A stretch of 64,000 nt of DNA from Candidatus Saccharimonadota bacterium (GTDB lineage Bacteria > Patescibacteriota > Saccharimonadia > Saccharimonadales > AWTP1-31), in the NCBI GenBank assembly GCA_003962975.1, contig RXKC01000005.1, positions 52,751 to 116,750 of the forward strand, given 5' to 3'. Both the position numbers and the translations under genes were made by a program. A model generated the notes under the pieces. The model had not been told where the DNA came from, did not search any database, and was given only the letters and a program-made list of their open reading frames with translations. Positions 1 through 64,000 of this stretch are shown piece after piece. The stretch's first letter is position 1. The number at the start of each line of letters is the position of its first letter.

Positions 1-17
1 ATGTGTTGATTTGCATC

Positions 18-92
18 TGGCTCCCGGGGTCGGACTCGAACCGACAACCTCGAAGTTAACAGCTTCTTGCTCCACCATTGAGCTACCCGGGA
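18..92 (-). tRNA. tRNA-Asn (anticodon GUU)
   Basis: The reverse complement folds as a cloverleaf: acceptor TCCCGGG/CCCGGGA, T-arm GTCGG-TTCGAGT-CCGAC, anticodon loop CTGTTAA (GTT), and an encoded 3' CCA. Confidence 0.9.
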
Positions 93-205
93 ATAACAAT
101 GAGTACTTGAATGCTCAAGTTACTCATCGCCTATATAGTGAAGGTGCATGCCGCTGTTAGGCGGCGACTGGTAGATTATAGCGAACAGAGGCGGATTTCG
201 CAATG

Positions 206-676
206 CTAGGAGCGCACTCTTTGTTTAATAGCGGCTCTGGCTTCGCGGTTTTCGTCGCGGGCTTTCAGGGTATGTCGCTTGTCGTATTCTTTCTTGCCTC
301 GCCCGGCGGCAATCCGTACTTTGATGTATCTGCCTTTTGTGAGGATCTCGAGTGGCACAATAGTTTGACCTTGTTTCTTGAGGGTTATAAGCTTTTCAAT
401 TTCTTTGCGCTTGGCGAGCAACTTGCGGGTTCGGGTGCGGGCGGTCTCTTCGATAGGAATGCCGGGCATGGCAGAGATGGTGGCATTGATGAGCCAGAGC
501 TCCTCGTTTTTAATAGTCACGTAGGCTCCGCGCAGTTGGCCATGGCCATGACGAAGGGCTTTTGTCTCGGCGCCAGTCAGAATAATGCCCGTCAGAAAAC
601 TGTCGTCGAGTGCATAATCATGGCGAGCTCGGCGATTGCTTATGGTCTTTTGCTGGGGCTGCTTCTTTTTGGGCAT
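206..676 (-). CDS. smpB: SsrA-binding protein SmpB
   Basis: 156-aa ORF with family-typical blocks: ISNRRARHDY, GAETKALR, LLAKRKEI, KGRYIKVRIAAGRGKKEYDKR. Confidence 0.9.
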   Translation of the reverse strand: MPKKKQPQQKTISNRRARHDYALDDSFLTGIILTGAETKALRHGHGQLRGAYVTIKNEELWLINATISAMPGIPIEETARTRTRKLLAKRKEIEKLITLKKQGQTIVPLEILTKGRYIKVRIAAGRGKKEYDKRHTLKARDENREARAAIKQRVRS

Positions 677-721
677 GCACCCATTGTATCTGATAACCGA
701 CAGATTAACAGTGTGCTTACG

Positions 722-1913
722 CTATTGTTCCCAGCAAGCGAACAAGATATTTTGAGTTACCGAGTAGTTTTCAGGCTTCTTCATGGTCATGCGACCAGAC
801 GCATTGGCATTAGGGCAAACTCCATTGGCATTGCCGCGGTACTCTACCTGGCCTACCCATATACCCTTGTTTGTTGCAGGGTTAAGGTCAGAACATTCGC
901 TATATTGGTGACACTCTTCGTTTAATATGCCGTCGGGTATGCACATGGTTGCTGGGGTGCAGTACGGAATATTGGTTGGGGCAGTCACCTGCTGAGCCGT
1001 TAACTCAAAGCCATTCTTGCTAATGGCAGTGAGTCCGCGGATGTGCGATTGGTAGTAGTACTCCCGGTAGAGCCTGAGAGAGTGTGCTTCAGTAATACCA
1101 AAAGTAGAGTCATTCCCATAGCTATTAATCTGGTCACCTTCTACGCCGTCACAGCCAATCTTTTTGGCCACTTCTAGTCTGGCCCACATGATTGGTGCCC
1201 AGTACTGCCACGAGCTCTCTTTGATATCGAGCCAGAACTCACCTTCAAATATCCCGCCGGCTGAGTCTTCGCTATCCCCGCCAATGACGTCTGTATTGGC
1301 GTAGGCCGCTGGGCCATTATAGGCAATACCATTTCGGGAATTGTTGTTGCTCCATTTACCAGGAAATAGTTCGGCATCTGGCTCATACGTTTCAAAGGCA
1401 CCAATCCATATAGCAAATGACTTTTTTGCCCGCCGCCTTAAGCGCAGTAAAGGCTGTCGCATTGTTGCCCTTTGGCCACGTTACGGTACGTGTATCACCA
1501 TTGGCCCACGTTACGGTTTGGGTTGTTTGAGTTGGTATGGCGTCAGTGAGGTCGATATCATACATTTCAAAGCGGTTTAGCTCTGCCGCAGAAGTAGTAA
1601 TACCACCTTCGAGTACCCACTGCCAGCGCGTGTTGGCTGCTGGCTTCCACCAAGATCCCGTAGGAGTTGGTGTTGTTGGTGCTGCAAAACGAATAGCGTT
1701 GCCTCCGGAAGCATCTGAAAGGTCAGGATTCGCTGCGCCGCTAGCTAGCTGGCCTTGCTCGGCCTCGACGCTCAGGGTGGTCGTTGCGGCTCAGCTCAGC
1801 ACCAGCATTGATACGCCAATCACGATGATCGCAGTGGCAAGTACAAACTTTGGGAAGTGCTTGTTGCGCAGAGTTTTCTTGAGCTTTTTATGAATAGCGT
1901 GTTTTCGTTTCAT
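722..1913 (-). pseudogene. GH114-like (endo-alpha-1,4-polygalactosaminidase/PelA-hydrolase type) gene, disrupted
   Basis: The ATG at 1913 gives a signal/TM-like N-terminus that ends at an in-frame TGA (1793-1791). The same frame then continues (WQWVLEGG..EMYDIDLTD..GKKVICYMD) to about 1392. The family-like sequence continues in another frame as ORF 722..1462 (GAFETYEPD..FWLDI..CDGVEGDQ). Confidence 0.6.
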
Positions 1914-1938
1914 AGCAGTTACCAACAGTATATAGCGA

Positions 1939-2853
1939 TTATGCTTCTTTGGATGCTTTTTTGAGTGCGGCCAGTACTTTTTCTATGCTTGGATCTGGAC
2001 TATGCTTGGCAAGCCAGTACCACCACTCGAGCCCCCAGAGATCTATGGGTAAGAGTTTTGTGCTTTGGGCGGCAGTTATGTTGGCCTGCAGTAACTTCGC
2101 ATTCATTGATTTGGCTTGTTCTGTGCTAGGCATTTCCCAAATGTTTTTTGGCCCCCAAGGTTCGGCCTGCAGTTCATGAATAAAGCTCGGTCGTCGCCAA
2201 ATGAGTTTGATCAGTAGGGCACGGAACTTAAAAATCCACGGTTGGTATATAGATTTGCGGTACTGTCCTTTGTCGTGGGTGATACGGTAGTACGAAAAGC
2301 CAACAATATCGGGAATAGGACGACGCAGGGGTATACCCCAGCTGGTGCTGGTCGTCATGATCACGGGCCGTGTTTGGTCGAGATGTTTCACGAGCGCATA
2401 TTCTGTACGCAAGCGTGTGCGGTCAAAGTCGCCGTGTTTGCCAAAGTTTTTTAGCAAGGCTTCGTTTTCGAGCTGCCAGCTGACAATGGTTTTTTGATCT
2501 TTGTAGCGTACGACAACCGTTTCGATGAACTTCAGTAGTACTTGATTGCGTGCCCCTATCGGCAGTTTTTTTGCCCATTCCGGCCAGTGTGACTCGGGCC
2601 AGCGAGGCTGTCGCGCACCTAGGCACAGTGTCACGTCACCTTTGTAGCGACCAATAATCTCTAACTGTTTATCCAGGACTGTAAAATCATATGCTCCCTG
2701 CTTTGTCTCGCACTCATTCCAGTAGCTCATCAGGCGAAAACGACGTAGGCCAAGTTCTTTTAGGGCAAAGCGTAGGACAGCTTGATCACTAACCTTAAAG
2801 TTACGGCACTGCTTTATCGACAGACTGGCACCAAACGATTCTATTGTATTCAT
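1939..2853 (-). CDS. TIM-barrel glycoside-hydrolase-like protein (clan GH-A-like), paralog of 3094..4329
   Basis: 304-aa ORF sharing blocks with its neighbour: RRFRLMSYWNECE/RHFRLVSYWDEFE, LGARQPRWPESHWPEW/LGLRQPRWPECHMPNW, WQLENEA/YQLENEF, IHELQAEPWGP/IHELQTESWGP. The GH family cannot be assigned by eye. Confidence 0.55.
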   Translation of the reverse strand: MNTIESFGASLSIKQCRNFKVSDQAVLRFALKELGLRRFRLMSYWNECETKQGAYDFTVLDKQLEIIGRYKGDVTLCLGARQPRWPESHWPEWAKKLPIGARNQVLLKFIETVVVRYKDQKTIVSWQLENEALLKNFGKHGDFDRTRLRTEYALVKHLDQTRPVIMTTSTSWGIPLRRPIPDIVGFSYYRITHDKGQYRKSIYQPWIFKFRALLIKLIWRRPSFIHELQAEPWGPKNIWEMPSTEQAKSMNAKLLQANITAAQSTKLLPIDLWGLEWWYWLAKHSPDPSIEKVLAALKKASKEA

Positions 2854-2854
2854 A

Positions 2855-3088
2855 CTACGGAATTAAAATTAGTAACCAATCGAGCCAACGACTAAATGTT
2901 TTGGGAGGGTCTTTTGTGATTGAGGCGATGAACAATGCGACGGTTAGAATGGCAAGAAGGACTGCAAGAGCGAAACATATAACCAAAAGTACGCCGGTAA
3001 TTTTTTGGCTCATGACTGCGTAGCTTGCGCCAAAGGTGCCAATTACAGAAAGCAATGCGTAACTCGTAAATTTCTGATGTATCGTCAT
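2855..3088 (-). CDS. small membrane protein (two hydrophobic segments)
   Basis: ORF 2855..3136. I chose the internal ATG at 3088 (MTIHQKF...) so that it does not overlap the upstream gene's stop at 3094. The protein is hydrophobic (LLSVIGTFGASYAV..., VLLVICFALAVLLAILTVALFIA). Confidence 0.45.
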   Translation of the reverse strand: MTIHQKFTSYALLSVIGTFGASYAVMSQKITGVLLVICFALAVLLAILTVALFIASITKDPPKTFSRWLDWLLILIP

Positions 3089-3093
3089 ATGAC

Positions 3094-4329
3094 TTATTCT
3101 AGCACTGAGTCTCGAGGCAGATAGCAATCGTAGCACTGTTGTTCACGGATGGCTGCTTTACCGGCATCCCACAGGCTTGGATCGTTCATGCGGGTTTTGC
3201 GCCAGTACCAGCTCTCGACACCCCATAGGTCAATCTCTCGCATACCAGTCGCTTTACCATAGCGAATACGGTCACGCAAACGTTCGGCATTGAGTGATTG
3301 ATTCTGCTCATCGATGGTCATTTCTTTTATACCTTTGTCTGGTCCCCAGCTTTCGGTCTGTAGTTCATGAATAATTAGGTCACGTCCGGTGACTATTTTG
3401 GTACCACCAGCCAGGAAGCCATAAAACCAAGCTGGGAATGGGTATTCAAAATAGCGTTTGGTGAGTGTCTTATCCCAGACGCGTTTATAGACGGACACGC
3501 CTGATATATCAGGGATTGGTTCGTTGATGGGCCAGCCCCAGGCATTATTACTGCGCGTTACAATAACGGGAGTGTTAGGGTCTTTCTCTTTAACAAATTT
3601 GTACTCGTCAACCAGGCGCTCACGGCTGTGGTCTGGGCAAATGCCAAAGACCTTCAAGAAGAACTCATTTTCTAATTGGTAGGTGTCAAGGGATGGGTGA
3701 TCTTTGTAGCGATCAATCACAACACCAATGTACTTTTTGAGGCTTGGGTACCACTGATCCATCGGCTTGTCTTTATGCCAATTTGGCATATGACATTCTG
3801 GCCAGCGTGGTTGCCGTAGTCCAAGGGTTAACGAGACGGTACCACCAGCCTGTTTGACCTTTTCAAACTGCCAGTCGAGTTCGCGGAAGTCATAGTTGCC
3901 AGGTGATTTCTCGAACTCATCCCAGTAACTCACCAGACGAAAATGACGAATACCAAGGTTGTCTATCATGGCCTGCATAGTCGTCTCGGGTTCGAGCTCG
4001 AAGTAACGTGCATATCTGGGAATAAAAGTAGCGCCAAATTTGAACTCTTTATGTGCTTGCGTAGCGATGTACCACCGGGCAATGCCGTAGGCTGAGCCTA
4101 CAAAAAGAATGACTATAACGGCCAAGATAATGCCTAATTTTTGTAAGAGATTACGGTCTTGCCACCAAAACTTTGGTTTTTCTAAGCGGATTTTGCCTAG
4201 AAGTCGCCTAAAACGACGAGCTTCTTTGTCGCCACTGTGTTGGTTCAATAATGCGCGTTCGTCACGGAGCTCTTGAAGTAGTTTTTTATCTCGGACTTGC
4301 TTGGATGATCGCGTGGTTTTTTGTTTCAT
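3094..4329 (-). CDS. membrane-anchored TIM-barrel glycoside-hydrolase-like protein (paralog of 1939..2853)
   Basis: 411-aa ORF with a basic N-terminus, one TM segment (LGIILAVIVILFVGSAYGIA) and the same conserved blocks as the 304-aa paralog. Confidence 0.55.
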   Translation of the reverse strand: MKQKTTRSSKQVRDKKLLQELRDERALLNQHSGDKEARRFRRLLGKIRLEKPKFWWQDRNLLQKLGIILAVIVILFVGSAYGIARWYIATQAHKEFKFGATFIPRYARYFELEPETTMQAMIDNLGIRHFRLVSYWDEFEKSPGNYDFRELDWQFEKVKQAGGTVSLTLGLRQPRWPECHMPNWHKDKPMDQWYPSLKKYIGVVIDRYKDHPSLDTYQLENEFFLKVFGICPDHSRERLVDEYKFVKEKDPNTPVIVTRSNNAWGWPINEPIPDISGVSVYKRVWDKTLTKRYFEYPFPAWFYGFLAGGTKIVTGRDLIIHELQTESWGPDKGIKEMTIDEQNQSLNAERLRDRIRYGKATGMREIDLWGVESWYWRKTRMNDPSLWDAGKAAIREQQCYDCYLPRDSVLE

Positions 4330-4349
4330 TTGGTACTATCTATATATCC

Positions 4350-5192
4350 ATGCCTAAAGCATTAACGGTTTCCATCATTATACCAGTTTATAACGAAGCT
4401 TCGTGGCTGAAGGAATGTTTGCAGGCGATACAAAAACAGACGGTCACTCCCCTTGAGGTGATTGTGGTTGATAACAATTCTACAGATGGTTCACTCGCTA
4501 TTGCAAAACGCTTTGCAGGTGTAACGGTCTTGCAGGAAAAGCGACAAGGAGCATTGTATGCCCGAACCGCTGGTTTTAATGCAGCGCGCGGCGATATTAT
4601 AGGCCGCATTGATGCTGATACTCGCATTGAGCCTAACTGGGTTGAGCGCTTACAAGAGTTGATGATAGATAAGAAGGTTGCTGCTGTTACTGGCTCGTCG
4701 CATTGGTACGATATGCCATTATCGCCATTTAACCATTGGGTCGAAGATCTGTTTAAAAACGCATTGTTTCGACACGAGAAGAATTTTCCGTTCTTGTTCG
4801 GAACAAACATGGCCATTCGTCGCTCGGCGTGGCGCAGTATCAAAAGCGAGCTGTGCGACAAGGCGTATATCTTTGAGGACGCCGACCTGGCCATTCACCT
4901 TTTTCAGGATAAGCAGCAACTACTTTACGACATCAGACTACGGGCAGGCATGTCGGCTCGACGGTACTCGGATACGCCAAGAGCTTTCCTGCGCTATATC
5001 CGCTTACAAAGTGTGACGTACAAACAGCACGGCATTCATACAATTGGCTCGTCTATTGCTGTCGTCACCTATATTGTTGGGTATATAATTCTCCGACCAT
5101 TAAGCCTGGCATACGATGCAGACGCTAAACGCTTCTCGTTAAAAAAACTTCTATTCAATCGCAATCAGCCTCGCCGACATCCCTTCGATTAG
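4350..5192 (+). CDS. glycosyltransferase family 2
   Basis: Shows VSIIIPVYNE, VVDNNSTDGS and GRIDADT (DxD-type) blocks typical of GT2. The ATG at 4350 (MPKALTV) is preferred over the 4251 extension, which overlaps the divergent gene. Confidence 0.85.
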   Translation: MPKALTVSIIIPVYNEASWLKECLQAIQKQTVTPLEVIVVDNNSTDGSLAIAKRFAGVTVLQEKRQGALYARTAGFNAARGDIIGRIDADTRIEPNWVERLQELMIDKKVAAVTGSSHWYDMPLSPFNHWVEDLFKNALFRHEKNFPFLFGTNMAIRRSAWRSIKSELCDKAYIFEDADLAIHLFQDKQQLLYDIRLRAGMSARRYSDTPRAFLRYIRLQSVTYKQHGIHTIGSSIAVVTYIVGYIILRPLSLAYDADAKRFSLKKLLFNRNQPRRHPFD

Positions 5193-5214
5193 TTGCATCT
5201 ATGCGCGACGCGAC

Positions 5215-5787
5215 TCATTCTGGATTAGTGTAGGTCTGTCCTGACTCTTCGCTGGTGACATCACATTGTTGCCACAGACCAAGGTTATTTTCTTCGGCCT
5301 GTTTTTGATACTGCTTGAATTCATTAAGTTTCTCAAACGGAAAACTGGTATAGGCAAACCCATAACCCTGCTTAATAATTTCGGCGTTAACAAGTTGGTT
5401 GTTAGGTAGATAGACATAGCGCAGTAAGCGATTGTAGCGGTCTCGATTAGTGTTGGTTGGGTCTGACTGCAGACGCACTGTATTTTTGCCAATCAGCTTC
5501 TTAGTAAAATCAGTGGCTGCACTTCCAAAGCATTGCACTTCTTTACGGGGATCATTTGTTTCAGGAGTATCGACGCCAATTAAGCGAATGGTTTCATCGG
5601 TGCCGTGCATATCTATAGTGATTGTGTCGCCATCAACAACACGAATTACTCGGTATTGACCGGGCTGACTCTCGACAGCTTGTTTGTAAGCTGGCTCTAC
5701 ATAACCTTGTTGTTGCAACCAAGCAAAAAGCAGTCCTAGCAACCCGGCTAGCAAAGTACCAAGTGCCTTTTTGCGGCGCTTGGTCAT
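5215..5787 (-). CDS. secreted/membrane-anchored thermonuclease (SNase family)
   Basis: N-terminal TM segment (ALGTLLAGLLGLLFAWL) followed by VVDGDTITI...IRLIGVDTPET...RYGRLLRY-like blocks of staphylococcal-nuclease homologs. Confidence 0.85.
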   Translation of the reverse strand: MTKRRKKALGTLLAGLLGLLFAWLQQQGYVEPAYKQAVESQPGQYRVIRVVDGDTITIDMHGTDETIRLIGVDTPETNDPRKEVQCFGSAATDFTKKLIGKNTVRLQSDPTNTNRDRYNRLLRYVYLPNNQLVNAEIIKQGYGFAYTSFPFEKLNEFKQYQKQAEENNLGLWQQCDVTSEESGQTYTNPE

Positions 5788-6296
5788 AGTGAAAGTTTGT
5801 CTTTAACGTATTCGCTGGTTAGTTGTGTGCCGTCAAGCTCTATGTAAGCTTCGTCTTGTTTGGGCGGCTGTAGGTTGCCCGTCATTCGCTCAAAACGCTC
5901 TTCGGGCATGTTGCCCAGCACACGAGTGTCTTGCTTGTGGGCATCTTTGGTGGCCCTCGTTTTAGCAATTTCTTTAGGCGTGTGCACCCAGATGAGAACT
6001 GTCTCTGCTCCGGCTGAAGCAGCAATGTCACGAAGATGTTGGCGGTCTTTATAAAAGTTGAAGTTGGTATCAAAAATAACACTTTGACCGTTTTCAAGTA
6101 ATGTTTTTGATTTCTGATTTAATACTTCATATAGTTCGGTATTTTCTTGATGAGTGTACGTTGGAGTTGCAAATTTCAGCCGTCTTTCGTGGTCTGCCCA
6201 CAAGTGATAGGCGCCAGTTAGCTCATGGATAAGTTTAGACGCAGTCGTCTTACCCGCCCCAGGAAAACCCAGCATTAGATACAGTGTCTTTGACAT
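5784..6296 (-). CDS. P-loop kinase/AAA-type ATP-binding protein
   Basis: 170-aa ORF with Walker A GFPGAGKTT at the N-terminus. It overlaps the thermonuclease start by 4 nt. Confidence 0.65.
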   Translation of the reverse strand: MSKTLYLMLGFPGAGKTTASKLIHELTGAYHLWADHERRLKFATPTYTHQENTELYEVLNQKSKTLLENGQSVIFDTNFNFYKDRQHLRDIAASAGAETVLIWVHTPKEIAKTRATKDAHKQDTRVLGNMPEERFERMTGNLQPPKQDEAYIELDGTQLTSEYVKDKLSL

Positions 6297-6335
6297 ATCT
6301 CTAGACTAGCGTGCTCGCGTTCAAATGTACACTGG

Positions 6336-7946
6336 CTAACCCATGCGTCGATAGGTGGATGTGGCGCCAAGGTGCTCGTAACTGTTCTTATGGCCTACGT
6401 CTAATAGAACTACCTGTGCGAGACCTTTTGGTAACAGGTAGAACACTCGAGTTTGGGCTGCAACTTCGCCGAGGGATAAACCGCTGCGCTGCTTAGGATT
6501 TAGTCTCCAGACAGGTAAAGGGCGTTCGTGGGTATTGCCGTTATCAAGTTTTATTGTGGTCTGAGTTAGTTTTGCTGCTCCATTACCACGAGGTTCAGCG
6601 AGCAACGATATAACCATGCTAACTACATCTTGACCGATGCGGGGATCAGAATCGATCTTACCTAAGTAACGACGAACAGCCGATAATCCACGCACTGCTG
6701 TTTCTAGATCATCTGTATCAGCAATTTCAATTGTTTCGCGTGGTTGCACTAGTCCGCTCACAATCACTGAGTCCGAGACCCGATCTAGTACCCAAGGGCT
6801 TTCGGGTGGAAGATCACCAATTATTGTTTCTGGTCGCAGCCTTTTGGTTACGCGCCCGCCTGTTCTCGCTGCTGACCTTTGTCGCTTTGTGCGTTTCTCG
6901 GGTACGGTTCTGGTTCGAACGATTTGCTCATAGTCATCATCGGATATATAAAATGTAGATTTATCAATATAAGGGGCAAGCTCCGCACTCCATTTTTGCT
7001 CCAAGCCGTCGATATTTATACGATGATCGTCTTCGAGTTGTAATCGTAGCGATTCGGGCCAGTCGTCGACGTTTAGTGACACCAGAAATTGACTCGGTAA
7101 TGATGGTAGGTCGTCTGCTCGCATTACCTTTCGGATTGCATCGAACCAGGCTAGGCTTATGGGGTCAATTCTACCGCGTGCTTCTTCGCGGACAGAGGGG
7201 TCTTCATCGTAGCAGCGGTCGAGACACTCAACAAAATCGTCTCGATAGAGTTCAGGGTGTTTTCTTATAATTTGGAATGCAGTGTCAACTAAATCTGTTT
7301 CCATTGGGTCGTGCGCTTGTTTGGCAAGAAATACTAAGAGAGGACGATATTCATCCGAATCAAATTCCTCAGACGTGACGTGCTCAACGAGTTCGGTAGC
7401 ACCAGAATTACTTGCAATCAAGGTGAGTAAGTTATTTCGCAAAGTGCCCTCGAGCTCAACCCGTTTCTTTTCTGCTTCAAATACACCTAGCCAAGATCTA
7501 GCTGAATGTTTGGCCATACTACTTTGAGGGGTGCTTTCATCTAGGTCGGCAGCATATTCGTTTCGTAGATTTGCGACTTTATCTTTTGTATCTTCAGAGT
7601 CGGTAAAGACTAAAGTTTGCGCAGCATTTTTTGCACTGATAATTACCAGCCCGCAGTCATTTCGCTCTTCACGTAACTGACGGCTAAAGGAGCGTAATTC
7701 TTCTCGCCCACTAACCTGCTCATCTGGATAATCTTCCCAAACCGCGTCTCGGATAGTCTCTTCATCAAGAGCTTGTCGACATGCAGTTCGTACATTACGA
7801 ATTGCGAGACGGTAATCTTGAATGACTGGGTCAATTCCCTCGAAAAAAGCGTCCAAGCGCCCATCGGCAGCAGGCATCAATGCGTCTGTTGGTAGAGCTC
7901 GTTCGGCCACTTCGTCAGTGGGGGGCAAGGATATTTCGGACATCAT
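6336..7946 (-). CDS. hypothetical acidic protein with RelE/ParE-like C-terminal segment
   Basis: 536-aa uninterrupted ORF. The last ~60 aa (VWRLNP...RVFYLLPKGLAQVVLLDVGHKNSYE) resemble the core strands of RelE/ParE/HigB-type toxins. I do not recognise the N-terminal ~450 aa. Confidence 0.55.
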   Translation of the reverse strand: MMSEISLPPTDEVAERALPTDALMPAADGRLDAFFEGIDPVIQDYRLAIRNVRTACRQALDEETIRDAVWEDYPDEQVSGREELRSFSRQLREERNDCGLVIISAKNAAQTLVFTDSEDTKDKVANLRNEYAADLDESTPQSSMAKHSARSWLGVFEAEKKRVELEGTLRNNLLTLIASNSGATELVEHVTSEEFDSDEYRPLLVFLAKQAHDPMETDLVDTAFQIIRKHPELYRDDFVECLDRCYDEDPSVREEARGRIDPISLAWFDAIRKVMRADDLPSLPSQFLVSLNVDDWPESLRLQLEDDHRINIDGLEQKWSAELAPYIDKSTFYISDDDYEQIVRTRTVPEKRTKRQRSAARTGGRVTKRLRPETIIGDLPPESPWVLDRVSDSVIVSGLVQPRETIEIADTDDLETAVRGLSAVRRYLGKIDSDPRIGQDVVSMVISLLAEPRGNGAAKLTQTTIKLDNGNTHERPLPVWRLNPKQRSGLSLGEVAAQTRVFYLLPKGLAQVVLLDVGHKNSYEHLGATSTYRRMG

Positions 7947-8013
7947 TTAACTATACCATAAAATATGACTATAGTCCATTACAGTAGACTACTGGTTATT
8001 TACAAATTCTATA

Positions 8014-8583
8014 CTAGTAGTCAATACCTGGGTTGGCCAGGAATTTATCATCAAAGTGGTGCTTGATCTTGGTCATATTTGTGGCGATGTCTACCAGTGG
8101 CAATAAGTCCTTGGGAAAATTTCGGCCGGTCATACACAGACTTGTCTTTTGATGGCGATCAACGATGAGTTTCTTGAGCTGCGCGTTAGACAGTAAACCA
8201 TCATTGACGGCATTGTTGATCTCATCGCAAATTACTAGGTCGTAGTCACCACTTGTAGCCTTAGCGTAGGCTTCGTCATAGGTTTCTTGAGCAGCTTGCT
8301 TGTGCTGTTCTTCACTGATGTGCTGAGGGCTAAGGTCGCCAGCTTTATAAAAGCCCTTACCGCCCTTATAGAAGAAAAGCTGTTCTTTATACAGGGACTG
8401 AATATCTCGAATAAAGACGTGCTCGCCGACGCCCCAGTACTTAATGAACTGCACAAAAGCGACATTCCAACGGTTACCCAAAGCGCGCACCATTAGGCCT
8501 AGGCTGGCACTGGTTTTACCCTTGCTATCACCGGTATACACAATCACTACTGATTGCTTGGTCTTAAAGTCTTCAAAGCTCAC
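8014..8583 (-). CDS. cobO: ATP:corrinoid adenosyltransferase (CobA/CobO/BtuR family)
   Basis: 189-aa ORF with YTGDSKGKTSASLGLMVRALG (P-loop), FVQFIK, and the LVICDEIN...GLL and TGRN blocks typical of the family. Confidence 0.75.
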   Translation of the reverse strand: MSFEDFKTKQSVVIVYTGDSKGKTSASLGLMVRALGNRWNVAFVQFIKYWGVGEHVFIRDIQSLYKEQLFFYKGGKGFYKAGDLSPQHISEEQHKQAAQETYDEAYAKATSGDYDLVICDEINNAVNDGLLSNAQLKKLIVDRHQKTSLCMTGRNFPKDLLPLVDIATNMTKIKHHFDDKFLANPGIDY

Positions 8584-8600
8584 GCTATCAGTATAGCGTG

Positions 8601-8849
8601 TTATTTAGTTGCAAGCGCAGCGTCAATTTTTGGACGGTCAAAGCCGAGTACGACGGTGCCATTTACATCTAAGACTGGTGTGACAGCCTGGCCGACGTTA
8701 TCCATTACCCATTGGTAGGCTTTTGGATTGTCGCTGATGTCGTACTCTTTAAAAGCTACTTTTTTACTCTTTAGATACTCTTTTGCCATATGACAGTATG
8801 CACAGGCTGGGGAGCTATAAACGGTTACACTCATGCCTTTAGTATACAC
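8601..8849 (-). CDS. glutaredoxin/NrdH-like redoxin
   Basis: About 80-aa ORF with a CAYC redox motif (VYSSPACAYCHMAKEYL) and a thioredoxin-fold length. The start is uncertain (8849 or 8834). Confidence 0.75.
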   Translation of the reverse strand: MYTKGMSVTVYSSPACAYCHMAKEYLKSKKVAFKEYDISDNPKAYQWVMDNVGQAVTPVLDVNGTVVLGFDRPKIDAALATK

Positions 8850-8959
8850 CTGCTGGCATGTAGTAAGAAAGACTATTGTAGAGGAGTACCACTCCTGTTA
8901 TACTGCCGAAAGATGAGTTTGAACACCGCCGCCAACCTGTTGACGACGAAGTCCTCCGT

Positions 8960-9862
8960 GTGTGCTCGCCAGGAGGCTGTGTGTTAAATACGCTCTTAAA
9001 TAATCTCTTGGGCTCTGCAACCAGCGATGGTCCGCATATTGCTCTGGCCCCAGAAACGGTCACCAAACTGGGCGGTTTTACGATCACGAACTCTACGATT
9101 TACGGCGTTATCTGTGCCATATTGCTGGCCGCGTTACTTCTGACTGCTAGCCGTAAAGTACGCGTAAAAGCTGTTGCTGGCTTTACTCAAATTGTTGAAA
9201 TTCTCATGGAATTTGTGATTGGCCTCATTGAAGGACCAATTGGCTCACGCAAGAAAGCAGCTCAATACGCCCCAATCTTTGGGGCGTTTTTCTTCTTTAT
9301 TATCTTTAGCAACATCATGGGTATCATGCCCTGGGTTGGTCCAGGTATCACTGCTACCACAGCAGAAGGAGTTATCCCTCTCTTTCGCGCGTTCACAGCT
9401 GATCTGAACGGTACTATTGCTATGGCCGTAACCGGTATTGTGGCTGTTCAGTACCTATCTATCAAAGAGTCTGGTTTCTTGGGTCACCTCAAACATTACT
9501 TTACCGACAAGCCCTTTAATCCCATCAACATGTTCATTGGTTTGCTCGAAGTATTTGGTGAGTTTACCCGCATGATTAGTTTAAGTCTTCGTTTGTTCTT
9601 GAACACCGTTGTCGGTGAAATCTTGATTGCAGTCTTTGCCTTTATTGGCCGGGACTTCCAGTCATTTACGATTTTACCCATTGCGATGTTCGAGATCCTG
9701 GTTGCCGGCATCCAGGCCTACGTATTTACGGTGCTCTGCGCCACATACCTAGGTCTTGCGATTGCGCATGGCCACCATGACGACGAGCACCCTCATAACG
9801 AGACTGACGCGGTCGAAGCCGGTCTTACGGGTGAAACATCAACAAAACCATTAACCAATTAA
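8960..9862 (+). CDS. atpB: F0F1 ATP synthase subunit a
   Basis: Polytopic membrane ORF with the conserved LSLRLFLN (essential Arg) block. It is the first gene of the atp operon. The start is uncertain (GTG 8960 or GTG 8981). Confidence 0.85.
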   Translation: MCSPGGCVLNTLLNNLLGSATSDGPHIALAPETVTKLGGFTITNSTIYGVICAILLAALLLTASRKVRVKAVAGFTQIVEILMEFVIGLIEGPIGSRKKAAQYAPIFGAFFFFIIFSNIMGIMPWVGPGITATTAEGVIPLFRAFTADLNGTIAMAVTGIVAVQYLSIKESGFLGHLKHYFTDKPFNPINMFIGLLEVFGEFTRMISLSLRLFLNTVVGEILIAVFAFIGRDFQSFTILPIAMFEILVAGIQAYVFTVLCATYLGLAIAHGHHDDEHPHNETDAVEAGLTGETSTKPLTN

Positions 9863-9921
9863 TATCCATCTGACCGTTCTTTTTTAGGGCACAGATGGTG
9901 AATAACTAAGGGGAACATATA

Positions 9922-10188
9922 ATGGGACCACAATTAACACGATTCGCAGCAGAAGCTGCTGAAGTCACCCAACGCGGCGGTTGGAACCCAACTGCTTCAA
10001 AAGCTTTCATGCTTGGTATCGCCTTCTTTGGTGCTGCTATGGGTCTTGGCCTTGTTGGCCAGGCATACATGAAGGCCTTGGGACGTAACCCAGAAGCTGG
10101 TAAAGCAGCTGGTCAAGTTGTGATTATCGCAGCTATGATCGAGGTTACGGCGCTACTAGCCTTCCTAGGCGCCATCATCGTCAAATAA
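9922..10188 (+). CDS. atpE: F0F1 ATP synthase subunit c
   Basis: 88-aa hairpin proteolipid with a RNPE loop and an IEVTAL carboxylate helix. A good RBS (AAGGGG) lies upstream. Confidence 0.9.
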   Translation: MGPQLTRFAAEAAEVTQRGGWNPTASKAFMLGIAFFGAAMGLGLVGQAYMKALGRNPEAGKAAGQVVIIAAMIEVTALLAFLGAIIVK

Positions 10189-10200
10189 GGATTTGCATTC

Positions 10201-10389
10201 ATGCTGAGTACACCACAACCCAAACACCTCCGATTCGCACTTACCGTACCTTCCAGTACGGCTCGTTTGCGATTCTCGGCGTTTCGGCGTGCTGTATCTC
10301 AGCATGAGCTAAATCTAGTATCGGGAAATAATACCGGTACTAACTTTACTCAGATGATGAACAATATAAATGAAATGGAGATCCTGTAA
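10201..10389 (+). CDS. hypothetical 62-aa ORF filling the atpE-atpF spacer (uncertain; may be non-coding structured RNA)
   Basis: The ATG lies 9 nt after TAAGGA. The stop TAA overlaps the atpF ATG (TAATG). The same DNA carries long-range inverted repeats, so whether it is coding is unclear. Confidence 0.3.
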   Translation: MLSTPQPKHLRFALTVPSSTARLRFSAFRRAVSQHELNLVSGNNTGTNFTQMMNNINEMEIL

Positions 10390-10928
10390 TGGTGAACCCG
10401 CTATTACTGGTTGCATCTGAAGCTGCTGAAAAAGAAGGCATTGCAGTCCTTGGTATCGATCCTAAGGCAATCTTGCTGCAGGCTGGTACGTTTTTACTGC
10501 TCTTCTTTATTGTTAAGAAGTTTGCCCTGCGCGGTATTGTCGACACACTTGAAAAGCGTCGCAAGACTATCGATAAGGGTGTAAAGCTTGGCATTGAAAT
10601 GCAGGCAGCTAAAGAAAAGTTTGATGAAGAGCTCGAAGCTATGCAGCAGAAGGCCCGTAAGCAAGCTGATGAAATTCTGACTGGTGCGGCAGCCGAGGCA
10701 GCGCAAATCATTCGTGATGGCGAAGCCAGCGCAGCCAAAAAAGTTGACGCCATGCTCAAAGACGCAGGCGTGCGCATCGAACGCGAGATGGAAACAGCTC
10801 GTCGCGAACTGCGTGGTGAAATGCTGACACTTATTTCAGAAGCAACCGAAGTAATCATCGACGAAAAAGTTGATGCTAAAAAAGATGCATCGCTTATCGA
10901 GCGTGCACTAGCAAAGGTACGGGCGTAA
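10389..10928 (+). CDS. atpF: F0F1 ATP synthase subunit b
   Basis: 179 aa with an N-terminal TM segment (GTFLLLFFIVKKF) and a long charged helix, in the position between c and delta. Confidence 0.85.
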   Translation: MVNPLLLVASEAAEKEGIAVLGIDPKAILLQAGTFLLLFFIVKKFALRGIVDTLEKRRKTIDKGVKLGIEMQAAKEKFDEELEAMQQKARKQADEILTGAAAEAAQIIRDGEASAAKKVDAMLKDAGVRIEREMETARRELRGEMLTLISEATEVIIDEKVDAKKDASLIERALAKVRA

Positions 10929-10929
10929 C

Positions 10930-11322
10930 ATGGCACGAGCAACAAACTCAACCATCGCCCGTGCCCTGCTAGCCGACATCGACGCCGGCAAAGATATGCA
11001 AACAATTACCGAATCATTGGCGGCATACCTAGTGCAAGAACGCCGATTGGGTGACCTGAATGCAATTTTGCGTGATGTCGAGCGGCAGTTGTTCACGCAA
11101 CGTGGTGTGCTGTATGTGCATGCTGATGTGGCTCGGCCAATGAGTGAGCAGCAAAAACAAGACGTAACAAGTATCTTCCAGGCGCAATCAGGTGCAAAAG
11201 AAGTAGTTATCGAAGAAACAATTAATAAAGGTGTAATTGGCGGCGTGCGTTTGACCACAGCTGATCAGCAGCTAGATTTGACCGTGCGCCGACAATTACA
11301 GCGACTAAAGAGCGTAGGTTAG
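10930..11322 (+). CDS. atpH: F0F1 ATP synthase subunit delta (short, 130 aa)
   Basis: Operon position plus the C-terminal OSCP-like block VIGGVRLTTADQQLDLTVRRQL. It is shorter at the N-terminus than typical ~180-aa delta subunits. Confidence 0.75.
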   Translation: MARATNSTIARALLADIDAGKDMQTITESLAAYLVQERRLGDLNAILRDVERQLFTQRGVLYVHADVARPMSEQQKQDVTSIFQAQSGAKEVVIEETINKGVIGGVRLTTADQQLDLTVRRQLQRLKSVG

Positions 11323-11331
11323 GAGTTTACT

Positions 11332-12867
11332 GTGGCAGTAGAGATGAATATTAAAGAACTAAGCCAGGACATTCGCGAAGCGATTGCCAGCCTGAAGAGT
11401 AGTCCAGAAATTGAAAGTGTTGGTATTGTTACTCGCGTTGGTGACGGTATTGCCTGGATCTATGGTCTGCAAAACTGTGGCTATAACGAAATGATCGAAA
11501 TTGAAGGTGACGACGTCAGCGTACCAGCGTTTGCGCTCAACCTACAAGAGGGTGAGATCGGTGCCGTATTGATGGGCGAAGACGTTAATGTAAAGGCTGG
11601 CATGCGTGCCAAGTTGACCGGACGCGTTATGGAGATCCCTGTTGGCCCAGAACTAGTTGGCCGCGTCGTTGACCCACTTGGTCGCCCACTTGATGACAAG
11701 GGTCCGATTAAGTCTAAGCAAATGGGTCTACTCGAGCAAAATGCTCCGGGCGTACTTGACCGTAAAAGTGTGCACGAACCAATGATGACAGGCCTGATGT
11801 CAATTGACGCCATGGTGCCGATTGGTCGTGGCCAGCGTGAGCTGATTATTGGTGACCGCCAGACAGGTAAAACTGCCGTAGCTGTCGACACCATGATCAA
11901 CCAGTACCGCCAGAAGTCAGGTGTTATTAATATCTACGTTGCTGTTGGTCAGAAGCTCAGCAAAGTCTCTCGCATCATCGAGCGACTAAAACGCGAAGGC
12001 GTTATGGATCAAACCATCGTGGTAGCTACCAGTGCATCTGACCCTGCTTCATTGCAGTACCTGGCTCCATATGCCGGTGCAACCATCGGTGAGTACTTCC
12101 GTGATAACGGCCAACATGCTCTTATTACCTATGATGACCTTTCCAAGCACGCTGTTGCCTACCGACAAATGTCACTATTGCTGCGTCGTCCACCGGGCCG
12201 CGAAGCCTACCCTGGTGATGTGTTCTACCTGCACTCACGCTTGCTCGAACGAGCTGCAAAACTGAGTGACGAAAAAGGTGGTGGTAGCTTGACTGCTCTG
12301 CCAATCATCGAGACTCAGGCTGGAGACATTTCTGCCTATATTCCAACCAACGTGATTTCTATTACCGACGGACAGATCTTTATGGAAACGAACCTGTTTA
12401 ACCAGGGTATCCGACCAGCTGTTTCAGTAGGTTTGTCGGTTTCTCGTGTGGGTGGCTCTGCGCAGACCAAAGCCGTTAAGAGTGTTGCTGGTTCGCTACG
12501 ACTTGACCTAGCCCAGTTCCGCGAACTCGCGGCTTTTGCTCAGTTTGGTAGTGACCTGGATGCAGAGACCAAAGCAAAGATCGAACGCGGTCAGCGTTTG
12601 ACCGAGCTTCTTAAGCAGCCACAGTACAGCCCATTGGGTATCTGGGAGCAAACTGCTTCCCTATTGGCAGCCACCGAAGGTGCTTTCGATGACATTCCTG
12701 TCGCTAACATCAAGCCAGCTCAGGCTTCTCTTCTGCAAGAATTGAAGAGTCAGTACAAGAAAGAAATGGAAGAGCTCAACAAGGGCGACAAGCCAAGCGA
12801 CAAGACCAAAGAAATTATCCTCAAAGTTGCACGAAGCGTAGCTAAGGGACAATCAAAGGAAGACTAA
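11332..12867 (+). CDS. atpA: F0F1 ATP synthase subunit alpha
   Basis: 511 aa with Walker A GDRQTGKT and typical alpha blocks ([29 protein letters not shown]). GTG start. Confidence 0.95.
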
Positions 12868-12870
12868 AAA

Positions 12871-13736
12871 ATGGCTAGTCGGCAACAACTAAAAGCACGC
12901 ATCACGAGTGTTAAAAGCACTAAGCAGATTACTAAGGCTATGGAGCTGGTTAGCGCCAGCAAGATGCGTCGTGCTCAGGAGTTGGCGCTCAGAAGTCGTG
13001 ATTACCGCAACCTGGCCCGCCAGATCTTGGCTCGTTTGCGTGAGTTAACTGATGTACGCAAGCATCCGTTATACGAGCAGCGAGCTATCAAGACTCGTTT
13101 ACATGTCATTGTAACCAGCAACCGTGGTCTCGCCGGTGCCTATAACAGTAATATCCTCAAGCAGCTAACCCGCGAACTTCTGGCCGACAAGCAAGCAGGA
13201 ATCGCGAGCCAAGCTATTGTGATTGGTAAACAAGGTGCTCGGTTTATCGTGCGATTTGAGCATGTAGAAGTAGTGGCTGCTTACCAAGACTTGCCTGACC
13301 ACCATACCGCTAACGATATTCGTCCTATTATGGACACCATCGTTGATAAGTTTCGCAGTGGTGAGATCGATGCAGCAGATATTACATACACAGACTATAA
13401 GTCTAGTATTGCTCAAGAAGTAACTATCGAACGACTGCTGCCTGCAGCATACGTAGAAGATCCTATTGAGCCAGATCTCGAAAACGCCGTCTTTGAACCA
13501 TCTCCACAAATTGTTCTTGAAGAAATAACTGAGCGACTTATCGAGGCTCAGCTTAATCAAGCCTTCATGGAATCTTCTGCCAGCGAACAATCTATGCGCA
13601 TGATGGCTATGAAGAATGCTACCGACAACGCCAGTGACCTCATCGAAGATCTTACACTTGCATTTAACACGGCTCGACAAGCCGCCATTACCCAGGAACT
13701 AGCAGAAATAACTGGTGGAGCGGAGGCAATCAAGTA

Positions 13737-13737
<1 letters not shown>
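12871..13737 (+). CDS. atpG: F0F1 ATP synthase subunit gamma
   Basis: 288 aa with the N-terminal IKARITSVKSTKQITKAMELVSASKMRRAQ block and the C-terminal ITQELAEITGGAEA block. Confidence 0.95.
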
Positions 13738-15411
<1,674 letters not shown>

Positions 15412-15412
<1 letters not shown>

Positions 15413-15705
15413 TGGGCATGGGTATTACTGAGCCAGGTGGTGTTGGGTACGATGCACTAGCTGCAACTATGCATGATGTTGATCCTTTTTCCCAAGGTGG
15501 CTATGGAGCTTCGCTGGGATATCTTGAAGAGCTTGGCTCGTTAACTCGAGCAGTTGATGATCGTGCAAAGCTGCTTGCGAGCGCTGCAGTCGCGTCACGT
15601 AACGAAGGTAGTGACATGGCCGCAATGAGGCTTGAAGCTGACCGACAAATTGTAGCCGAGATGGCCGTACTGCTTGGCGTTAGCATCGAGGATGTCCGTT
15701 CATGA
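15412..15705 (+). CDS. hypothetical acidic 97-aa protein inserted between atpD and atpC
   Basis: The ORF exactly fills the gap. Its ATG overlaps the atpD stop (TAATG at 15410-15414). Its TGA overlaps the atpC ATG (ATGA at 15702-15705). I recognise no family. Confidence 0.6.
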
Positions 15706-16127
15706 TCACGTTTGAGCTGGTTACGTTAGACGGTACTAAGTTTGGTGAAGAAGTCTACGAAGTGGTCTTGCCAACTGCTGATGGCTACATCGCTGTCTTC
15801 CCTAACCACATGCCGCTAGTGAGCATTGCTAGCCCGGGTGTCATTAGTGTGCGCCGCAAGCAAGGTGATCCAGATACAAAGCTGGAATATTTTGCGAGCA
15901 ATGGTGGCGTTATTGAAATCGCTGATAACACAGTGCGTGTGCTTGTAGATGCTGCTGATCGTGAGGATGAAATCAACGAAGCAGAAGCTCAGAAAGCTTT
16001 TGATCAGGCCCAGGCCTTACGCCGTGATGCCAAAGATGAGATTTCTCTCCAGCATGCGCAGCAATTAGTAGACCGCCAAGCAGTACGACTGCAGGTTGCC
16101 GGTCTGCGTCGTCAAAAACGTCGCTAG
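15702..16127 (+). CDS. atpC: F0F1 ATP synthase subunit epsilon
   Basis: 141 aa with a beta-sandwich N-terminus (FELVTLDG...VLPTADGYIAVFPNHMPL) and a helical C-terminus. It is the last gene of the operon. Confidence 0.9.
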   Translation: MITFELVTLDGTKFGEEVYEVVLPTADGYIAVFPNHMPLVSIASPGVISVRRKQGDPDTKLEYFASNGGVIEIADNTVRVLVDAADREDEINEAEAQKAFDQAQALRRDAKDEISLQHAQQLVDRQAVRLQVAGLRRQKRR

Positions 16128-16135
16128 CCCATTAC

Positions 16136-16570
16136 CTAAAGGTATAAGTTTTCTTGCTGTCGCACTGTTGAGCTCAGCATTTGTTGGCAGGCTCGCCTCA
16201 GTAACGGTGGTGTAGAAGCATTTCTGAACTGGACCGTAGCGACACTGCGTCTTTGCTCTGGTGACATGACAAGCTCAAGCATAGCTGGTCCGGTGTTTCG
16301 GGCGTGTTCCATAGCTAAGGCAAACGCTTCCCCAAACAGAGTTGTTATTTGCTCGTAGCCTCCAATTTCATCAATCGCGCGCCAATCAACTTGGCTAGGA
16401 CGCACGGGATACTGTTGGTCGAGAGTCAAAGAAACGGCTACGCCGAGGGCAATGGTATACGTGTTGTTGGGCTGTTCTATGCCCCAACCAAGCCGTGCCG
16501 TAGTAAGCTGCTGATCTGGGCGATGCTCGCAGACTACAGATATAGTGTCGCTTCCCGGCAAGACAACCAT
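16136..16570 (-). CDS. hypothetical protein
   Basis: 144-aa ORF convergent with atpC. I recognise no motif. Confidence 0.4.
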   Translation of the reverse strand: MVVLPGSDTISVVCEHRPDQQLTTARLGWGIEQPNNTYTIALGVAVSLTLDQQYPVRPSQVDWRAIDEIGGYEQITTLFGEAFALAMEHARNTGPAMLELVMSPEQRRSVATVQFRNASTPPLLRRACQQMLSSTVRQQENLYL

Positions 16571-16631
16571 ACATGTAGTATAGAGTTTTTTAAAAGATTA
16601 CATGGTGATATATGTCACGTTTGCAACGACG

Positions 16632-16660
16632 TTGACCTCTGTAATTGAACTGTGTATAAT
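16632..16660 (+). promoter_or_regulatory. sigma70-like promoter (TTGACC-17 nt-TATAAT)
   Basis: TTGACC at 16632-16637 and TATAAT at 16655-16660 with an exact 17-nt spacer, about 50 nt upstream of the ORF starting at 16711/16729. Confidence 0.55.
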
Positions 16661-16710
16661 CACGTCTGGATTTCAAAAATAACAATCTTTTAGGGAGCGA
16701 GTACGAGTTC

Positions 16711-17658
16711 ATGGAACGAGGAGAAGGCATGCAAAATAGAATGGAGGCAGAAACAGCTATGACAGCAGTAATTACCGCAGATTTAGGCGCAAATAACCTA
16801 GGCGCAATTGGGCCAACACAGCTCGATGACAGTGTTCGCGCTGGTATCGATCAAGAAATTGACCGACCTGAACTGAGAGTAGCAGTTGATACGACTCGTT
16901 GGTGCTGTGTTGATGGACGATGCAAGTTCCATTCTCAGCCAGGCGAAGCACAACCAGGCCAGATCGCCGGTTCGTTAACGACAACCGAAGTTTCGGTTGA
17001 GTTTATGGTCAACCCGGAACCAACCAAGCAAAGTGAGATTGTTGACCAAAAATCTAAAGAAGCTGCCGAAGACGGTATTACAGTAGAAGACCATGGCGAT
17101 GAAGGCAAAGCTGAAGACGGTTGTGGTGCCAAAGCTCACCAGCGACGAGTTCTTGCTCATATGGCTGAAAATGTGGACATTGTTGCCCCGCGCGCAGTGA
17201 CAGTTGGTAATGCGGCTGGACTTGATAAGTATGGTGTGAATCCAGACGAAGTTGTTGCGGCAATTGTACAAGGTGGCGAAGCTGCAGCTGATGACACTCT
17301 ATGGGATGTTACTCCAAAAGAAGCAGCCGACATTGTGCGAGATAATGGCGGTGAATACCGAGAACTTACTGGTAAGCACCTGGAACTGAAAGCAGTTGTG
17401 GAACTTGCCAAAGACAAGACCTTTGATGGTACGGTCTTCGCAGAACGACAGATCGCTGAATACGGCGAAGAAGCCCAAGTATTCGTGGTATCTTTGGGTG
17501 CATACGTTGACATGCAGTTCGAGCGTGGTCGCAAGCGTGGTAAGACAGATCAGCAAATTGCACTTGAGTGTTACGCGGCAATTGCCTTCCAGATTGGTGT
17601 CTGTAAGGTGCTTGGTAACGAGAACCTTGAAGCCGGCCTGTTGCCAGCAGCAGCCTAA
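16711..17658 (+). CDS. hypothetical acidic protein
   Basis: 315-aa ORF. An alternative start at 16729 (MQNRM) has a better-spaced GGAG. I recognise no family. Confidence 0.5.
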   Translation: MERGEGMQNRMEAETAMTAVITADLGANNLGAIGPTQLDDSVRAGIDQEIDRPELRVAVDTTRWCCVDGRCKFHSQPGEAQPGQIAGSLTTTEVSVEFMVNPEPTKQSEIVDQKSKEAAEDGITVEDHGDEGKAEDGCGAKAHQRRVLAHMAENVDIVAPRAVTVGNAAGLDKYGVNPDEVVAAIVQGGEAAADDTLWDVTPKEAADIVRDNGGEYRELTGKHLELKAVVELAKDKTFDGTVFAERQIAEYGEEAQVFVVSLGAYVDMQFERGRKRGKTDQQIALECYAAIAFQIGVCKVLGNENLEAGLLPAAA

Positions 17659-17679
17659 TTTGTTTGCTTGATAGGCTAA

Positions 17680-17697
17680 CAGTAGTAAAAACTACTG
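17680..17697 (+). terminator. hairpin downstream of 16711..17658 (possible terminator)
   Basis: Perfect 7-bp stem CAGTAGT-aaaa-ACTACTG. There is no immediate T-run; T-rich sequence follows after ~10 nt. Confidence 0.35.
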
Positions 17698-17771
17698 CGT
17701 CAGTTATTTGCTGTTTTGTGTCTTTTGTATTATTGTTTAACCATTAGTTATTCCTAATCAAGGAGGGGTTC

Positions 17772-18509
17772 ATGATAAGTCGTCAAAAAGTCGCCATGGT
17801 GGTGGCTGAATTAATGGGAGTTGTTGTTCTGGCTTTGGCAGTCTATGCTATGGTCGGTCGAACTACCTTCCCACTGTTTGCTGGACTTGCTGCCGGTACC
17901 GTACTAGCACTGCTTGTACATACTATTGGCGCAACATCTGGTGCTCACGTAAACCCAGCGGTTACGCTTGGTCTATGGAGCGTTCGAAAAGTTAAGACCA
18001 CACAGGCAATCATCTACATTGCTGTGCAAATGCTCGGTGGTCTGGCAGCATGGAAGTTAGCAGAATACTTCCTCGGCTCAGATCTTCAAAGTCTGGCCGG
18101 CGAAACATTTAGCTGGAAAGTATTGTGGGCTGAACTCGCTGGTACCTTTATCTTTGGCTTTGGTATCGCTAGCGCTGTGTACCAAAAGTACGAAGGCGGA
18201 AAGCTTGCATTTACTGTAGGCGCTTCACTAACAGTTGGTATTCTGGTTGCCTCATTGGCATCAAATGGTGTGCTTAACCCTGCCGTTGCAGTTGGTCTGC
18301 AATCATGGAGCTGGGCATATGCCGCTGGACCAATCGCCGGTTCAATTTTGGGTATGAATGTATACGCCATATTGTTTACTGATGAGATTACTTTCAAGCG
18401 ACCAAAACTTGCTCGAGCTAAAGCAGCACCGGCTGCTGTTAAGAAGCCAATCAAGAAAGTAGCTGCTAAAAAAACAACTACAAAAAAGACAACCAAAAAG
18501 CGCAAATAG
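17772..18509 (+). CDS. MIP-family channel (aquaporin/glycerol facilitator) with Lys/Ala-rich C-terminal tail
   Basis: Two NPA boxes (HVNPAVTLG, LNPAVAVG), six hydrophobic segments and a strong RBS (AAGGAGG). The C-terminus reads KLARAKAAPAAVKKPIKKVAAKKTTTKKTTKKRK. Confidence 0.9.
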   Translation: MISRQKVAMVVAELMGVVVLALAVYAMVGRTTFPLFAGLAAGTVLALLVHTIGATSGAHVNPAVTLGLWSVRKVKTTQAIIYIAVQMLGGLAAWKLAEYFLGSDLQSLAGETFSWKVLWAELAGTFIFGFGIASAVYQKYEGGKLAFTVGASLTVGILVASLASNGVLNPAVAVGLQSWSWAYAAGPIAGSILGMNVYAILFTDEITFKRPKLARAKAAPAAVKKPIKKVAAKKTTTKKTTKKRK

Positions 18510-18529
18510 TTAACGCGTTGTTGCAAACG

Positions 18530-18556
18530 AAAGACCCTGCTACTGCGGGGTCTTTT
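18530..18556. terminator. bidirectional intrinsic terminator between convergent genes
   Basis: AAAGACCC-(10 nt loop)-GGGTCTTT, with an A-run on one side and a T-run on the other. It lies between the aquaporin stop (18509) and the helicase stop (18555). Confidence 0.6.
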
Positions 18557-21500
18557 ATATTTTCTTAGTCAACAGGTCTTCAATAAACGTGGTGATTCCA
18601 GAATAATCTGCAGAGTAGTTAGTAGTATCTGGTAAGTTGAGCGTCATAATTTTAGGCCAAATTACGGTAATTAGTGCCTCTAATTCATCGATCTCTTCTG
18701 TGCTTGGGTTATATTCACGGATAAGCTCTTTGCTAGCACTAGCCTCTAAATACCACAGCTGTCCTTTGACCTCTTGGGCTTTAAAACGACTACTGTTTTT
18801 GAGCAGCATGGCATAAAAGATCAACTGGGTTCTATGTCGCCAAGCTTTTGTGACTTTAGATTGATCACGAGTTGTTAGGCTACTAAGTGGCTTTCCAGTT
18901 TTGTAGTCTACGATTGTGATGACGGTATCTTTTTGGTCGATGCGGTCGAGTGTTCCATTTACGCGAGCCTGACCAATACGTACGTCTGATAGTTTTTGTT
19001 CGGGCAGTCCACCCTTGCCTATCCAAAAGGTGTCACTCGCTAAAAGCTTGGTGAGCAAATCTTGCCCGTGAATGTTAAAGCGAGCCTCTTCATTCTTTGG
19101 TAGTTGCTGCTGTGCCAAGGCTTTTTCAAATTGTTGCAACACTTTCTTTGTGTGCAGGGCATCAGCATTGACGGCAATTTGCGCGTACTCAAGTGCGCTA
19201 TGCATGGCATTACCAAAAGCCATGCTGCTATTGGTGGGACTTGGCAGTGATAGCAAATTAGTTTCCAAGAAATTGGCTGGCCCACCTGTTGTTAGGTCCA
19301 AAAAATTGAGTAGTGCCGAAGCACTCAGACTAAATGTTTCGAGTCGGCCGCGTAAATTCAGTAGTTCATTGCTGACGTTCAGTCGAGGCCAGGCTAGGTG
19401 TTGTTCGAGGACTGCTACTGGTCTGTCGGATACTTCGCTGTCTGCGTCGACAACTGGCAAGACATCAGCAAGCAGTGGCGTGGCTAGTACCTCTTTGCCG
19501 GTTGTGTCTTGCTGGTAGCTCGCAGCAATTAGCGTGCGCTTAGCACGAGTAGCGGCAACATACATGAGTCGTGCAAAATCATCCAAGTCATCACCAACTG
19601 GTTGCAAAGGTAGGTTTGCAGGGCATTTGCGTCCACCGGCATTCGGTCGCCAATGAGCATCGACGGCATTGATGATGTAAACCGTATCAAACTCAAGTCC
19701 CTTTGCTTTGTGGACAGTAAGTAGTTCAACAGCATTATCGCCGGTCACAAAACATGATTCGTCTGCAATAATCTCATCCGTTTCGTAGCTGAGCTGCATG
19801 AACCTTACAAAGTCAGCCAAAGTTGCTTGTGGACCACGAGCAAAATCATGTGCCAGTGTTTCCAGCAATCGTACCGCTGACAAAGTCAGCAGATATTCAC
19901 TATCGATTTTCTTTTCAGAAGTATCAAGATAGTACTGACGCATTGGGCTGGTAATGTTCTGACTTGCCCGCAGGCCAAGCACGTATTCAAGCACAATTGG
20001 CAGCGGCTCTTGGCTAGCCTGCTGACTGAGCCAGAGTAACCAGTTTGCTATTGAAGAAAGTTGTTCGTCGTCAGACTGCAGCATGTACTCGAACCAGCTT
20101 TTATGGGGGTACGTTTTGCTGGCAAGTTCCCACAGTACTTCGGCTGAAATATTCCACATTGGCGCTCTTAGCACGGTCGATAACCAGGCATTAAGTTGGT
20201 CACTATTTCCCTGCTGAATGGCTATGATGCACTGCCCGATGGCATAGATTTGTCGTATGGCTGAGTGATCTAGGATGTTGCTTTGCTGGTCGTATGCGAC
20301 CGGTACATTGGCGGCATGCAGAAGGCTCGCCATGCGACGCAAACTTGCGTGGTCACGAGCCAGTACGGTGATCGAGTGATTGCCCGCTGCATACTCTTTT
20401 GCGATACGTTCAGCGACACCGCTTAGTTCGTATTCTTCAGTTGCATACCGCAGATGAAGTAACTCGCCTGCTTGGCTGGGTGGCTTCTGGGCTTGTAGGT
20501 CTTTGCTGATGCCTGGTTCGCGGTTCACGAGTCGATCTTGTACTGGTTCGATTATCTTTGCACTGGTTTCTAGAATCGCTTGGCTCGAACGGTAGTTGTC
20601 GGTCAGGACAATTATTTCGGTATCAGTATAGCTGCGCTTAAAGGACAGCATATTACTCAGTTCCGCGCCGTTAAACTTATAAATTGACTGGTCGTCATCA
20701 CCGACTGCCATGATGTTTGGTTTGTTGTCATTAGACTCATGGTCGGCAATCAAATGAGCGAGCCTAAGCTGCGCTGCGTTGGTGTCTTGGAACTCGTCAA
20801 TCAGCACGTATTGGAATCGTTCTTGTGCATCAGCTCGCATGCCAGCGTGTTGCTCTAGTTGGGTAATGACTTCGACGATCATGTCAGAGTAGTCGTAGTA
20901 GCCACGCTGGTGTAGTTGTGAGCGGTAGCTTTGGTAGACGCCAGCTAAACTGAGCCACCATTTGTTGCGTTCGCGTTCTTTATGGATTGCTTTACTGCCC
21001 TCAACTGATTGCACCCAGCGCTGTTTCCAGGTACCGGTGTGTTTTGTCTTGCCCGTACCTTCGTCTTTACGTACTGCTTCATGCAGGCTATCTTTGATAA
21101 CCTGACCTAAATCCTGCAGAGGTTCTAGGTTTGTTTGCAATCCTTGGTTTGGGAGTGCTTCGATTCGCCGTACAAGTTCTGGGAGTGCTTTTGCTCGTAA
21201 AGGTGCAGACAATATTTCGCATAGTTCGGCTTCAATGGAATCTATATACGCAAGGTTGGCAGTGATAATCGCCTGTAGTTTTTCTGGAGTTAGTCCGGCT
21301 TCTTTTGCATATTTAAGCGCATTCTTGACGTCTCGACCGGCCGTAAAATTGCCCGCAAAACGCAAAGCCAGTGGATCACTTAATGGGAGGCTAGCAAGAA
21401 TATCCTGAATTATTTCGTTCTGTGTCCAGTCCGGTGCCGTTGATAATCGCGCCCCATTCCAAAAGTAGTCTGGGTACATATTCATGATCTCGGCAGCAAA

Positions 21501-21779
21501 ACTATGAAAGGTTTTTACGACGACATCACGCGCAGCACCATCGGTGAGTGTGAGCAATCGCTCGCGCATGTTCAGGGCGGCTTTATTGGTAAAGGTCAAA
21601 CAAAGTATATTGCCGCTATCGACGTCGGTTTTACGCAGGATATTTGCCACCCGCATACTGAGCAGCTGCGTCTTGCCTGTACCCGGCCCGGCAACTACCA
21701 GTACCGGTCCATCTATATGGTCAACGGCCTTTTTTTGTGCAGCGTTTAGCTGCTGATACGCCTCTTCAAACATTCCCAT
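18555..21779 (-). CDS. UvrD/PcrA-type SF1 helicase fused to C-terminal PD-(D/E)XK-like nuclease (AddA/helicase-nuclease type)
   Basis: 1074 aa with Walker A AGPGTGKTQ, Walker B LIDEFQDTN, the VGDDDQSIY block, and a C-terminal LDRIDQKDTVITIVDYKTGK nuclease-like motif. Confidence 0.85.
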   Translation of the reverse strand: MGMFEEAYQQLNAAQKKAVDHIDGPVLVVAGPGTGKTQLLSMRVANILRKTDVDSGNILCLTFTNKAALNMRERLLTLTDGAARDVVVKTFHSFAAEIMNMYPDYFWNGARLSTAPDWTQNEIIQDILASLPLSDPLALRFAGNFTAGRDVKNALKYAKEAGLTPEKLQAIITANLAYIDSIEAELCEILSAPLRAKALPELVRRIEALPNQGLQTNLEPLQDLGQVIKDSLHEAVRKDEGTGKTKHTGTWKQRWVQSVEGSKAIHKERERNKWWLSLAGVYQSYRSQLHQRGYYDYSDMIVEVITQLEQHAGMRADAQERFQYVLIDEFQDTNAAQLRLAHLIADHESNDNKPNIMAVGDDDQSIYKFNGAELSNMLSFKRSYTDTEIIVLTDNYRSSQAILETSAKIIEPVQDRLVNREPGISKDLQAQKPPSQAGELLHLRYATEEYELSGVAERIAKEYAAGNHSITVLARDHASLRRMASLLHAANVPVAYDQQSNILDHSAIRQIYAIGQCIIAIQQGNSDQLNAWLSTVLRAPMWNISAEVLWELASKTYPHKSWFEYMLQSDDEQLSSIANWLLWLSQQASQEPLPIVLEYVLGLRASQNITSPMRQYYLDTSEKKIDSEYLLTLSAVRLLETLAHDFARGPQATLADFVRFMQLSYETDEIIADESCFVTGDNAVELLTVHKAKGLEFDTVYIINAVDAHWRPNAGGRKCPANLPLQPVGDDLDDFARLMYVAATRAKRTLIAASYQQDTTGKEVLATPLLADVLPVVDADSEVSDRPVAVLEQHLAWPRLNVSNELLNLRGRLETFSLSASALLNFLDLTTGGPANFLETNLLSLPSPTNSSMAFGNAMHSALEYAQIAVNADALHTKKVLQQFEKALAQQQLPKNEEARFNIHGQDLLTKLLASDTFWIGKGGLPEQKLSDVRIGQARVNGTLDRIDQKDTVITIVDYKTGKPLSSLTTRDQSKVTKAWRHRTQLIFYAMLLKNSSRFKAQEVKGQLWYLEASASKELIREYNPSTEEIDELEALITVIWPKIMTLNLPDTTNYSADYSGITTFIEDLLTKKI

Positions 21780-21805
21780 AACTCATATTGTAATGGTTTA
21801 TGACT

Positions 21806-23002
21806 CTAATTGTTCAGGTCAGTACAAAATTCACAACTCTCACGCCGCATATTGCGCTTGAGCCAAATTGAAAAGGCTGGACGCACACCCATAACCTCTG
21901 CGTAGCCTATAAAATCGTATATTGTACGCAGCAAGCCAGCAAAGCGGCCACTAAATACAAGTTTGCGCCACTGAAAAACCGACCAGTTATCACCAACCGG
22001 AATAATCGTGACTGGTTCTAATGGAACGTAACTGCGAGCCTTTTTGCCGTAGTGTTTCCGCGTTATGTAATCAGCGACATAAGAAGCGTTATGTAATGCT
22101 GTAAGAGCCAGGCCACTAAACTTTGTAGCGGCGCTATCGCCAATCACAAATGTTCGGTTATCTACTTTCAAATGATCATCTACGACAACCCGTTTCTTCT
22201 CGTTTAGCTCAAATTGACGTGGGTTATTCGTGAAGAATGGATTGCAGGTCACGCCGGCCGTCCATACTACGGTATGGGTTGGTATGGACCATTTATCAAT
22301 AGTTATCGTGTTGGCTGTCTCGCCTTTTACGACTTTACCGGTTAGTACATGTACGCCTAATTTTGCTAGACGTTTACGTGTAGCTTTCGAAGCTTTAGGT
22401 GCAAGCATGGGCAGTACTCGTGGTGCTGCTTCAACAAGCTGCATGTTTACTCGAGTTCGTTTAATCTTGTGGTGTTTAGCAATAGTTTTTAGGTAACTGC
22501 GCAGTGCGGCTGCCATTTCAACACCAGTCGGGCCTGCACCGACCACCACATAATTTTGGTCGAGAGCGCTCTTTTTGTTGAGCTCTTCATGTAGATGTTG
22601 GCGGAACTTATCAAAGCCCTGGCTTGATTTAATATTATGTGAATACTCTTCAAGTCCTTTAATGCCAAAGTAGCTCGTGACGACACCGAGGCCGATCACA
22701 CAGTAATCATAGGTAAACTTTGCGCCAGAGGTTGTTTTAACACTTCGTGCTGCTCGGTCAATTTTCTCTGCGGTGTCAAAAACCAGGTGTACGTTTGATG
22801 CCACGGGCACCAGACTGGTAATAGGAATGTAGGACGCCTCTTTAAGATGTCCAGTTGAAGCACGCCAGATAGTGGCGCCATAACGGAATGTTTCTTGGTC
22901 AGTAATGATAGTGATGTCAAAGTCTTTATTCTTGTAAAGATTTCGAACTAATTTGACACCAGCAAAGCCACCGCCCAATACTAATATTTTCTTTTTTGCC
23001 AT
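21806..23002 (-). CDS. ndh: type II NADH dehydrogenase (NDH-2, FAD-dependent pyridine nucleotide-disulfide oxidoreductase)
   Basis: Start chosen at MAKKKILVLGGGFAGV (ATG at 23002). Two dinucleotide folds are present (GGGFAG and VVVGAGPTGVE). The longer 23056 extension would overlap the upstream regulator gene. Confidence 0.85.
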   Translation of the reverse strand: MAKKKILVLGGGFAGVKLVRNLYKNKDFDITIITDQETFRYGATIWRASTGHLKEASYIPITSLVPVASNVHLVFDTAEKIDRAARSVKTTSGAKFTYDYCVIGLGVVTSYFGIKGLEEYSHNIKSSQGFDKFRQHLHEELNKKSALDQNYVVVGAGPTGVEMAAALRSYLKTIAKHHKIKRTRVNMQLVEAAPRVLPMLAPKASKATRKRLAKLGVHVLTGKVVKGETANTITIDKWSIPTHTVVWTAGVTCNPFFTNNPRQFELNEKKRVVVDDHLKVDNRTFVIGDSAATKFSGLALTALHNASYVADYITRKHYGKKARSYVPLEPVTIIPVGDNWSVFQWRKLVFSGRFAGLLRTIYDFIGYAEVMGVRPAFSIWLKRNMRRESCEFCTDLNN

Positions 23003-23018
23003 TACGCTTAAGTATAAA

Positions 23019-23747
23019 TCATAAGTACTGCTTGTGGCCAGCGGGTGTCGGGTCATCTTGCGGGAGTGCCGATAGCTCTAGCTTATAGCCAAAGCCGTGA
23101 ACAGTGCGGATAAGTGCAGTTTGGAATGGGCGATCAATCTTGTCACGCAGGTGCTTTATATGTACGTGCAAGGTGTTGGTGAGCTCTTCTTGCTCGTTTT
23201 CCCAGGCTTGTGCAGCCAAGATAGTGCCACTCACAACCTTACCCGCATTACGCATCAGGCATTCGAGCAGACGAAATTCCTTGCGTCGAAGCACGATAGG
23301 CACTCCTGCTCTGCTGGCTAGATGCCGAGCAGTATCGAGCACCAAGTCACCGACTACAAGTCGGTTATGATGCGTTTGCAGGTGACTTGGTTTTTTGCGT
23401 AGTATGGCGCGCAAGCGTGCGGCGAGTTCAGTATGGTCAAAAGGTTTGCTAACAAAGTCGTCCGCGCCGCTGTCTAAAAACAATACTTTTGTAGACGTCT
23501 CCATTTGTTCACCAATTGCCAGAATCGGCACGTTACCACCGTGAGATCGTATGTGTTCGCAGACTTTGAGGCCAGTGGTATCAGGCAAGTTTTGGGCGAG
23601 AATAACGACGTCGTAAGGATTATGGGCTAGTTTAGCCAGGGCAGATCGGCCGGTGCTGGCGCACTCAATTCGATATACCCGATTAAGGGTACGATACAAA
23701 CTTAGGACGATGTCCGGTTCGTTTTCGACGAGCAGCAGTCTGATCAT
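23019..23747 (-). CDS. OmpR/PhoB-family response regulator, atypical receiver (no phospho-acceptor Asp), orphan
   Basis: Receiver domain plus winged helix (FRLLECLMRNAGKVVS...IRTVHGFGYKLE). The receiver reads LLLVENEPD and YDVVILAQNLPDTTG where canonical regulators have (E/D)D and LLD. There is no histidine kinase gene nearby. Confidence 0.85.
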   Translation of the reverse strand: MIRLLLVENEPDIVLSLYRTLNRVYRIECASTGRSALAKLAHNPYDVVILAQNLPDTTGLKVCEHIRSHGGNVPILAIGEQMETSTKVLFLDSGADDFVSKPFDHTELAARLRAILRKKPSHLQTHHNRLVVGDLVLDTARHLASRAGVPIVLRRKEFRLLECLMRNAGKVVSGTILAAQAWENEQEELTNTLHVHIKHLRDKIDRPFQTALIRTVHGFGYKLELSALPQDDPTPAGHKQYL

Positions 23748-23941
23748 ACCCAGTAATATCTCCCACATCATTATTACGGAATGAAGTCGGAATTATACAA
23801 CATAAAAAAGCAATATGTAAATACATAACTCAAATTTCTTGAGAGAATGTCTAAAAAGTAGAATAATTAGTTAAGAATTGTGCCGGTATAAGGGTATTCA
23901 TGTCTATAGATTGCGGTAGCGTATAATGGCCATTAGATACT

Positions 23942-25612
23942 ATGCGTCGTCTTAACTTTCGTAAACGACCCGCCGTTCGGGCAGTTTTCCAGCATTATAA
24001 CTATGTTGGTCTGGTTGGCGCGGTCGTTGGCTTTTGTATATCTTTCTTACCTTCGTTGCTGCCCCGACCGTGGTTATTCCAAGGTATTGTTACTGGCTGT
24101 AGTGCATTGATTGGATATGGGGTTGGGACGGTATCTAGTTTAGTGATTCGTTGGCTCATTGAGTGGGAGCCACCAAAGCGAGTTAAGCATGGGGCCTGGC
24201 GTTTACTTGCCGTTCTAGATCCGGTGGCAGCGCTTATATATTTGTACTTATCAACTGGTTGGCAGAATGAAGTCCGCGCTCTCATAGGCGAACAGCCGCA
24301 AAGCGAGCGTTACATATTTCGAATTCTATTTGCAGCCCTTGTCACTGGGGGTCTATTGCTCGCAGTAGCAAGATTAGTCCACTTTGGGGCACGAAAGTTG
24401 ATCGATCTTATCGATAAGTTACTCCCCCGCAAGGTGAGTATTATTGCTGGCGTAGGCATCACAGTATATATATGTATCACACTGCTGAATGGAGTTTTCT
24501 TTGCGAGCTTTGTGCGTTTTGCTAACAGAACATATAGCAATCAAAATAACGGTACGCCAGCAGCGGCAGCCCAGCCTAGCCAACCCGAACGTTCAGGTTC
24601 ACTCAATTCATTGGTCAGCTGGGAGAGTCTTGGCTATCAAGGCCGTGGTTTTGTCGGGCGAGGACCAACTGTTGAGCAAATAGAAAAATTTAATAATAAG
24701 GCTGCAAAACAACCGATTCGTGTATATGCTGGGTTGCACAGTGCTCCCACCATTCGTGAGCGTGCCGAGCTAGCCGTCAAGGAATTAGAACGAACCAAAG
24801 CCTTCGATCGATCAGTGCTGGTGATTGCAAATGCAACCGGAACTGGCTGGCTTGAGCCACAAGCAGTCGACAGTCTTGAATATATGCATAGCGGCGATAC
24901 GGCCATTGCCAGTATTCAGTACTCTTACCTGCCCAGTTGGCTGTCCTTTTTGGTCGACAAGCAGAATGCCAAGACTGCCGGGCAAGAATTATTTGACGCG
25001 GTCTATGGCAAATGGGCAACACTTCCCGAAGGTCAAAGACCAAAGCTTATTACCTATGGGCTGAGCCTGGGTTCATATGGTGGACAAGCGGCATTTAGTG
25101 GTGCCAACGATTTAAAGTATGCAGTTGACGGCGCATTATTTGTGGGCACGCCAAGCGATACAGAACTTTGGAACACCATTACTAAAAATCGAGATCCTCA
25201 TTCAACTCAAATTGAGCCGGTCTATCGTTCTGGTGAATCAGTGCGTTTCGAATCAAATGGCAAGCACTTAGATGCGACACGTTCGCAGTGGGATGGGCCA
25301 AGAGCATTGTATCTGCAGCACGCCTCCGACCCTGTTGTCTGGTTTGACTTTGATTTACTTTTGAATGAACCGGACTGGTTGCAAGAGCCGCCCGGCCGTG
25401 ACGTTTCGCCGTCTATGCAGTGGTATCCATTTATTACCTTCACGCAAGTTGCGCTTGATCAATTCTTGGGCAACACCACGAAACCTGGTTATGGACATAT
25501 CTATGGTAATCAAATGGTCGCCGCTTGGGCAGCCGTTACTCGACCACTGAGTTGGACGAATGATGATTCGCGCCGACTGCAGTCAGTTATTGATACGTAC
25601 TCTCAAGAATAA
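23942..25612 (+). CDS. membrane-anchored alpha/beta-hydrolase family protein (Abhydrolase_9-like)
   Basis: 556 aa with several N-terminal TM segments and a C-terminal hydrolase-like domain carrying the nucleophile elbow YGLSLGSYG. The overall layout matches the actinobacterial 'alpha/beta-hydrolase family' membrane proteins. Confidence 0.6.
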   Translation: MRRLNFRKRPAVRAVFQHYNYVGLVGAVVGFCISFLPSLLPRPWLFQGIVTGCSALIGYGVGTVSSLVIRWLIEWEPPKRVKHGAWRLLAVLDPVAALIYLYLSTGWQNEVRALIGEQPQSERYIFRILFAALVTGGLLLAVARLVHFGARKLIDLIDKLLPRKVSIIAGVGITVYICITLLNGVFFASFVRFANRTYSNQNNGTPAAAAQPSQPERSGSLNSLVSWESLGYQGRGFVGRGPTVEQIEKFNNKAAKQPIRVYAGLHSAPTIRERAELAVKELERTKAFDRSVLVIANATGTGWLEPQAVDSLEYMHSGDTAIASIQYSYLPSWLSFLVDKQNAKTAGQELFDAVYGKWATLPEGQRPKLITYGLSLGSYGGQAAFSGANDLKYAVDGALFVGTPSDTELWNTITKNRDPHSTQIEPVYRSGESVRFESNGKHLDATRSQWDGPRALYLQHASDPVVWFDFDLLLNEPDWLQEPPGRDVSPSMQWYPFITFTQVALDQFLGNTTKPGYGHIYGNQMVAAWAAVTRPLSWTNDDSRRLQSVIDTYSQE

Positions 25613-25642
25613 CACCGTTAAGCTCATGCTATACTGAGCAAA

Positions 25643-26548
25643 ATGGCTCCCAATATAAACAACACCCCCGTCACTAGCTCCTCTACTCCAGCAACACAAG
25701 CCCCTTCCAATTCGTCGCTTCAAGCAATTCTTGGCCCGCTTGGTTGGCAGCCTGGCTATTACCGCAAGCGTCCGCCCTCTATTCTGAAGAATGTTCAGTC
25801 ATCAGCCCGTGGAATAGACGAGGCTGCAATGGGCGTACTGCCAGTCAGCCAATTACAGGCAGATATTTTGACCATCAACGAGGTGTACGAAATGAATCGT
25901 AAGACCAGAGTTATGCGCATTATCACGCCTAAAGTTTTCCCGCGTATTGTGCTCAACAGACGAGCAAATAATACGCTCAAAAATGATACGGTCGATGATC
26001 TCGTTGCTTTGCCAAGTGACTATAAATTAGAGGGTGACTTCCACAGTTACTTTGAAATTATGTATGAAAAAGGTACCGAACAGGCATCGCTCGCGGTACT
26101 TACGCCCGATGTCATGCGAACACTTATAAACCTGCCGCAGAATATTGATATTGAGCTGAGTAAAAGTAGTATATTTATATACTTTCGTGCCGGTATGGCG
26201 CCGCTCGATGCTTACTATTCAACCCATGTACTATTTATCACTGCTGACCTGCTCACGAAAGAACTAGTAAACAAAACACATCCAGCTGCCGGTTTCTCTG
26301 ATGAATTCATGCGTGGCTTAACCAAAGCCTACACCGTTAGTGGCGGGACAAAAGCAAAATACTATCTTGGTGAGTTTGTGCTCAGTTCTGTGTTTTATTG
26401 GGGCGCCGTGCTGTGGTTGGGTTCGGGTCTTTTAAGATCATCTTCCGAAACGTTGCGGGCTGGGACCGGCCTAGCTATGCTGCTTGGATATGGCCTGGTG
26501 ACTTTCTTCCTGATTCGTCGGGGTGTCCGTATGCGGTCGGCCCAATAA
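25643..26548 (+). CDS. hypothetical membrane protein
   Basis: 301-aa ORF with an S/T/P-rich N-terminus and two C-terminal hydrophobic segments (FVLSSVFYWGAVLWLGSGLL, GLAMLLGYGLVTFFLI). Confidence 0.5.
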   Translation: MAPNINNTPVTSSSTPATQAPSNSSLQAILGPLGWQPGYYRKRPPSILKNVQSSARGIDEAAMGVLPVSQLQADILTINEVYEMNRKTRVMRIITPKVFPRIVLNRRANNTLKNDTVDDLVALPSDYKLEGDFHSYFEIMYEKGTEQASLAVLTPDVMRTLINLPQNIDIELSKSSIFIYFRAGMAPLDAYYSTHVLFITADLLTKELVNKTHPAAGFSDEFMRGLTKAYTVSGGTKAKYYLGEFVLSSVFYWGAVLWLGSGLLRSSSETLRAGTGLAMLLGYGLVTFFLIRRGVRMRSAQ

Positions 26549-26633
26549 TGTAGAAGTATTGCATGGTTAAAAATACACTGTTTGCATTGGCAAAAGCATG
26601 ACATAATCTGTCAATAACCAAGGAGACGTGTCT

Positions 26634-28646
26634 ATGGCTGGAGTGGAAGCATTACTTGAGCGGAATGTAATTGGACCAGACCCCATGCCTGTCGTTGCTA
26701 TCCTTGATACCGGCGCACAATACGGTGCGTTAGTTGATCGACGAGCTCGTGAATGGGGCATCCGCACAGTTGTCACCGACATAAGTACACCTGCTGAAGA
26801 TATAGCCGCATTAAACCCCGTAGGTGTAATCATCCCTGGTGGACCAGAAAGCACCTACGATGAAGGTGCGCCGCATATTGATTCTGATTTGTTAGAGCTT
26901 GGCGTGCCCGTCCTTGGTATTTGTTATGGCCAACACGAAATTGCACGTGCTATGGGTGGCACTGTTCTGCACACATCTGCTCACGAAACCAGTGTCGTAA
27001 ATCGGCAAGATGGTCGCATTGGCATACAGCGAACGGATGAAGCTTCTGACCTATTACAAGACATGCCTGATGGCGCGAAAGTGTTGATGACTCATGGTGA
27101 CTCGGTTGTTGAAGCACCAGAGGGCTGTGTTGTGACTGCTACTTCGGACGGAATTATCGCGGCTTTTGAAGACCCGGCGAAAAAAATTTATGCCACACAG
27201 TTTCATCCCGAAGCAAGTGATACAGAATACGGCGAAGAACTTTTCGATCGCTTTTTCAGTACTATTTGCGAGCAGGAGCCCAGCTATAGCCTTGACGATC
27301 AAATGGAAGAATCGATTGCTGACATTAAGCGCTTCCCTGCAGATTCTCAATTTGTTGTTGCACTAAGTGGCGGTGTCGACTCTGCGGTCGCTGCTCGTTT
27401 ATTACTAGAAGCTGATGTTGATCCAGAACGTATTCACTTAGTGCATGTCGACCACGGCTACATGCGTGAAAACGAGAGCAGTCAAATCGTCGAGGAATTC
27501 AGCAAGCTTGGTGTTAGTGTTACCGTGATTGATGCGTTTGAAGAGTTCGCCAATGCTCGTTACACCTACCCCGACGGTTCGCAAAGTTCGCCACTAAAAG
27601 AGCTTACTCAAGGCAGTGCAGAAATAAAGCGTAAGATTATGGGCGAAACTTTTGCGCAGATATTTGAGCGATACATTACCGAGCAAGAGCTTGAAAATGC
27701 GGTTATGGTGCAAGGTACGTTGCGACCAGACTTAATTGAGAGCGGCCATGCTTCTGTCAGCGGTCGAGCTCATAATGTGGTGACCCACCATAATGTGACG
27801 CAAACTACTGAGCAATGGCGCGAAGAAGATAGAGTTGTTGAACCAAATAAAAACTTGCACAAAGACCAGGTGCGAAGAGTTGGTAGGCATCTTGGTCTTC
27901 CTGATTCTATTGTGCAGCGGATGCCATTCCCTGGCCCAGGTCTAGGGGTACGCATTCTTGGTCATGACGGTGCCAGTCTGGATGATTCACCTGTTAAGTT
28001 ATTAAACGGAAATGTTTTTGACGAAGATGCTCGTGCTGAATTAGAAGGCGATGTTCGATCATGGTTCTTGCGCCAAGGTTACGCAGATATTGGAATACAT
28101 GTAGTGGGTATGTTGAGCCGTGGTGCACGAGGCGATGCCAGTAGCGATGGCCTAGTAGCTGCTTACGAAACACTACAAGGTAAGCCTACCCCGTCTTGGT
28201 CCGAAATGGTTGAAGTTGGCATGGAGCTTACCAATACTTTCCCTGATCTTATTCGTTTCACAAATCTCACGGCTAATGATCCAAAATCACAAGAGCAACG
28301 ACGTTTCTCGATGGTTCCTACCAGCCCGGATGCTAGTGCAGTAGCTATGCTGCAAAAGGCGGATGCCCATGCGCACTGGTCACTCTATCAGTCGGGTGAA
28401 GAAAGTGGTATTGCCCAACTACCTGTTATCCTGGCGCCGGCTAGTACCGATGGCTATAGCCATTCTATTGTGCTTCGACCGTTTGTCTCGCCCGACTTTA
28501 TGACGGGTCGTGCGGCAGTGCCGGGTGAAGACCTGTCTGAATCATTGGTGCGACGCATGATTGCTTCTACGCTGGCGGTTAGTGGAATTGCAGCGGTCTT
28601 TTATGACCTCACCCACAAACCACCAGGCCGTACCGAATGGGAGTAG
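26634..28646 (+). CDS. guaA: GMP synthase (glutamine-hydrolysing), long form
   Basis: GATase-1 domain (GICYGQHE, QFHPE), ATP-PPase P-loop (ALSGGVDSAV) and the canonical C-terminus (HKPPGRTEWE). The ATG at 26634 lies 8 nt after AGGAG. The protein is ~670 aa, versus ~520 aa for typical bacterial GuaA. Confidence 0.9.
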   Translation: MAGVEALLERNVIGPDPMPVVAILDTGAQYGALVDRRAREWGIRTVVTDISTPAEDIAALNPVGVIIPGGPESTYDEGAPHIDSDLLELGVPVLGICYGQHEIARAMGGTVLHTSAHETSVVNRQDGRIGIQRTDEASDLLQDMPDGAKVLMTHGDSVVEAPEGCVVTATSDGIIAAFEDPAKKIYATQFHPEASDTEYGEELFDRFFSTICEQEPSYSLDDQMEESIADIKRFPADSQFVVALSGGVDSAVAARLLLEADVDPERIHLVHVDHGYMRENESSQIVEEFSKLGVSVTVIDAFEEFANARYTYPDGSQSSPLKELTQGSAEIKRKIMGETFAQIFERYITEQELENAVMVQGTLRPDLIESGHASVSGRAHNVVTHHNVTQTTEQWREEDRVVEPNKNLHKDQVRRVGRHLGLPDSIVQRMPFPGPGLGVRILGHDGASLDDSPVKLLNGNVFDEDARAELEGDVRSWFLRQGYADIGIHVVGMLSRGARGDASSDGLVAAYETLQGKPTPSWSEMVEVGMELTNTFPDLIRFTNLTANDPKSQEQRRFSMVPTSPDASAVAMLQKADAHAHWSLYQSGEESGIAQLPVILAPASTDGYSHSIVLRPFVSPDFMTGRAAVPGEDLSESLVRRMIASTLAVSGIAAVFYDLTHKPPGRTEWE

Positions 28647-28649
28647 TAT

Positions 28650-29366
<717 letters not shown>

Positions 29367-29475
29367 CTAAAACCCCAAAAACGTTAGCAAATTATTTTGT
29401 ATTCTTGTTCTACTGATAGACTAACAGGGGTGGTCTCTGTGCTTCTCACGTCTCAAATAAAAAGCACGAAACTAA

Positions 29476-29504
29476 AGCATAACCCGTATCTCAATTCGTG
29501 TCAA
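29476..29504 (-). promoter_or_regulatory. sigma70-like promoter upstream of rpf (TTGACA-17 nt-TATGCT)
   Basis: Read on the minus strand: TTGACA (29504-29499), a 17-nt spacer, then TATGCT (29481-29476). This leaves a ~115-nt leader before the rpf start. Confidence 0.45.
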
Positions 29505-29586
29505 TAATATGTTCCACTATTGACTCAAAAACAGATGATTAGTCGTGGTGATTCTTGCAATAGTGTTGGTGCAGTATGATGGCTGT

Positions 29587-29964
29587 TTAGCGACGTCCGC
29601 CAAGTGACGGTAGGCCCGCACTGGTAGTCCAAACACTTGTTGAAGCATCTCGCTCGTCAACACTAGTTGTTTCATGAGCCACCGGCTCTGCTACTGTAGA
29701 TTCGTTGTTAGCTGCCGCAACAAGTTTTCGTGCCATAGCCAAGGCGTCTATGGTGCTCTCTTCACCTGTAATCTCGCATATACGATGGTGAATATCGGCT
29801 CTAGCTTGCAGCAAATCAGACAATTCTGCTGCTATATCCTCGGCTGGTTTTTGTTCTTCTTGCCATTCGACCTCACCAAACATACGAGAAGCGAAGGCTG
29901 CTTCGTGCTCGGGTGTTGAGGTAAAGTCATCTTTCATTGACAATATTATACCATAAAGCATCAT
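29587..29964 (-). CDS. hypothetical acidic protein
   Basis: 125-aa ORF. The start is uncertain (an internal MKDDF is also possible). I recognise no family. Confidence 0.4.
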   Translation of the reverse strand: MMLYGIILSMKDDFTSTPEHEAAFASRMFGEVEWQEEQKPAEDIAAELSDLLQARADIHHRICEITGEESTIDALAMARKLVAAANNESTVAEPVAHETTSVDERDASTSVWTTSAGLPSLGGRR

Positions 29965-30098
29965 GTAATACTAATCTATGGTGGGTAGAACTACGCACCA
30001 CAAACTAGATCGTTCATCCCTCTAGACTAGGCATAAGCTGGATAGTTTTATCTCGCTTATGATATCTTAAAGGTATATTGTAAAAAGAGATTCTAACC

Positions 30099-31766
30099 AT
30101 GGCCCCAAACCAAGACAATGCTTCAGGTGTAGACCCAAGCATTAACCCACAACCAACAGTTAATTCTGGCCCAGCGCCAGAGCCAGTGACGCCTGCTCCG
30201 CTGGACGTAACTGCACCGACACCTTCACCAGTGATTTCTCCTGAACCCGAATCACCTTCTGTAATTTCATCAGGCCCTGTATCGCCCAGCGGCCCAAGCC
30301 TTACTTCTGAACCAGTGAGTCCTGGTCTTGTACAGCCACTTGCAAGTGAAACCCCGGCTCCTGTAGTAGGTGGCATGGTTAACCCTCCATCTTTCTCAGG
30401 ATCGGGAGCATCCGGTGGCAAGAAGAAACCCCTACTCTTTGGTGGTATTGCTGCATTTGTAGCACTGGCTGGAGCTGCATTTTACTTCTTATCATATGCA
30501 CCAAATACACCAAATAATGTGTGGAATACTGGGCTATCGCGATCCGGTAAGGCCATCAGCAAAGTAACCGAAACAGCGACCGATAAGCAGAATCTGGATA
30601 AAATTCTAAAAACCCAGGTCGAGGCTACAATCGACGGTGATATTTCCGGCATGAAGTTTAATGGTTCACTTGATACCAAGTTTGACGAAGCTAACTCGGA
30701 CAGTAAGCTTAATTTCAAAGCAAAAATGGATGACAAAGACCTTGATCTTGGTCTTAACGTGCTGACCAATCTTCCAAAAGATTCAAAGTATCCGAACATT
30801 TACTTCCAGTTCTACGGCTTAAAGGCACTAGGTCTTGATGAGTCGGCCCCAGAAATTGCCGAATACGAAAAGAAATGGATAGCCATTGAGGCAGACTACA
30901 TCGAAAAGAACATACCGCTTGGTGAGATGCCAGAATCTAAGCAAGAAGACGTTACCGCTGCCGAGATGGCAGACCTTGTAAAAGCAGTTAACGAAGTAAA
31001 TGGACAGTACCTGTTTACGGCAGATCCTGCCAAAGCGGTGTTGGTGCAAAAGCAGTTTGTAGCTAAAGAAGAAGTCGACGGAGTAAAGGCCTATCACTAC
31101 GTGGTCGGCATTAATGCTGCCAATGCTAAGAGCTACTGTAAAGAAATGGTTAATAAGGTTTTGGCCCAAACGGCTGCAAAAAAGACCATCGGTGATGACA
31201 AGACGGTAGAAGAGCTCAAAAAAGAAGGTGTTAAGTCGTGCGATGAAATCAAAGAGACACAGGAAACCTTCGATATGTGGATGGATGCTAAGTACAAGTT
31301 AATTTACAAGGCTCGATTTGCGGATAAAAAGAATAAAAATTCGTATGTCGATATTGGCCAAAAGTATACTGGTGGCGACGACATCAACTTCTTTGTTAAC
31401 TTCAACGAAGCTGAATCAAAAAGCACTGTGAAGTTCAACCTATCCACAAACACCAAGACCAATATAACTTCCGGAGACATTACTGCAGCGAGTACCGATG
31501 AGAACTCACCTTACACGGTCAAAGTCACCATTAAATCAAAGCCATTTGACGGCTCTATTAACTCCAGCAAGCCCGAAGGAACAGTCTCTATAGAAGAAAT
31601 TCTAAACAAGCTTGGTATTGATCCGTCCAGTTTGGCACCAGAACCAACAGAACAAACAGAGTCGGCAGAAGATCCCGCAAGCTCTGTACAAGGTGCTCAG
31701 ACCGTCAATGATGCAAACCTCAAAGACCTGCTAGACGCCCTGCTCTCTCCGTTCAAACGTAACTAG
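30099..31766 (+). CDS. surface/membrane-anchored protein with Pro-rich N-terminus
   Basis: 555 aa with a Pro/Ser/Val-rich low-complexity N-terminus, one TM segment (LLFGGIAAFVALAGAAFYFL) and a large Lys/Asp-rich extracytoplasmic part. Confidence 0.6.
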   Translation: MAPNQDNASGVDPSINPQPTVNSGPAPEPVTPAPLDVTAPTPSPVISPEPESPSVISSGPVSPSGPSLTSEPVSPGLVQPLASETPAPVVGGMVNPPSFSGSGASGGKKKPLLFGGIAAFVALAGAAFYFLSYAPNTPNNVWNTGLSRSGKAISKVTETATDKQNLDKILKTQVEATIDGDISGMKFNGSLDTKFDEANSDSKLNFKAKMDDKDLDLGLNVLTNLPKDSKYPNIYFQFYGLKALGLDESAPEIAEYEKKWIAIEADYIEKNIPLGEMPESKQEDVTAAEMADLVKAVNEVNGQYLFTADPAKAVLVQKQFVAKEEVDGVKAYHYVVGINAANAKSYCKEMVNKVLAQTAAKKTIGDDKTVEELKKEGVKSCDEIKETQETFDMWMDAKYKLIYKARFADKKNKNSYVDIGQKYTGGDDINFFVNFNEAESKSTVKFNLSTNTKTNITSGDITAASTDENSPYTVKVTIKSKPFDGSINSSKPEGTVSIEEILNKLGIDPSSLAPEPTEQTESAEDPASSVQGAQTVNDANLKDLLDALLSPFKRN

Positions 31767-31782
31767 AACGAACTACGAGAAC

Positions 31783-31989
31783 TTAACTAGCAACTAACGT
31801 ACCGTCGCTAGTGGTAAAACCTTCAAGGAAACCGTCTTCGTACATAGGCGTAACGGTCAGTGTTTCTATGTGGCCTAGTTCACTTAAATCTCGTGTAGCT
31901 GAGGTTTGAGGTGAGATGCCAGATTGTTCACCGTCAAAGTAAATTACGTCTTGTGCAGGAGTGGCCCATACGTTATCGTTACGCATCAC
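31783..31989 (-). CDS. hypothetical small protein (or 3' continuation of the upstream lipoprotein gene)
   Basis: 68-aa ORF in the same frame as 32029..32472. The two are separated only by a TAA stop and 13 sense codons. Confidence 0.3.
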   Translation of the reverse strand: MMRNDNVWATPAQDVIYFDGEQSGISPQTSATRDLSELGHIETLTVTPMYEDGFLEGFTTSDGTLVAS

Positions 31990-32028
31990 TCCACCTGTCC
32001 CTGGATCAAGATCTTCAGAGGTGCCTAC

Positions 32029-32430
32029 TTAGGCGTACTCAACTATTGTGCCTCCGCAGCGCATAATTAAACCGTTTAGCGCATAAGAGCCGCTGTGAGC
32101 GGTGCTGCCCTCTGGGCGGGCACCAACCGACTCTGTTTTTGTAGGGTCGTTTGGAACCAAAAATTCAGCGGTTAGTGGTTCGCCAGTTTCAACATGCTCC
32201 ATAATCTCTGTACGCTGTTCAGCAGTACAAGGGTCTGGTGTGTATGCAGGAAAATAAAGACTCATATCAGGAGGAACATGGCCCTTCATATGAGGGTCAT
32301 TCCACTCGTACACCGTAGTGGTTGTAGTAGATCCAGGAATCATATCGATATCACCATTCGGTGTACATCCAGTTAGTGCGGCAGCAAAGCTTGTTCCGGC
32401 CATTGAAGCAGCTGCAACATTTCGCCTCAT
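32029..32430 (-). CDS. putative lipoprotein
   Basis: Start chosen at MRRNVAAASMAGTSFAAALTGC. This gives a signal peptide ending in the lipobox-like sequence LTGC. Confidence 0.55.
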   Translation of the reverse strand: MRRNVAAASMAGTSFAAALTGCTPNGDIDMIPGSTTTTTVYEWNDPHMKGHVPPDMSLYFPAYTPDPCTAEQRTEIMEHVETGEPLTAEFLVPNDPTKTESVGARPEGSTAHSGSYALNGLIMRCGGTIVEYA

Positions 32431-32529
32431 TTTTCCCACGGTAATCTCTAAATTATTTATACATAATAACACATTTTATTAAAATAAGCAATAGTACTTT
32501 GACTTATGACTTCCATCTCTCGAGCCACG

Positions 32530-32553
32530 AAAAAACCGGACTTTTGTCCGGTT
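32530..32553 (-). terminator. orphan intrinsic terminator (reads on minus strand), next to tRNA-3'-end remnant
   Basis: Minus strand reads AACCGGAC-AAAA-GTCCGGTT followed by TTTT. No minus-strand gene lies upstream of it. Immediately upstream, in the minus sense, is CTAGCCA, which is identical to the 3' end of tRNA-Gln. Confidence 0.6.
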
Positions 32554-32566
32554 CTATCGTGGCTAG
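32551..32566. repeat. direct repeat, left copy (putative attL core): GTTCTATCGTGGCTAG
   Basis: Matches GTTCTATATGGCTAG at 55008..55022 (7 + 7 nt identical around a 1-2 nt indel). The TGGCTAG part is the complement of the tRNA-Gln 3' end, CCA included. Confidence 0.5.
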
Positions 32567-32668
32567 ACGAGACGTCCATTAATGGAACTTTCTATACCAG
32601 CCATTATGACCCTAACTTTAACATAGAAGAGGTTCGTAGCCTTCTTGACGAATCCAAGGAGGGGCAAA

Positions 32669-33142
32669 ATGTTTAAACAATTGCTCAAGCGAAATCAAGA
32701 GTCTGTTCCTTCAAAACTGTTCGACGAAGATTCATTCTATAAAGCCTTTGTTAAAGACATCAAGAAATGCCGAAATGAGCTTATCATTGAAAGCGCCTAC
32801 ATGACTACTCGTAGAGTTCATTTTCTTCTACCCTACCTCCAAGAATTAAAGAAGAACCGAGTCAGAGTAGTCATTAATACCCGCAACCCAGACGAACATG
32901 ACAAATATCTATGTCTTGAAGCACACAAAGCTCTAGCTCTACTTCTAGAAATTGGTGTGCAGGTTATCTTCAGCGAATCCCTCCATCGCAAGACTGCAAT
33001 AATTGACCGCAATATTCTATGGGAAGGATCGCTCAACATATTGTCCCAAAATAATAGCAAGGAAGTTATGCGTAGAACTGAATCTAGCCAACTAAGTTGG
33101 AAGATGGTGAGGTTCTCTGGGTTAGATCAAAAGATTAGCTGA
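32669..33142 (+). CDS. PLD-superfamily (HKD) protein, Nuc-like small nuclease/phosphodiesterase
   Basis: ATG at 32669 after AAGGAGG. A single HKD motif is present (HRKTAIIDRNILWEGSLN). The ~157-aa size matches single-domain Nuc-type PLD enzymes. Confidence 0.7.
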   Translation: MFKQLLKRNQESVPSKLFDEDSFYKAFVKDIKKCRNELIIESAYMTTRRVHFLLPYLQELKKNRVRVVINTRNPDEHDKYLCLEAHKALALLLEIGVQVIFSESLHRKTAIIDRNILWEGSLNILSQNNSKEVMRRTESSQLSWKMVRFSGLDQKIS

Positions 33143-33178
33143 TCTGTTAAAACATTAAAATATCAGTATAATGTAACT

Positions 33179-33865
33179 ATGAATTTAACAAATAAAACAG
33201 CGGTCATAGTCGGTGGCAGCCAAGGGATTGGTCGAGCACTAGCCGAAGGGCTACTCCATGAAGGCGCAAACGTAGTCGTTGCGAGCCGAACGCAAGAAAC
33301 TGTTGAGAAAACAGCTCAAGAAATTGGTGCAACACCTTTTGTGGTAGATGTACGTGACGAGCAAGGGTTAAGAGACCTGGCTTCTTTTACAATTGATAAG
33401 TTCGGCGCGATAGATCTATGGGTTAACAGCGCAGGACTATTCAAGAAGTTTCCAAAGGGTGATCTACTGGATATGGATCGAGCGCATGAAATGTTCGATG
33501 TAAACTTTTTCGGTGCAGTACTCGGTTCAAGAACAGCACTCCTTAATATGGAAGATGGCGCTGTCGTTAACATCCTTTCCAGTGCTGCCTTAGATGCTAG
33601 ACGTTCTGTCGGGGCTAAGTTGTATGCAGCAAGCAAATGGGCTTTACGTGGTTATGTAGATGCGCTACGTAGCGAGAATGAAGATAGTTCAGTGCAAATT
33701 CTTTCTGTTTATCCTGGCGGCACAAAGTCGCATCTACATGATGAGGCGCTACCTGCCGAGTTTCCGAACTTTATGGAACCCGAGTATGTCGTCGGCAAGA
33801 TTATAGCTAATCTTCAGCTGGAACAGCCGGAACAAGATTTGATCATTAAGAGGCCTAACATATGA
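33179..33865 (+). CDS. short-chain dehydrogenase/reductase (SDR)
   Basis: TGxxxGIG-type N-terminus (VIVGGSQGIGRALA), an NSAG block and the YAASK (YxxxK) catalytic motif. Confidence 0.85.
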   Translation: MNLTNKTAVIVGGSQGIGRALAEGLLHEGANVVVASRTQETVEKTAQEIGATPFVVDVRDEQGLRDLASFTIDKFGAIDLWVNSAGLFKKFPKGDLLDMDRAHEMFDVNFFGAVLGSRTALLNMEDGAVVNILSSAALDARRSVGAKLYAASKWALRGYVDALRSENEDSSVQILSVYPGGTKSHLHDEALPAEFPNFMEPEYVVGKIIANLQLEQPEQDLIIKRPNI

Positions 33866-34428
33866 AAAATGCAATCTTACTACATGGCAAACCGGGCAAA
33901 GAAGAATATTATGACGGCAGCACACCATCATGCAGCAACTACCACTGGTTCCCATGGCTCCAGAAGCAACTGATCACTAGGGATATAAAAGCCGATACTC
34001 CTGAAGTACCTTTTGCCTACGACCCACGCTATGATCTATGGGTTAAAGAAGTGGAACGCTTTGAGATGACGCCTGATACGCTGCTGGTTGGTCACAGTTG
34101 TGGTGGTGGCTTTTGGGTACGATATCTTTCTGAGCACAAAGATCTAAAGGTTGGTAAGGTTGTGCTTGTAGCTCCTTCTTTGAATCCCGATAAGTCATGG
34201 GGTGCAAAGTTCTTTGATTTTGAAATTGATCCTAGCCTTATCGACAGGGTAAAAGAGTTGATTATCTTCCATTCTACGAATGACCATGAGGGTATTCAGG
34301 AGTCGGTCAGAATAATACGAAATGTAATTCCAAACATTAAATATAGAGAGTTCAAGGACATGGGGCACTTTACTGTAGAAGATATGCCCGCTTCTGAGTT
34401 TCCAGAATTACTAGAGGCATTACTATGA
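33862..34428 (+). CDS. alpha/beta hydrolase, RBBP9/YdeN-like serine hydrolase
   Basis: 188 aa with an LVGHSCGGGF nucleophile-elbow region. Its start overlaps the SDR stop (ATGA). Confidence 0.6.
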   Translation: MKNAILLHGKPGKEEYYDGSTPSCSNYHWFPWLQKQLITRDIKADTPEVPFAYDPRYDLWVKEVERFEMTPDTLLVGHSCGGGFWVRYLSEHKDLKVGKVVLVAPSLNPDKSWGAKFFDFEIDPSLIDRVKELIIFHSTNDHEGIQESVRIIRNVIPNIKYREFKDMGHFTVEDMPASEFPELLEALL

Positions 34429-34907
34429 GTGACGAAGATAATATGCGGTTAGCCATTGATGTAGCCAAAGACGCAGAAGCAAGCGGTGGTGCAGCTATCG
34501 GTGCGATTATGGTTAAGGATGGAAAAGTTATTGCACAAGGATTAAGCAACCCTTGGGGCAAACGTGATCCATCTAATCATGGTGAGATTGACTGTATTAG
34601 AAACACGGCTAAAGATAATGATCTTATGGACATGCAGGGCTGTACTTTGTATGGGACTTTAGAGCCCTGCTCTATGTGCGTAGGTGCTGCATTATGGGCA
34701 GGAGTAGATCGTATCGTCTTTGGTGCATATGCAGAAGATGTAGCTGGCAATGATTACGAATACGATAATTACAGTTCCGAGGAGCTTGCCAAGACATCAC
34801 GAAAAGCAGCAAATCCCTCTCGTGGAAAGATAGAAATAATTGGTGGCGTGTTACACGAGGAGTGCAAAGAGCTTCTAAAAGACTATAAAGAATGGCAGAA
34901 GCAATGA
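34425..34907 (+). CDS. CMP/dCMP-type zinc deaminase (TadA/guanine-deaminase-like nucleoside deaminase)
   Basis: HGEIDCI (H-x-E) and PCSMCVGA (PCxxC) zinc motifs. Overlaps the upstream stop. Confidence 0.8.
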   Translation: MSDEDNMRLAIDVAKDAEASGGAAIGAIMVKDGKVIAQGLSNPWGKRDPSNHGEIDCIRNTAKDNDLMDMQGCTLYGTLEPCSMCVGAALWAGVDRIVFGAYAEDVAGNDYEYDNYSSEELAKTSRKAANPSRGKIEIIGGVLHEECKELLKDYKEWQKQ

Positions 34908-35299
34908 ACTTAACAGGTGACATTATCGAAGAAAGTCTAAAAGATAAGTCTGTTGTTAAAGAAGTTAAAGTTATCTCTACTCGAGTTGAACAAGTTACCG
35001 AAGACCATAAAACTCCTTGGTTAAAACAGTGGACACTACACACCATTGAAGTTGAGCCAGATGAAGCTTCAGCTCTGGCTGAAAGACTATGCCATGCCCT
35101 TGAACCAAACTACTGGTACATTGATTATAAAAATGATGATCTTCACTACATCATCTTTCCAGTAAAAGTATTCAGGGTGAACAGAAAGAATCCAGATGAG
35201 TATAAGCCTGTAGTTACCTACGGTTTAAGTCTTAATATTCCTAGATATCAGCTTGATTTCTCGCCAGAAATTAAATACTGGGAGAGATCTGATGCCTAA
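34904..35299 (+). CDS. hypothetical protein
   Basis: ORF with its ATG at 34904 overlapping the deaminase TGA (ATGA). I recognise no family. Confidence 0.45.
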   Translation: MNLTGDIIEESLKDKSVVKEVKVISTRVEQVTEDHKTPWLKQWTLHTIEVEPDEASALAERLCHALEPNYWYIDYKNDDLHYIIFPVKVFRVNRKNPDEYKPVVTYGLSLNIPRYQLDFSPEIKYWERSDA

Positions 35300-36206
35300 A
35301 ATAGTAGTAACTAATAACCAGTACTTCACTCCAGAACAAAAAGAGCGTCTGGATAAGCTCGGAGACGTAACGTATCACGACAAGCTGCCTAAAGACGGAG
35401 CAGAATACCTAGAGATCGTTAAAGGCGCAGACATTATATGTTCTGGTACTGCAGGGTTACAAGACGCATATGCTGATCTTAAAGATGTTTATGTAACCGT
35501 AGGCTTTGTAAGTGTTGCTTTTGTTGACACGGAGGTAATGAAGAAAAACGGTGTCACAATATCAAATGCACCAGGTGCTAATCGGCACGCTGTATCAGAA
35601 TGGATTATATGGGCTATACTCAACCTGTTCCGCAAATTCAATACTGCACTTAACCGTGAAGAAAATTATCGCAAAGATGGCAACCTACCTCCGCTTAACG
35701 AAAGTCTTGCTGACAAAAAATTAGTTATCCTTGGTGCTGGTAATGTTGGTAGACAAGTTGGTAAACTTGCTGAAGTTTTTGAGATGAAAGTCAGCTACTT
35801 TAAGCGGGGCGATAATTTACTAGATGTAATTAAGGATGCTGATGTTGTCGTAGACACGCTTAGCAGTAACCCAAGTACCGAAAAACTTTTAGATAAACAG
35901 TTCTTCTCTAGTCTTAAAAAAGGTAGCTACTTCGTGAGTGTCACACGAGCTGAGGTTGCAGATCAGGACGCTATGCTAGAAGCCTTGGACGACGGAATAT
36001 TGGCTGGAGTTGCGACCGACTGCGGAGGCGTTCTAGTTGGTGATACAGAAGATCCGTTGTACAAGAAGATGCTTGCTCATCCCAAAGTCCTCGCTACGCC
36101 ACATATATCTTGGAGTGCAACAAAGAGCCTGCAAGTTGGTAGCGACATTATGATTGATAATGTTGAAGCGTACATTAAGGGCAGACCCCAGAATATCGTA
36201 GGTTAG
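35292..36206 (+). CDS. D-isomer-specific 2-hydroxyacid dehydrogenase family protein
   Basis: Start at MPKIVVTN. NAD-binding fold LVILGAGNVGRQVG and a C-terminal catalytic region ATPHISW. Confidence 0.8.
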   Translation: MPKIVVTNNQYFTPEQKERLDKLGDVTYHDKLPKDGAEYLEIVKGADIICSGTAGLQDAYADLKDVYVTVGFVSVAFVDTEVMKKNGVTISNAPGANRHAVSEWIIWAILNLFRKFNTALNREENYRKDGNLPPLNESLADKKLVILGAGNVGRQVGKLAEVFEMKVSYFKRGDNLLDVIKDADVVVDTLSSNPSTEKLLDKQFFSSLKKGSYFVSVTRAEVADQDAMLEALDDGILAGVATDCGGVLVGDTEDPLYKKMLAHPKVLATPHISWSATKSLQVGSDIMIDNVEAYIKGRPQNIVG

Positions 36207-36209
36207 GTC

Positions 36210-36950
36210 TTGAAACTATCCCTCCTCCAGTGGAACATTTGGTACAAAGAAGATATCAGAAACATTACCAATGAAATTCAGCGGCTCAATCCTGATATTG
36301 TTTGCTTGCAAGAATTGACCGTTAATCATGAAGATCAGGAAATCAAAGATACCATTAAGTATATCGCAGAAGCACTTGGCTATAACTACTATGCGCCACT
36401 AATACCGCTTCGTGAGCTAGAGGGCCAGGAACTTAGTCTAGCCAACGGCATATTTACAAAGCTCCCAATTAAGAGCCAAAGAAGAGTCTGGGTTAACGAA
36501 CCAAAAGGTGAAGGTGGCTATGACGATGAATATCGTGCATATGTTGAGGTTGTACTAGATATAGACGGTCAAGATCTGACTATTGGCACAGTTCATATGT
36601 CATATACTCATCGTTTTGAAGTCACAGATTCTAAAAAAGCCGAAACAGATAAGTTAGTAGTAGAACTCCAGAAACCAACCACGCCATTTATATTTACTGG
36701 TGATCTTAACGCCACAGACGGCTCATACACTATTGAGTCAGTTAGTAAGATTATGTCAGACGCTGGACCGAAAAAAGATCTAAAAACATGGACGACTAAG
36801 CCATTTTCCTACCAAGGTTTTGAGGAAGATAAACTCAATTGGCGCTTAGATTATGTTTTCAAAAATGACAAGGTTAAAGCTATTAGTAGTAATATCATAA
36901 CAACCGATTATTCTGACCATTTGCCGCTTTTAATTACATTTGAGGTTTGA
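36210..36950 (+). CDS. endonuclease/exonuclease/phosphatase (EEP) family protein
   Basis: EEP blocks LLQWNIW, PDIVCLQE, TGDLNA and YSDHLPL. TTG start. Confidence 0.8.
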   Translation: MKLSLLQWNIWYKEDIRNITNEIQRLNPDIVCLQELTVNHEDQEIKDTIKYIAEALGYNYYAPLIPLRELEGQELSLANGIFTKLPIKSQRRVWVNEPKGEGGYDDEYRAYVEVVLDIDGQDLTIGTVHMSYTHRFEVTDSKKAETDKLVVELQKPTTPFIFTGDLNATDGSYTIESVSKIMSDAGPKKDLKTWTTKPFSYQGFEEDKLNWRLDYVFKNDKVKAISSNIITTDYSDHLPLLITFEV

Positions 36951-36961
36951 AAAGGAAACCC

Positions 36962-37612
36962 ATGAAAAACTATCAATACATTCTCCTGGACTGGGACGGC
37001 AATCTTGCTAAAACTCTGGATGTTTGGCTTGAAGCTTGTCGCATACCACTTGAGAAGCGTGGCTTAAAACTTTCTGACACCGAAATTGCTGCCAGCTTTG
37101 GAATGTTCGAAGAGCAAGTTAAAGAATGGGGCTTTGCAAATGAAGTAGACGCAATTGCCAATGAAGCTGATGAAATTGCGGCCTTGAAACTACCTCATGT
37201 AGATCTCTACCCTGATGCGCTTGAAGTATTAGGCCAGCTCAGAAAGCTAGGTAAGAAAACAGCACTTGTAACAACATCTATGCATGGTCAGGTAAAAGAT
37301 GCTCTTAGTAACCACAATATGCTCGATCTCTTTGATGCAATAATTGCCTGGGATGATACAACAAATCATAAGCCCCATGCCGAGCCTTTAGAGAAGGCAC
37401 TGGAAATGATTGGTGGCAACAAAGAACAAGCTATCATGGTGGGCGATACCGACAAGGACATTCTAGCTGGACAGAATGCTGGCGTAGATACCGTTCTTTA
37501 CTACCCAGATGAACATACTAAGTTTTATAGCTATGATAAATTAGTAAGTCACAATCCAACGCATGTTATCAACGACTTTAAAGAGCTGCTTAAACTGGTC
37601 AATCTGGTATGA
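36962..37612 (+). CDS. HAD-superfamily phosphatase (phosphoglycolate phosphatase/PpaX-like)
   Basis: Motif I LLDWDGNL, motif II VTTS and motif IV VGDTDKDI. Confidence 0.8.
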   Translation: MKNYQYILLDWDGNLAKTLDVWLEACRIPLEKRGLKLSDTEIAASFGMFEEQVKEWGFANEVDAIANEADEIAALKLPHVDLYPDALEVLGQLRKLGKKTALVTTSMHGQVKDALSNHNMLDLFDAIIAWDDTTNHKPHAEPLEKALEMIGGNKEQAIMVGDTDKDILAGQNAGVDTVLYYPDEHTKFYSYDKLVSHNPTHVINDFKELLKLVNLV

Positions 37613-37619
37613 TGCGCCT

Positions 37620-38021
37620 ATGAATCTGTATGAAGTAATCTCGAAGCTTTCTCCTGACCTAGAACAATCACCAATTATCAATGCGTTATGGTTAGAGGGG
37701 TCATGGGCAACCGGAAAGAATAACCACGAATCGGATATTGATGTCTGGATGGATGTAGAGGATGGCAAATTTGCAGAATCAATAGATATTTTTCGTACTG
37801 CCTTGGAAAGAATCGGGAAGATAGACTGGGAAGATTCCAGAGGAGTGTACTCTGAGAATCCTAAACTACAAAAGCATACCTTTCATCTGGAGGGCTTTCC
37901 ACTCAAGCAGCGCATAGAACTTGACCTTCAGGAGCATAGTCGTAAGTTTGTCTTTAATAAGGATGAACATATCATTATGGTAATTTTCGACAAGAACAAC
38001 TCAATAAACTGGAACACCTAG
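37620..38021 (+). CDS. Pol-beta-fold nucleotidyltransferase domain protein (ANT/Lnu/MNT-like)
   Basis: Start at MNLYEVI. Carries the GS-x(n)-DxD signature (LEGSWATGKNNHESDIDVWMDV). Confidence 0.7.
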   Translation: MNLYEVISKLSPDLEQSPIINALWLEGSWATGKNNHESDIDVWMDVEDGKFAESIDIFRTALERIGKIDWEDSRGVYSENPKLQKHTFHLEGFPLKQRIELDLQEHSRKFVFNKDEHIIMVIFDKNNSINWNT

Positions 38022-38044
38022 CCATAGGTGCCTATAAGAAATAT

Positions 38045-38073
38045 TTGACATGTATCAACGGTTATGCTAATAT
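38045..38073 (+). promoter_or_regulatory. sigma70-like promoter (TTGACA-17 nt-TAATAT) for the ABC-F leader
   Basis: TTGACA at 38045-38050 and TAATAT at 38068-38073 with a 17-nt spacer. Confidence 0.55.
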
Positions 38074-38101
38074 AGTCTGAACTAACGGAGTTTGCATACA
38101 A

Positions 38102-38125
38102 ATGATAGATCTAATCAACAGCTAA
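38102..38125 (+). CDS. candidate leader peptide MIDLINS (7 aa)
   Basis: ATG at 38102 lies 11 nt after GGAG (38087-38090). The stop is at 38123-38125. The ORF sits between the promoter and the terminator hairpin. Confidence 0.35.
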   Translation: MIDLINS

Positions 38126-38183
38126 AGATGTCACGCTAACGGCGTAGCTTTGCTATTGATTTGATTTCATTACTAAACTTCTG

Positions 38184-38226
38184 AAAACCGAGCGTACGTG
38201 ACATTCTGTCTGCCTGCTCGGTTTTT
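38184..38226 (+). terminator. intrinsic terminator/attenuator immediately upstream of the ABC-F RBS
   Basis: AAAACCGAGC (38184-38193) pairs with GCTCGGTTTT (38216-38225) and is followed by a T-run. The RBS GGAGG is at 38233-38237 and the ATG at 38246. Confidence 0.6.
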
Positions 38227-38245
38227 CTATTTGGAGGAAAAAGTA

Positions 38246-39706
38246 ATGGCTTTTTTACGTCATATATACAAATCATATCGGGGACAAACTGTTCTTGAGG
38301 ATATCAACTTGGCTATTAACCATGGCGAAGTAGTTGCTCTCATTGGTGAAAATGGAGCTGGTAAAACCACTCTTTTGGAGATCCTGAGAGGAGAGCTCAA
38401 GCCTGATGCGGGAAGCGTTCAGGTTTCGGAAACTGTTGGTTATGTTCCGCAGGAAGCAGTACTTGGGAAGACAATCGCAGAGAGTTTTTCGGCTACGACC
38501 GAGTCGTGGAAGATCGACTATGCCCTTGAAAGAGTCGGCATGGGCTCTAAAAAACGGAGTACCTTTGTTAGTACACTAAGTGGCGGCCAGAAGACACGGC
38601 TAGCCTTTGCCGTTGTTTTGGCTCAAGATCCTGAGCCTTCTTTACTACTGCTTGACGAACCCACCAACAACTTAGATACGGCTGGCCTAGAGTGGCTAGC
38701 AGACTTTGTGCGTACTTTTGATGGTGCAGTTCTGCTGGTTAGTCACGACCGTGAGTTTGTAAACAAAACGGCTACTAAAATTGCAGAGCTACATAAAACA
38801 AAGCTTACTCTTTACGGTGGTAATTACGACTTCTATCGCACACAGAAAGAACTAGAAGAAGCCGCAGCGGTCGCGCGATACCAGCAGCATATCGAAGAGC
38901 GCAACCATCTGACAAAAGCTATTACTGCTCAACGAGAGAATAGTAAGCATGCTCACGAACACTTCAAGTCGTCCGATAACGATAAGATGCAAAATCACTA
39001 CTTCAAGAACAGAGTAACCGTTAAGTACGGCAAGCAAGCTCGCATGCTGGAGAAACGACTCGATCAACTTGAGGAGGTTGAACGGCCAGAGTCGTCAAAG
39101 GACTACCGAATCGTCCTTGGAGGCGAAGTTGTTAGGAATAAGTTGGTGCTGCGACTTGAAGATATCTGCAAAGGATTCCCCGATCTTGTACTAGATAAAG
39201 TCAATCTAGAGATTCGTGGTGGCGAACGTATTCACGTTCAAGGCCAAAACGGAAGTGGTAAGACAACATTGTTGACCATTGCAGCTCGTAAAACTCAGCC
39301 GGACAGCGGAGGAGTAGCCTACGGCAACGGAATTAGTGCTGGATACTTCTCACAAAATGTTGACGGCCTAGACCATGCAGTCACGGGACTATCCAACCTT
39401 GTGGCAACCGAAGCTACGATGACCGATATTTTCCGTGAAGCTCGTAGCCTGGGATTAACCGATACTGACCTTAAGAAACCGGTCAGCGAGTTGTCTCGTG
39501 GCCAACAGGCCAAGCTTGGATTTGCTAAGTTGCTACTTGCCTCGCATCACTTGTTGATCTTAGATGAACCGACTAACCACCTAGATATTCCGACTAGAGA
39601 GCAGATTGAATCAGCACTCCAAAAATATAAGGGTGCAGTCTTGTTTGCTTCACACGACAAATACTTTGCTATAAAACTCAAACCAACAAAGGAATTACAA
39701 CTATGA
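38246..39706 (+). CDS. ABC-F family ATPase (ARE-like ribosomal-protection type)
   Basis: Two ABC cassettes with no TM domain: GENGAGKTT/LSGGQKTRL/LLLLDEPTNNLD and GQNGSGKTT/LSRGQQAKL/LLILDEPTNHLD. A charged helical linker of about 90 aa joins them. The 486-aa size falls in the Msr/Lsa/Vga range. Confidence 0.85.
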   Translation: MAFLRHIYKSYRGQTVLEDINLAINHGEVVALIGENGAGKTTLLEILRGELKPDAGSVQVSETVGYVPQEAVLGKTIAESFSATTESWKIDYALERVGMGSKKRSTFVSTLSGGQKTRLAFAVVLAQDPEPSLLLLDEPTNNLDTAGLEWLADFVRTFDGAVLLVSHDREFVNKTATKIAELHKTKLTLYGGNYDFYRTQKELEEAAAVARYQQHIEERNHLTKAITAQRENSKHAHEHFKSSDNDKMQNHYFKNRVTVKYGKQARMLEKRLDQLEEVERPESSKDYRIVLGGEVVRNKLVLRLEDICKGFPDLVLDKVNLEIRGGERIHVQGQNGSGKTTLLTIAARKTQPDSGGVAYGNGISAGYFSQNVDGLDHAVTGLSNLVATEATMTDIFREARSLGLTDTDLKKPVSELSRGQQAKLGFAKLLLASHHLLILDEPTNHLDIPTREQIESALQKYKGAVLFASHDKYFAIKLKPTKELQL

Positions 39707-40875
39707 ACTTACTACAGCACAACATGCGGGCATTATTCCGCTTCACATTCCTATCCAACGTCCAGCCCTACTATGTAGTGTTAGTGCTGTATTTTGCCCA
39801 TATCCTGCACTCCTATGCACTGGCCGCAAGCGTCTGGGCATTTGTCCAGATTGCTCAGGCTGCACTTGAGATTCCTACTGGCGTGATCTCCGATCGCATT
39901 AGCAGAGTATTCAGTCTGCAACTTGGCGCTATTGCGAGCCTGAGTGGACTGCTCATCTATGCACTGTCAACCAGTTACCCTGTTCTGTTACTGGGCGCAG
40001 CATTGCAAGGGTTAAGCTTTGCGTTGTTTAGTGGCAACAACAATGCGATCATATACGACTCCGCTCGGCACGCGGGCGAGAAAGACGACTTCCATAGCTA
40101 CTACAGCAAAACCAACATTGCTTTAGAAGTTGGTGGTATTATTGCCGCCATTTCCGGATCGATCCTAGCGGCAATTTCGTATACTTTGGTGTTATGGATC
40201 TCCGTAATTCCACAGGCTCTAGCAGTACTGGTTGCTTTTACCTTCATTGAGCCACCGCGAACGTCGCCAGTTTCGGGTAATGTGTATAGTCATCTCAAAG
40301 ACGTACTAAAGCATTACAAACATAACTCACACTTACGGATGATGAGCATTGCTTCAATTATTGGCGGAGGCGTAGGCGGCGCAGCCTGGAATATAATGCC
40401 AGCGTACTACCGCTTGTACGTGCCATTGTCGTATGTTGGTTTCTTAACATCGGCCAACTATATCTGGAGCACTATCGGGTTTAACCTGAGTGGTTGGTTC
40501 ATGAAGCGATTCAAACCAGCAACCATCTTGCTAGTTGGCGAGGCGTATTCACGCGTTGTGTCGTTTGTAGCACTTGTTAGTTCAACCGTTGCTTCACCAT
40601 TCATCATGATGTTTTACGGTGCACCGTATGGCCCGACCGATACAGCAAAGCAGCACTTACTTCACCAGGAGTTTACGGACGATCAACGAGCAACTATGGA
40701 CTCGCTTAACTCGCTCGCAACAAGCGCGGTCTATGCCGGCTTTCTGGTGCTGGTTGGGTATTTAGCTGATAAGTATAGTCCGCGCATCTCTTTGCTGGTT
40801 TGTAACTTATTTCTACTGCCAGTTTTCTTCATTTATCGGGCTACGTTCAAGGCAATATCAAAAGTCGGTGAATAG
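39703..40875 (+). CDS. MFS-type transporter
   Basis: 390 aa and highly hydrophobic, with about 10-12 predicted segments. Its start overlaps the ABC-F stop (ATGA). Confidence 0.65.
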   Translation: MNLLQHNMRALFRFTFLSNVQPYYVVLVLYFAHILHSYALAASVWAFVQIAQAALEIPTGVISDRISRVFSLQLGAIASLSGLLIYALSTSYPVLLLGAALQGLSFALFSGNNNAIIYDSARHAGEKDDFHSYYSKTNIALEVGGIIAAISGSILAAISYTLVLWISVIPQALAVLVAFTFIEPPRTSPVSGNVYSHLKDVLKHYKHNSHLRMMSIASIIGGGVGGAAWNIMPAYYRLYVPLSYVGFLTSANYIWSTIGFNLSGWFMKRFKPATILLVGEAYSRVVSFVALVSSTVASPFIMMFYGAPYGPTDTAKQHLLHQEFTDDQRATMDSLNSLATSAVYAGFLVLVGYLADKYSPRISLLVCNLFLLPVFFIYRATFKAISKVGE

Positions 40876-40963
40876 ATAGATTCTCATGGCATAAATAAAG
40901 AGGCTTCAGTCCTCTCGCAAACTGCTTAAGACACAAGCCTCTTCTGCAGCCAGTATAGAGTAT

Positions 40964-41164
40964 TTAGCTAGGAATATCTTCAAGCTTTATGTTGAGTGCT
41001 TTGACTAACTTCTTGACGGTATCAAAGGTTGGTTCTTGTTCATCGCGTTCTATGCGGGCGTAGGTGTTAATATGAATGCCAGCTTTTTCGGCAAGCTCAA
41101 TTTGAGTCACGCCTAGTTTGAGGCGGGCTGCTTTGAGGACTGATCCGGTTGTTTGCTTGCTCAT
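40964..41164 (-). CDS. XRE-family helix-turn-helix transcriptional regulator
   Basis: 66 aa with LKAARLKLGVTQIELAEKAGIHINTYARIERDEQEPT, a classic Cro/C1 HTH. Confidence 0.85.
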   Translation of the reverse strand: MSKQTTGSVLKAARLKLGVTQIELAEKAGIHINTYARIERDEQEPTFDTVKKLVKALNIKLEDIPS

Positions 41165-41275
41165 GATTAACTCTATTGTACCAATAATACGGTCTCACGG
41201 ATATTATGACATATTGTTATTGAATAACACCTCTGTTAGTCTTAGGTTAGTTGCAGGAGCAATAAAGGAGCTGCC

Positions 41276-43846
41276 ATGACAGATGCATCGGGTGGTCAGC
41301 TAGTCAGTACGTTCAAGGCCATATTACCTTGGTCGGTGGGTGTGTTTGTGTCGCTCTTTTCGCTTGCTATCTTGATTGGTACTGTTCTTCGGTTATATAA
41401 CTATCGTCGTAAATACAAACAAAAGTCAGTTCTGCTGGAACTTACACCACCGGCATTTACCAACAAAACTCCTATTGCTACCACTCAATTATTCTCGGTA
41501 CTACACGGCTTACTCAAGTCGAGGAGCTTCAAAGACGCGGTTCTTCGCTATGTGCCAACCCTTTCAATGGAGATTGTCTCTACTAAGTCCAAGGGTATTC
41601 GGTTTTATATTCGTACCGACGAGGCTAACGAAGAACTTATCCGACAAGCAGTTACCGCGTATAGTTCGGATGTAAAGGTTCGGGTGGTTGCCGACAGACC
41701 CGAAATTCATGGAATGCAGGTATTGCAGGTGTATCGGCAGACTGAGCACTTTGCCATGCCACTTGATACCTCAAGCACCCTTAACGAGCATGATCCGGTC
41801 GCCTACTTAACAAATTCCATGACCCAGCTGCAAGACAACGAGCGTATTGAATTGCAATTAGTGGTTACGCCAACAGTTGTGTCCGAAGCGGCTAGTATTG
41901 ATAGAAAGATACGGCAGGGTTATTGGTCTGGATCGAGCCTTGAGAAACGGTTTGGACATAAGTCTATCCTACGAATCGTGTTTGCACTCATTCGCTTGCC
42001 GTTTGTGCTCGTTAAGACTATGATCTACACGTTTTTGACCAACAACCTACCAGAATCACAAAAACATACTAAGCGAGCCGAATACGCTAAGGCCATTCCG
42101 CCAGCCGAACAAGAACTGCTTGACTCTATGCACGCCAAACTAAGCCAAGATCTATTCTATGTAGATATACGAGCACGAATACTAGCTCCAGATAAAGAAA
42201 GGGTACGTGCTCGGTCTCGAGCATTAGGCAATGCCCTAATGACCTACACCACTCCGATGTGGCAACGACTGAGATCTACCAGGAGTTATATTCCTTGGCT
42301 GGGTCTTCGGATTCGTTTACGACAGTTTCAATACCGTTTACCGTCGCTGATCCATAGGCACGCTAATATACTAAGCTCTACCGAACTAAGCGCCTTGTTT
42401 CACTTCCCGCATAGTTCATCTGCACGAACAGAAAACGTATCTAAATCACTCAGTAAAACTCTACCAGCCCCGATATCGCTAAAAGATAGTGCTAATACCT
42501 TTGATGTAATTCTAGGTAAAAATATCCACCACGGCAGCGAAACACTAATTGGGTTAACTGAAGCCGAACGGCAACGACACATCTATGTTATCGGTGGAAC
42601 CGGTAACGGTAAAACAACCATGTTGCAGTACGGTATTGTGCAGGACATTCAAAGCGGCAAAGGCTTGGCGGTGATTGATCCGCATGGTGATATGGCACTG
42701 ACCATACTTAAACATATCCCTAGGGATCGCATGCAGGACGTTATCTACTTCAACCCTGATGATATCGACCACCCACTGGCCATGAACCTGCTAGAAATTC
42801 CAGAAGGCCTGAAAGGCAGTGCCCTAGAACGAGAAAAAGACCGCGTCACCGAACATGTTATTTCGGTGCTTCGAAAAATCTTCTCAGACGACGATACCGG
42901 TGGCCACCGTATTGAGTATGTGCTACGTAATGCCATTCAAACAGCGCTTACCACCGAAGACCCAACCATCTTTACTATCTTTGAACTTCTTACCAACGAT
43001 AATTACCGTAAAAAGATAACTAATGCATTACCAGCCGGAACGCTTAAGAATTTTTGGCAGAACGAGCTCGGTAAAGCTGGAGCTATGCAACGGGTTAAGA
43101 TGAGCCACGGTGTTACCAGTAAGATCGGGCGTTTTGAATTCTCGCCCGCAACCAAGCGAGTCATGGGCCGAGCAAAATCTACAATAGACTTTGATGACAT
43201 CTTGGCTTCTGGCAAGATCCTGGTCTGTAATTTCTCTAAAGGCAATCTCGGCGAAGATACTTCTGAGCTTTTTGGTACGGCAGTACTGGCCAAGCTGCAA
43301 ATTGCAGCACTGCGACGTGCCCGCATGGATCAAGCCAAGCGCGAGCCGTATTATTTGTACGTAGACGAATTCCAGAACTTCGCAACCATGCCATTTGTGC
43401 AGATGCTTTCCGAGGCTAGAAAGTATAAGCTATTTTTAACCATGGCCGAACAGTCTACTGCCCAGCAAGAAGAACAGCGCCTGGTGCAGATTATTCTAGC
43501 TAATGTTGGTACGGTGATTAGCTTTAGAACTGGTAGCCCTGCTGATGAGCAACTAGTTTTGCCGTTGTTCAAGCCATATATTGAGGAGGGCGAGATAGCC
43601 AATCTGCCAAGCTTTAACTTCTATGCACGCTTGAGCGCTATTCATTCACAAGAACCGTTATCTGGCGAAACATTGCTCCTTGAAAACGCAGGTAGTGATT
43701 CGATTGCCAAGAAAGTTATTGCGTCCTCACAGAAGTTGTATGCGTATGAATATGGTAAGACTAAGCCAAAGTTGGTCAATAAGCTAGCCAAAACAGAATC
43801 CAAGACTAGCACAGAGTCCGATGAGGATGAGCCGCTAGAAGTTTAA
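41276..43846 (+). CDS. TraD/VirD4/TraG-like (type IV coupling-protein-like) P-loop ATPase with N-terminal TM region
   Basis: 856 aa with an N-terminal TM segment (WSVGVFVSLFSLAILIGTVL), Walker A VIGGTGNGKTT, Walker B YLYVDEFQNF, and ARKYKLFLTMAEQS. Strong RBS. Confidence 0.6.
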   Translation: MTDASGGQLVSTFKAILPWSVGVFVSLFSLAILIGTVLRLYNYRRKYKQKSVLLELTPPAFTNKTPIATTQLFSVLHGLLKSRSFKDAVLRYVPTLSMEIVSTKSKGIRFYIRTDEANEELIRQAVTAYSSDVKVRVVADRPEIHGMQVLQVYRQTEHFAMPLDTSSTLNEHDPVAYLTNSMTQLQDNERIELQLVVTPTVVSEAASIDRKIRQGYWSGSSLEKRFGHKSILRIVFALIRLPFVLVKTMIYTFLTNNLPESQKHTKRAEYAKAIPPAEQELLDSMHAKLSQDLFYVDIRARILAPDKERVRARSRALGNALMTYTTPMWQRLRSTRSYIPWLGLRIRLRQFQYRLPSLIHRHANILSSTELSALFHFPHSSSARTENVSKSLSKTLPAPISLKDSANTFDVILGKNIHHGSETLIGLTEAERQRHIYVIGGTGNGKTTMLQYGIVQDIQSGKGLAVIDPHGDMALTILKHIPRDRMQDVIYFNPDDIDHPLAMNLLEIPEGLKGSALEREKDRVTEHVISVLRKIFSDDDTGGHRIEYVLRNAIQTALTTEDPTIFTIFELLTNDNYRKKITNALPAGTLKNFWQNELGKAGAMQRVKMSHGVTSKIGRFEFSPATKRVMGRAKSTIDFDDILASGKILVCNFSKGNLGEDTSELFGTAVLAKLQIAALRRARMDQAKREPYYLYVDEFQNFATMPFVQMLSEARKYKLFLTMAEQSTAQQEEQRLVQIILANVGTVISFRTGSPADEQLVLPLFKPYIEEGEIANLPSFNFYARLSAIHSQEPLSGETLLLENAGSDSIAKKVIASSQKLYAYEYGKTKPKLVNKLAKTESKTSTESDEDEPLEV

Positions 43847-44091
43847 TCGACGAATACTTGCCGAGGTTTAGCACTATCGGCTGGTCAGATCGGTCTTTCC
43901 CCGGTGACAAGAAGGTGTGTGTTGTGTCGATTATGGTATAGTATCTTCAGTACTTTTAAATTTCGGCAGGACACCAAGTTCTTTTGTTTACTATAAGCTC
44001 AACACATCTCATTAGAAGAATCCGTTAAAAGATTCATCCGAAGAGATCTAGTCGAGTCTCTTTAGCAAATAATAATTTGGGAGGTAAAGAT

Positions 44092-44265
44092 ATGGTTAGC
44101 CCGTATTTTAAAGTCTTCAAGGATAGTGCTGGTGAGTGGCGCTGGACGCTTCACGCGGCCAACAACGAACCAGTTGCTGTTAGTGAAGGCTACACCCGAC
44201 GTGAGAGTGCAGTAGAAATGGCCCAAAAGCTGTGGAAGATTGCATATAACGCGCCGATCGTGTAA
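44092..44265 (+). CDS. YegP/DUF1508-family small protein
   Basis: ATG at 44092 after GGGAGG. The sequence YFKVFKDSAGEWRWTLHAANNEPVAVSEGYTRRESAVEMAQ matches a single DUF1508 repeat. Confidence 0.75.
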   Translation: MVSPYFKVFKDSAGEWRWTLHAANNEPVAVSEGYTRRESAVEMAQKLWKIAYNAPIV

Positions 44266-44293
44266 AGCAACGTCCTGCCGGAGTTCAAGAGTA

Positions 44294-44740
44294 TTACCCT
44301 TTAAATTCAGACATAATGTTCACCTGGTTGCCAAACTCATCAGCTAACATTTTTTTGAGTGGACCATCTTTGGTTATTACTGTTACTAGCGAAGTATCAA
44401 TTGTCCCGAACTCTAGAGTGGTCTGAGGAGGTCTCCTGCCATAATCTGTGACTAGACAGGACACCAATGCAAGTATTGATACATCAGCAAAACCCCTCAT
44501 TTTCGCAAATGATACGCCCGTGAACTTATTGAGCATCGTGGCATATTCTTTTAGATAGTGTGCCTCATCGTAGCCTTTCATAGAGGATGCAAGTTTCACC
44601 ATCTCGAATTTCTTGTTATGTCTTGCCTCGGCAACCAAGTATTCGTAATAAAGATCATCTGACACAGTAATTTCAATCGACGGTAGCTTGCCCCCGTTAT
44701 TGATACTGTTAATAATGGTATTTGTATCAACAACTGTCAT
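44294..44740 (-). CDS. PIN-domain nuclease-like protein
   Basis: 148 aa with an N-terminal VVDTNTII, a central GFADVSILALV and a C-terminal VTVITKDGPL. These match the acidic-residue positions of PIN domains. The gene overlaps its upstream neighbour by 4 nt. Confidence 0.65.
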   Translation of the reverse strand: MTVVDTNTIINSINNGGKLPSIEITVSDDLYYEYLVAEARHNKKFEMVKLASSMKGYDEAHYLKEYATMLNKFTGVSFAKMRGFADVSILALVSCLVTDYGRRPPQTTLEFGTIDTSLVTVITKDGPLKKMLADEFGNQVNIMSEFKG

Positions 44741-45933
44741 AGACCTACGTTCGCCTTAAACTTCTCAAACTTTAGTTTGTCTACGTAGCCAAACATGAGG
44801 TATTGAGCCCTGACACCCGTCAGCTTATCTGTTCGAACGCCATCAATTATGTCTGCGCAGGTAGCTTCACCACATAGTTTCTTTACCGATGTGTCGATAT
44901 TTGGCGTACGTTTGTGGCTTGCGCCTGACGACTCTGGTTTTCTCTGAATACTTTCAAGAAGTTCTTGAAGTTCTTCTTTTGTTTGTATGAGGCCTCGCTC
45001 CTGCAGTGTCAGGACGATAGCCGAAGGTGTCAACATATATTTTTCTGCAAGTTCGTCACGCACACTGTCTGTTATAGGTTCTTCAAGCTGTTCCGTGACC
45101 ACAACCGGAAGAAGCACTTCGCTTGCAATACCAAACGCCTGCTTAAGCAAGTCACTTTCACGAATCCTGGTTTCGAATTCGCCATCAATATATACGTTGT
45201 ACTGTTCAAGACCAATCATGGTAAGTAGGGCAAACAGCGTAAGGATTTGTCTCCCTGGCGTTTCATTGTCGTTAATTTCACTGGGCAAGAATATGTAGGG
45301 TACTTTATTGTCTTTTACTACAAAGCCACTGGATTTTCGATATGTGCTCCTTATATTATTTTCAATAGGTAGCAGTTTGTTCGAGTTCATGACACCACGA
45401 GAAACACGAACGTTTTTCTTTTCAAGCTGCTTGATTATGTAGCCAAGAGTCTTTTCTTTCTGGCCACTACTTAGCGATTCTGGGTCTATGTCGAAGTAGG
45501 ACAAAATATGCCCGGCGCGTTCGTGGTCAGGAATCTTTGTTAAGCTACCGCAAAAGTCATTATTTTTATCAACTACAGTTCGCGCAAAGTCTTGGAGAGC
45601 AATAAGCCTGTCGGCTATTCTTAACGCTACTCCTTTACCCTCATTATCTCGGCTCGCAATAAACTTATCTTCAAACTTGCTTTTTCGTAACTTATCAAGT
45701 TCAGCGATTTCCTTATCTAGCTTTTCTGGTTTAAGTAGGAATAGCTGCCACGGCAGTGATAAGGTTTCGCATTCTTTCTTCAGATCAGAGAAAGATATTT
45801 CTTTTGTCTGTCGCGCCTCAACAAATACCTGTCGTTCCGTGAGTGATTCGTCAGGATAAATGCTGAGAATCTTATCCAGCGAAGATTCTTTAATATGTAG
45901 AGCAGTCTTACCATGAGATTTCAGTGCTATCAT
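44737..45933 (-). CDS. hypothetical 398-aa protein, operon partner of the PIN gene
   Basis: Long uninterrupted ORF whose stop overlaps the PIN start. I see no clean catalytic motif. Confidence 0.55.
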   Translation of the reverse strand: MIALKSHGKTALHIKESSLDKILSIYPDESLTERQVFVEARQTKEISFSDLKKECETLSLPWQLFLLKPEKLDKEIAELDKLRKSKFEDKFIASRDNEGKGVALRIADRLIALQDFARTVVDKNNDFCGSLTKIPDHERAGHILSYFDIDPESLSSGQKEKTLGYIIKQLEKKNVRVSRGVMNSNKLLPIENNIRSTYRKSSGFVVKDNKVPYIFLPSEINDNETPGRQILTLFALLTMIGLEQYNVYIDGEFETRIRESDLLKQAFGIASEVLLPVVVTEQLEEPITDSVRDELAEKYMLTPSAIVLTLQERGLIQTKEELQELLESIQRKPESSGASHKRTPNIDTSVKKLCGEATCADIIDGVRTDKLTGVRAQYLMFGYVDKLKFEKFKANVGL

Positions 45934-45999
45934 AAAAAACCAAAGCGATGCTTATTTTATGAAAGTGCCACCACCGCACATGCCACTAACACTAAATAA

Positions 46000-46041
46000 A
46001 TACTACGCTTCTCGAGGTAAAGTTGCAATCGAACGCGATTG
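46000..46041 (-). promoter_or_regulatory. candidate promoter (TTGCAA-17 nt-TAGTAT) with overlapping palindrome CAATCG-N4-CGATTG
   Basis: Minus strand: -35 at 46028-46023 and -10 at 46005-46000. The palindrome at 46026-46041 overlaps the -35 element. It lies upstream of the 398-aa/PIN pair. Confidence 0.4.
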
Positions 46042-46080
46042 TTGTTTAAAATGCTTAAGTTTATTTAAGTTAAGGGGTCT

Positions 46081-46995
46081 TTATTTGCTTAAGATATCAA
46101 CGAATCTATTCGTCTCTTCCAATGTCCAGTCCATAATCCTTACATACTTGCCAGTGTGCTGACTGTAGTTACCTGACGTACATCCCTCGCAGATAGATAG
46201 CTGTTCTTGCTTTTCATCTTCAACTGGAAATATAGAAACTTGAGTAGTATTTTGTGCAGATTTACCTTCACAGCTCATAGGAATTACATATTTTAGCCCG
46301 TCCATCTGGAATATGTTCCAGCTGATAATTTCAGCAAACGAGCGTAGCAAGTCCAATGACGGCTTACGCCCAAACTTGTCCTGGTAGTAATCGATGAGAG
46401 TATAGAGTAGGTTTTCTCTAGCAATAAGGAGATTGTCGCCCTGCCATTCGTATCCATAGCTCGCCATGTATGCATGCTTTGCCCATTTGATCCACTCGCG
46501 TGGGGTATCGCAAAACTTCGATACAACTCGTAGCTTGCGGTCGAGAAAGCCGACACGGTTTGATAACTTTATGAGTTTGCCGGTATGTGCTGTAGGGTTG
46601 TAGCGACTCACAATAAATGGTGCTTCGCCACAGCTAATCTCAAGTATTGTTTTTGATACGTAGGCTTGCCAGCTTTCATTAGGCCAATCAACAATATTAT
46701 TCATCTTATCGACAATTTTTACCGGTGTGAATACTTCTGCCTTATCGCGGGTACGTTGCTTTTGCTCGGCAAGCGGTTTTGCAGCACGTGGCTGTATGAG
46801 CTCACCGTGCTGTCCAGTAACTAACTCTTTTTTTATGTGCTTTTTGGGTGCAAAATCTTTGCCGATAGCCTCGTATGAGTCTGTCGCCCAGATAATGTTC
46901 TTACCAGAGGTTCTGTCGATGAGGAGGATATCCAATAGATTACCACGATGGCGAAGTGAGTTTTCTTGGATATCAATTTCGTGAGCAGGAGCCAT
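46081..46995 (-). CDS. methyltransferase-like protein lacking catalytic motif IV ('half-MTase'), third gene of the operon
   Basis: 304 aa. AEVFTPVKIVDKM parallels SEVFTPSHIVDKV in the upstream fusion protein. LEISCGEAPFIV resembles a motif-I position and YGYEWQGDNLLIARENLL a motif-III position. There is no (N/D)PP(Y/F) anywhere. The C-terminus has Cys pairs (SCEG...CEGC). Confidence 0.55.
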   Translation of the reverse strand: MAPAHEIDIQENSLRHRGNLLDILLIDRTSGKNIIWATDSYEAIGKDFAPKKHIKKELVTGQHGELIQPRAAKPLAEQKQRTRDKAEVFTPVKIVDKMNNIVDWPNESWQAYVSKTILEISCGEAPFIVSRYNPTAHTGKLIKLSNRVGFLDRKLRVVSKFCDTPREWIKWAKHAYMASYGYEWQGDNLLIARENLLYTLIDYYQDKFGRKPSLDLLRSFAEIISWNIFQMDGLKYVIPMSCEGKSAQNTTQVSIFPVEDEKQEQLSICEGCTSGNYSQHTGKYVRIMDWTLEETNRFVDILSK

Positions 46996-46998
46996 GGG

Positions 46999-49900
46999 CT
47001 ACTCCATTGCCCTAACGTGAGTCTCAATAAAGTCAATTTCTTTTTGGCTTAAGCCATATTTTGCATAAAGTTGTTTGTCTATGTTCGGAATACTTTTTGA
47101 CCAGTCGATATCAGAATCTGGCGTGAAATCTTGCAGTGGAACGTTCTTCCATGTTCCCTTGGGGGCGTGTTGAGTGATCTTTAATGTGCCAAGCATTGCA
47201 CGGGCAAATTTTGATTTAATGTATTTCATGCAGTTTTGTGCTTGAATCTCAGTATCAAACCCTCCGAAGGATATAAAGGTCTGGGTACCCCCTATAAGGG
47301 GTTCCCCTATAAGGGGTGTACTGAGAATTTCACCGATTGCACCACTCCCGTTAGACTTTGGAACAAATACCTTCCATTTATCTAGATTTGGGTGAGCAGA
47401 GATGTACTCTCGCTTGATCCACTTGAAGATGCGTTTATTATCCTCGCGACCGTAAATGCACACGTAATCACCAGTGGAAGGTTGATTATTTGTGAATACC
47501 TCCGGAAAAGTACGGAACACTTTTGTCCCGATAGATCTTTCCTCGTTTACGCTTACTCGACCACGAAGCTGCGGATTATCCTCATATAACTTTTCAGTAA
47601 ACCTGTAGCTACTATTGCCAAAAATTATTTTGCTTAGTTTTTCGGGATTAGTTAGTGAAACCTTATGAAGTACGGAGTTGAGCTCGTCAAACGGGGTAAA
47701 TGTGCCGATTGGTCCTAAAATCTTATCTGCATCACGGTGTGTAATGACCACACCACCCTTGATATCTGTATTAGGAAAGATATCAGCTGACTTTTGCTTG
47801 AAGTAAACTACTTTCAAGTGCTTATCATTGAGCATCTTTTCATTCCACTGCTTGGAAGATTGACCAGCATTAAACAGGAATCTACCAGGCGTAATCAAAC
47901 ATACTTTATCAGATAATAAGTAAGAGTTGTCCATAAACTGTGGGTAAATAGGATTAGTACGACTATTAGCCGTATCCTCCTGATAAGGCGGGTTACCAAC
48001 CACGGCACTGAACTTCACTTGATTACCCTCGTCTCCATTACTTTCTATTCTAACATCCGTGGCCTTGAGGTCTTCTTTTGTTATTTCACTAAGCGTTTTA
48101 GTCGCCAGTAGTGTTCGGAAGGTATCTATGTGCTTTAGCTCTAGGATGTCGTAAGACGTAAAGTGCTGGGCAATATTATCAATATTAAGCCCTAACGCCT
48201 TGTACATTTTGCGGGTAAATTCGTAAGCAGCTGACGAAGTCGGAATCGAGTAGAAGTTATTCTTTATGCTTTCTAGTGATACGCCATCTTGCTGCACTCG
48301 CCTGACAAATCCGTTAGCAAAACTACCGGACTTACTAGCAATGTCTAAAACTTTAGCACTTGAGGCGCTGCGCCAGAAGTCGGTGCCAAAGGCGTCAAAT
48401 ACTTTATCGACAATATGAGAAGGAGTGAATACCTCTGAGTCTGATAGTTTGCCGAACTTGTTGATGGCAATATTAATATGTTCGACTGGCGTAATGCTAT
48501 CGTCGTTAGCGCGATAGTCTGAGTTCTGGATCTTGTAGTCAAGTGAGCTAAGTATTGACCAGTTCATTGTTTCGCGTAGCGCAGTGAGGTGTTCTTTTCT
48601 GAGGCCCAGACTACGAGCTATGCGCTGGTTGTCTTTGTTAGCATCAAGGTTAGAGATAACGTCAGCTAGTGACTTTTCTTCGGTGGTTGAAAGGAATGCA
48701 AAGAGCAGGATGAGCACGTAGTACATGCGGAATTGTTTTTCGAATGTTTTGATAGCATTAGCCTCATCATTGTCAGTTGGCGAGCTGTCAGTGCTACCAT
48801 GTGAAGTATCGTCTTCATCGTTTTCGCCTGTGTCATCACCAGTATCGGTGTCAATATCATCGCCTTCGCCATCATCTTCAATCGGTGAGATATTAAGGCC
48901 ATTTTTGCCATTGATTTCCGCCAAGGTACTAATCAAGCTGTTAATACTTTCGTTATCTCGAAGACTAATGTCGACGCCAATTTCATTGACGTCTTCGCTG
49001 ATAGAGCGCTCATTTGCGTATTTTCGAACTGCGTCGATAATGACTGAGGCTTTTACTTCAACGAGTTTGTTATTTTCGGCATTAAGTGCGAGTACTGGTG
49101 ACACTTTAAGATCTCGTGTAACGAATTGTTCAATATTTTCGTTACCGATTTTTTCAATGTTTACACCGTAGCTGAGTGCTTTGGCTTCTTGCAGGAGGAA
49201 TAGTCTTGTTGGATCAAGATCAACCAGCAGGGTTTGCGGCTTCATATCATATTTGATTACTTCATCTGTATTATCAACGTACTTCTTTATCCATGGGGAT
49301 TGAAGTCGAAAGATAGCTTGATCGTATTCTTGCGGACTAATGGTCGCTTTAAGATAGATCATGGTATCCCACTCTGGCACCGTTGTGCCAGTGAGCATCT
49401 TATTGACTGTCAGAGTTAGCGTTTTTCTGCCATTCGCTTCAGCGGCAGTTACTGCAGCTTTTATTTGCTCGGGTTTTTTGAGTGATGTACTGGCGTTATG
49501 GCCACTGATATTAAGGATTTTATATTCAGAAAGGTTTTTAAATAGTTCCGGACGGTCATGTAGTAGCTTTTCAAACGCATCACATGATGCTCGCTTTGGC
49601 AGAACGATAACCACATGACGTGCGAGCTTACCGGCTTTAATCGATGGATGGTCGAGCAAGGCTAGTAGTTTAGTGTCCTGTTTTGTGCCATCGAGCACCC
49701 GAAGTAGATCGATTACTTCCTTTTCATGCAAGAAGGTTTGGTAGTCACCAGTTTTATTGGTATCGACAGGCGCAAAGATTTCAGACGGCTTGCTGCCAGG
49801 GAGTTCTTCGAGTTTCTTACGAGAGCTTTCATTTGGATTGAAGGCAAAGCGAATCATTTGTGGGAAGCCGTAGTATGGGTTGTCCCACTCGTTTTTATCG

Positions 49901-51057
49901 AGGTTGTGGGCACTCCAAGCTAGTTTGGATTCATAGATGTCACTGAACTGAACAAAGGCGATTATGTCTTCTTTAGCAAATTCGCTACCCATGAGGATAC
50001 GGTAAGGTGTACCCGAAAGGTGTAATTTTATCTTGGCGTTGATTGCTTTCAGGCCCTGGATTTTACCCAGCTCGTCGATGCTGTCGGTATTTTTGAGAGA
50101 CTCTTCATCTTCTTCGTTTAGTTCAACGCCGGCTAGAATCTTGCCAAGTACTTGAGCACGAGCACCGAAGTGAGTTTCATCTATAATCAGTAGGTCTGGG
50201 CTGGCACTCTGTAGTATCTCGTGACGTTTCTTTACCTCTGTGGCCGATCCAGCAAGATCTTGTAGTGTCAGAAACAGCACAATATTTGTGCAGATTTCCG
50301 TTTTACCATCACCAGTGTAGAACTCTTTGCCGTAGACTTCATGAAAGTTCATACCGGGTGTTAGGTCAGTGCTTTCCATGAATCGATAACCGGTGAAGTC
50401 TTTGTGACTTTCAACTGTATGCTTCCACTCAGACTTAACATCGGCCTTGGCTGATACGACAAGAGTTAGTTTTGAATCTATTTTTTTAGCACACCACATT
50501 GAAGTGATTGACTTGCCAAAACGCATAACAGCGTACATTAAAAGGTTTGTCTGGCCATTATTAACGGCAGTTGTGAAGTTATTAATCACTTCTCGTTGGT
50601 TGTTGCGCGGCTCGAAATCGCTTTCACGAGCATAGTGAAGCTCTATTCTATCCTTGAGACTATCATAGTATGCGTATTTGCCAGGCGTACCGTAGCTGTT
50701 AATCACATCATTTACGGCAGCCGCTACGCTGTTGCCGTCGATACCTTCAAAGAATTCATTTGAGTAGATATTGTTGTCTCTATCGATGCCAATACGGACT
50801 GTTCCATTAGCTTCAAGGTATTTGTGTACCGAGTGATCCCTAAAGAATACATTTTCATTTACCAGTGCCTTGTGCCGCGAGACTTCAGTTAGGTCTTTGT
50901 AGTGCCTACGCCATTCATCTAAACGTTCTTCAACTGGACGATACGAGTCACCAACCTTAAGAAGATTTGGTAAGGTGTTTGTTTGGAAAGAATATATATG
51001 CGGCTCAACTCGACCAGTTATTATTTCTCTAATTACAGAATCATCAATCGTGGACAT
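46999..51057 (-). CDS. fusion protein: T5orf172/GIY-YIG-superfamily-like N-domain + SF2 (ResIII/SNF2-like) helicase + acidic linker + Eco57I-type N6-adenine DNA methyltransferase + C-terminal (TRD-like) region
   Basis: 1352 aa with these elements in order: an N-terminal IYSFQT...LLKVGDSYRPVEERLDEW...FRDHSVHKYL...SNEFFEG region; helicase motif I MRFGKS; DExH LLIIDETHFG (codons at 50181-50170); LSGTPYR; an acidic tract DDGEGDDIDTDTGDDTGENDEDD (~48787-48912); MTase motif X SEVFTP; and VVGNPPYQ (NPPY codons at 47994-47983). Confidence 0.8.
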   Translation of the reverse strand: MSTIDDSVIREIITGRVEPHIYSFQTNTLPNLLKVGDSYRPVEERLDEWRRHYKDLTEVSRHKALVNENVFFRDHSVHKYLEANGTVRIGIDRDNNIYSNEFFEGIDGNSVAAAVNDVINSYGTPGKYAYYDSLKDRIELHYARESDFEPRNNQREVINNFTTAVNNGQTNLLMYAVMRFGKSITSMWCAKKIDSKLTLVVSAKADVKSEWKHTVESHKDFTGYRFMESTDLTPGMNFHEVYGKEFYTGDGKTEICTNIVLFLTLQDLAGSATEVKKRHEILQSASPDLLIIDETHFGARAQVLGKILAGVELNEEDEESLKNTDSIDELGKIQGLKAINAKIKLHLSGTPYRILMGSEFAKEDIIAFVQFSDIYESKLAWSAHNLDKNEWDNPYYGFPQMIRFAFNPNESSRKKLEELPGSKPSEIFAPVDTNKTGDYQTFLHEKEVIDLLRVLDGTKQDTKLLALLDHPSIKAGKLARHVVIVLPKRASCDAFEKLLHDRPELFKNLSEYKILNISGHNASTSLKKPEQIKAAVTAAEANGRKTLTLTVNKMLTGTTVPEWDTMIYLKATISPQEYDQAIFRLQSPWIKKYVDNTDEVIKYDMKPQTLLVDLDPTRLFLLQEAKALSYGVNIEKIGNENIEQFVTRDLKVSPVLALNAENNKLVEVKASVIIDAVRKYANERSISEDVNEIGVDISLRDNESINSLISTLAEINGKNGLNISPIEDDGEGDDIDTDTGDDTGENDEDDTSHGSTDSSPTDNDEANAIKTFEKQFRMYYVLILLFAFLSTTEEKSLADVISNLDANKDNQRIARSLGLRKEHLTALRETMNWSILSSLDYKIQNSDYRANDDSITPVEHINIAINKFGKLSDSEVFTPSHIVDKVFDAFGTDFWRSASSAKVLDIASKSGSFANGFVRRVQQDGVSLESIKNNFYSIPTSSAAYEFTRKMYKALGLNIDNIAQHFTSYDILELKHIDTFRTLLATKTLSEITKEDLKATDVRIESNGDEGNQVKFSAVVGNPPYQEDTANSRTNPIYPQFMDNSYLLSDKVCLITPGRFLFNAGQSSKQWNEKMLNDKHLKVVYFKQKSADIFPNTDIKGGVVITHRDADKILGPIGTFTPFDELNSVLHKVSLTNPEKLSKIIFGNSSYRFTEKLYEDNPQLRGRVSVNEERSIGTKVFRTFPEVFTNNQPSTGDYVCIYGREDNKRIFKWIKREYISAHPNLDKWKVFVPKSNGSGAIGEILSTPLIGEPLIGGTQTFISFGGFDTEIQAQNCMKYIKSKFARAMLGTLKITQHAPKGTWKNVPLQDFTPDSDIDWSKSIPNIDKQLYAKYGLSQKEIDFIETHVRAME
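47289..47318. repeat. 15-bp perfect-but-one tandem duplication inside the fusion gene
   Basis: CCCCTATAAGGGGTT followed by CCCCTATAAGGGGTG. It is in frame and encodes PLIGE-PLIGG. Confidence 0.9.
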
Positions 51058-51894
51058 CTATATTTCTTCTCTTCTCATGACTTCATCCATCGTCTTGCCG
51101 TCTTTATTCTTCCAGCCGATCCAGGCATTGATGCTTCTTCCAGAAACAAGGCCACCTGCGTGGTTTGGGCTACGGGTAGAAATGTTGTTCGTTACTTCAA
51201 ATACATCACCAAGGTCTTTACTATTGGCAGTAAGTAATTCGTCTCGCTCTACGAGTGACTTCGGAAATGCTTTTGCCCAGCTTGGCGCATAGGATTTGTC
51301 TATGATTGAGCCGGCAAGAATAACGAACTTATCGCCCCGAAACTGTGCTTTCGCATTACTTTTCTTAGCCGATAAATGCCAAATTGATTCTTCTTCAGTA
51401 TCTTTTTTGGATGCGAAGATACTAAAGCCGAGTGATTCAGCAATCATGGCAGTGTCTTCTAGGATTTTCTCTAGTGTATGGACTTTGAACTCATGCACAT
51501 TATTCCGTGCTGGCACTGTTTTGTTCAATACTGTCATGGCAGCCGTAGCCTGGGCTTTCTCGACTGCAAGTGATTCTAAATATTTCACGTCACTTTTTTC
51601 AAGGCTGTTGGTGTTTGAAACTATAGCTATAGCGAGATCCCAGAAGTCTTTCGACTGATCGTGATTCTTAACACGGTGGTAAAAATTTTCACTTTCACCA
51701 ATGTAGAGTTGATTGTCAGATGAATTGATAAGCAGATACAGTGATGGTTGGTTTATCTCGCTCCGCTTTTTTACGTCACTTAGCTTTATCCTCGGTACAA
51801 CAAAAGCCTTTATCGGGCTTTCAGATAATTCGATAACCTTGATTCCCTCTAGTGAGCCGTCCGGTAAATATGTCTGTATTAATCTTGGAATCAT
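51058..51894 (-). CDS. GIY-YIG nuclease domain + DUF4357-like C-terminal domain protein, first gene of the operon
   Basis: 278 aa with GIY-YIG-like SLYLLINSSDNQLYIGESENFYHRVKNH and C-terminal RSPNHAGGLVSGRSINAWIGWKNKDGKTMDEV, typical of DUF4357. Its TAG stop is directly followed by the fusion gene's ATG. Confidence 0.75.
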   Translation of the reverse strand: MIPRLIQTYLPDGSLEGIKVIELSESPIKAFVVPRIKLSDVKKRSEINQPSLYLLINSSDNQLYIGESENFYHRVKNHDQSKDFWDLAIAIVSNTNSLEKSDVKYLESLAVEKAQATAAMTVLNKTVPARNNVHEFKVHTLEKILEDTAMIAESLGFSIFASKKDTEEESIWHLSAKKSNAKAQFRGDKFVILAGSIIDKSYAPSWAKAFPKSLVERDELLTANSKDLGDVFEVTNNISTRSPNHAGGLVSGRSINAWIGWKNKDGKTMDEVMRREEI

Positions 51895-52064
51895 GGTGTA
51901 ATTATAGCTTCTACGGAGTCTAAGATAAAGGAGATTTACTTTCCGTAGGTCTCTAAGTATACAGACCGAGCAAACCAGTCAAGGTAGTACAAGTCTCCAC
52001 CTTGACTACTTTGCCGTGCGGCCTTGTTGAGTAACCTCCGTTACAAAAAGTAAAGGAGGAAGAA

Positions 52065-52334
52065 ATGCCAGAAGCAAACAAATATAACGGGTGGAGTAAC
52101 CGTGAAACATGGGTAGCTAACCTGTGGCTAACCAACGATCAGGCGAGTTACTATCTGCTGCTTGAAGCGCTTAAGCACTCAGACAGTGACTATACCTGTG
52201 CTGAATGGCTACAGGAACAGTTGCGTGATCAGCTGGATCAAGAAGCTGGTACTGCAAGTACGTGGTCAGACTTACTTAGTACCGCATTCTACTGTGTTGA
52301 CTGGGTCGAGGTAATCGAGTGTAACCGCGAGTAA
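52065..52334 (+). CDS. small acidic hypothetical protein (MGE-associated)
   Basis: 89 aa with a very strong RBS (AAGGAGG). The motif NGWSNRETWVANLWLTNDQASYY is reminiscent, from memory only, of small phage/plasmid proteins. Confidence 0.6.
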   Translation: MPEANKYNGWSNRETWVANLWLTNDQASYYLLLEALKHSDSDYTCAEWLQEQLRDQLDQEAGTASTWSDLLSTAFYCVDWVEVIECNRE

Positions 52335-52368
52335 TTCATAATCCTGAGCAAGACTAAAAACTGCTCGA

Positions 52369-53109
52369 TTAGGAAAGGATCAAATCATCCAGTTTTGATG
52401 CGGTCATCTGTATATCTACATAGCTCGAATCTAGCTCTCGCCTGATCAAGTTGTCTACGCGTTTTATGAGTTGTGCAGATTCACATATAAACAATACGTT
52501 CGGGTGCGGCTGATCGAGTTTGTACTTTTGCCAAATCTCAAGTTCGGCAAAAGTGATATAGCGTCGTATGGCTTTTCTGAGCGTCCAGAAGCTCATAGTG
52601 TCTTCTAGGTAATCAACAAAGTATGATTTGTCACTCTGATTGTCGATCAGGAAGGCATCTGGTCTCGTCTTAGGAACATACGGCTTATTCATAAGCTCAG
52701 TCTTGCTAAAGAGCTTAAACCGGTCAGGATAGGTCTGTTTAATGGTGATGTAGGTCTTAAAGACGTTGAGTCGGTGCTGGATGCGACTGTCGTTGGCACG
52801 CTTGTCTTGATAGATGCTTCGGAGGGCTGATTCTTGAGTATATGGTTGATCACGAAGGAATCGTACCCCATCTGTTAGTAAATAATAGGTAGCTGGTTTG
52901 CCTTTAATCTTGTAGCTACTGTCGTAGTTCATGCCAATGTAGCCTTGATCTACTAGTATCTTGAGTCTGTTTGATATGACTCGTTGATGTTTGGCTTGTT
53001 GATTTTCAGCTAGTAGTGCAGTGGTAGTAAAACGGAATTTATAGAGCGTGTTTAGGATAGCAATTTGGTGAGTGTTTAGTGGTCGTCGGTATTTAGGTTC
53101 AGTCTTCAT
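52369..53109 (-). CDS. replication-relaxation (Replic_Relax) family protein
   Basis: 246 aa with an N-terminal winged-helix-like LNTHQIAILNTLYKFRFTTTALLA...ISNRLKILVDQGYI. Length and layout are typical of this family on actinobacterial and firmicute mobile elements. Confidence 0.65.
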   Translation of the reverse strand: MKTEPKYRRPLNTHQIAILNTLYKFRFTTTALLAENQQAKHQRVISNRLKILVDQGYIGMNYDSSYKIKGKPATYYLLTDGVRFLRDQPYTQESALRSIYQDKRANDSRIQHRLNVFKTYITIKQTYPDRFKLFSKTELMNKPYVPKTRPDAFLIDNQSDKSYFVDYLEDTMSFWTLRKAIRRYITFAELEIWQKYKLDQPHPNVLFICESAQLIKRVDNLIRRELDSSYVDIQMTASKLDDLILS

Positions 53110-53242
53110 TATGTCTACCCTATACGTAGTATAGGTAATTATATAACAATAGTGTGTTTAGCTAACAGATACAGAAAGATTATATAGATATCTTAGCGAG
53201 AAGATATCCACAGGAATAGATAAGTTCGGGTGTAGATTAGTC

Positions 53243-53271
53243 TTGAACTAACCGAGCACGGTTAGTATAAT
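53243..53271 (+). promoter_or_regulatory. promoter (TTGAAC-17 nt-TATAAT) with operator-like palindrome CTAACCG-N4-CGGTTAG in the spacer
   Basis: TTGAAC at 53243-53248 and TATAAT at 53266-53271. The inverted repeat at 53248-53265 lies in the spacer. A related half-site pair, TTAACC...GGTTAG, lies just downstream. Confidence 0.55.
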
Positions 53272-53290
53272 TAACCGTGTAAGGTTAGTT

Positions 53291-53458
53291 ATGAAACAGT
53301 TTGAGGGTACAAATCAGCTAATCACCGACAATGCAATTGAACAGTTGCAGATGATTCTACGTACTGGATCCTTGAGGGATATCAGCTTGGATGATACGCA
53401 GTCTGTAGCTCGTGATCTAATAGCATTATACGAAGTACTGGCCGAAGACTATGAGTAG
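53291..53458 (+). CDS. 55-aa acidic ORF overlapping the recombinase start (candidate directionality/regulatory factor)
   Basis: From ATG at 53291 to TAG at 53456-53458: MKQFEGTNQLITDNAIEQLQMILRTGSLRDISLDDTQSVARDLIALYEVLAEDYE. It overlaps the recombinase ATG (53451) by 8 nt. It falls below the ORF-track length cutoff. Confidence 0.4.
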   Translation: MKQFEGTNQLITDNAIEQLQMILRTGSLRDISLDDTQSVARDLIALYEVLAEDYE

Positions 53459-54944
53459 TAACGAACAGAACGTCGTTATACTCGCCCGCGTATCCAGTAA
53501 GGCACAAGAAGACGAAGGTTACTCCCTCGATTCACAGCTAAAGCTGCTTATGGGCTACTGTCAGCAACGAGACTTAAACGTAGTACGAATATTTAAGATC
53601 GCCGAGACGGCTAGTAAAGAACAAAGTCGCAAGGTCTTCCATGAGCTACTAACCTATTTGAAAACAGGCGTGGTGTTTCACTTGGCGGTCGAAAAGACCG
53701 ACCGACTAACCCGAAACTTCCGAGATGCGGTTGCTATCGACGAGTGGTTAGAGCGCGATGGTCGTCGTAGACTTCATGCCGTAAAAGAGAGTTTACTGCT
53801 CCATAAAGAAGCCCGATCCGACGTGAAGTTTATGTGGAATATCCACTTATCTGTTGCTAAGAAATACTCCGACAATTTACGAGAAGAAGCCATGAAGGGC
53901 TGGGCGGAGAAGCTCGCCCAAGGATGGCTACCATCTACGCCGCCACCAGGGTATAGAACAGTCATAGTAAACGGCAAAAAGATCCATGAACCAGATCCAG
54001 CCACCAAAGCCATTATGCAGGGCATATTCGAAAAGTATCTTGAGCCTAACCAGTCTATTGAGAGTATTCGAGCAGAACTAGAGCTACTTGGACTCAGAAC
54101 CCGCAAGGGTCGCCCGTTCAGCAAGAGTTACACCCAAAAGATACTTACTAATACGTTCTACATAGGCGTAAACCACTTTAACGGAATGGATTACCCTGGA
54201 GCTCAAGAGCCGATAATCAGCAAGGAGTTGTTCGATAAGGTGCAGCGTAAAATGCGCCGGAAGCTAACCTGCCGATACCGGACACATAATCCAATCTTCA
54301 AGAACATAATCCGCTGCACAACGTGCGGCAAGATGGTTACGTGGCAATTGCAAAAAGGACGCTACTACGGTGCATGCCAAAGGAGGACTGAAGCATGCAA
54401 ACAAAATGTCTTACTCCGAGAAGACCGGCTCGAGGAGCAAGTGAGTAGCATGCTGCAGAAGCTTGTTTCACCCCGAAGTGACGTCATCGAGTGGCTGGCC
54501 GAGGCCATGAAGCGCAAGCACAAGTCTGCTGTCGATGAAAACCAGCAACTGATTAAGTCCATCCAGACTCAGCTAGATAGGGTTCTGTACATGGATACCA
54601 ACCTATATGACGACAAGCTGGCTGGAGAGATTAGTCAGGCATTCTACACGCAAAAGCATACTGAACTTACGGAGCAACGTAAGTCACTCGAAGAACGACT
54701 GCAGAAGATTGACCATACGCTCGGGGCGTCACTTGAGCAACGACTCATACTACTGGAACTCACTCAGAAAGCGGCAGAACTATACGGCAAGAAGTCGCCC
54801 GAAAAGAAACGGCTCATTATATCCAAACTATTTGAAGAATTCAGTTACGAAGGAGGTATCTTATCTGTTAACTACACAATATTCGCCAGAGCAATTGCTC
54901 AAAATGTTTTAGAAACTCAACAAATAATAGGAGGAAGAATATGA
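53451..54944 (+). CDS. large serine recombinase
   Basis: 497 aa with an N-terminal resolvase catalytic domain (VVILARVSSKAQ...GYSLDSQ), a recombinase domain, a Cys-rich zinc ribbon (CTTCGK...YYGAC) and a coiled-coil C-terminus. Confidence 0.9.
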   Translation: MSSNEQNVVILARVSSKAQEDEGYSLDSQLKLLMGYCQQRDLNVVRIFKIAETASKEQSRKVFHELLTYLKTGVVFHLAVEKTDRLTRNFRDAVAIDEWLERDGRRRLHAVKESLLLHKEARSDVKFMWNIHLSVAKKYSDNLREEAMKGWAEKLAQGWLPSTPPPGYRTVIVNGKKIHEPDPATKAIMQGIFEKYLEPNQSIESIRAELELLGLRTRKGRPFSKSYTQKILTNTFYIGVNHFNGMDYPGAQEPIISKELFDKVQRKMRRKLTCRYRTHNPIFKNIIRCTTCGKMVTWQLQKGRYYGACQRRTEACKQNVLLREDRLEEQVSSMLQKLVSPRSDVIEWLAEAMKRKHKSAVDENQQLIKSIQTQLDRVLYMDTNLYDDKLAGEISQAFYTQKHTELTEQRKSLEERLQKIDHTLGASLEQRLILLELTQKAAELYGKKSPEKKRLIISKLFEEFSYEGGILSVNYTIFARAIAQNVLETQQIIGGRI

Positions 54945-55007
54945 GTAACCAAACCATTAAAAAACACCCCATTTACAGAGGTGCATTAAAGCTTGTTGCC
55001 AAGCTGC

Positions 55008-55022
55008 GTTCTATATGGCTAG
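55008..55022. repeat. direct repeat, right copy (putative attR core): GTTCTATATGGCTAG
   Basis: Spans the 3' end of tRNA-Gln (TGGCTAG at 55016-55022) plus 8 nt beyond it. Matches 32551..32566. Confidence 0.5.
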
Positions 55023-55090
55023 GGCGGAGGGATTCGAACCCCCGAATGCCAGGACCAAAACCTGGTGCCTTACCACTTGGCCACGCCCTA
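55016..55090 (-). tRNA. tRNA-Gln (anticodon UUG)
   Basis: The reverse complement folds as a cloverleaf: acceptor TAGGGCG/CGCCCTA, anticodon stem CCAGG/CCTGG with loop TTTTGGT (TTG), T-arm GGGGG-TTCGAAT-CCCTC, and an encoded CCA. Confidence 0.9.
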
Positions 55091-55191
55091 CTATCGAAGA
55101 TTCGTAAACTTCGAATTAACAGATTGATTTTAGTATATTTTGCCATAAACAGCAAATATAAGCGTTTTGCTATAATAAGCGTAAACATATC

Positions 55192-56436
55192 ATGAGGATT
55201 ATAGAGCCACATCAACTTAGGACTGTTCGCTACCGAGGGTCAGCGCAGCAACGTCGTATAAAAGTCGTACCTTTGCTACTGATTGTAGTATTGCTGGCAA
55301 GTCTTGGATTCGGTTATTGGCGATTTCAAAGGCCTATCGCCCTGCCTGTCACACAGGTCACACAGCAGAGTTACACTAAAAAAGATCCCGGTTTTGTGTG
55401 GCCAATAAATGAGCAAGCTGCTGTCGCGGGTGTTGGTTACGGAGTTTTGGGAAGTAGCCCAAATCAAAAGCAGGTGCCAATCGCGAGTATCACAAAGGTT
55501 ATAACTGCTCTGGCTGTACTAAAACAAAAGCCACTGCTGCCTGGACAGCAAGGTGAAGCGATAACGGTGACCGAGCAGGATGTACTGATTTATAACAAGT
55601 ATGTTGCACAGGGCGGCGCGGTTATTCCGGTATCAGTAGGTGGTAGTCTGACGCAGTACCAACTTATGCAGGCTATGTTGATTCCTTCCGCCAACAACGC
55701 TGCCGAAATGTTGGTGAACTGGGCGTTTGGCTCTGAAGCAGACTACATCACATATGCGAACGCTATGCTGGCAGACATGGGTCTCAAGGCAACTCGAGTC
55801 GCAGATGCTAGTGGCTTTTCTCCGCAGAGTGTCAGTACGGCAAGTGATTTGACGCAAATTGGGGTAACAGCCCTAAAAGAGCCGACAATTGCCGAAATTG
55901 TAGCCAGTAAACAAGTAACACTGCCGATGGCAGGCGTTATAAATAGTACGAACTTCCTACTGGGGGAGCCCGGGATTATTGGCATTAAGACTGGCAATAC
56001 TGATGAAGCTGGCGGGTGCTTTATGGCTGCAGTGACTCAGCCATATGAAGGTGGTCAAACCGTTTCTCTGGTGGCAGTGGTGCTGGGTGCGCCGCAAGTT
56101 ACTGATGCCATGAACATGGTTAAGCCGTTGCTCACAAAAGCTAAACAAGGCTTTGGTAAAACTATTGTTGTTGCTGCAGGACAGCAGTTTGGTACGATTA
56201 CGGCCGCGTGGGGAGAAAAAACCATCGTTGCTGCCCCAAAAAATGTCGTATTATTTGGCTGGCAGTATGGCTCGCCGAGCTTCACCACTACTCTCTCAGG
56301 TGCTGAAAATGGCGCCGGTAAAGTTGCCGGAATAACCCGCATAAACTTTGGCTCACAAAAGGTTACGGTTCCACTTGTGCAAGATAAAGATTTGGGCGAG
56401 CCAGACTTAGTGTGGCGCCTGAAGCGCATCTTTTGA
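55192..56436 (+). CDS. dacA: D-alanyl-D-alanine carboxypeptidase (PBP5/6-type, peptidase S11)
   Basis: N-terminal TM segment, then SITKV (SxxK), SANNAAE (SxN) and KTGNT (KTG). Confidence 0.85.
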   Translation: MRIIEPHQLRTVRYRGSAQQRRIKVVPLLLIVVLLASLGFGYWRFQRPIALPVTQVTQQSYTKKDPGFVWPINEQAAVAGVGYGVLGSSPNQKQVPIASITKVITALAVLKQKPLLPGQQGEAITVTEQDVLIYNKYVAQGGAVIPVSVGGSLTQYQLMQAMLIPSANNAAEMLVNWAFGSEADYITYANAMLADMGLKATRVADASGFSPQSVSTASDLTQIGVTALKEPTIAEIVASKQVTLPMAGVINSTNFLLGEPGIIGIKTGNTDEAGGCFMAAVTQPYEGGQTVSLVAVVLGAPQVTDAMNMVKPLLTKAKQGFGKTIVVAAGQQFGTITAAWGEKTIVAAPKNVVLFGWQYGSPSFTTTLSGAENGAGKVAGITRINFGSQKVTVPLVQDKDLGEPDLVWRLKRIF

Positions 56437-56459
56437 GGAGCGCTAGTATACTAGACAGT

Positions 56460-57713
56460 ATGGAGTCATCCTCGCCAACTTTCCCGCCTGAGCAATCTCA
56501 ACCGCCTCGGTTTAGTCGCAACCGGAAGGTGCTTCTAGCTGGCCTCATGTTATTTATTATCGGTGTGGTTGTAACTGGCTTGTGGATTCGAAGTAAGGAT
56601 AGCAAAAAACCGCCTGTCCAAAAAACGGGTTCCAGTCAGGTAAAGAAAACTGTCGAAGCCAATAACCCAAAAAGTATACGACTTATTGCTAGCGGCGACA
56701 CCATCGCCCACGATGCCCTGAATGCTCAGGCAAAGTTGCCAGATGGAACATATGACTACTACCAGTTCATAAAGCCATTACAGCCATACTTTGACAAAGC
56801 GCAGGTGCGGTTCTGTAACCAAGCGGTGCCCGGTGCCGGCCCTGCCTTTGGTATTCGAGGGTACCCTATTTTTAATTCACCACTTGAAGTAGCTCGCGAT
56901 ATGAATCGTCTCGGCTGCAATGTTGTCAACACAGGTACCAACCATACCTTTGATTTAGGTCAACAGGTTATCGATGCACAGCTCAACTATTGGGACACCC
57001 TGCCCAATATGCTGGCAGTAGCTGGCGCAAATAGAAGCAACGAAGAACAACAAAAAGTGCGCTATTTTACGAGTCAAGGTGTACGCTTTGCCTTTGTGTC
57101 ATATTCAACGTACAGCAATATAACTCCACCAAATGCATATGGCTTGAATATGTACAGTCAAGCGATTGCTCAAGTGCAGCTAACTGAGGCTCGTCAGAAG
57201 GCTGATGTTGTACTGGTTAGTATGCGTTGGGGTACCGAATATAGTCCGGCCATTAATGGTCAGCAAGAGCAGATTGCTCAGCAGCTCGCTGACCTGGGGG
57301 CTGATGTTGTGCTGGGCCACGGCCCGCACGTTCTGCAGCCAGTCAAACAACTTAGTGGTGCTAATGGACGTAAAACGTTGGTGTGGTTTTCTATTGGAAA
57401 TTTTTTGAACGCTCAATTACCCGTTCAAGCCCTGGTAAGTGGCTTGGTTGTGCTGGATATAGATATTGTCACCAAGTCTGTGCAGCCACCAAAATACCTA
57501 CCGATTTATATGCACTATGAATGGACGGCTGAAGAAAAGGCACGAGAGGATTTGCTCAAGAGACGTGCTTTTACTATGGTGCCGCTCGATAAGGCAGAAG
57601 ATCTGTTGGCACGATCACAGCTGGGCACCAACGTTACTGCGCAAACCGACTATGTGCAAAAACTGCTCAACCAATTTACACCAGTCACAATTATAGATTC
57701 TAAAACCTACTAG
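56460..57713 (+). CDS. CapA/PGA_cap-family metallophosphatase-like membrane-anchored protein
   Basis: Start at MESSSP. TM segment followed by IASGDTIAHD, NTGTNHTFD and VLGHGPHVLQP blocks typical of the CapA family. Confidence 0.75.
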   Translation: MESSSPTFPPEQSQPPRFSRNRKVLLAGLMLFIIGVVVTGLWIRSKDSKKPPVQKTGSSQVKKTVEANNPKSIRLIASGDTIAHDALNAQAKLPDGTYDYYQFIKPLQPYFDKAQVRFCNQAVPGAGPAFGIRGYPIFNSPLEVARDMNRLGCNVVNTGTNHTFDLGQQVIDAQLNYWDTLPNMLAVAGANRSNEEQQKVRYFTSQGVRFAFVSYSTYSNITPPNAYGLNMYSQAIAQVQLTEARQKADVVLVSMRWGTEYSPAINGQQEQIAQQLADLGADVVLGHGPHVLQPVKQLSGANGRKTLVWFSIGNFLNAQLPVQALVSGLVVLDIDIVTKSVQPPKYLPIYMHYEWTAEEKAREDLLKRRAFTMVPLDKAEDLLARSQLGTNVTAQTDYVQKLLNQFTPVTIIDSKTY

Positions 57714-58471
57714 TCGAGGAGAAACTCTTCGAGCGCCTGGCCATTTTTCTTAAGTTCACTGGCAAGTTCCTTGCCAACAAAGCGTAGATGCCACGGTTCA
57801 TGGTCATAACCCGTAAAGCTTTCCTTGCCCTGTAAATAGTGAATGATAAGTCCATGCTCATGCGCATGTTCTACTACCCATTTGCCTGCTTGGGTACTCG
57901 CAAAATCAGTTGTTAGTTCACAGGCAGAGCCTCTGACACATATATCAAAAGCCAGTCCAGTCTGGTGCTCGCTAGTACCAGGTTTGGCGCTGTAGCGGTC
58001 GGCGGCTGCTTGGCCATCTCGAGCAACATAGCCGTTATATAACTGGGTTTGGTAGACTTCAGACCGATAGCCGCTGGCGAATGTGAGTGGTACTCCGGCA
58101 GCGTCTGCAGCACCAAAGAAACTCTCGACACTGGGAATGATCGAAGCACTAAGCTTCATCTGTTCACTACTCGCAGTCAGTCGCAGCGATACGTTTGGTA
58201 CTGCCAAATCACCAGGAATGTAGCCGGCTGGCAACGGACGATTTTTATTAACAATCCACCACGGGCTGCCTGGCTGATCGATGGAATGTAGTGAAGAATC
58301 AAATGTATCTGGTGTTGTGTCTCGCGGCAATGTTCGTGCGGTTTGTGGTTCACTAGCGGTAGTGGTTTTTGGTGCAGTCACCGTTGAGCTGCGTATGATA
58401 AATAGCACCAGGACCAGCAAGCACAAGAAGGTGCTGATAGCGACAAGTAGGAATTTTTTTCGCATGTTCAT
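57710..58471 (-). CDS. VanY/M15B-type D-alanyl-D-alanine carboxypeptidase
   Basis: Signal/TM N-terminus, then SGYRSEVYQ, SEHQTGLAFD (H-x6-D) and EPWHLRFVG (ExxH) zinc-peptidase motifs. Confidence 0.8.
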   Translation of the reverse strand: MNMRKKFLLVAISTFLCLLVLVLFIIRSSTVTAPKTTTASEPQTARTLPRDTTPDTFDSSLHSIDQPGSPWWIVNKNRPLPAGYIPGDLAVPNVSLRLTASSEQMKLSASIIPSVESFFGAADAAGVPLTFASGYRSEVYQTQLYNGYVARDGQAAADRYSAKPGTSEHQTGLAFDICVRGSACELTTDFASTQAGKWVVEHAHEHGLIIHYLQGKESFTGYDHEPWHLRFVGKELASELKKNGQALEEFLLD

Positions 58472-58549
58472 AGTATATCAGTCGTAAAACTCACGAAAAC
58501 AGATGCTTATGCTTGGCAAGGACGTAATTTTCACGTACATTTTCTGGTA

Positions 58550-59479
58550 ATGGCAAAAGAAAAAAAGACCGCCGAGGACTACATCGTCCCCTTGCTCATG
58601 AACGGCCTAGAAGGCCGCATGTTGCATATGCCGGCACCTAAAGGTAAAACGCGAGAAATGCTGTTTATCTATGGACACCACTCAAGTCTGGAACGTCAGT
58701 TTGGTGTCATGCAAGTACTTAACCGGTACGGCTCGGTCACCATGCCTGACCTGCCGGGCTTTGGCGGTATGGAGAGCTTTTATAAGATTGGCCTCAAACC
58801 GAACATCGATAACCTGGCTGATTATTTAGCGGCTTTTGTGAAGATGCGTTACAAGCGCAAGAAAGTAACCATAGTTGGCATGTCGTTAGGGTTTGCGGTT
58901 GCGACCCGTATGTTGCAACGTTGCCCAGAACTCACAAAAAAAGTGAATTTAGTCGTCAGTGTGGTTGGCTTTGTGCATCACGAAGAATTTATCTTTTCTC
59001 GGCGCAATTTCTTGCTTTTCCGATACGGTGCTAGTTTCTTTTCTAACCGCTTACCTGCAGCCTTTGTAAAGCATGTGGTGCTCCGGCCTTCGCTTATTCG
59101 TGCAACTTACAAGCTGGTGGCGGATAGTAATGCCAAAATGCAAGATGCCGATGAAGCCGAGCGAAAACGACGCATCGATTTCGAGATTGACTTGTGGCGC
59201 ATGAACGATCCTCGTACATACATGGATACCTCGGTTTCGATGCTGCGGCTTGATTTATTGAAAGACCGTATAGATCTGCCGGTGTACCATATTGGAGTAA
59301 AAGAAGATCGATATTTTGATAATCACGTTGTAGAGCAGCATTTGAACATTGTGTATAACAAAGTGCACATCATTCAGACGAGCTTTAATAATCATGCCCC
59401 CACAGTGATCGCTGATGCTGCGGCCGCCAGTAGCTTTATTCCGCCACGCCTAAAACGTTTGCTCGCAGCTAAGCCGTAG
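58550..59479 (+). CDS. alpha/beta-fold hydrolase
   Basis: 309 aa with the nucleophile elbow VGMSLGF and YGHHSSLERQ near the N-terminus. Confidence 0.6.
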   Translation: MAKEKKTAEDYIVPLLMNGLEGRMLHMPAPKGKTREMLFIYGHHSSLERQFGVMQVLNRYGSVTMPDLPGFGGMESFYKIGLKPNIDNLADYLAAFVKMRYKRKKVTIVGMSLGFAVATRMLQRCPELTKKVNLVVSVVGFVHHEEFIFSRRNFLLFRYGASFFSNRLPAAFVKHVVLRPSLIRATYKLVADSNAKMQDADEAERKRRIDFEIDLWRMNDPRTYMDTSVSMLRLDLLKDRIDLPVYHIGVKEDRYFDNHVVEQHLNIVYNKVHIIQTSFNNHAPTVIADAAAASSFIPPRLKRLLAAKP

Positions 59480-59509
59480 CTATCGTTAGTTTGCTATACT
59501 GGTACCAAC

Positions 59510-60643
59510 ATGCGTATTGGACTTGTTTGCCCATATAATTTCTATCGACCTGGTGGCGTCCAAATCTGTATACGTGAAATGGCTGAAGAATTGCGCAAAC
59601 GCGGTCATTACATACGCATTATTGCCCCTAAGCCTCGCAAGTTACCAGATGTTGTGGACGACGACGTTATCCTTATTGGTAATTCTGCTGAGCTGAAAGC
59701 CTTTGCGACGAAAGTTGATGTTGGAGCTAGTGTTTCCAATACTAAGCTCGAGCAAATCCTGACTGAGCACCAGTTTGACGTTATCCATTTTCATGAGCCT
59801 GGCTTACCTTTCCTAAGTATGCAGCTGGTTGGTCTATCTAGCGCAGCTCATGTTGCAACATTACACGCAACATTGCCCCAAGGAATGGTGACGAAGTCAT
59901 ACCAAACATTAATGCGTCCGGTTGCCAAGTATATTAACACCCGGGTGGATGTGATTAGCGCCGTTTCACCAGTTGCCGAAGCCACTGGTCGGGTGTATAT
60001 TCCAGACGCTACCATTACGATTGTGCCTAACGGCATCAAGCTCAAAGACTACAAGCCAAAAGCACCAGTTAAGCGCTCTGCTGGTCCGAAAACAATTGTC
60101 TACGTTGGACGGCTCGAAAAACGTAAAGGCGTGAAGTACTTGTTAGAGGCCTTTGCCCTGCTACGTACAGAGCACAATGCCCGCTTAATTATTGCTGGTC
60201 AAGGCGATCTTCGTCCGACGCTTGAAGCCTATGTCGATAAACATGACATAAAAGGTGTTACGTTTAAGGGCTATGTTTCGGAAGATGAAAAAATCACACT
60301 TATGCAAAAGGCAGATCTTTATTGTAGCCCGGCTCCATACGGCGAAAGTTTTGGAATTGTGTTGCTAGAAGCTATGGCTGCAGGAACGGTAGTTGTTGCT
60401 GGTAATAACCCTGGCTATGCCAGCGTAATGACCGGAAAAGGTCGTTTGAGCTTAGTAAATCCAGAGTCAACGGTTGACTTTGCACAGCGGCTCGAGCTGA
60501 TGCTCTATGACGAAGAAGTTCGATCTCTGTGGTTGAAATGGGCCAAGCAACACGTTGAGCAGTTTGATTATGTGAAAGTTGTTGATCAGTACGAAGCACT
60601 TTACAAGAAAGCCTTGCGGACGCGAAAGGCTCGAACAACCTAG
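59510..60643 (+). CDS. glycosyltransferase family 4 (PimA-like)
   Basis: GT-B fold blocks: MRIGLVCPY..GGVQ, GRLEKRKG, ESFGIVLLEAMAAG. Confidence 0.85.
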   Translation: MRIGLVCPYNFYRPGGVQICIREMAEELRKRGHYIRIIAPKPRKLPDVVDDDVILIGNSAELKAFATKVDVGASVSNTKLEQILTEHQFDVIHFHEPGLPFLSMQLVGLSSAAHVATLHATLPQGMVTKSYQTLMRPVAKYINTRVDVISAVSPVAEATGRVYIPDATITIVPNGIKLKDYKPKAPVKRSAGPKTIVYVGRLEKRKGVKYLLEAFALLRTEHNARLIIAGQGDLRPTLEAYVDKHDIKGVTFKGYVSEDEKITLMQKADLYCSPAPYGESFGIVLLEAMAAGTVVVAGNNPGYASVMTGKGRLSLVNPESTVDFAQRLELMLYDEEVRSLWLKWAKQHVEQFDYVKVVDQYEALYKKALRTRKARTT

Positions 60644-60645
60644 TT

Positions 60646-61794
60646 ATGAAAATTGGCTTTGTGCTTGACGACGGACTTGATGCTACTGACGGTGTGCAGC
60701 AGTATGTTTTAACGCTTGGCACATGGTTACTCAAGCAAGGCCATGACGTTCACTATCTGGTTGGTCAAACAGTACGAGACGATATTCCAAATATTCACAG
60801 CCTCGGAAAAAATCTGACAGTACGATTCAATGGGAATCGTTTATCTATTCCCTTCTCGAGTTCAAAGAAAAAAATTGTGCAATTACTCCAGCAGGAACAG
60901 TTCGATGTATTACATGTTCAGATGCCATACAGTCCACAACTTGCTGGAAAAGTAATTAGCGCAGCGCCACAAACCACGGCAGTTGTAGGTACTTTCCATA
61001 TCCTGCCCTACGGGCGAGTACAGGCTGCAGCCACGTGGGCGCTGTCCAAAGTGGTTGCTCCCAGTTTGAGGCGCTTCGACAGTATTGTGACGGTTTCGAC
61101 GGCGGCACAGGGCTTTGCTAAAAAATATATGAATATCACTAGCAGTGTTGTTCCTAATGCCGTTAGTCTGGCGAAGTTTGCAAAAGGCGCGCGCAAGAAA
61201 AAGTCTGCACAAACTCGTCAGCGTATCATTTTCCTCGGGCGGCTGGTACCTAGAAAAGGTTGTATTGAGTTGCTGCAGGCGGTCGACCAACTGGTTAATG
61301 TACATAAAGTTACTGACTTTGAAGTGGTGATTGCCGGTCATGGTCAACAGCGAGCTAAGATTGAAGAATTCATTGCAGAAAAGAAGTTAGGCGACTATGT
61401 TTCTATGTCTGGTTGGCTGACTGAAGCCGATAAGCCGCATTTCTTAAGTAATGCTGATATTGCAGTCTTCCCGAGCATTGCGGGCGAAAGCTTCGGTATT
61501 GTGCTGGTAGAAGCAATTGCAGCCGGCGCTGGAGTGGTGTTGGGTGGTGACAATCCGGGGTACCGTTATGTACTTGAAGACGAAGAAGCTCTGGTATCAC
61601 CAAAAGATACTGCTGTTTTTGCAGAGCGATTGCGCGCGTTACTGCGAGATCCGAAACTACGGTCACGTTTACAAAAGGCACAGCAGAAACGCATAGAAGA
61701 CTTTGATGTTGCTGTAGTTGGCGGACAGATTGAGCATATATACCAACGTGAAATTGCAAAACGAGCCAAGAAAAGTGATAATGGTAACAAGTAA
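60646..61794 (+). CDS. glycosyltransferase family 4 (paralog of upstream gene)
   Basis: MKIGFVLDD..DGVQ, GRLVPRKG, ESFGIVLVEAIAAG. Starts 3 nt after the upstream stop. Confidence 0.85.
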   Translation: MKIGFVLDDGLDATDGVQQYVLTLGTWLLKQGHDVHYLVGQTVRDDIPNIHSLGKNLTVRFNGNRLSIPFSSSKKKIVQLLQQEQFDVLHVQMPYSPQLAGKVISAAPQTTAVVGTFHILPYGRVQAAATWALSKVVAPSLRRFDSIVTVSTAAQGFAKKYMNITSSVVPNAVSLAKFAKGARKKKSAQTRQRIIFLGRLVPRKGCIELLQAVDQLVNVHKVTDFEVVIAGHGQQRAKIEEFIAEKKLGDYVSMSGWLTEADKPHFLSNADIAVFPSIAGESFGIVLVEAIAAGAGVVLGGDNPGYRYVLEDEEALVSPKDTAVFAERLRALLRDPKLRSRLQKAQQKRIEDFDVAVVGGQIEHIYQREIAKRAKKSDNGNK

Positions 61795-61842
61795 CAGTAA
61801 TAGCCCACACGGGCGATCTGACTGAAAGGTAGCACCACCGCT

Positions 61843-62916
61843 ATGCAGACAACCAAAACTGAAATTACCGTCTCAAACAAAACTATTATCCGAGTCATCG
61901 TTATCGTGGTGGCAACCTTCTTGGGCATCAATTTCTTAGTACGAATTAGTCAGCCTTTGACACTTATTTTTTCATCATTTTTTTTGGCAATGGCGCTTAA
62001 CCCAGCAGTGAGCTGGATAAGTAAAAAACTGCGCATCAAAAGTCGTGCTGCCGCCACAGGCATTGCCTATGTGAGCGTGTTACTGTTCTTGGTTGCTTTT
62101 TTGTCTGCAGTTGTACCGCCGTTAGTGCGCCAGACATCTGATTTTATCGGTGACTTGCCGGCTACTGTCGAAAGCTTACAAGACCGTGAAAAGGGTTTGG
62201 GACGAATGGTTCATCGTTATGGTCTGGAAGAGAATGTTGAAAAGCTAGCCAACGATATGCGCTCACGCATTGGCGATCTTGGTAAGCCGGTTCTATCGAC
62301 GGCTGGTAAGGTCGGTAGTGCCGTCGTTTCCCTTATCGCAGTACTGGTTATGACATTCATGATGCTTGTAGAAGGACCGATCTGGTTTGAAAAAATCATG
62401 CGCATGCAAAAGAAAGATAAACGTCAGCATCGCAGAGAATTGGCTTTCCAGATGTATCAAGTCATCACTAATTATGTAAACGGCCAGCTGTTGATCGCCG
62501 CTATTGCGTCATTCTTTGCCTTCATTGCGATGATGATAGCTGGCACCATTTTTGATGTGCCAATCAACGCTATCGGCTTAGCTGGAATTATTGCTCTGAC
62601 TGGACTGATTCCAATGATTGGCAACACTATCGGGGCAGCCATTGTTGTATTAGTCTGTGCACTCAGTTCATTCCCGCTAGCAATAACCATGGGTATTTTC
62701 TTCTTGCTCTATCAGCAGATCGAAAACGTAACCATTCAGCCATACATACAGTCCAAGAAAAATGAGTTAACACCGCTGCTGGTCTTTATTGCCGCGCTTT
62801 GTGGTGTGGGTCTCGGTGGCCTACTCGGTGCGTTCGTGGCTATACCCCTCGCAGCCTGCTTGCGCATTCTCTTTCTTGACTACTACGCGCGACGAGTAGC
62901 AAAAGCCGACCAGTAA
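61843..62916 (+). CDS. AI-2E family transporter (PerM/YhhT-like)
   Basis: 357 aa, polytopic, with the family-typical layout and a C-terminal NVTIQPYI..S block. Confidence 0.7.
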   Translation: MQTTKTEITVSNKTIIRVIVIVVATFLGINFLVRISQPLTLIFSSFFLAMALNPAVSWISKKLRIKSRAAATGIAYVSVLLFLVAFLSAVVPPLVRQTSDFIGDLPATVESLQDREKGLGRMVHRYGLEENVEKLANDMRSRIGDLGKPVLSTAGKVGSAVVSLIAVLVMTFMMLVEGPIWFEKIMRMQKKDKRQHRRELAFQMYQVITNYVNGQLLIAAIASFFAFIAMMIAGTIFDVPINAIGLAGIIALTGLIPMIGNTIGAAIVVLVCALSSFPLAITMGIFFLLYQQIENVTIQPYIQSKKNELTPLLVFIAALCGVGLGGLLGAFVAIPLAACLRILFLDYYARRVAKADQ

Positions 62917-62923
62917 GTCTCTA

Positions 62924-64000
62924 TCAGTCTTTTATACGACTCCATTGCTGCCCGTAGTCGGTGTCACGGATGGCAATTCCCTGCTCTTTGAGCTCATCAC
63001 GCAAGCTGTCTGACTCGGCCCAATCTTTTGTGTCACGAGCCTTCTGTCGTGCTGTAAGCAAATCTTTCTGTTGCTGAGTAATATCGGGTCGGCCATCCAG
63101 GTTGAGCCCAAAAATACTATCGATAAAGGCTAACATGCCCTCGGTATGTTCTCCCTCGACTCCCGGAATTGGAATGTTAGACATGTATGAAACTAGTTTG
63201 CCAAGCTCTGCCAGTGCGAGCGGTGTATTCAAGTCGTTCTGTAAGGCCGCTAGGATGTTTGATTTTGTATTGCGGAAAAGCTCGTCAAGCTCGGTGGGCA
63301 TTGTGTCAGTACTCGGCTGGTGACGCAGATCTGCCCAGGCTCGTAGTTCATTAAGTCGGTTTTGCGCAGCATCAAGTATCTCCCAGGTAAAGTTGCCCTC
63401 GGTGCGGTAGTGCTTGCTGAGTACCAGCAGCTTGAAAGCTTCAAGGTCGTAACCTCGGTCGGTAATGTCCTGGAGCGTGAAGCCGTTACCAAGAGATTTG
63501 CTGATCTTAGTACCATTTACTTTTAGGTGATTACCATGCACCCAGAACTGAGAAAAACGTTTTTTCGTTAGTGATTCTGTTTGAGCGATTTCGTTAGTAT
63601 GATGCACAGGAATATGGTCGATGCCGCCAGTATGAATATCTATTTGCTCGCCCAGTAACTCTCCTGCCATGACGGAACATTCTAGGTGCCAGCCTGGAAA
63701 GCCTTTGCCAGGTGTGCCTGGTAATGGATTGTCCCATTCCATATCACGCTTCTCGCTTGGGTCTGAAAACTTCCAGACAGCAAAGTCTGTCGGGTTCTTC
63801 TTGCCCGTGTCAGCAACACGTGCGCCAAAGCGCAAGCCGTCAATATCAAGACGAGCTAATTCGCCGTAGTTTTTGAGCTTGCTTGTATCAAAGTAAATGC
63901 CATCGGTAATTGTGTAGGTAAAACCTTTTTCATCCAAAGCTCTTACAAATTCAGCTTGCTGTTCAATGTATTCGGTGGCGCGAGGCATGTGTGTTGGACG
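62924..64000 (-). CDS. cysS: cysteine--tRNA ligase, 3' part (5' end outside window)
   Basis: DIHTGGIDHIPVHHTNEIAQ and KISKSLGN (KMSKS) motifs plus a C-terminal anticodon-binding/DALR-like region. The reading frame stays open to the window edge. Confidence 0.85.
   Translation of the reverse strand, partial: RPTHMPRATEYIEQQAEFVRALDEKGFTYTITDGIYFDTSKLKNYGELARLDIDGLRFGARVADTGKKNPTDFAVWKFSDPSEKRDMEWDNPLPGTPGKGFPGWHLECSVMAGELLGEQIDIHTGGIDHIPVHHTNEIAQTESLTKKRFSQFWVHGNHLKVNGTKISKSLGNGFTLQDITDRGYDLEAFKLLVLSKHYRTEGNFTWEILDAAQNRLNELRAWADLRHQPSTDTMPTELDELFRNTKSNILAALQNDLNTPLALAELGKLVSYMSNIPIPGVEGEHTEGMLAFIDSIFGLNLDGRPDITQQQKDLLTARQKARDTKDWAESDSLRDELKEQGIAIRDTDYGQQWSRIKD

Follow-up and report, generated by a model that had tools for sequence, protein, structure and literature searches.

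What kind of restriction-modification (R-M) system is encoded by the large open reading frame (ORF) at 46999..51057 of a 64,000-nucleotide stretch of a Candidatus Saccharibacteria genome (hereafter the window)? The initial annotation had described its product as a Type ISP-like single polypeptide, comparable to LlaGI and LlaBIII, with a T5orf172/GIY-YIG-superfamily head in place of an Mrr nuclease. If so, is the resemblance one of family or of design, and is a single polypeptide the whole system?

Domain organization of the large protein

An ORF check returned a protein of 1352 aa at exactly the coordinates given initially. Its features, and those of the neighboring gene, are as follows.

46999..51057, minus strand: large R-M polypeptide, 1352 aa, with T5orf172 head, SF2 ATPase, linker, gamma-class N6A methyltransferase (MTase) and target-recognition module (TRD) (ORF; PADLOC, Pfam and NCBI matches)
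50620..51057, minus strand: head, aa 1-146, T5orf172/GIY-YIG-like putative nuclease (orthologue PF10544, hhalign, AF2, Foldseek)
49198..50616, minus strand: SF2 helicase-like ATPase, aa ~148-620 (Pfam ResIII, weak Helicase_C, motifs)
48883..49197, minus strand: conserved connector between motor and linker, aa ~621-725 (conservation profile 0.56-0.81)
48754..48882, minus strand: acidic low-complexity linker, aa 726-768 (composition)
47758..48732, minus strand: gamma-class N6-adenine MTase, aa ~776-1100 (Pfam Eco57I, weak N6_Mtase, M.TaqI alignment)
47383..47757, minus strand: variable TRD, aa ~1101-1225 (mosaic identity)
46999..47382, minus strand: conserved C-terminal region, aa 1226-1352, and stop codon (conservation 0.65-0.75; PADLOC)
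46081..46995, minus strand: partner gene, 304 aa, partial gamma-MTase (PADLOC MTase_II PDLC03390, E 4e-96; M.TaqI alignment)

The PADLOC model PDLC03626 (REase_MTase_IIG) covers aa 8-1351 of the protein, corresponding to model positions 11-1359 of 1359 (E 2.9e-301, 1000.6 bits), and a second model, MTase_II PDLC03375, covers aa 1013-1351. Pfam assigned ResIII to aa 148-353 (E 3.8e-9) and the Eco57I MTase to aa 934-1094 (E 6e-16), with a weak N6_Mtase match spanning motifs X to IV. Every motif quoted in the initial annotation was found in the sequence: IYSF (20-24), LKVGD (33-37), ERLDEW (44-49), FRDHSVH (72-78) and NEFFEG (100-105) in the head, and GKS (181-183), DETH (293-296), VLDIASKSGSF (903-913) and GNPPYQ (1021-1026) in the motor and MTase. 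These positions are mostly invariant or nearly so in 32-43 diverse homologues. As judged from sequence, this copy is full length and all of its catalytic motifs are intact. The proposed order of nuclease head, SF2 ATPase, gamma-class MTase and TRD, which parallels Type ISP, is borne out by Pfam, the motifs and TRD mosaicism.

Routine membership of a described subtype was raised as a possibility at the outset, and this is largely what we found. Because a PADLOC model matches it end to end, an NCBI entry (a Saccharibacteria protein) is 100% identical to it, and relatives occur in at least 526 species, the large protein is an ordinary member of a catalogued, understudied family, neither rare nor new as a sequence. 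For the present window the result is unremarkable, the protein being already deposited and its family catalogued. A literature search found no characterization or biochemistry of any family member, with allusions dating back to 2009.

A T5orf172/GIY-YIG-like head

The head of the window's own copy had no Pfam match, even at E<=10. Among relatives, PF10544 matched 4 of 32 family members (best E 5.4e-6), and a precomputed PF10544 match was present in 10 of the best 120. Using hhalign, the head profile aligned in register with a bona fide T5orf172 protein (E 2e-4), with Y22 and R45 falling at its IIY and R positions. Structure prediction, a check suggested in the initial annotation, was run on the head and gave an AF2 model with a pLDDT of 84 (core >90) and a strand-strand-helix-strand-helix order. 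Foldseek found 18 matches to this model in BFVD at E<=1e-3 (prob 1.00), the named ones mostly T5orf172, GIY-YIG or Bro-N; nothing in the PDB was significant, and Slx1 recurred weakly. No PD-(D/E)XK family in Pfam matched the large protein. The initial assignment of the head as T5orf172/GIY-YIG-like is thus supported by three independent lines, namely orthologue Pfam matches, profile alignment and fold search.

Residues invariant across 43 sequences are Y22, K34-V-G36, R40, R45, E48, R73-D74, H78 and E101-F-F. The head therefore keeps all three putative catalytic residues, Tyr (Y22), Arg (R45) and Glu (E101), the last of which is inferred to be the catalytic Glu from the “E-[WF]-F” motif rather than from structural superposition. 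This bears on whether the head cuts DNA at all. T5orf172 entered the literature as a DNA-binding domain, a name that persists in many annotations, and a domesticated, non-cutting T5orf172 protein has been reported in the PLE system (PMC8096241). The locus could accordingly specify a BREX- or DISARM-like methylation defense in which the head is a DNA-binding or sensor module and the motor blocks replication. We consider this improbable, given that the three residues placed at the GIY-YIG catalytic positions are invariant, and that ICP1 Odn (Gp88), which belongs to the T5orf172 proteins and has kept the Arg and Glu of the active site, is an experimentally demonstrated nuclease that cuts DNA (PMC8263062). 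Stand-alone T5orf172 nucleases such as Odn belong to the same domain family as the head and share the Arg and Glu, but they are targeted via a fused DNA-binding domain, whereas the head here is attached to a motor and an MTase-TRD.

A conserved motor and an acidic linker

The motor carries Walker A MRFGKS (178-183), DETH (293-296), SGTP (348-351) and QAIFRLQSP (580-588). Whether it works as a motor separates our preferred reading from an ordinary Type IIG/IIL enzyme, which would bind its site and cleave at a short, constant distance from it with no need of ATP-driven translocation, the helicase-like region being vestigial or structural. The end-to-end match to the REase_MTase_IIG model fits such an enzyme, as do the match of the MTase to Pfam Eco57I, named after a Type IIG enzyme, and the “Eco57I restriction endonuclease” label among NCBI matches. 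However, the IIG label comes from automated typing, and we found no experiment behind it. In addition, the SF2 motifs are invariant across at least 32 homologues at 46-91% identity, which argues for a working motor; Pfam assigns ResIII to ~200 aa, and the SF2 motif set stretches over ~470 aa. An enzyme of this ordinary kind therefore seems unlikely to us. [quoted passage not shown]

The conserved connector that follows the motor has no family match, and we infer a coupler-like function for it. Beyond it, the acidic tract reported initially does exist, although it lies at aa 726-768, ~10 residues downstream of the 48787-48912 interval first given, and to call it almost entirely Asp, Glu, Gly and Thr slightly overstates a real enrichment (70% D/E/G/T, compared to 26% in the whole protein; K and R are both absent from the tract). 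The linker is present in all homologues, with variable sequence and length.

Methyltransferase and target recognition

The MTase contains motif X (SEVFTP, 874-879), motif I (VLDIASKSGSF) and motif IV (GNPPYQ), the last intact, as noted initially. Motifs X-I and IV align in register with those of active M.TaqI. Motif I had been called degenerate, and this is literally accurate, but the form “LDIASKxG” is conserved family-wide and fits the single-glycine pattern of active M.TaqI; it is a conserved TaqI-like variant rather than a sign of decay. By inspection of the sequence, the usual acidic residue of motif II is absent from the large protein, so that its binding of SAM could be impaired.

The specificity-like C-terminal region predicted in the initial annotation proved to be a mosaic. 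One relative (P0005) is 88-98% identical to the large protein over aa 1-1000 but only 28% identical at aa 1151-1200. Across the family, TRD identity is uncorrelated with core identity (r 0.16); for example, the pair L049/L070 has a core identity of 0.91 and a TRD identity of 0.17. These comparisons show a C-terminal module that is swapped among close relatives, as expected of a TRD.

A partial methyltransferase as partner

The least expected element of the system is the gene at 46081..46995, a tightly linked partner that the initial annotation overlooked. Of the related loci, 75 allowed a judgment, and every one of these has the partner on the large gene's strand, next to it or nearby; in 66 the two are directly adjacent. 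The description “single polypeptide” is thus incomplete, on the evidence of genomic linkage.

The partner has motif X (AEVFTP), a motif-I-like LEISCGEAPF and a C-terminal Cys/His cluster, and it aligns with M.TaqI over motifs X-I. It has no Pfam match of its own. Canonical motifs I and II are present in plasmid orthologues. We conclude from these motifs that, of a gamma-MTase, the partner has just the cofactor-binding front part (motifs X and I), without the catalytic motif IV. Its AF2 model is of moderate confidence (pLDDT 70), and fold searches gave non-significant matches. Weak fold and Pfam similarities point to the N-terminal MTase regions of MmeI/DrdV and HsdM.

Some evidence would cast this small neighbor as a true stand-alone protective MTase, with the large protein mainly restricting, as in the R-M plus M arrangement of Eco57I: its PADLOC match is to MTase_II, “restriction endonuclease subunit M” and “N-6 DNA methylase” are among the NCBI names, and its motif I is more canonical than that of the large protein. 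Several observations nevertheless make this highly improbable. Motif IV, (N/D/S)PP(Y/F/W), is absent in all 5 partner orthologues examined; the match of plasmid orthologues to N6_Mtase is confined to positions ~20-110 of 311; and the AF2 model lacks the full seven-strand Rossmann sheet. There is also no TRD-like variable region, and partner divergence follows the core (partial r 0.73) rather than the TRD (0.19). The second gene of the Eco57I system is a complete MTase, unlike the partner here, which lacks motif IV and whose plasmid orthologues reach no further than the first third of N6_Mtase.

Comparison with known systems

LlaGI is ~1570 aa long, compared to ~1350 aa for the large protein. 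Both LlaGI/LlaBIII and the large protein have a one-chain order of N-terminal nuclease, SF2 ATPase, connector, gamma-class N6A MTase and C-terminal TRD, and both systems are found on mobile elements, Lactococcus plasmids in the case of LlaGI/LlaBIII. In both, the TRD is swapped between otherwise near-identical relatives, LlaGI and LlaBIII themselves being such a case (PMC3553950). They differ in the nuclease, which is an Mrr-type PD-(D/E)XK domain in LlaGI/LlaBIII, in the long acidic linker here, and in that LlaGI/LlaBIII are self-contained polypeptides whereas a linked partial-MTase gene is present here. Structures of LlaGI/LlaBIII have been deposited in the PDB, according to PMC4872093, yet the large protein matched no PDB chain at E<=1 by phmmer or by a 32-sequence family profile. 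The proposed likeness to LlaGI/LlaBIII therefore holds for architecture and not for sequence, and with no homology detected we do not count the protein as a member of that family. The same searches detected no homology to the MmeI/DrdV structures. A precedent for helicase-associated MmeI/ISP relatives with GIY-YIG nucleases exists (PMC2731913, PMC3553950).

Also related in makeup are the dnmA(yeeA)-yeeB-yeeC clusters, compared here by description only, which encode an MmeI-like MTase, an SF2 helicase and a T5orf172/GIY-YIG protein (PMC9973331). Like the large protein, these conserved operons combine an N6A MTase with TRD, an SF2 helicase and a T5orf172 nuclease-like domain. Morgan et al. proposed in 2009 that a cluster of this type is a Type I-like R-M system with one-strand modification (PMC2731913). 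In those clusters, however, the functions reside in three separate proteins, whereas here they form one ORF that runs from T5orf172 through helicase to MTase; its MTase matches Pfam Eco57I, not MmeI models; and a half-MTase partner is undescribed for them.

Proposed mechanism

Type ISP enzymes are characterized by ATP-dependent translocation, a head-to-head two-site requirement, distant non-specific cleavage and one-strand methylation (PMC3553950, PMC3874165). The reading we favor, and hold to be somewhat probable, is that the locus encodes a two-gene ATP-dependent translocating R-M unit, Type ISP-like in its working but built from different parts. We argue for Type ISP-like behavior from architecture only, since no homology to LlaGI/LlaBIII or MmeI/DrdV was detected. 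The MTase-TRD would recognize a short asymmetric site and methylate an adenine, marking self DNA. At an unmethylated site, the SF2 motor would hydrolyze ATP and translocate along double-stranded DNA, and the GIY-YIG head would nick or cut at a distance from it, the probable trigger being the convergence of two enzymes. The partner would be neither a specificity factor nor an independent methyltransferase; it may instead be a constant accessory subunit, most likely SAM-binding or scaffolding, that licenses or stabilizes methylation or restriction.

We speculate further, and with considerably less confidence, that the half-MTase, itself catalytically incompetent, is an obligate licensing or cofactor-sensing subunit of a GIY-YIG-armed R-M-S translocator with an atypical motif II, forming an uncharacterized two-subunit class. 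To our knowledge, such licensing logic is undescribed for Type I, ISP, IIG/L or III systems. Under this tentative reading, databases may be mis-filing the family as “Type IIG plus Type II M”.

If the proposed mechanism is correct, the Type ISP design would have been put together two or more times from nuclease folds unrelated to each other, and a GIY-YIG nuclease would join the motor-coupled restriction enzymes. Through the half-methylase partner, a new mechanism might come to light by which cofactor sensing or subunit assembly is tied to the decision to methylate self DNA or to restrict.

Distribution, maintenance and genomic setting

Family members occur in gut, oral and vaginal taxa and on dairy and enterococcal plasmids. 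Because it is found in at least 526 bacterial species, the family probably often stands in the way of gene transfer and phage therapy, under the “Type IIG” label that current tools give it.

The split analogue dnmA-yeeB-yeeC gave no restriction or phage protection in Bacillus subtilis (PMC9973331), and some family members (L034, L035 and L056) are split into two ORFs, both of which would fit a methylation-only or defunct relic, an orphan epigenetic MTase whose nuclease and motor no longer restrict, as has been suggested of the B. subtilis cluster. We give this little credence for the present copy. It is full length with intact motifs, and across the family head and core have evolved in close step (r 0.87). 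Conservation profiles and identity comparisons indicate strong purifying selection, which together with active TRD exchange is a pattern typical of systems whose specificity is under diversifying selection. Another defense candidate lies next to the gene on the mobile element that carries it. The surroundings include a serine recombinase, tRNA-Gln, a relaxase-like protein and a T4SS coupling protein, and are low in GC; the R-M unit is best read as cargo of an integrative mobile element in this Candidatus Saccharibacteria genome.

A motor-methyltransferase polypeptide with a T5orf172-type head

The initial annotation of this region described a Type ISP-like single polypeptide in which a putative T5orf172/GIY-YIG nuclease head precedes an SF2 translocase, a gamma-class methyltransferase and a C-terminal specificity-like region. 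The gene is one uninterrupted open reading frame, and we refer to its product as the fused protein. The genes and domains of the restriction-modification (R-M) unit are as follows.

46999..51057 (-): fused gene, 1352 aa
aa 1-146 of the fused protein: head
aa 148-353: ResIII-type SF2 helicase domain (Pfam)
aa 726-768 (window ~48754-48882, -): acidic tract, 70% Asp/Glu/Gly/Thr compared to 26% in the whole protein, with no Lys or Arg
aa 934-1094: Eco57I-type gamma-class methyltransferase domain (Pfam)
aa ~1101-1225: putative target-recognition module (TRD)
46081..46995 (-): partner gene, 304 aa, on the strand of the fused gene and three bases downstream of it; partial gamma-class methyltransferase ("half-methylase")

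The ResIII and Eco57I matches bear out the annotated domain order, and every motif quoted in support of it is present in the protein; a weak Pfam match to N6_Mtase covers motifs X to IV. Alignments of 32-43 homologues with 40-91% identity show nearly all of these motifs to be invariant. The motor motifs, namely Walker A (MRFGKS), DETH, SGTP and Q..R, are among them, and their invariance points to a working ATPase. The acidic tract is real, at a different position from that first assigned. All homologues keep it, with differences in both sequence and length, as would be expected of a flexible linker. Searches of the PDB with the fused protein, by sequence and by profile, gave no match.

With the head alone, Pfam gave no match at a threshold as loose as E<=10, and its assignment to T5orf172 therefore comes from orthologues, profile alignment and predicted fold, three tests that agree with the initial call. 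PF10544 (T5orf172) matches four of 32 family members (best E 5.4e-6), and 10 of the best 120 homologues carry it as a precomputed match. A profile of 43 head sequences is in register with a genuine T5orf172/MUG113 protein (hhalign E 2e-4), pairing IY, LK(V/I)G and an Arg-containing helix, and the head of an Enterococcus plasmid relative aligns at E 4e-7. An AlphaFold2 model of the head (pLDDT 84, core >90) retrieved 18 BFVD structures with Foldseek at E<=1e-3 and probability 1.00, and those with names were mostly T5orf172, GIY-YIG or Bro-N proteins. Foldseek matches of the model in the PDB were non-significant, and the sole recurring family among them was the GIY-YIG nuclease Slx1. Residues Y22, R45 and E101 are invariant among the 43 heads. 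In the alignment with the T5orf172 protein, Y22 corresponds to the Tyr of GIY and R45 to the catalytic Arg, and E101, in an "EFF" motif, would be the metal-binding Glu. The same Arg and Glu are kept in ICP1 Odn, a T5orf172 protein for which nuclease activity has been shown experimentally (PMC8263062).

Methyltransferase motifs and target recognition

Motif I of the methyltransferase (VLDIASKSGSF) had been considered degenerate. It is kept family-wide as LD(I/L)ASK(S/Q/A)G and shares the pattern L-[ED]-x-A-x-x-x-G-x-F with the active enzyme M.TaqI (VLEPACAHGPF; sequence confirmed against the PDB), with which the fused protein stays in register both at motifs X-I and at motif IV. Given this conservation and the M.TaqI-like pattern, motif I is an unusual but selected variant and not a product of decay. 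The acidic residue usual in motif II appears, on reading the sequence, to be absent.

In comparisons among relatives, the C-terminal region shows the pattern of a TRD. The homologue P0005 is 88-98% identical to the fused protein over aa 1-1000 and 28% identical at aa 1151-1200. Across 2556 pairs from 75 loci, identity within aa 1101-1225 shows no correlation with that of the core (r 0.16), and in one pair of loci (L049 and L070) the TRD identity is 0.17, compared to 0.91 for the core and 0.90 for the head.

A linked half-methylase

The description of the system as a single polypeptide does not hold, given how constantly the partner accompanies the fused gene. Among 80 loci from a one-genome-per-species collection, the partner abuts the fused gene on the same strand in 66 (61 upstream and 5 downstream, the latter all of the Saccharibacteria type, as in the window). 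At another nine loci it is encoded on the same strand within 0.8-1.6 kb, or it overlaps an extended open reading frame call, and in the five loci without a partner the fused gene starts at a contig edge. Orthologues with 44-76% identity flank the fused gene, on either side, in Saccharibacteria, Gardnerella and Polaribacter.

The partner matches the PADLOC model MTase_II (E 4e-96); sequence and profile searches gave no Pfam or PDB match for it, and no NCBIfam model matches either it or the fused protein. It carries a gamma-class motif X (AEVFTPxxIV) and a motif-I-like loop (LEISCGEAPF), which align with the motif X-I segment of the fused protein and with M.TaqI. The catalytic motif (N/D/S)PP(Y/F/W) was found in none of five partner orthologues. 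Plasmids of Lactococcus and Enterococcus carry smaller orthologues under the annotation "N-6 DNA methylase", and hhalign shows these to be homologues of the partner (probability 95%, E 5e-8). Their motif I (FLEPAAGDGNF) and motif II (YGIE) are both canonical, and their match to the 311-position N6_Mtase model, above the gathering score, is confined to positions ~20-110. The AlphaFold2 model of the partner is of moderate confidence (pLDDT 70), and its Foldseek matches in the PDB were non-significant, with DrdV, HsdM and BrxX at the top beside generic Rossmann dehydrogenases, a weak pointer only.

One possible role for such a gene is that of a specificity subunit, in which case it would be expected to vary with the TRD. 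Its divergence instead tracks the core (partial r 0.73, compared to 0.19 for the TRD), which rules out this role and points to a constant accessory subunit that is neither a specificity factor nor a self-sufficient methyltransferase. We regard the partner as the most interesting open point of the family. An invariant, zinc-ribbon-like Cys/His cluster lies at its aa 242-280 (C242, C269, C272 and H280); the Gardnerella orthologue has lost the CxxC part, which thus appears dispensable.

Proposed mechanism and comparison with known systems

The best-supported reading, which we consider somewhat probable, is that the fused protein is an R-M enzyme with ATP-dependent translocation, working in the manner of Type ISP enzymes; the analysis itself establishes which domains are there, that their motifs are intact, that the TRD is exchanged and that the partner is linked. 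The methyltransferase-TRD portion would recognize a site and methylate adenine. An unmodified site would activate the SF2 motor, which would presumably translocate, and the GIY-YIG head would then cut at a distance from the site; the geometry of cleavage and the strand methylated are likewise presumed. The partner would serve as the constant accessory subunit, probably in SAM binding or scaffolding.

The Type ISP enzymes LlaGI and LlaBIII have an Mrr nuclease and lack a partner gene, whereas the fused protein has a T5orf172/GIY-YIG head and a linked partner; no sequence homology between them was detected. These three differences place the fused protein outside the LlaGI/LlaBIII family. MANTIS/Gao_RL was also considered as a known equivalent and is ruled out, being related to BREX and made up of four genes with other components.

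Distribution and variants

An NCBI entry named [quoted passage not shown] has the same sequence as the fused protein (100% identity). Relatives number at least 4600 clustered proteins and are encoded in at least 526 species-level genomes of many phyla. The PADLOC model REase_MTase_IIG matches it end to end (E 2.9e-301). The fused protein is thus an ordinary representative of a family already catalogued, and the "Type IIG" database label is a matter of cataloguing that says nothing of mechanism. The rarity implied by the initial annotation thus falls, as do its single polypeptide and degenerate motif I, whereas its architecture and head assignment stand.

Related arrangements have been mentioned before. 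Morgan et al. (2009) described MmeI homologues with a helicase and a GIY-YIG protein encoded on their flanks, as well as "large single polypeptides" with endonuclease, helicase, methyltransferase and TRD (PMC2731913), and Sisakova et al. (2012) noted helicase-domain relatives that use other nuclease families, "e.g. GIY-YIG" (PMC3553950). The split dnmA-yeeB-yeeC cluster has already been studied (PMC9973331). Our literature searches on the fused family found allusions only, with no characterization and no mention of the half-methylase partner. The family is an uncharacterized variant of known motor-driven R-M enzymes.

Relatives on Lactococcus and Enterococcus plasmids are 31-36% identical to the fused protein. 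Those on Lactococcus dairy plasmids (L007, 2730-7100; 1456 aa) are ~35% identical from aa 71 on and have an N-terminus of ~290 aa with DUF4145 in place of the T5orf172 head, which indicates that the head can be exchanged within the wider family. At L034, L035, L056 and L040 the head is encoded apart, as a separate open reading frame. The split at L040 (Mycoplasmopsis) is probably an artefact of translation by table 11 instead of table 4; the other three could reflect a frameshift or pseudogene, phase variation, or a truly split variant. In Candidatus Enterococcus moelleringii (L048, 8929-12264), an open reading frame of 1112 aa directly downstream of a family member has ResIII and T5orf172 domains (the latter at 27.4 bits, above the gathering score) without a methyltransferase domain, and is either a methylase-less motor-nuclease or a truncated second copy.

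Genomic context

The R-M unit lies in a low-GC stretch (0.42, compared to ~0.46-0.48), beyond which the genes are of housekeeping type. Its neighbors are as follows.

41276-43846: T4SS coupling protein gene, one boundary of the low-GC stretch
44294-44740 and 44737-45933 (-): two overlapping open reading frames on the same strand, 148 and 398 aa, downstream of the partner
51058-51894 (-): GIY-YIG and DUF4357 gene, 278 aa; PADLOC phage-defence candidate PDC-S14 (E 1.5e-71)
52369-53109: Replic_Relax gene, on the other side of the R-M unit
53451-54944: serine recombinase, abutting tRNA-Gln
55016-55090: tRNA-Gln

The unit is probably cargo of an integrative mobilizable element (low-GC island, window ~41276-55090), and a RAAC3_TM7 relative is framed alike, from recombinase to coupling protein. 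The GIY-YIG/DUF4357 gene ends exactly at the start of the fused gene and was considered as a further component of the system. It adjoins the fused gene in only one of 88 comparison loci (L041, 6983-7840), and its product is unrelated in sequence to the head (hhalign E 0.24), which rules out this role; the gene appears to be an optional hitchhiker. The two overlapping open reading frames are likewise ruled out as components, with no Pfam, PADLOC or NCBIfam match and no homologue in the 88 loci.

Three loci have a gene inserted between partner and fused gene (L019, 3912-4985; L043, 969-2027; L044, 3507-4997), encoding a YhcG/DUF1016 PDDEXK nuclease, RhuM, or a Schlafen AlbA_2 and HATPase_c_4 protein. 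Type I R-M operons often embed the same kinds of accessory genes, which suggests, by analogy, that the operon of this family may be a similar docking site. In the RAAC3_TM7 relative (L005/L006), a stand-alone T5orf172/MUG113 protein of 203 aa (5249-5860) precedes the fused gene and an AAA_15/AAA_21 protein with an OLD-like TOPRIM domain (10980-12854) follows the partner, in what looks like a defence-island arrangement.
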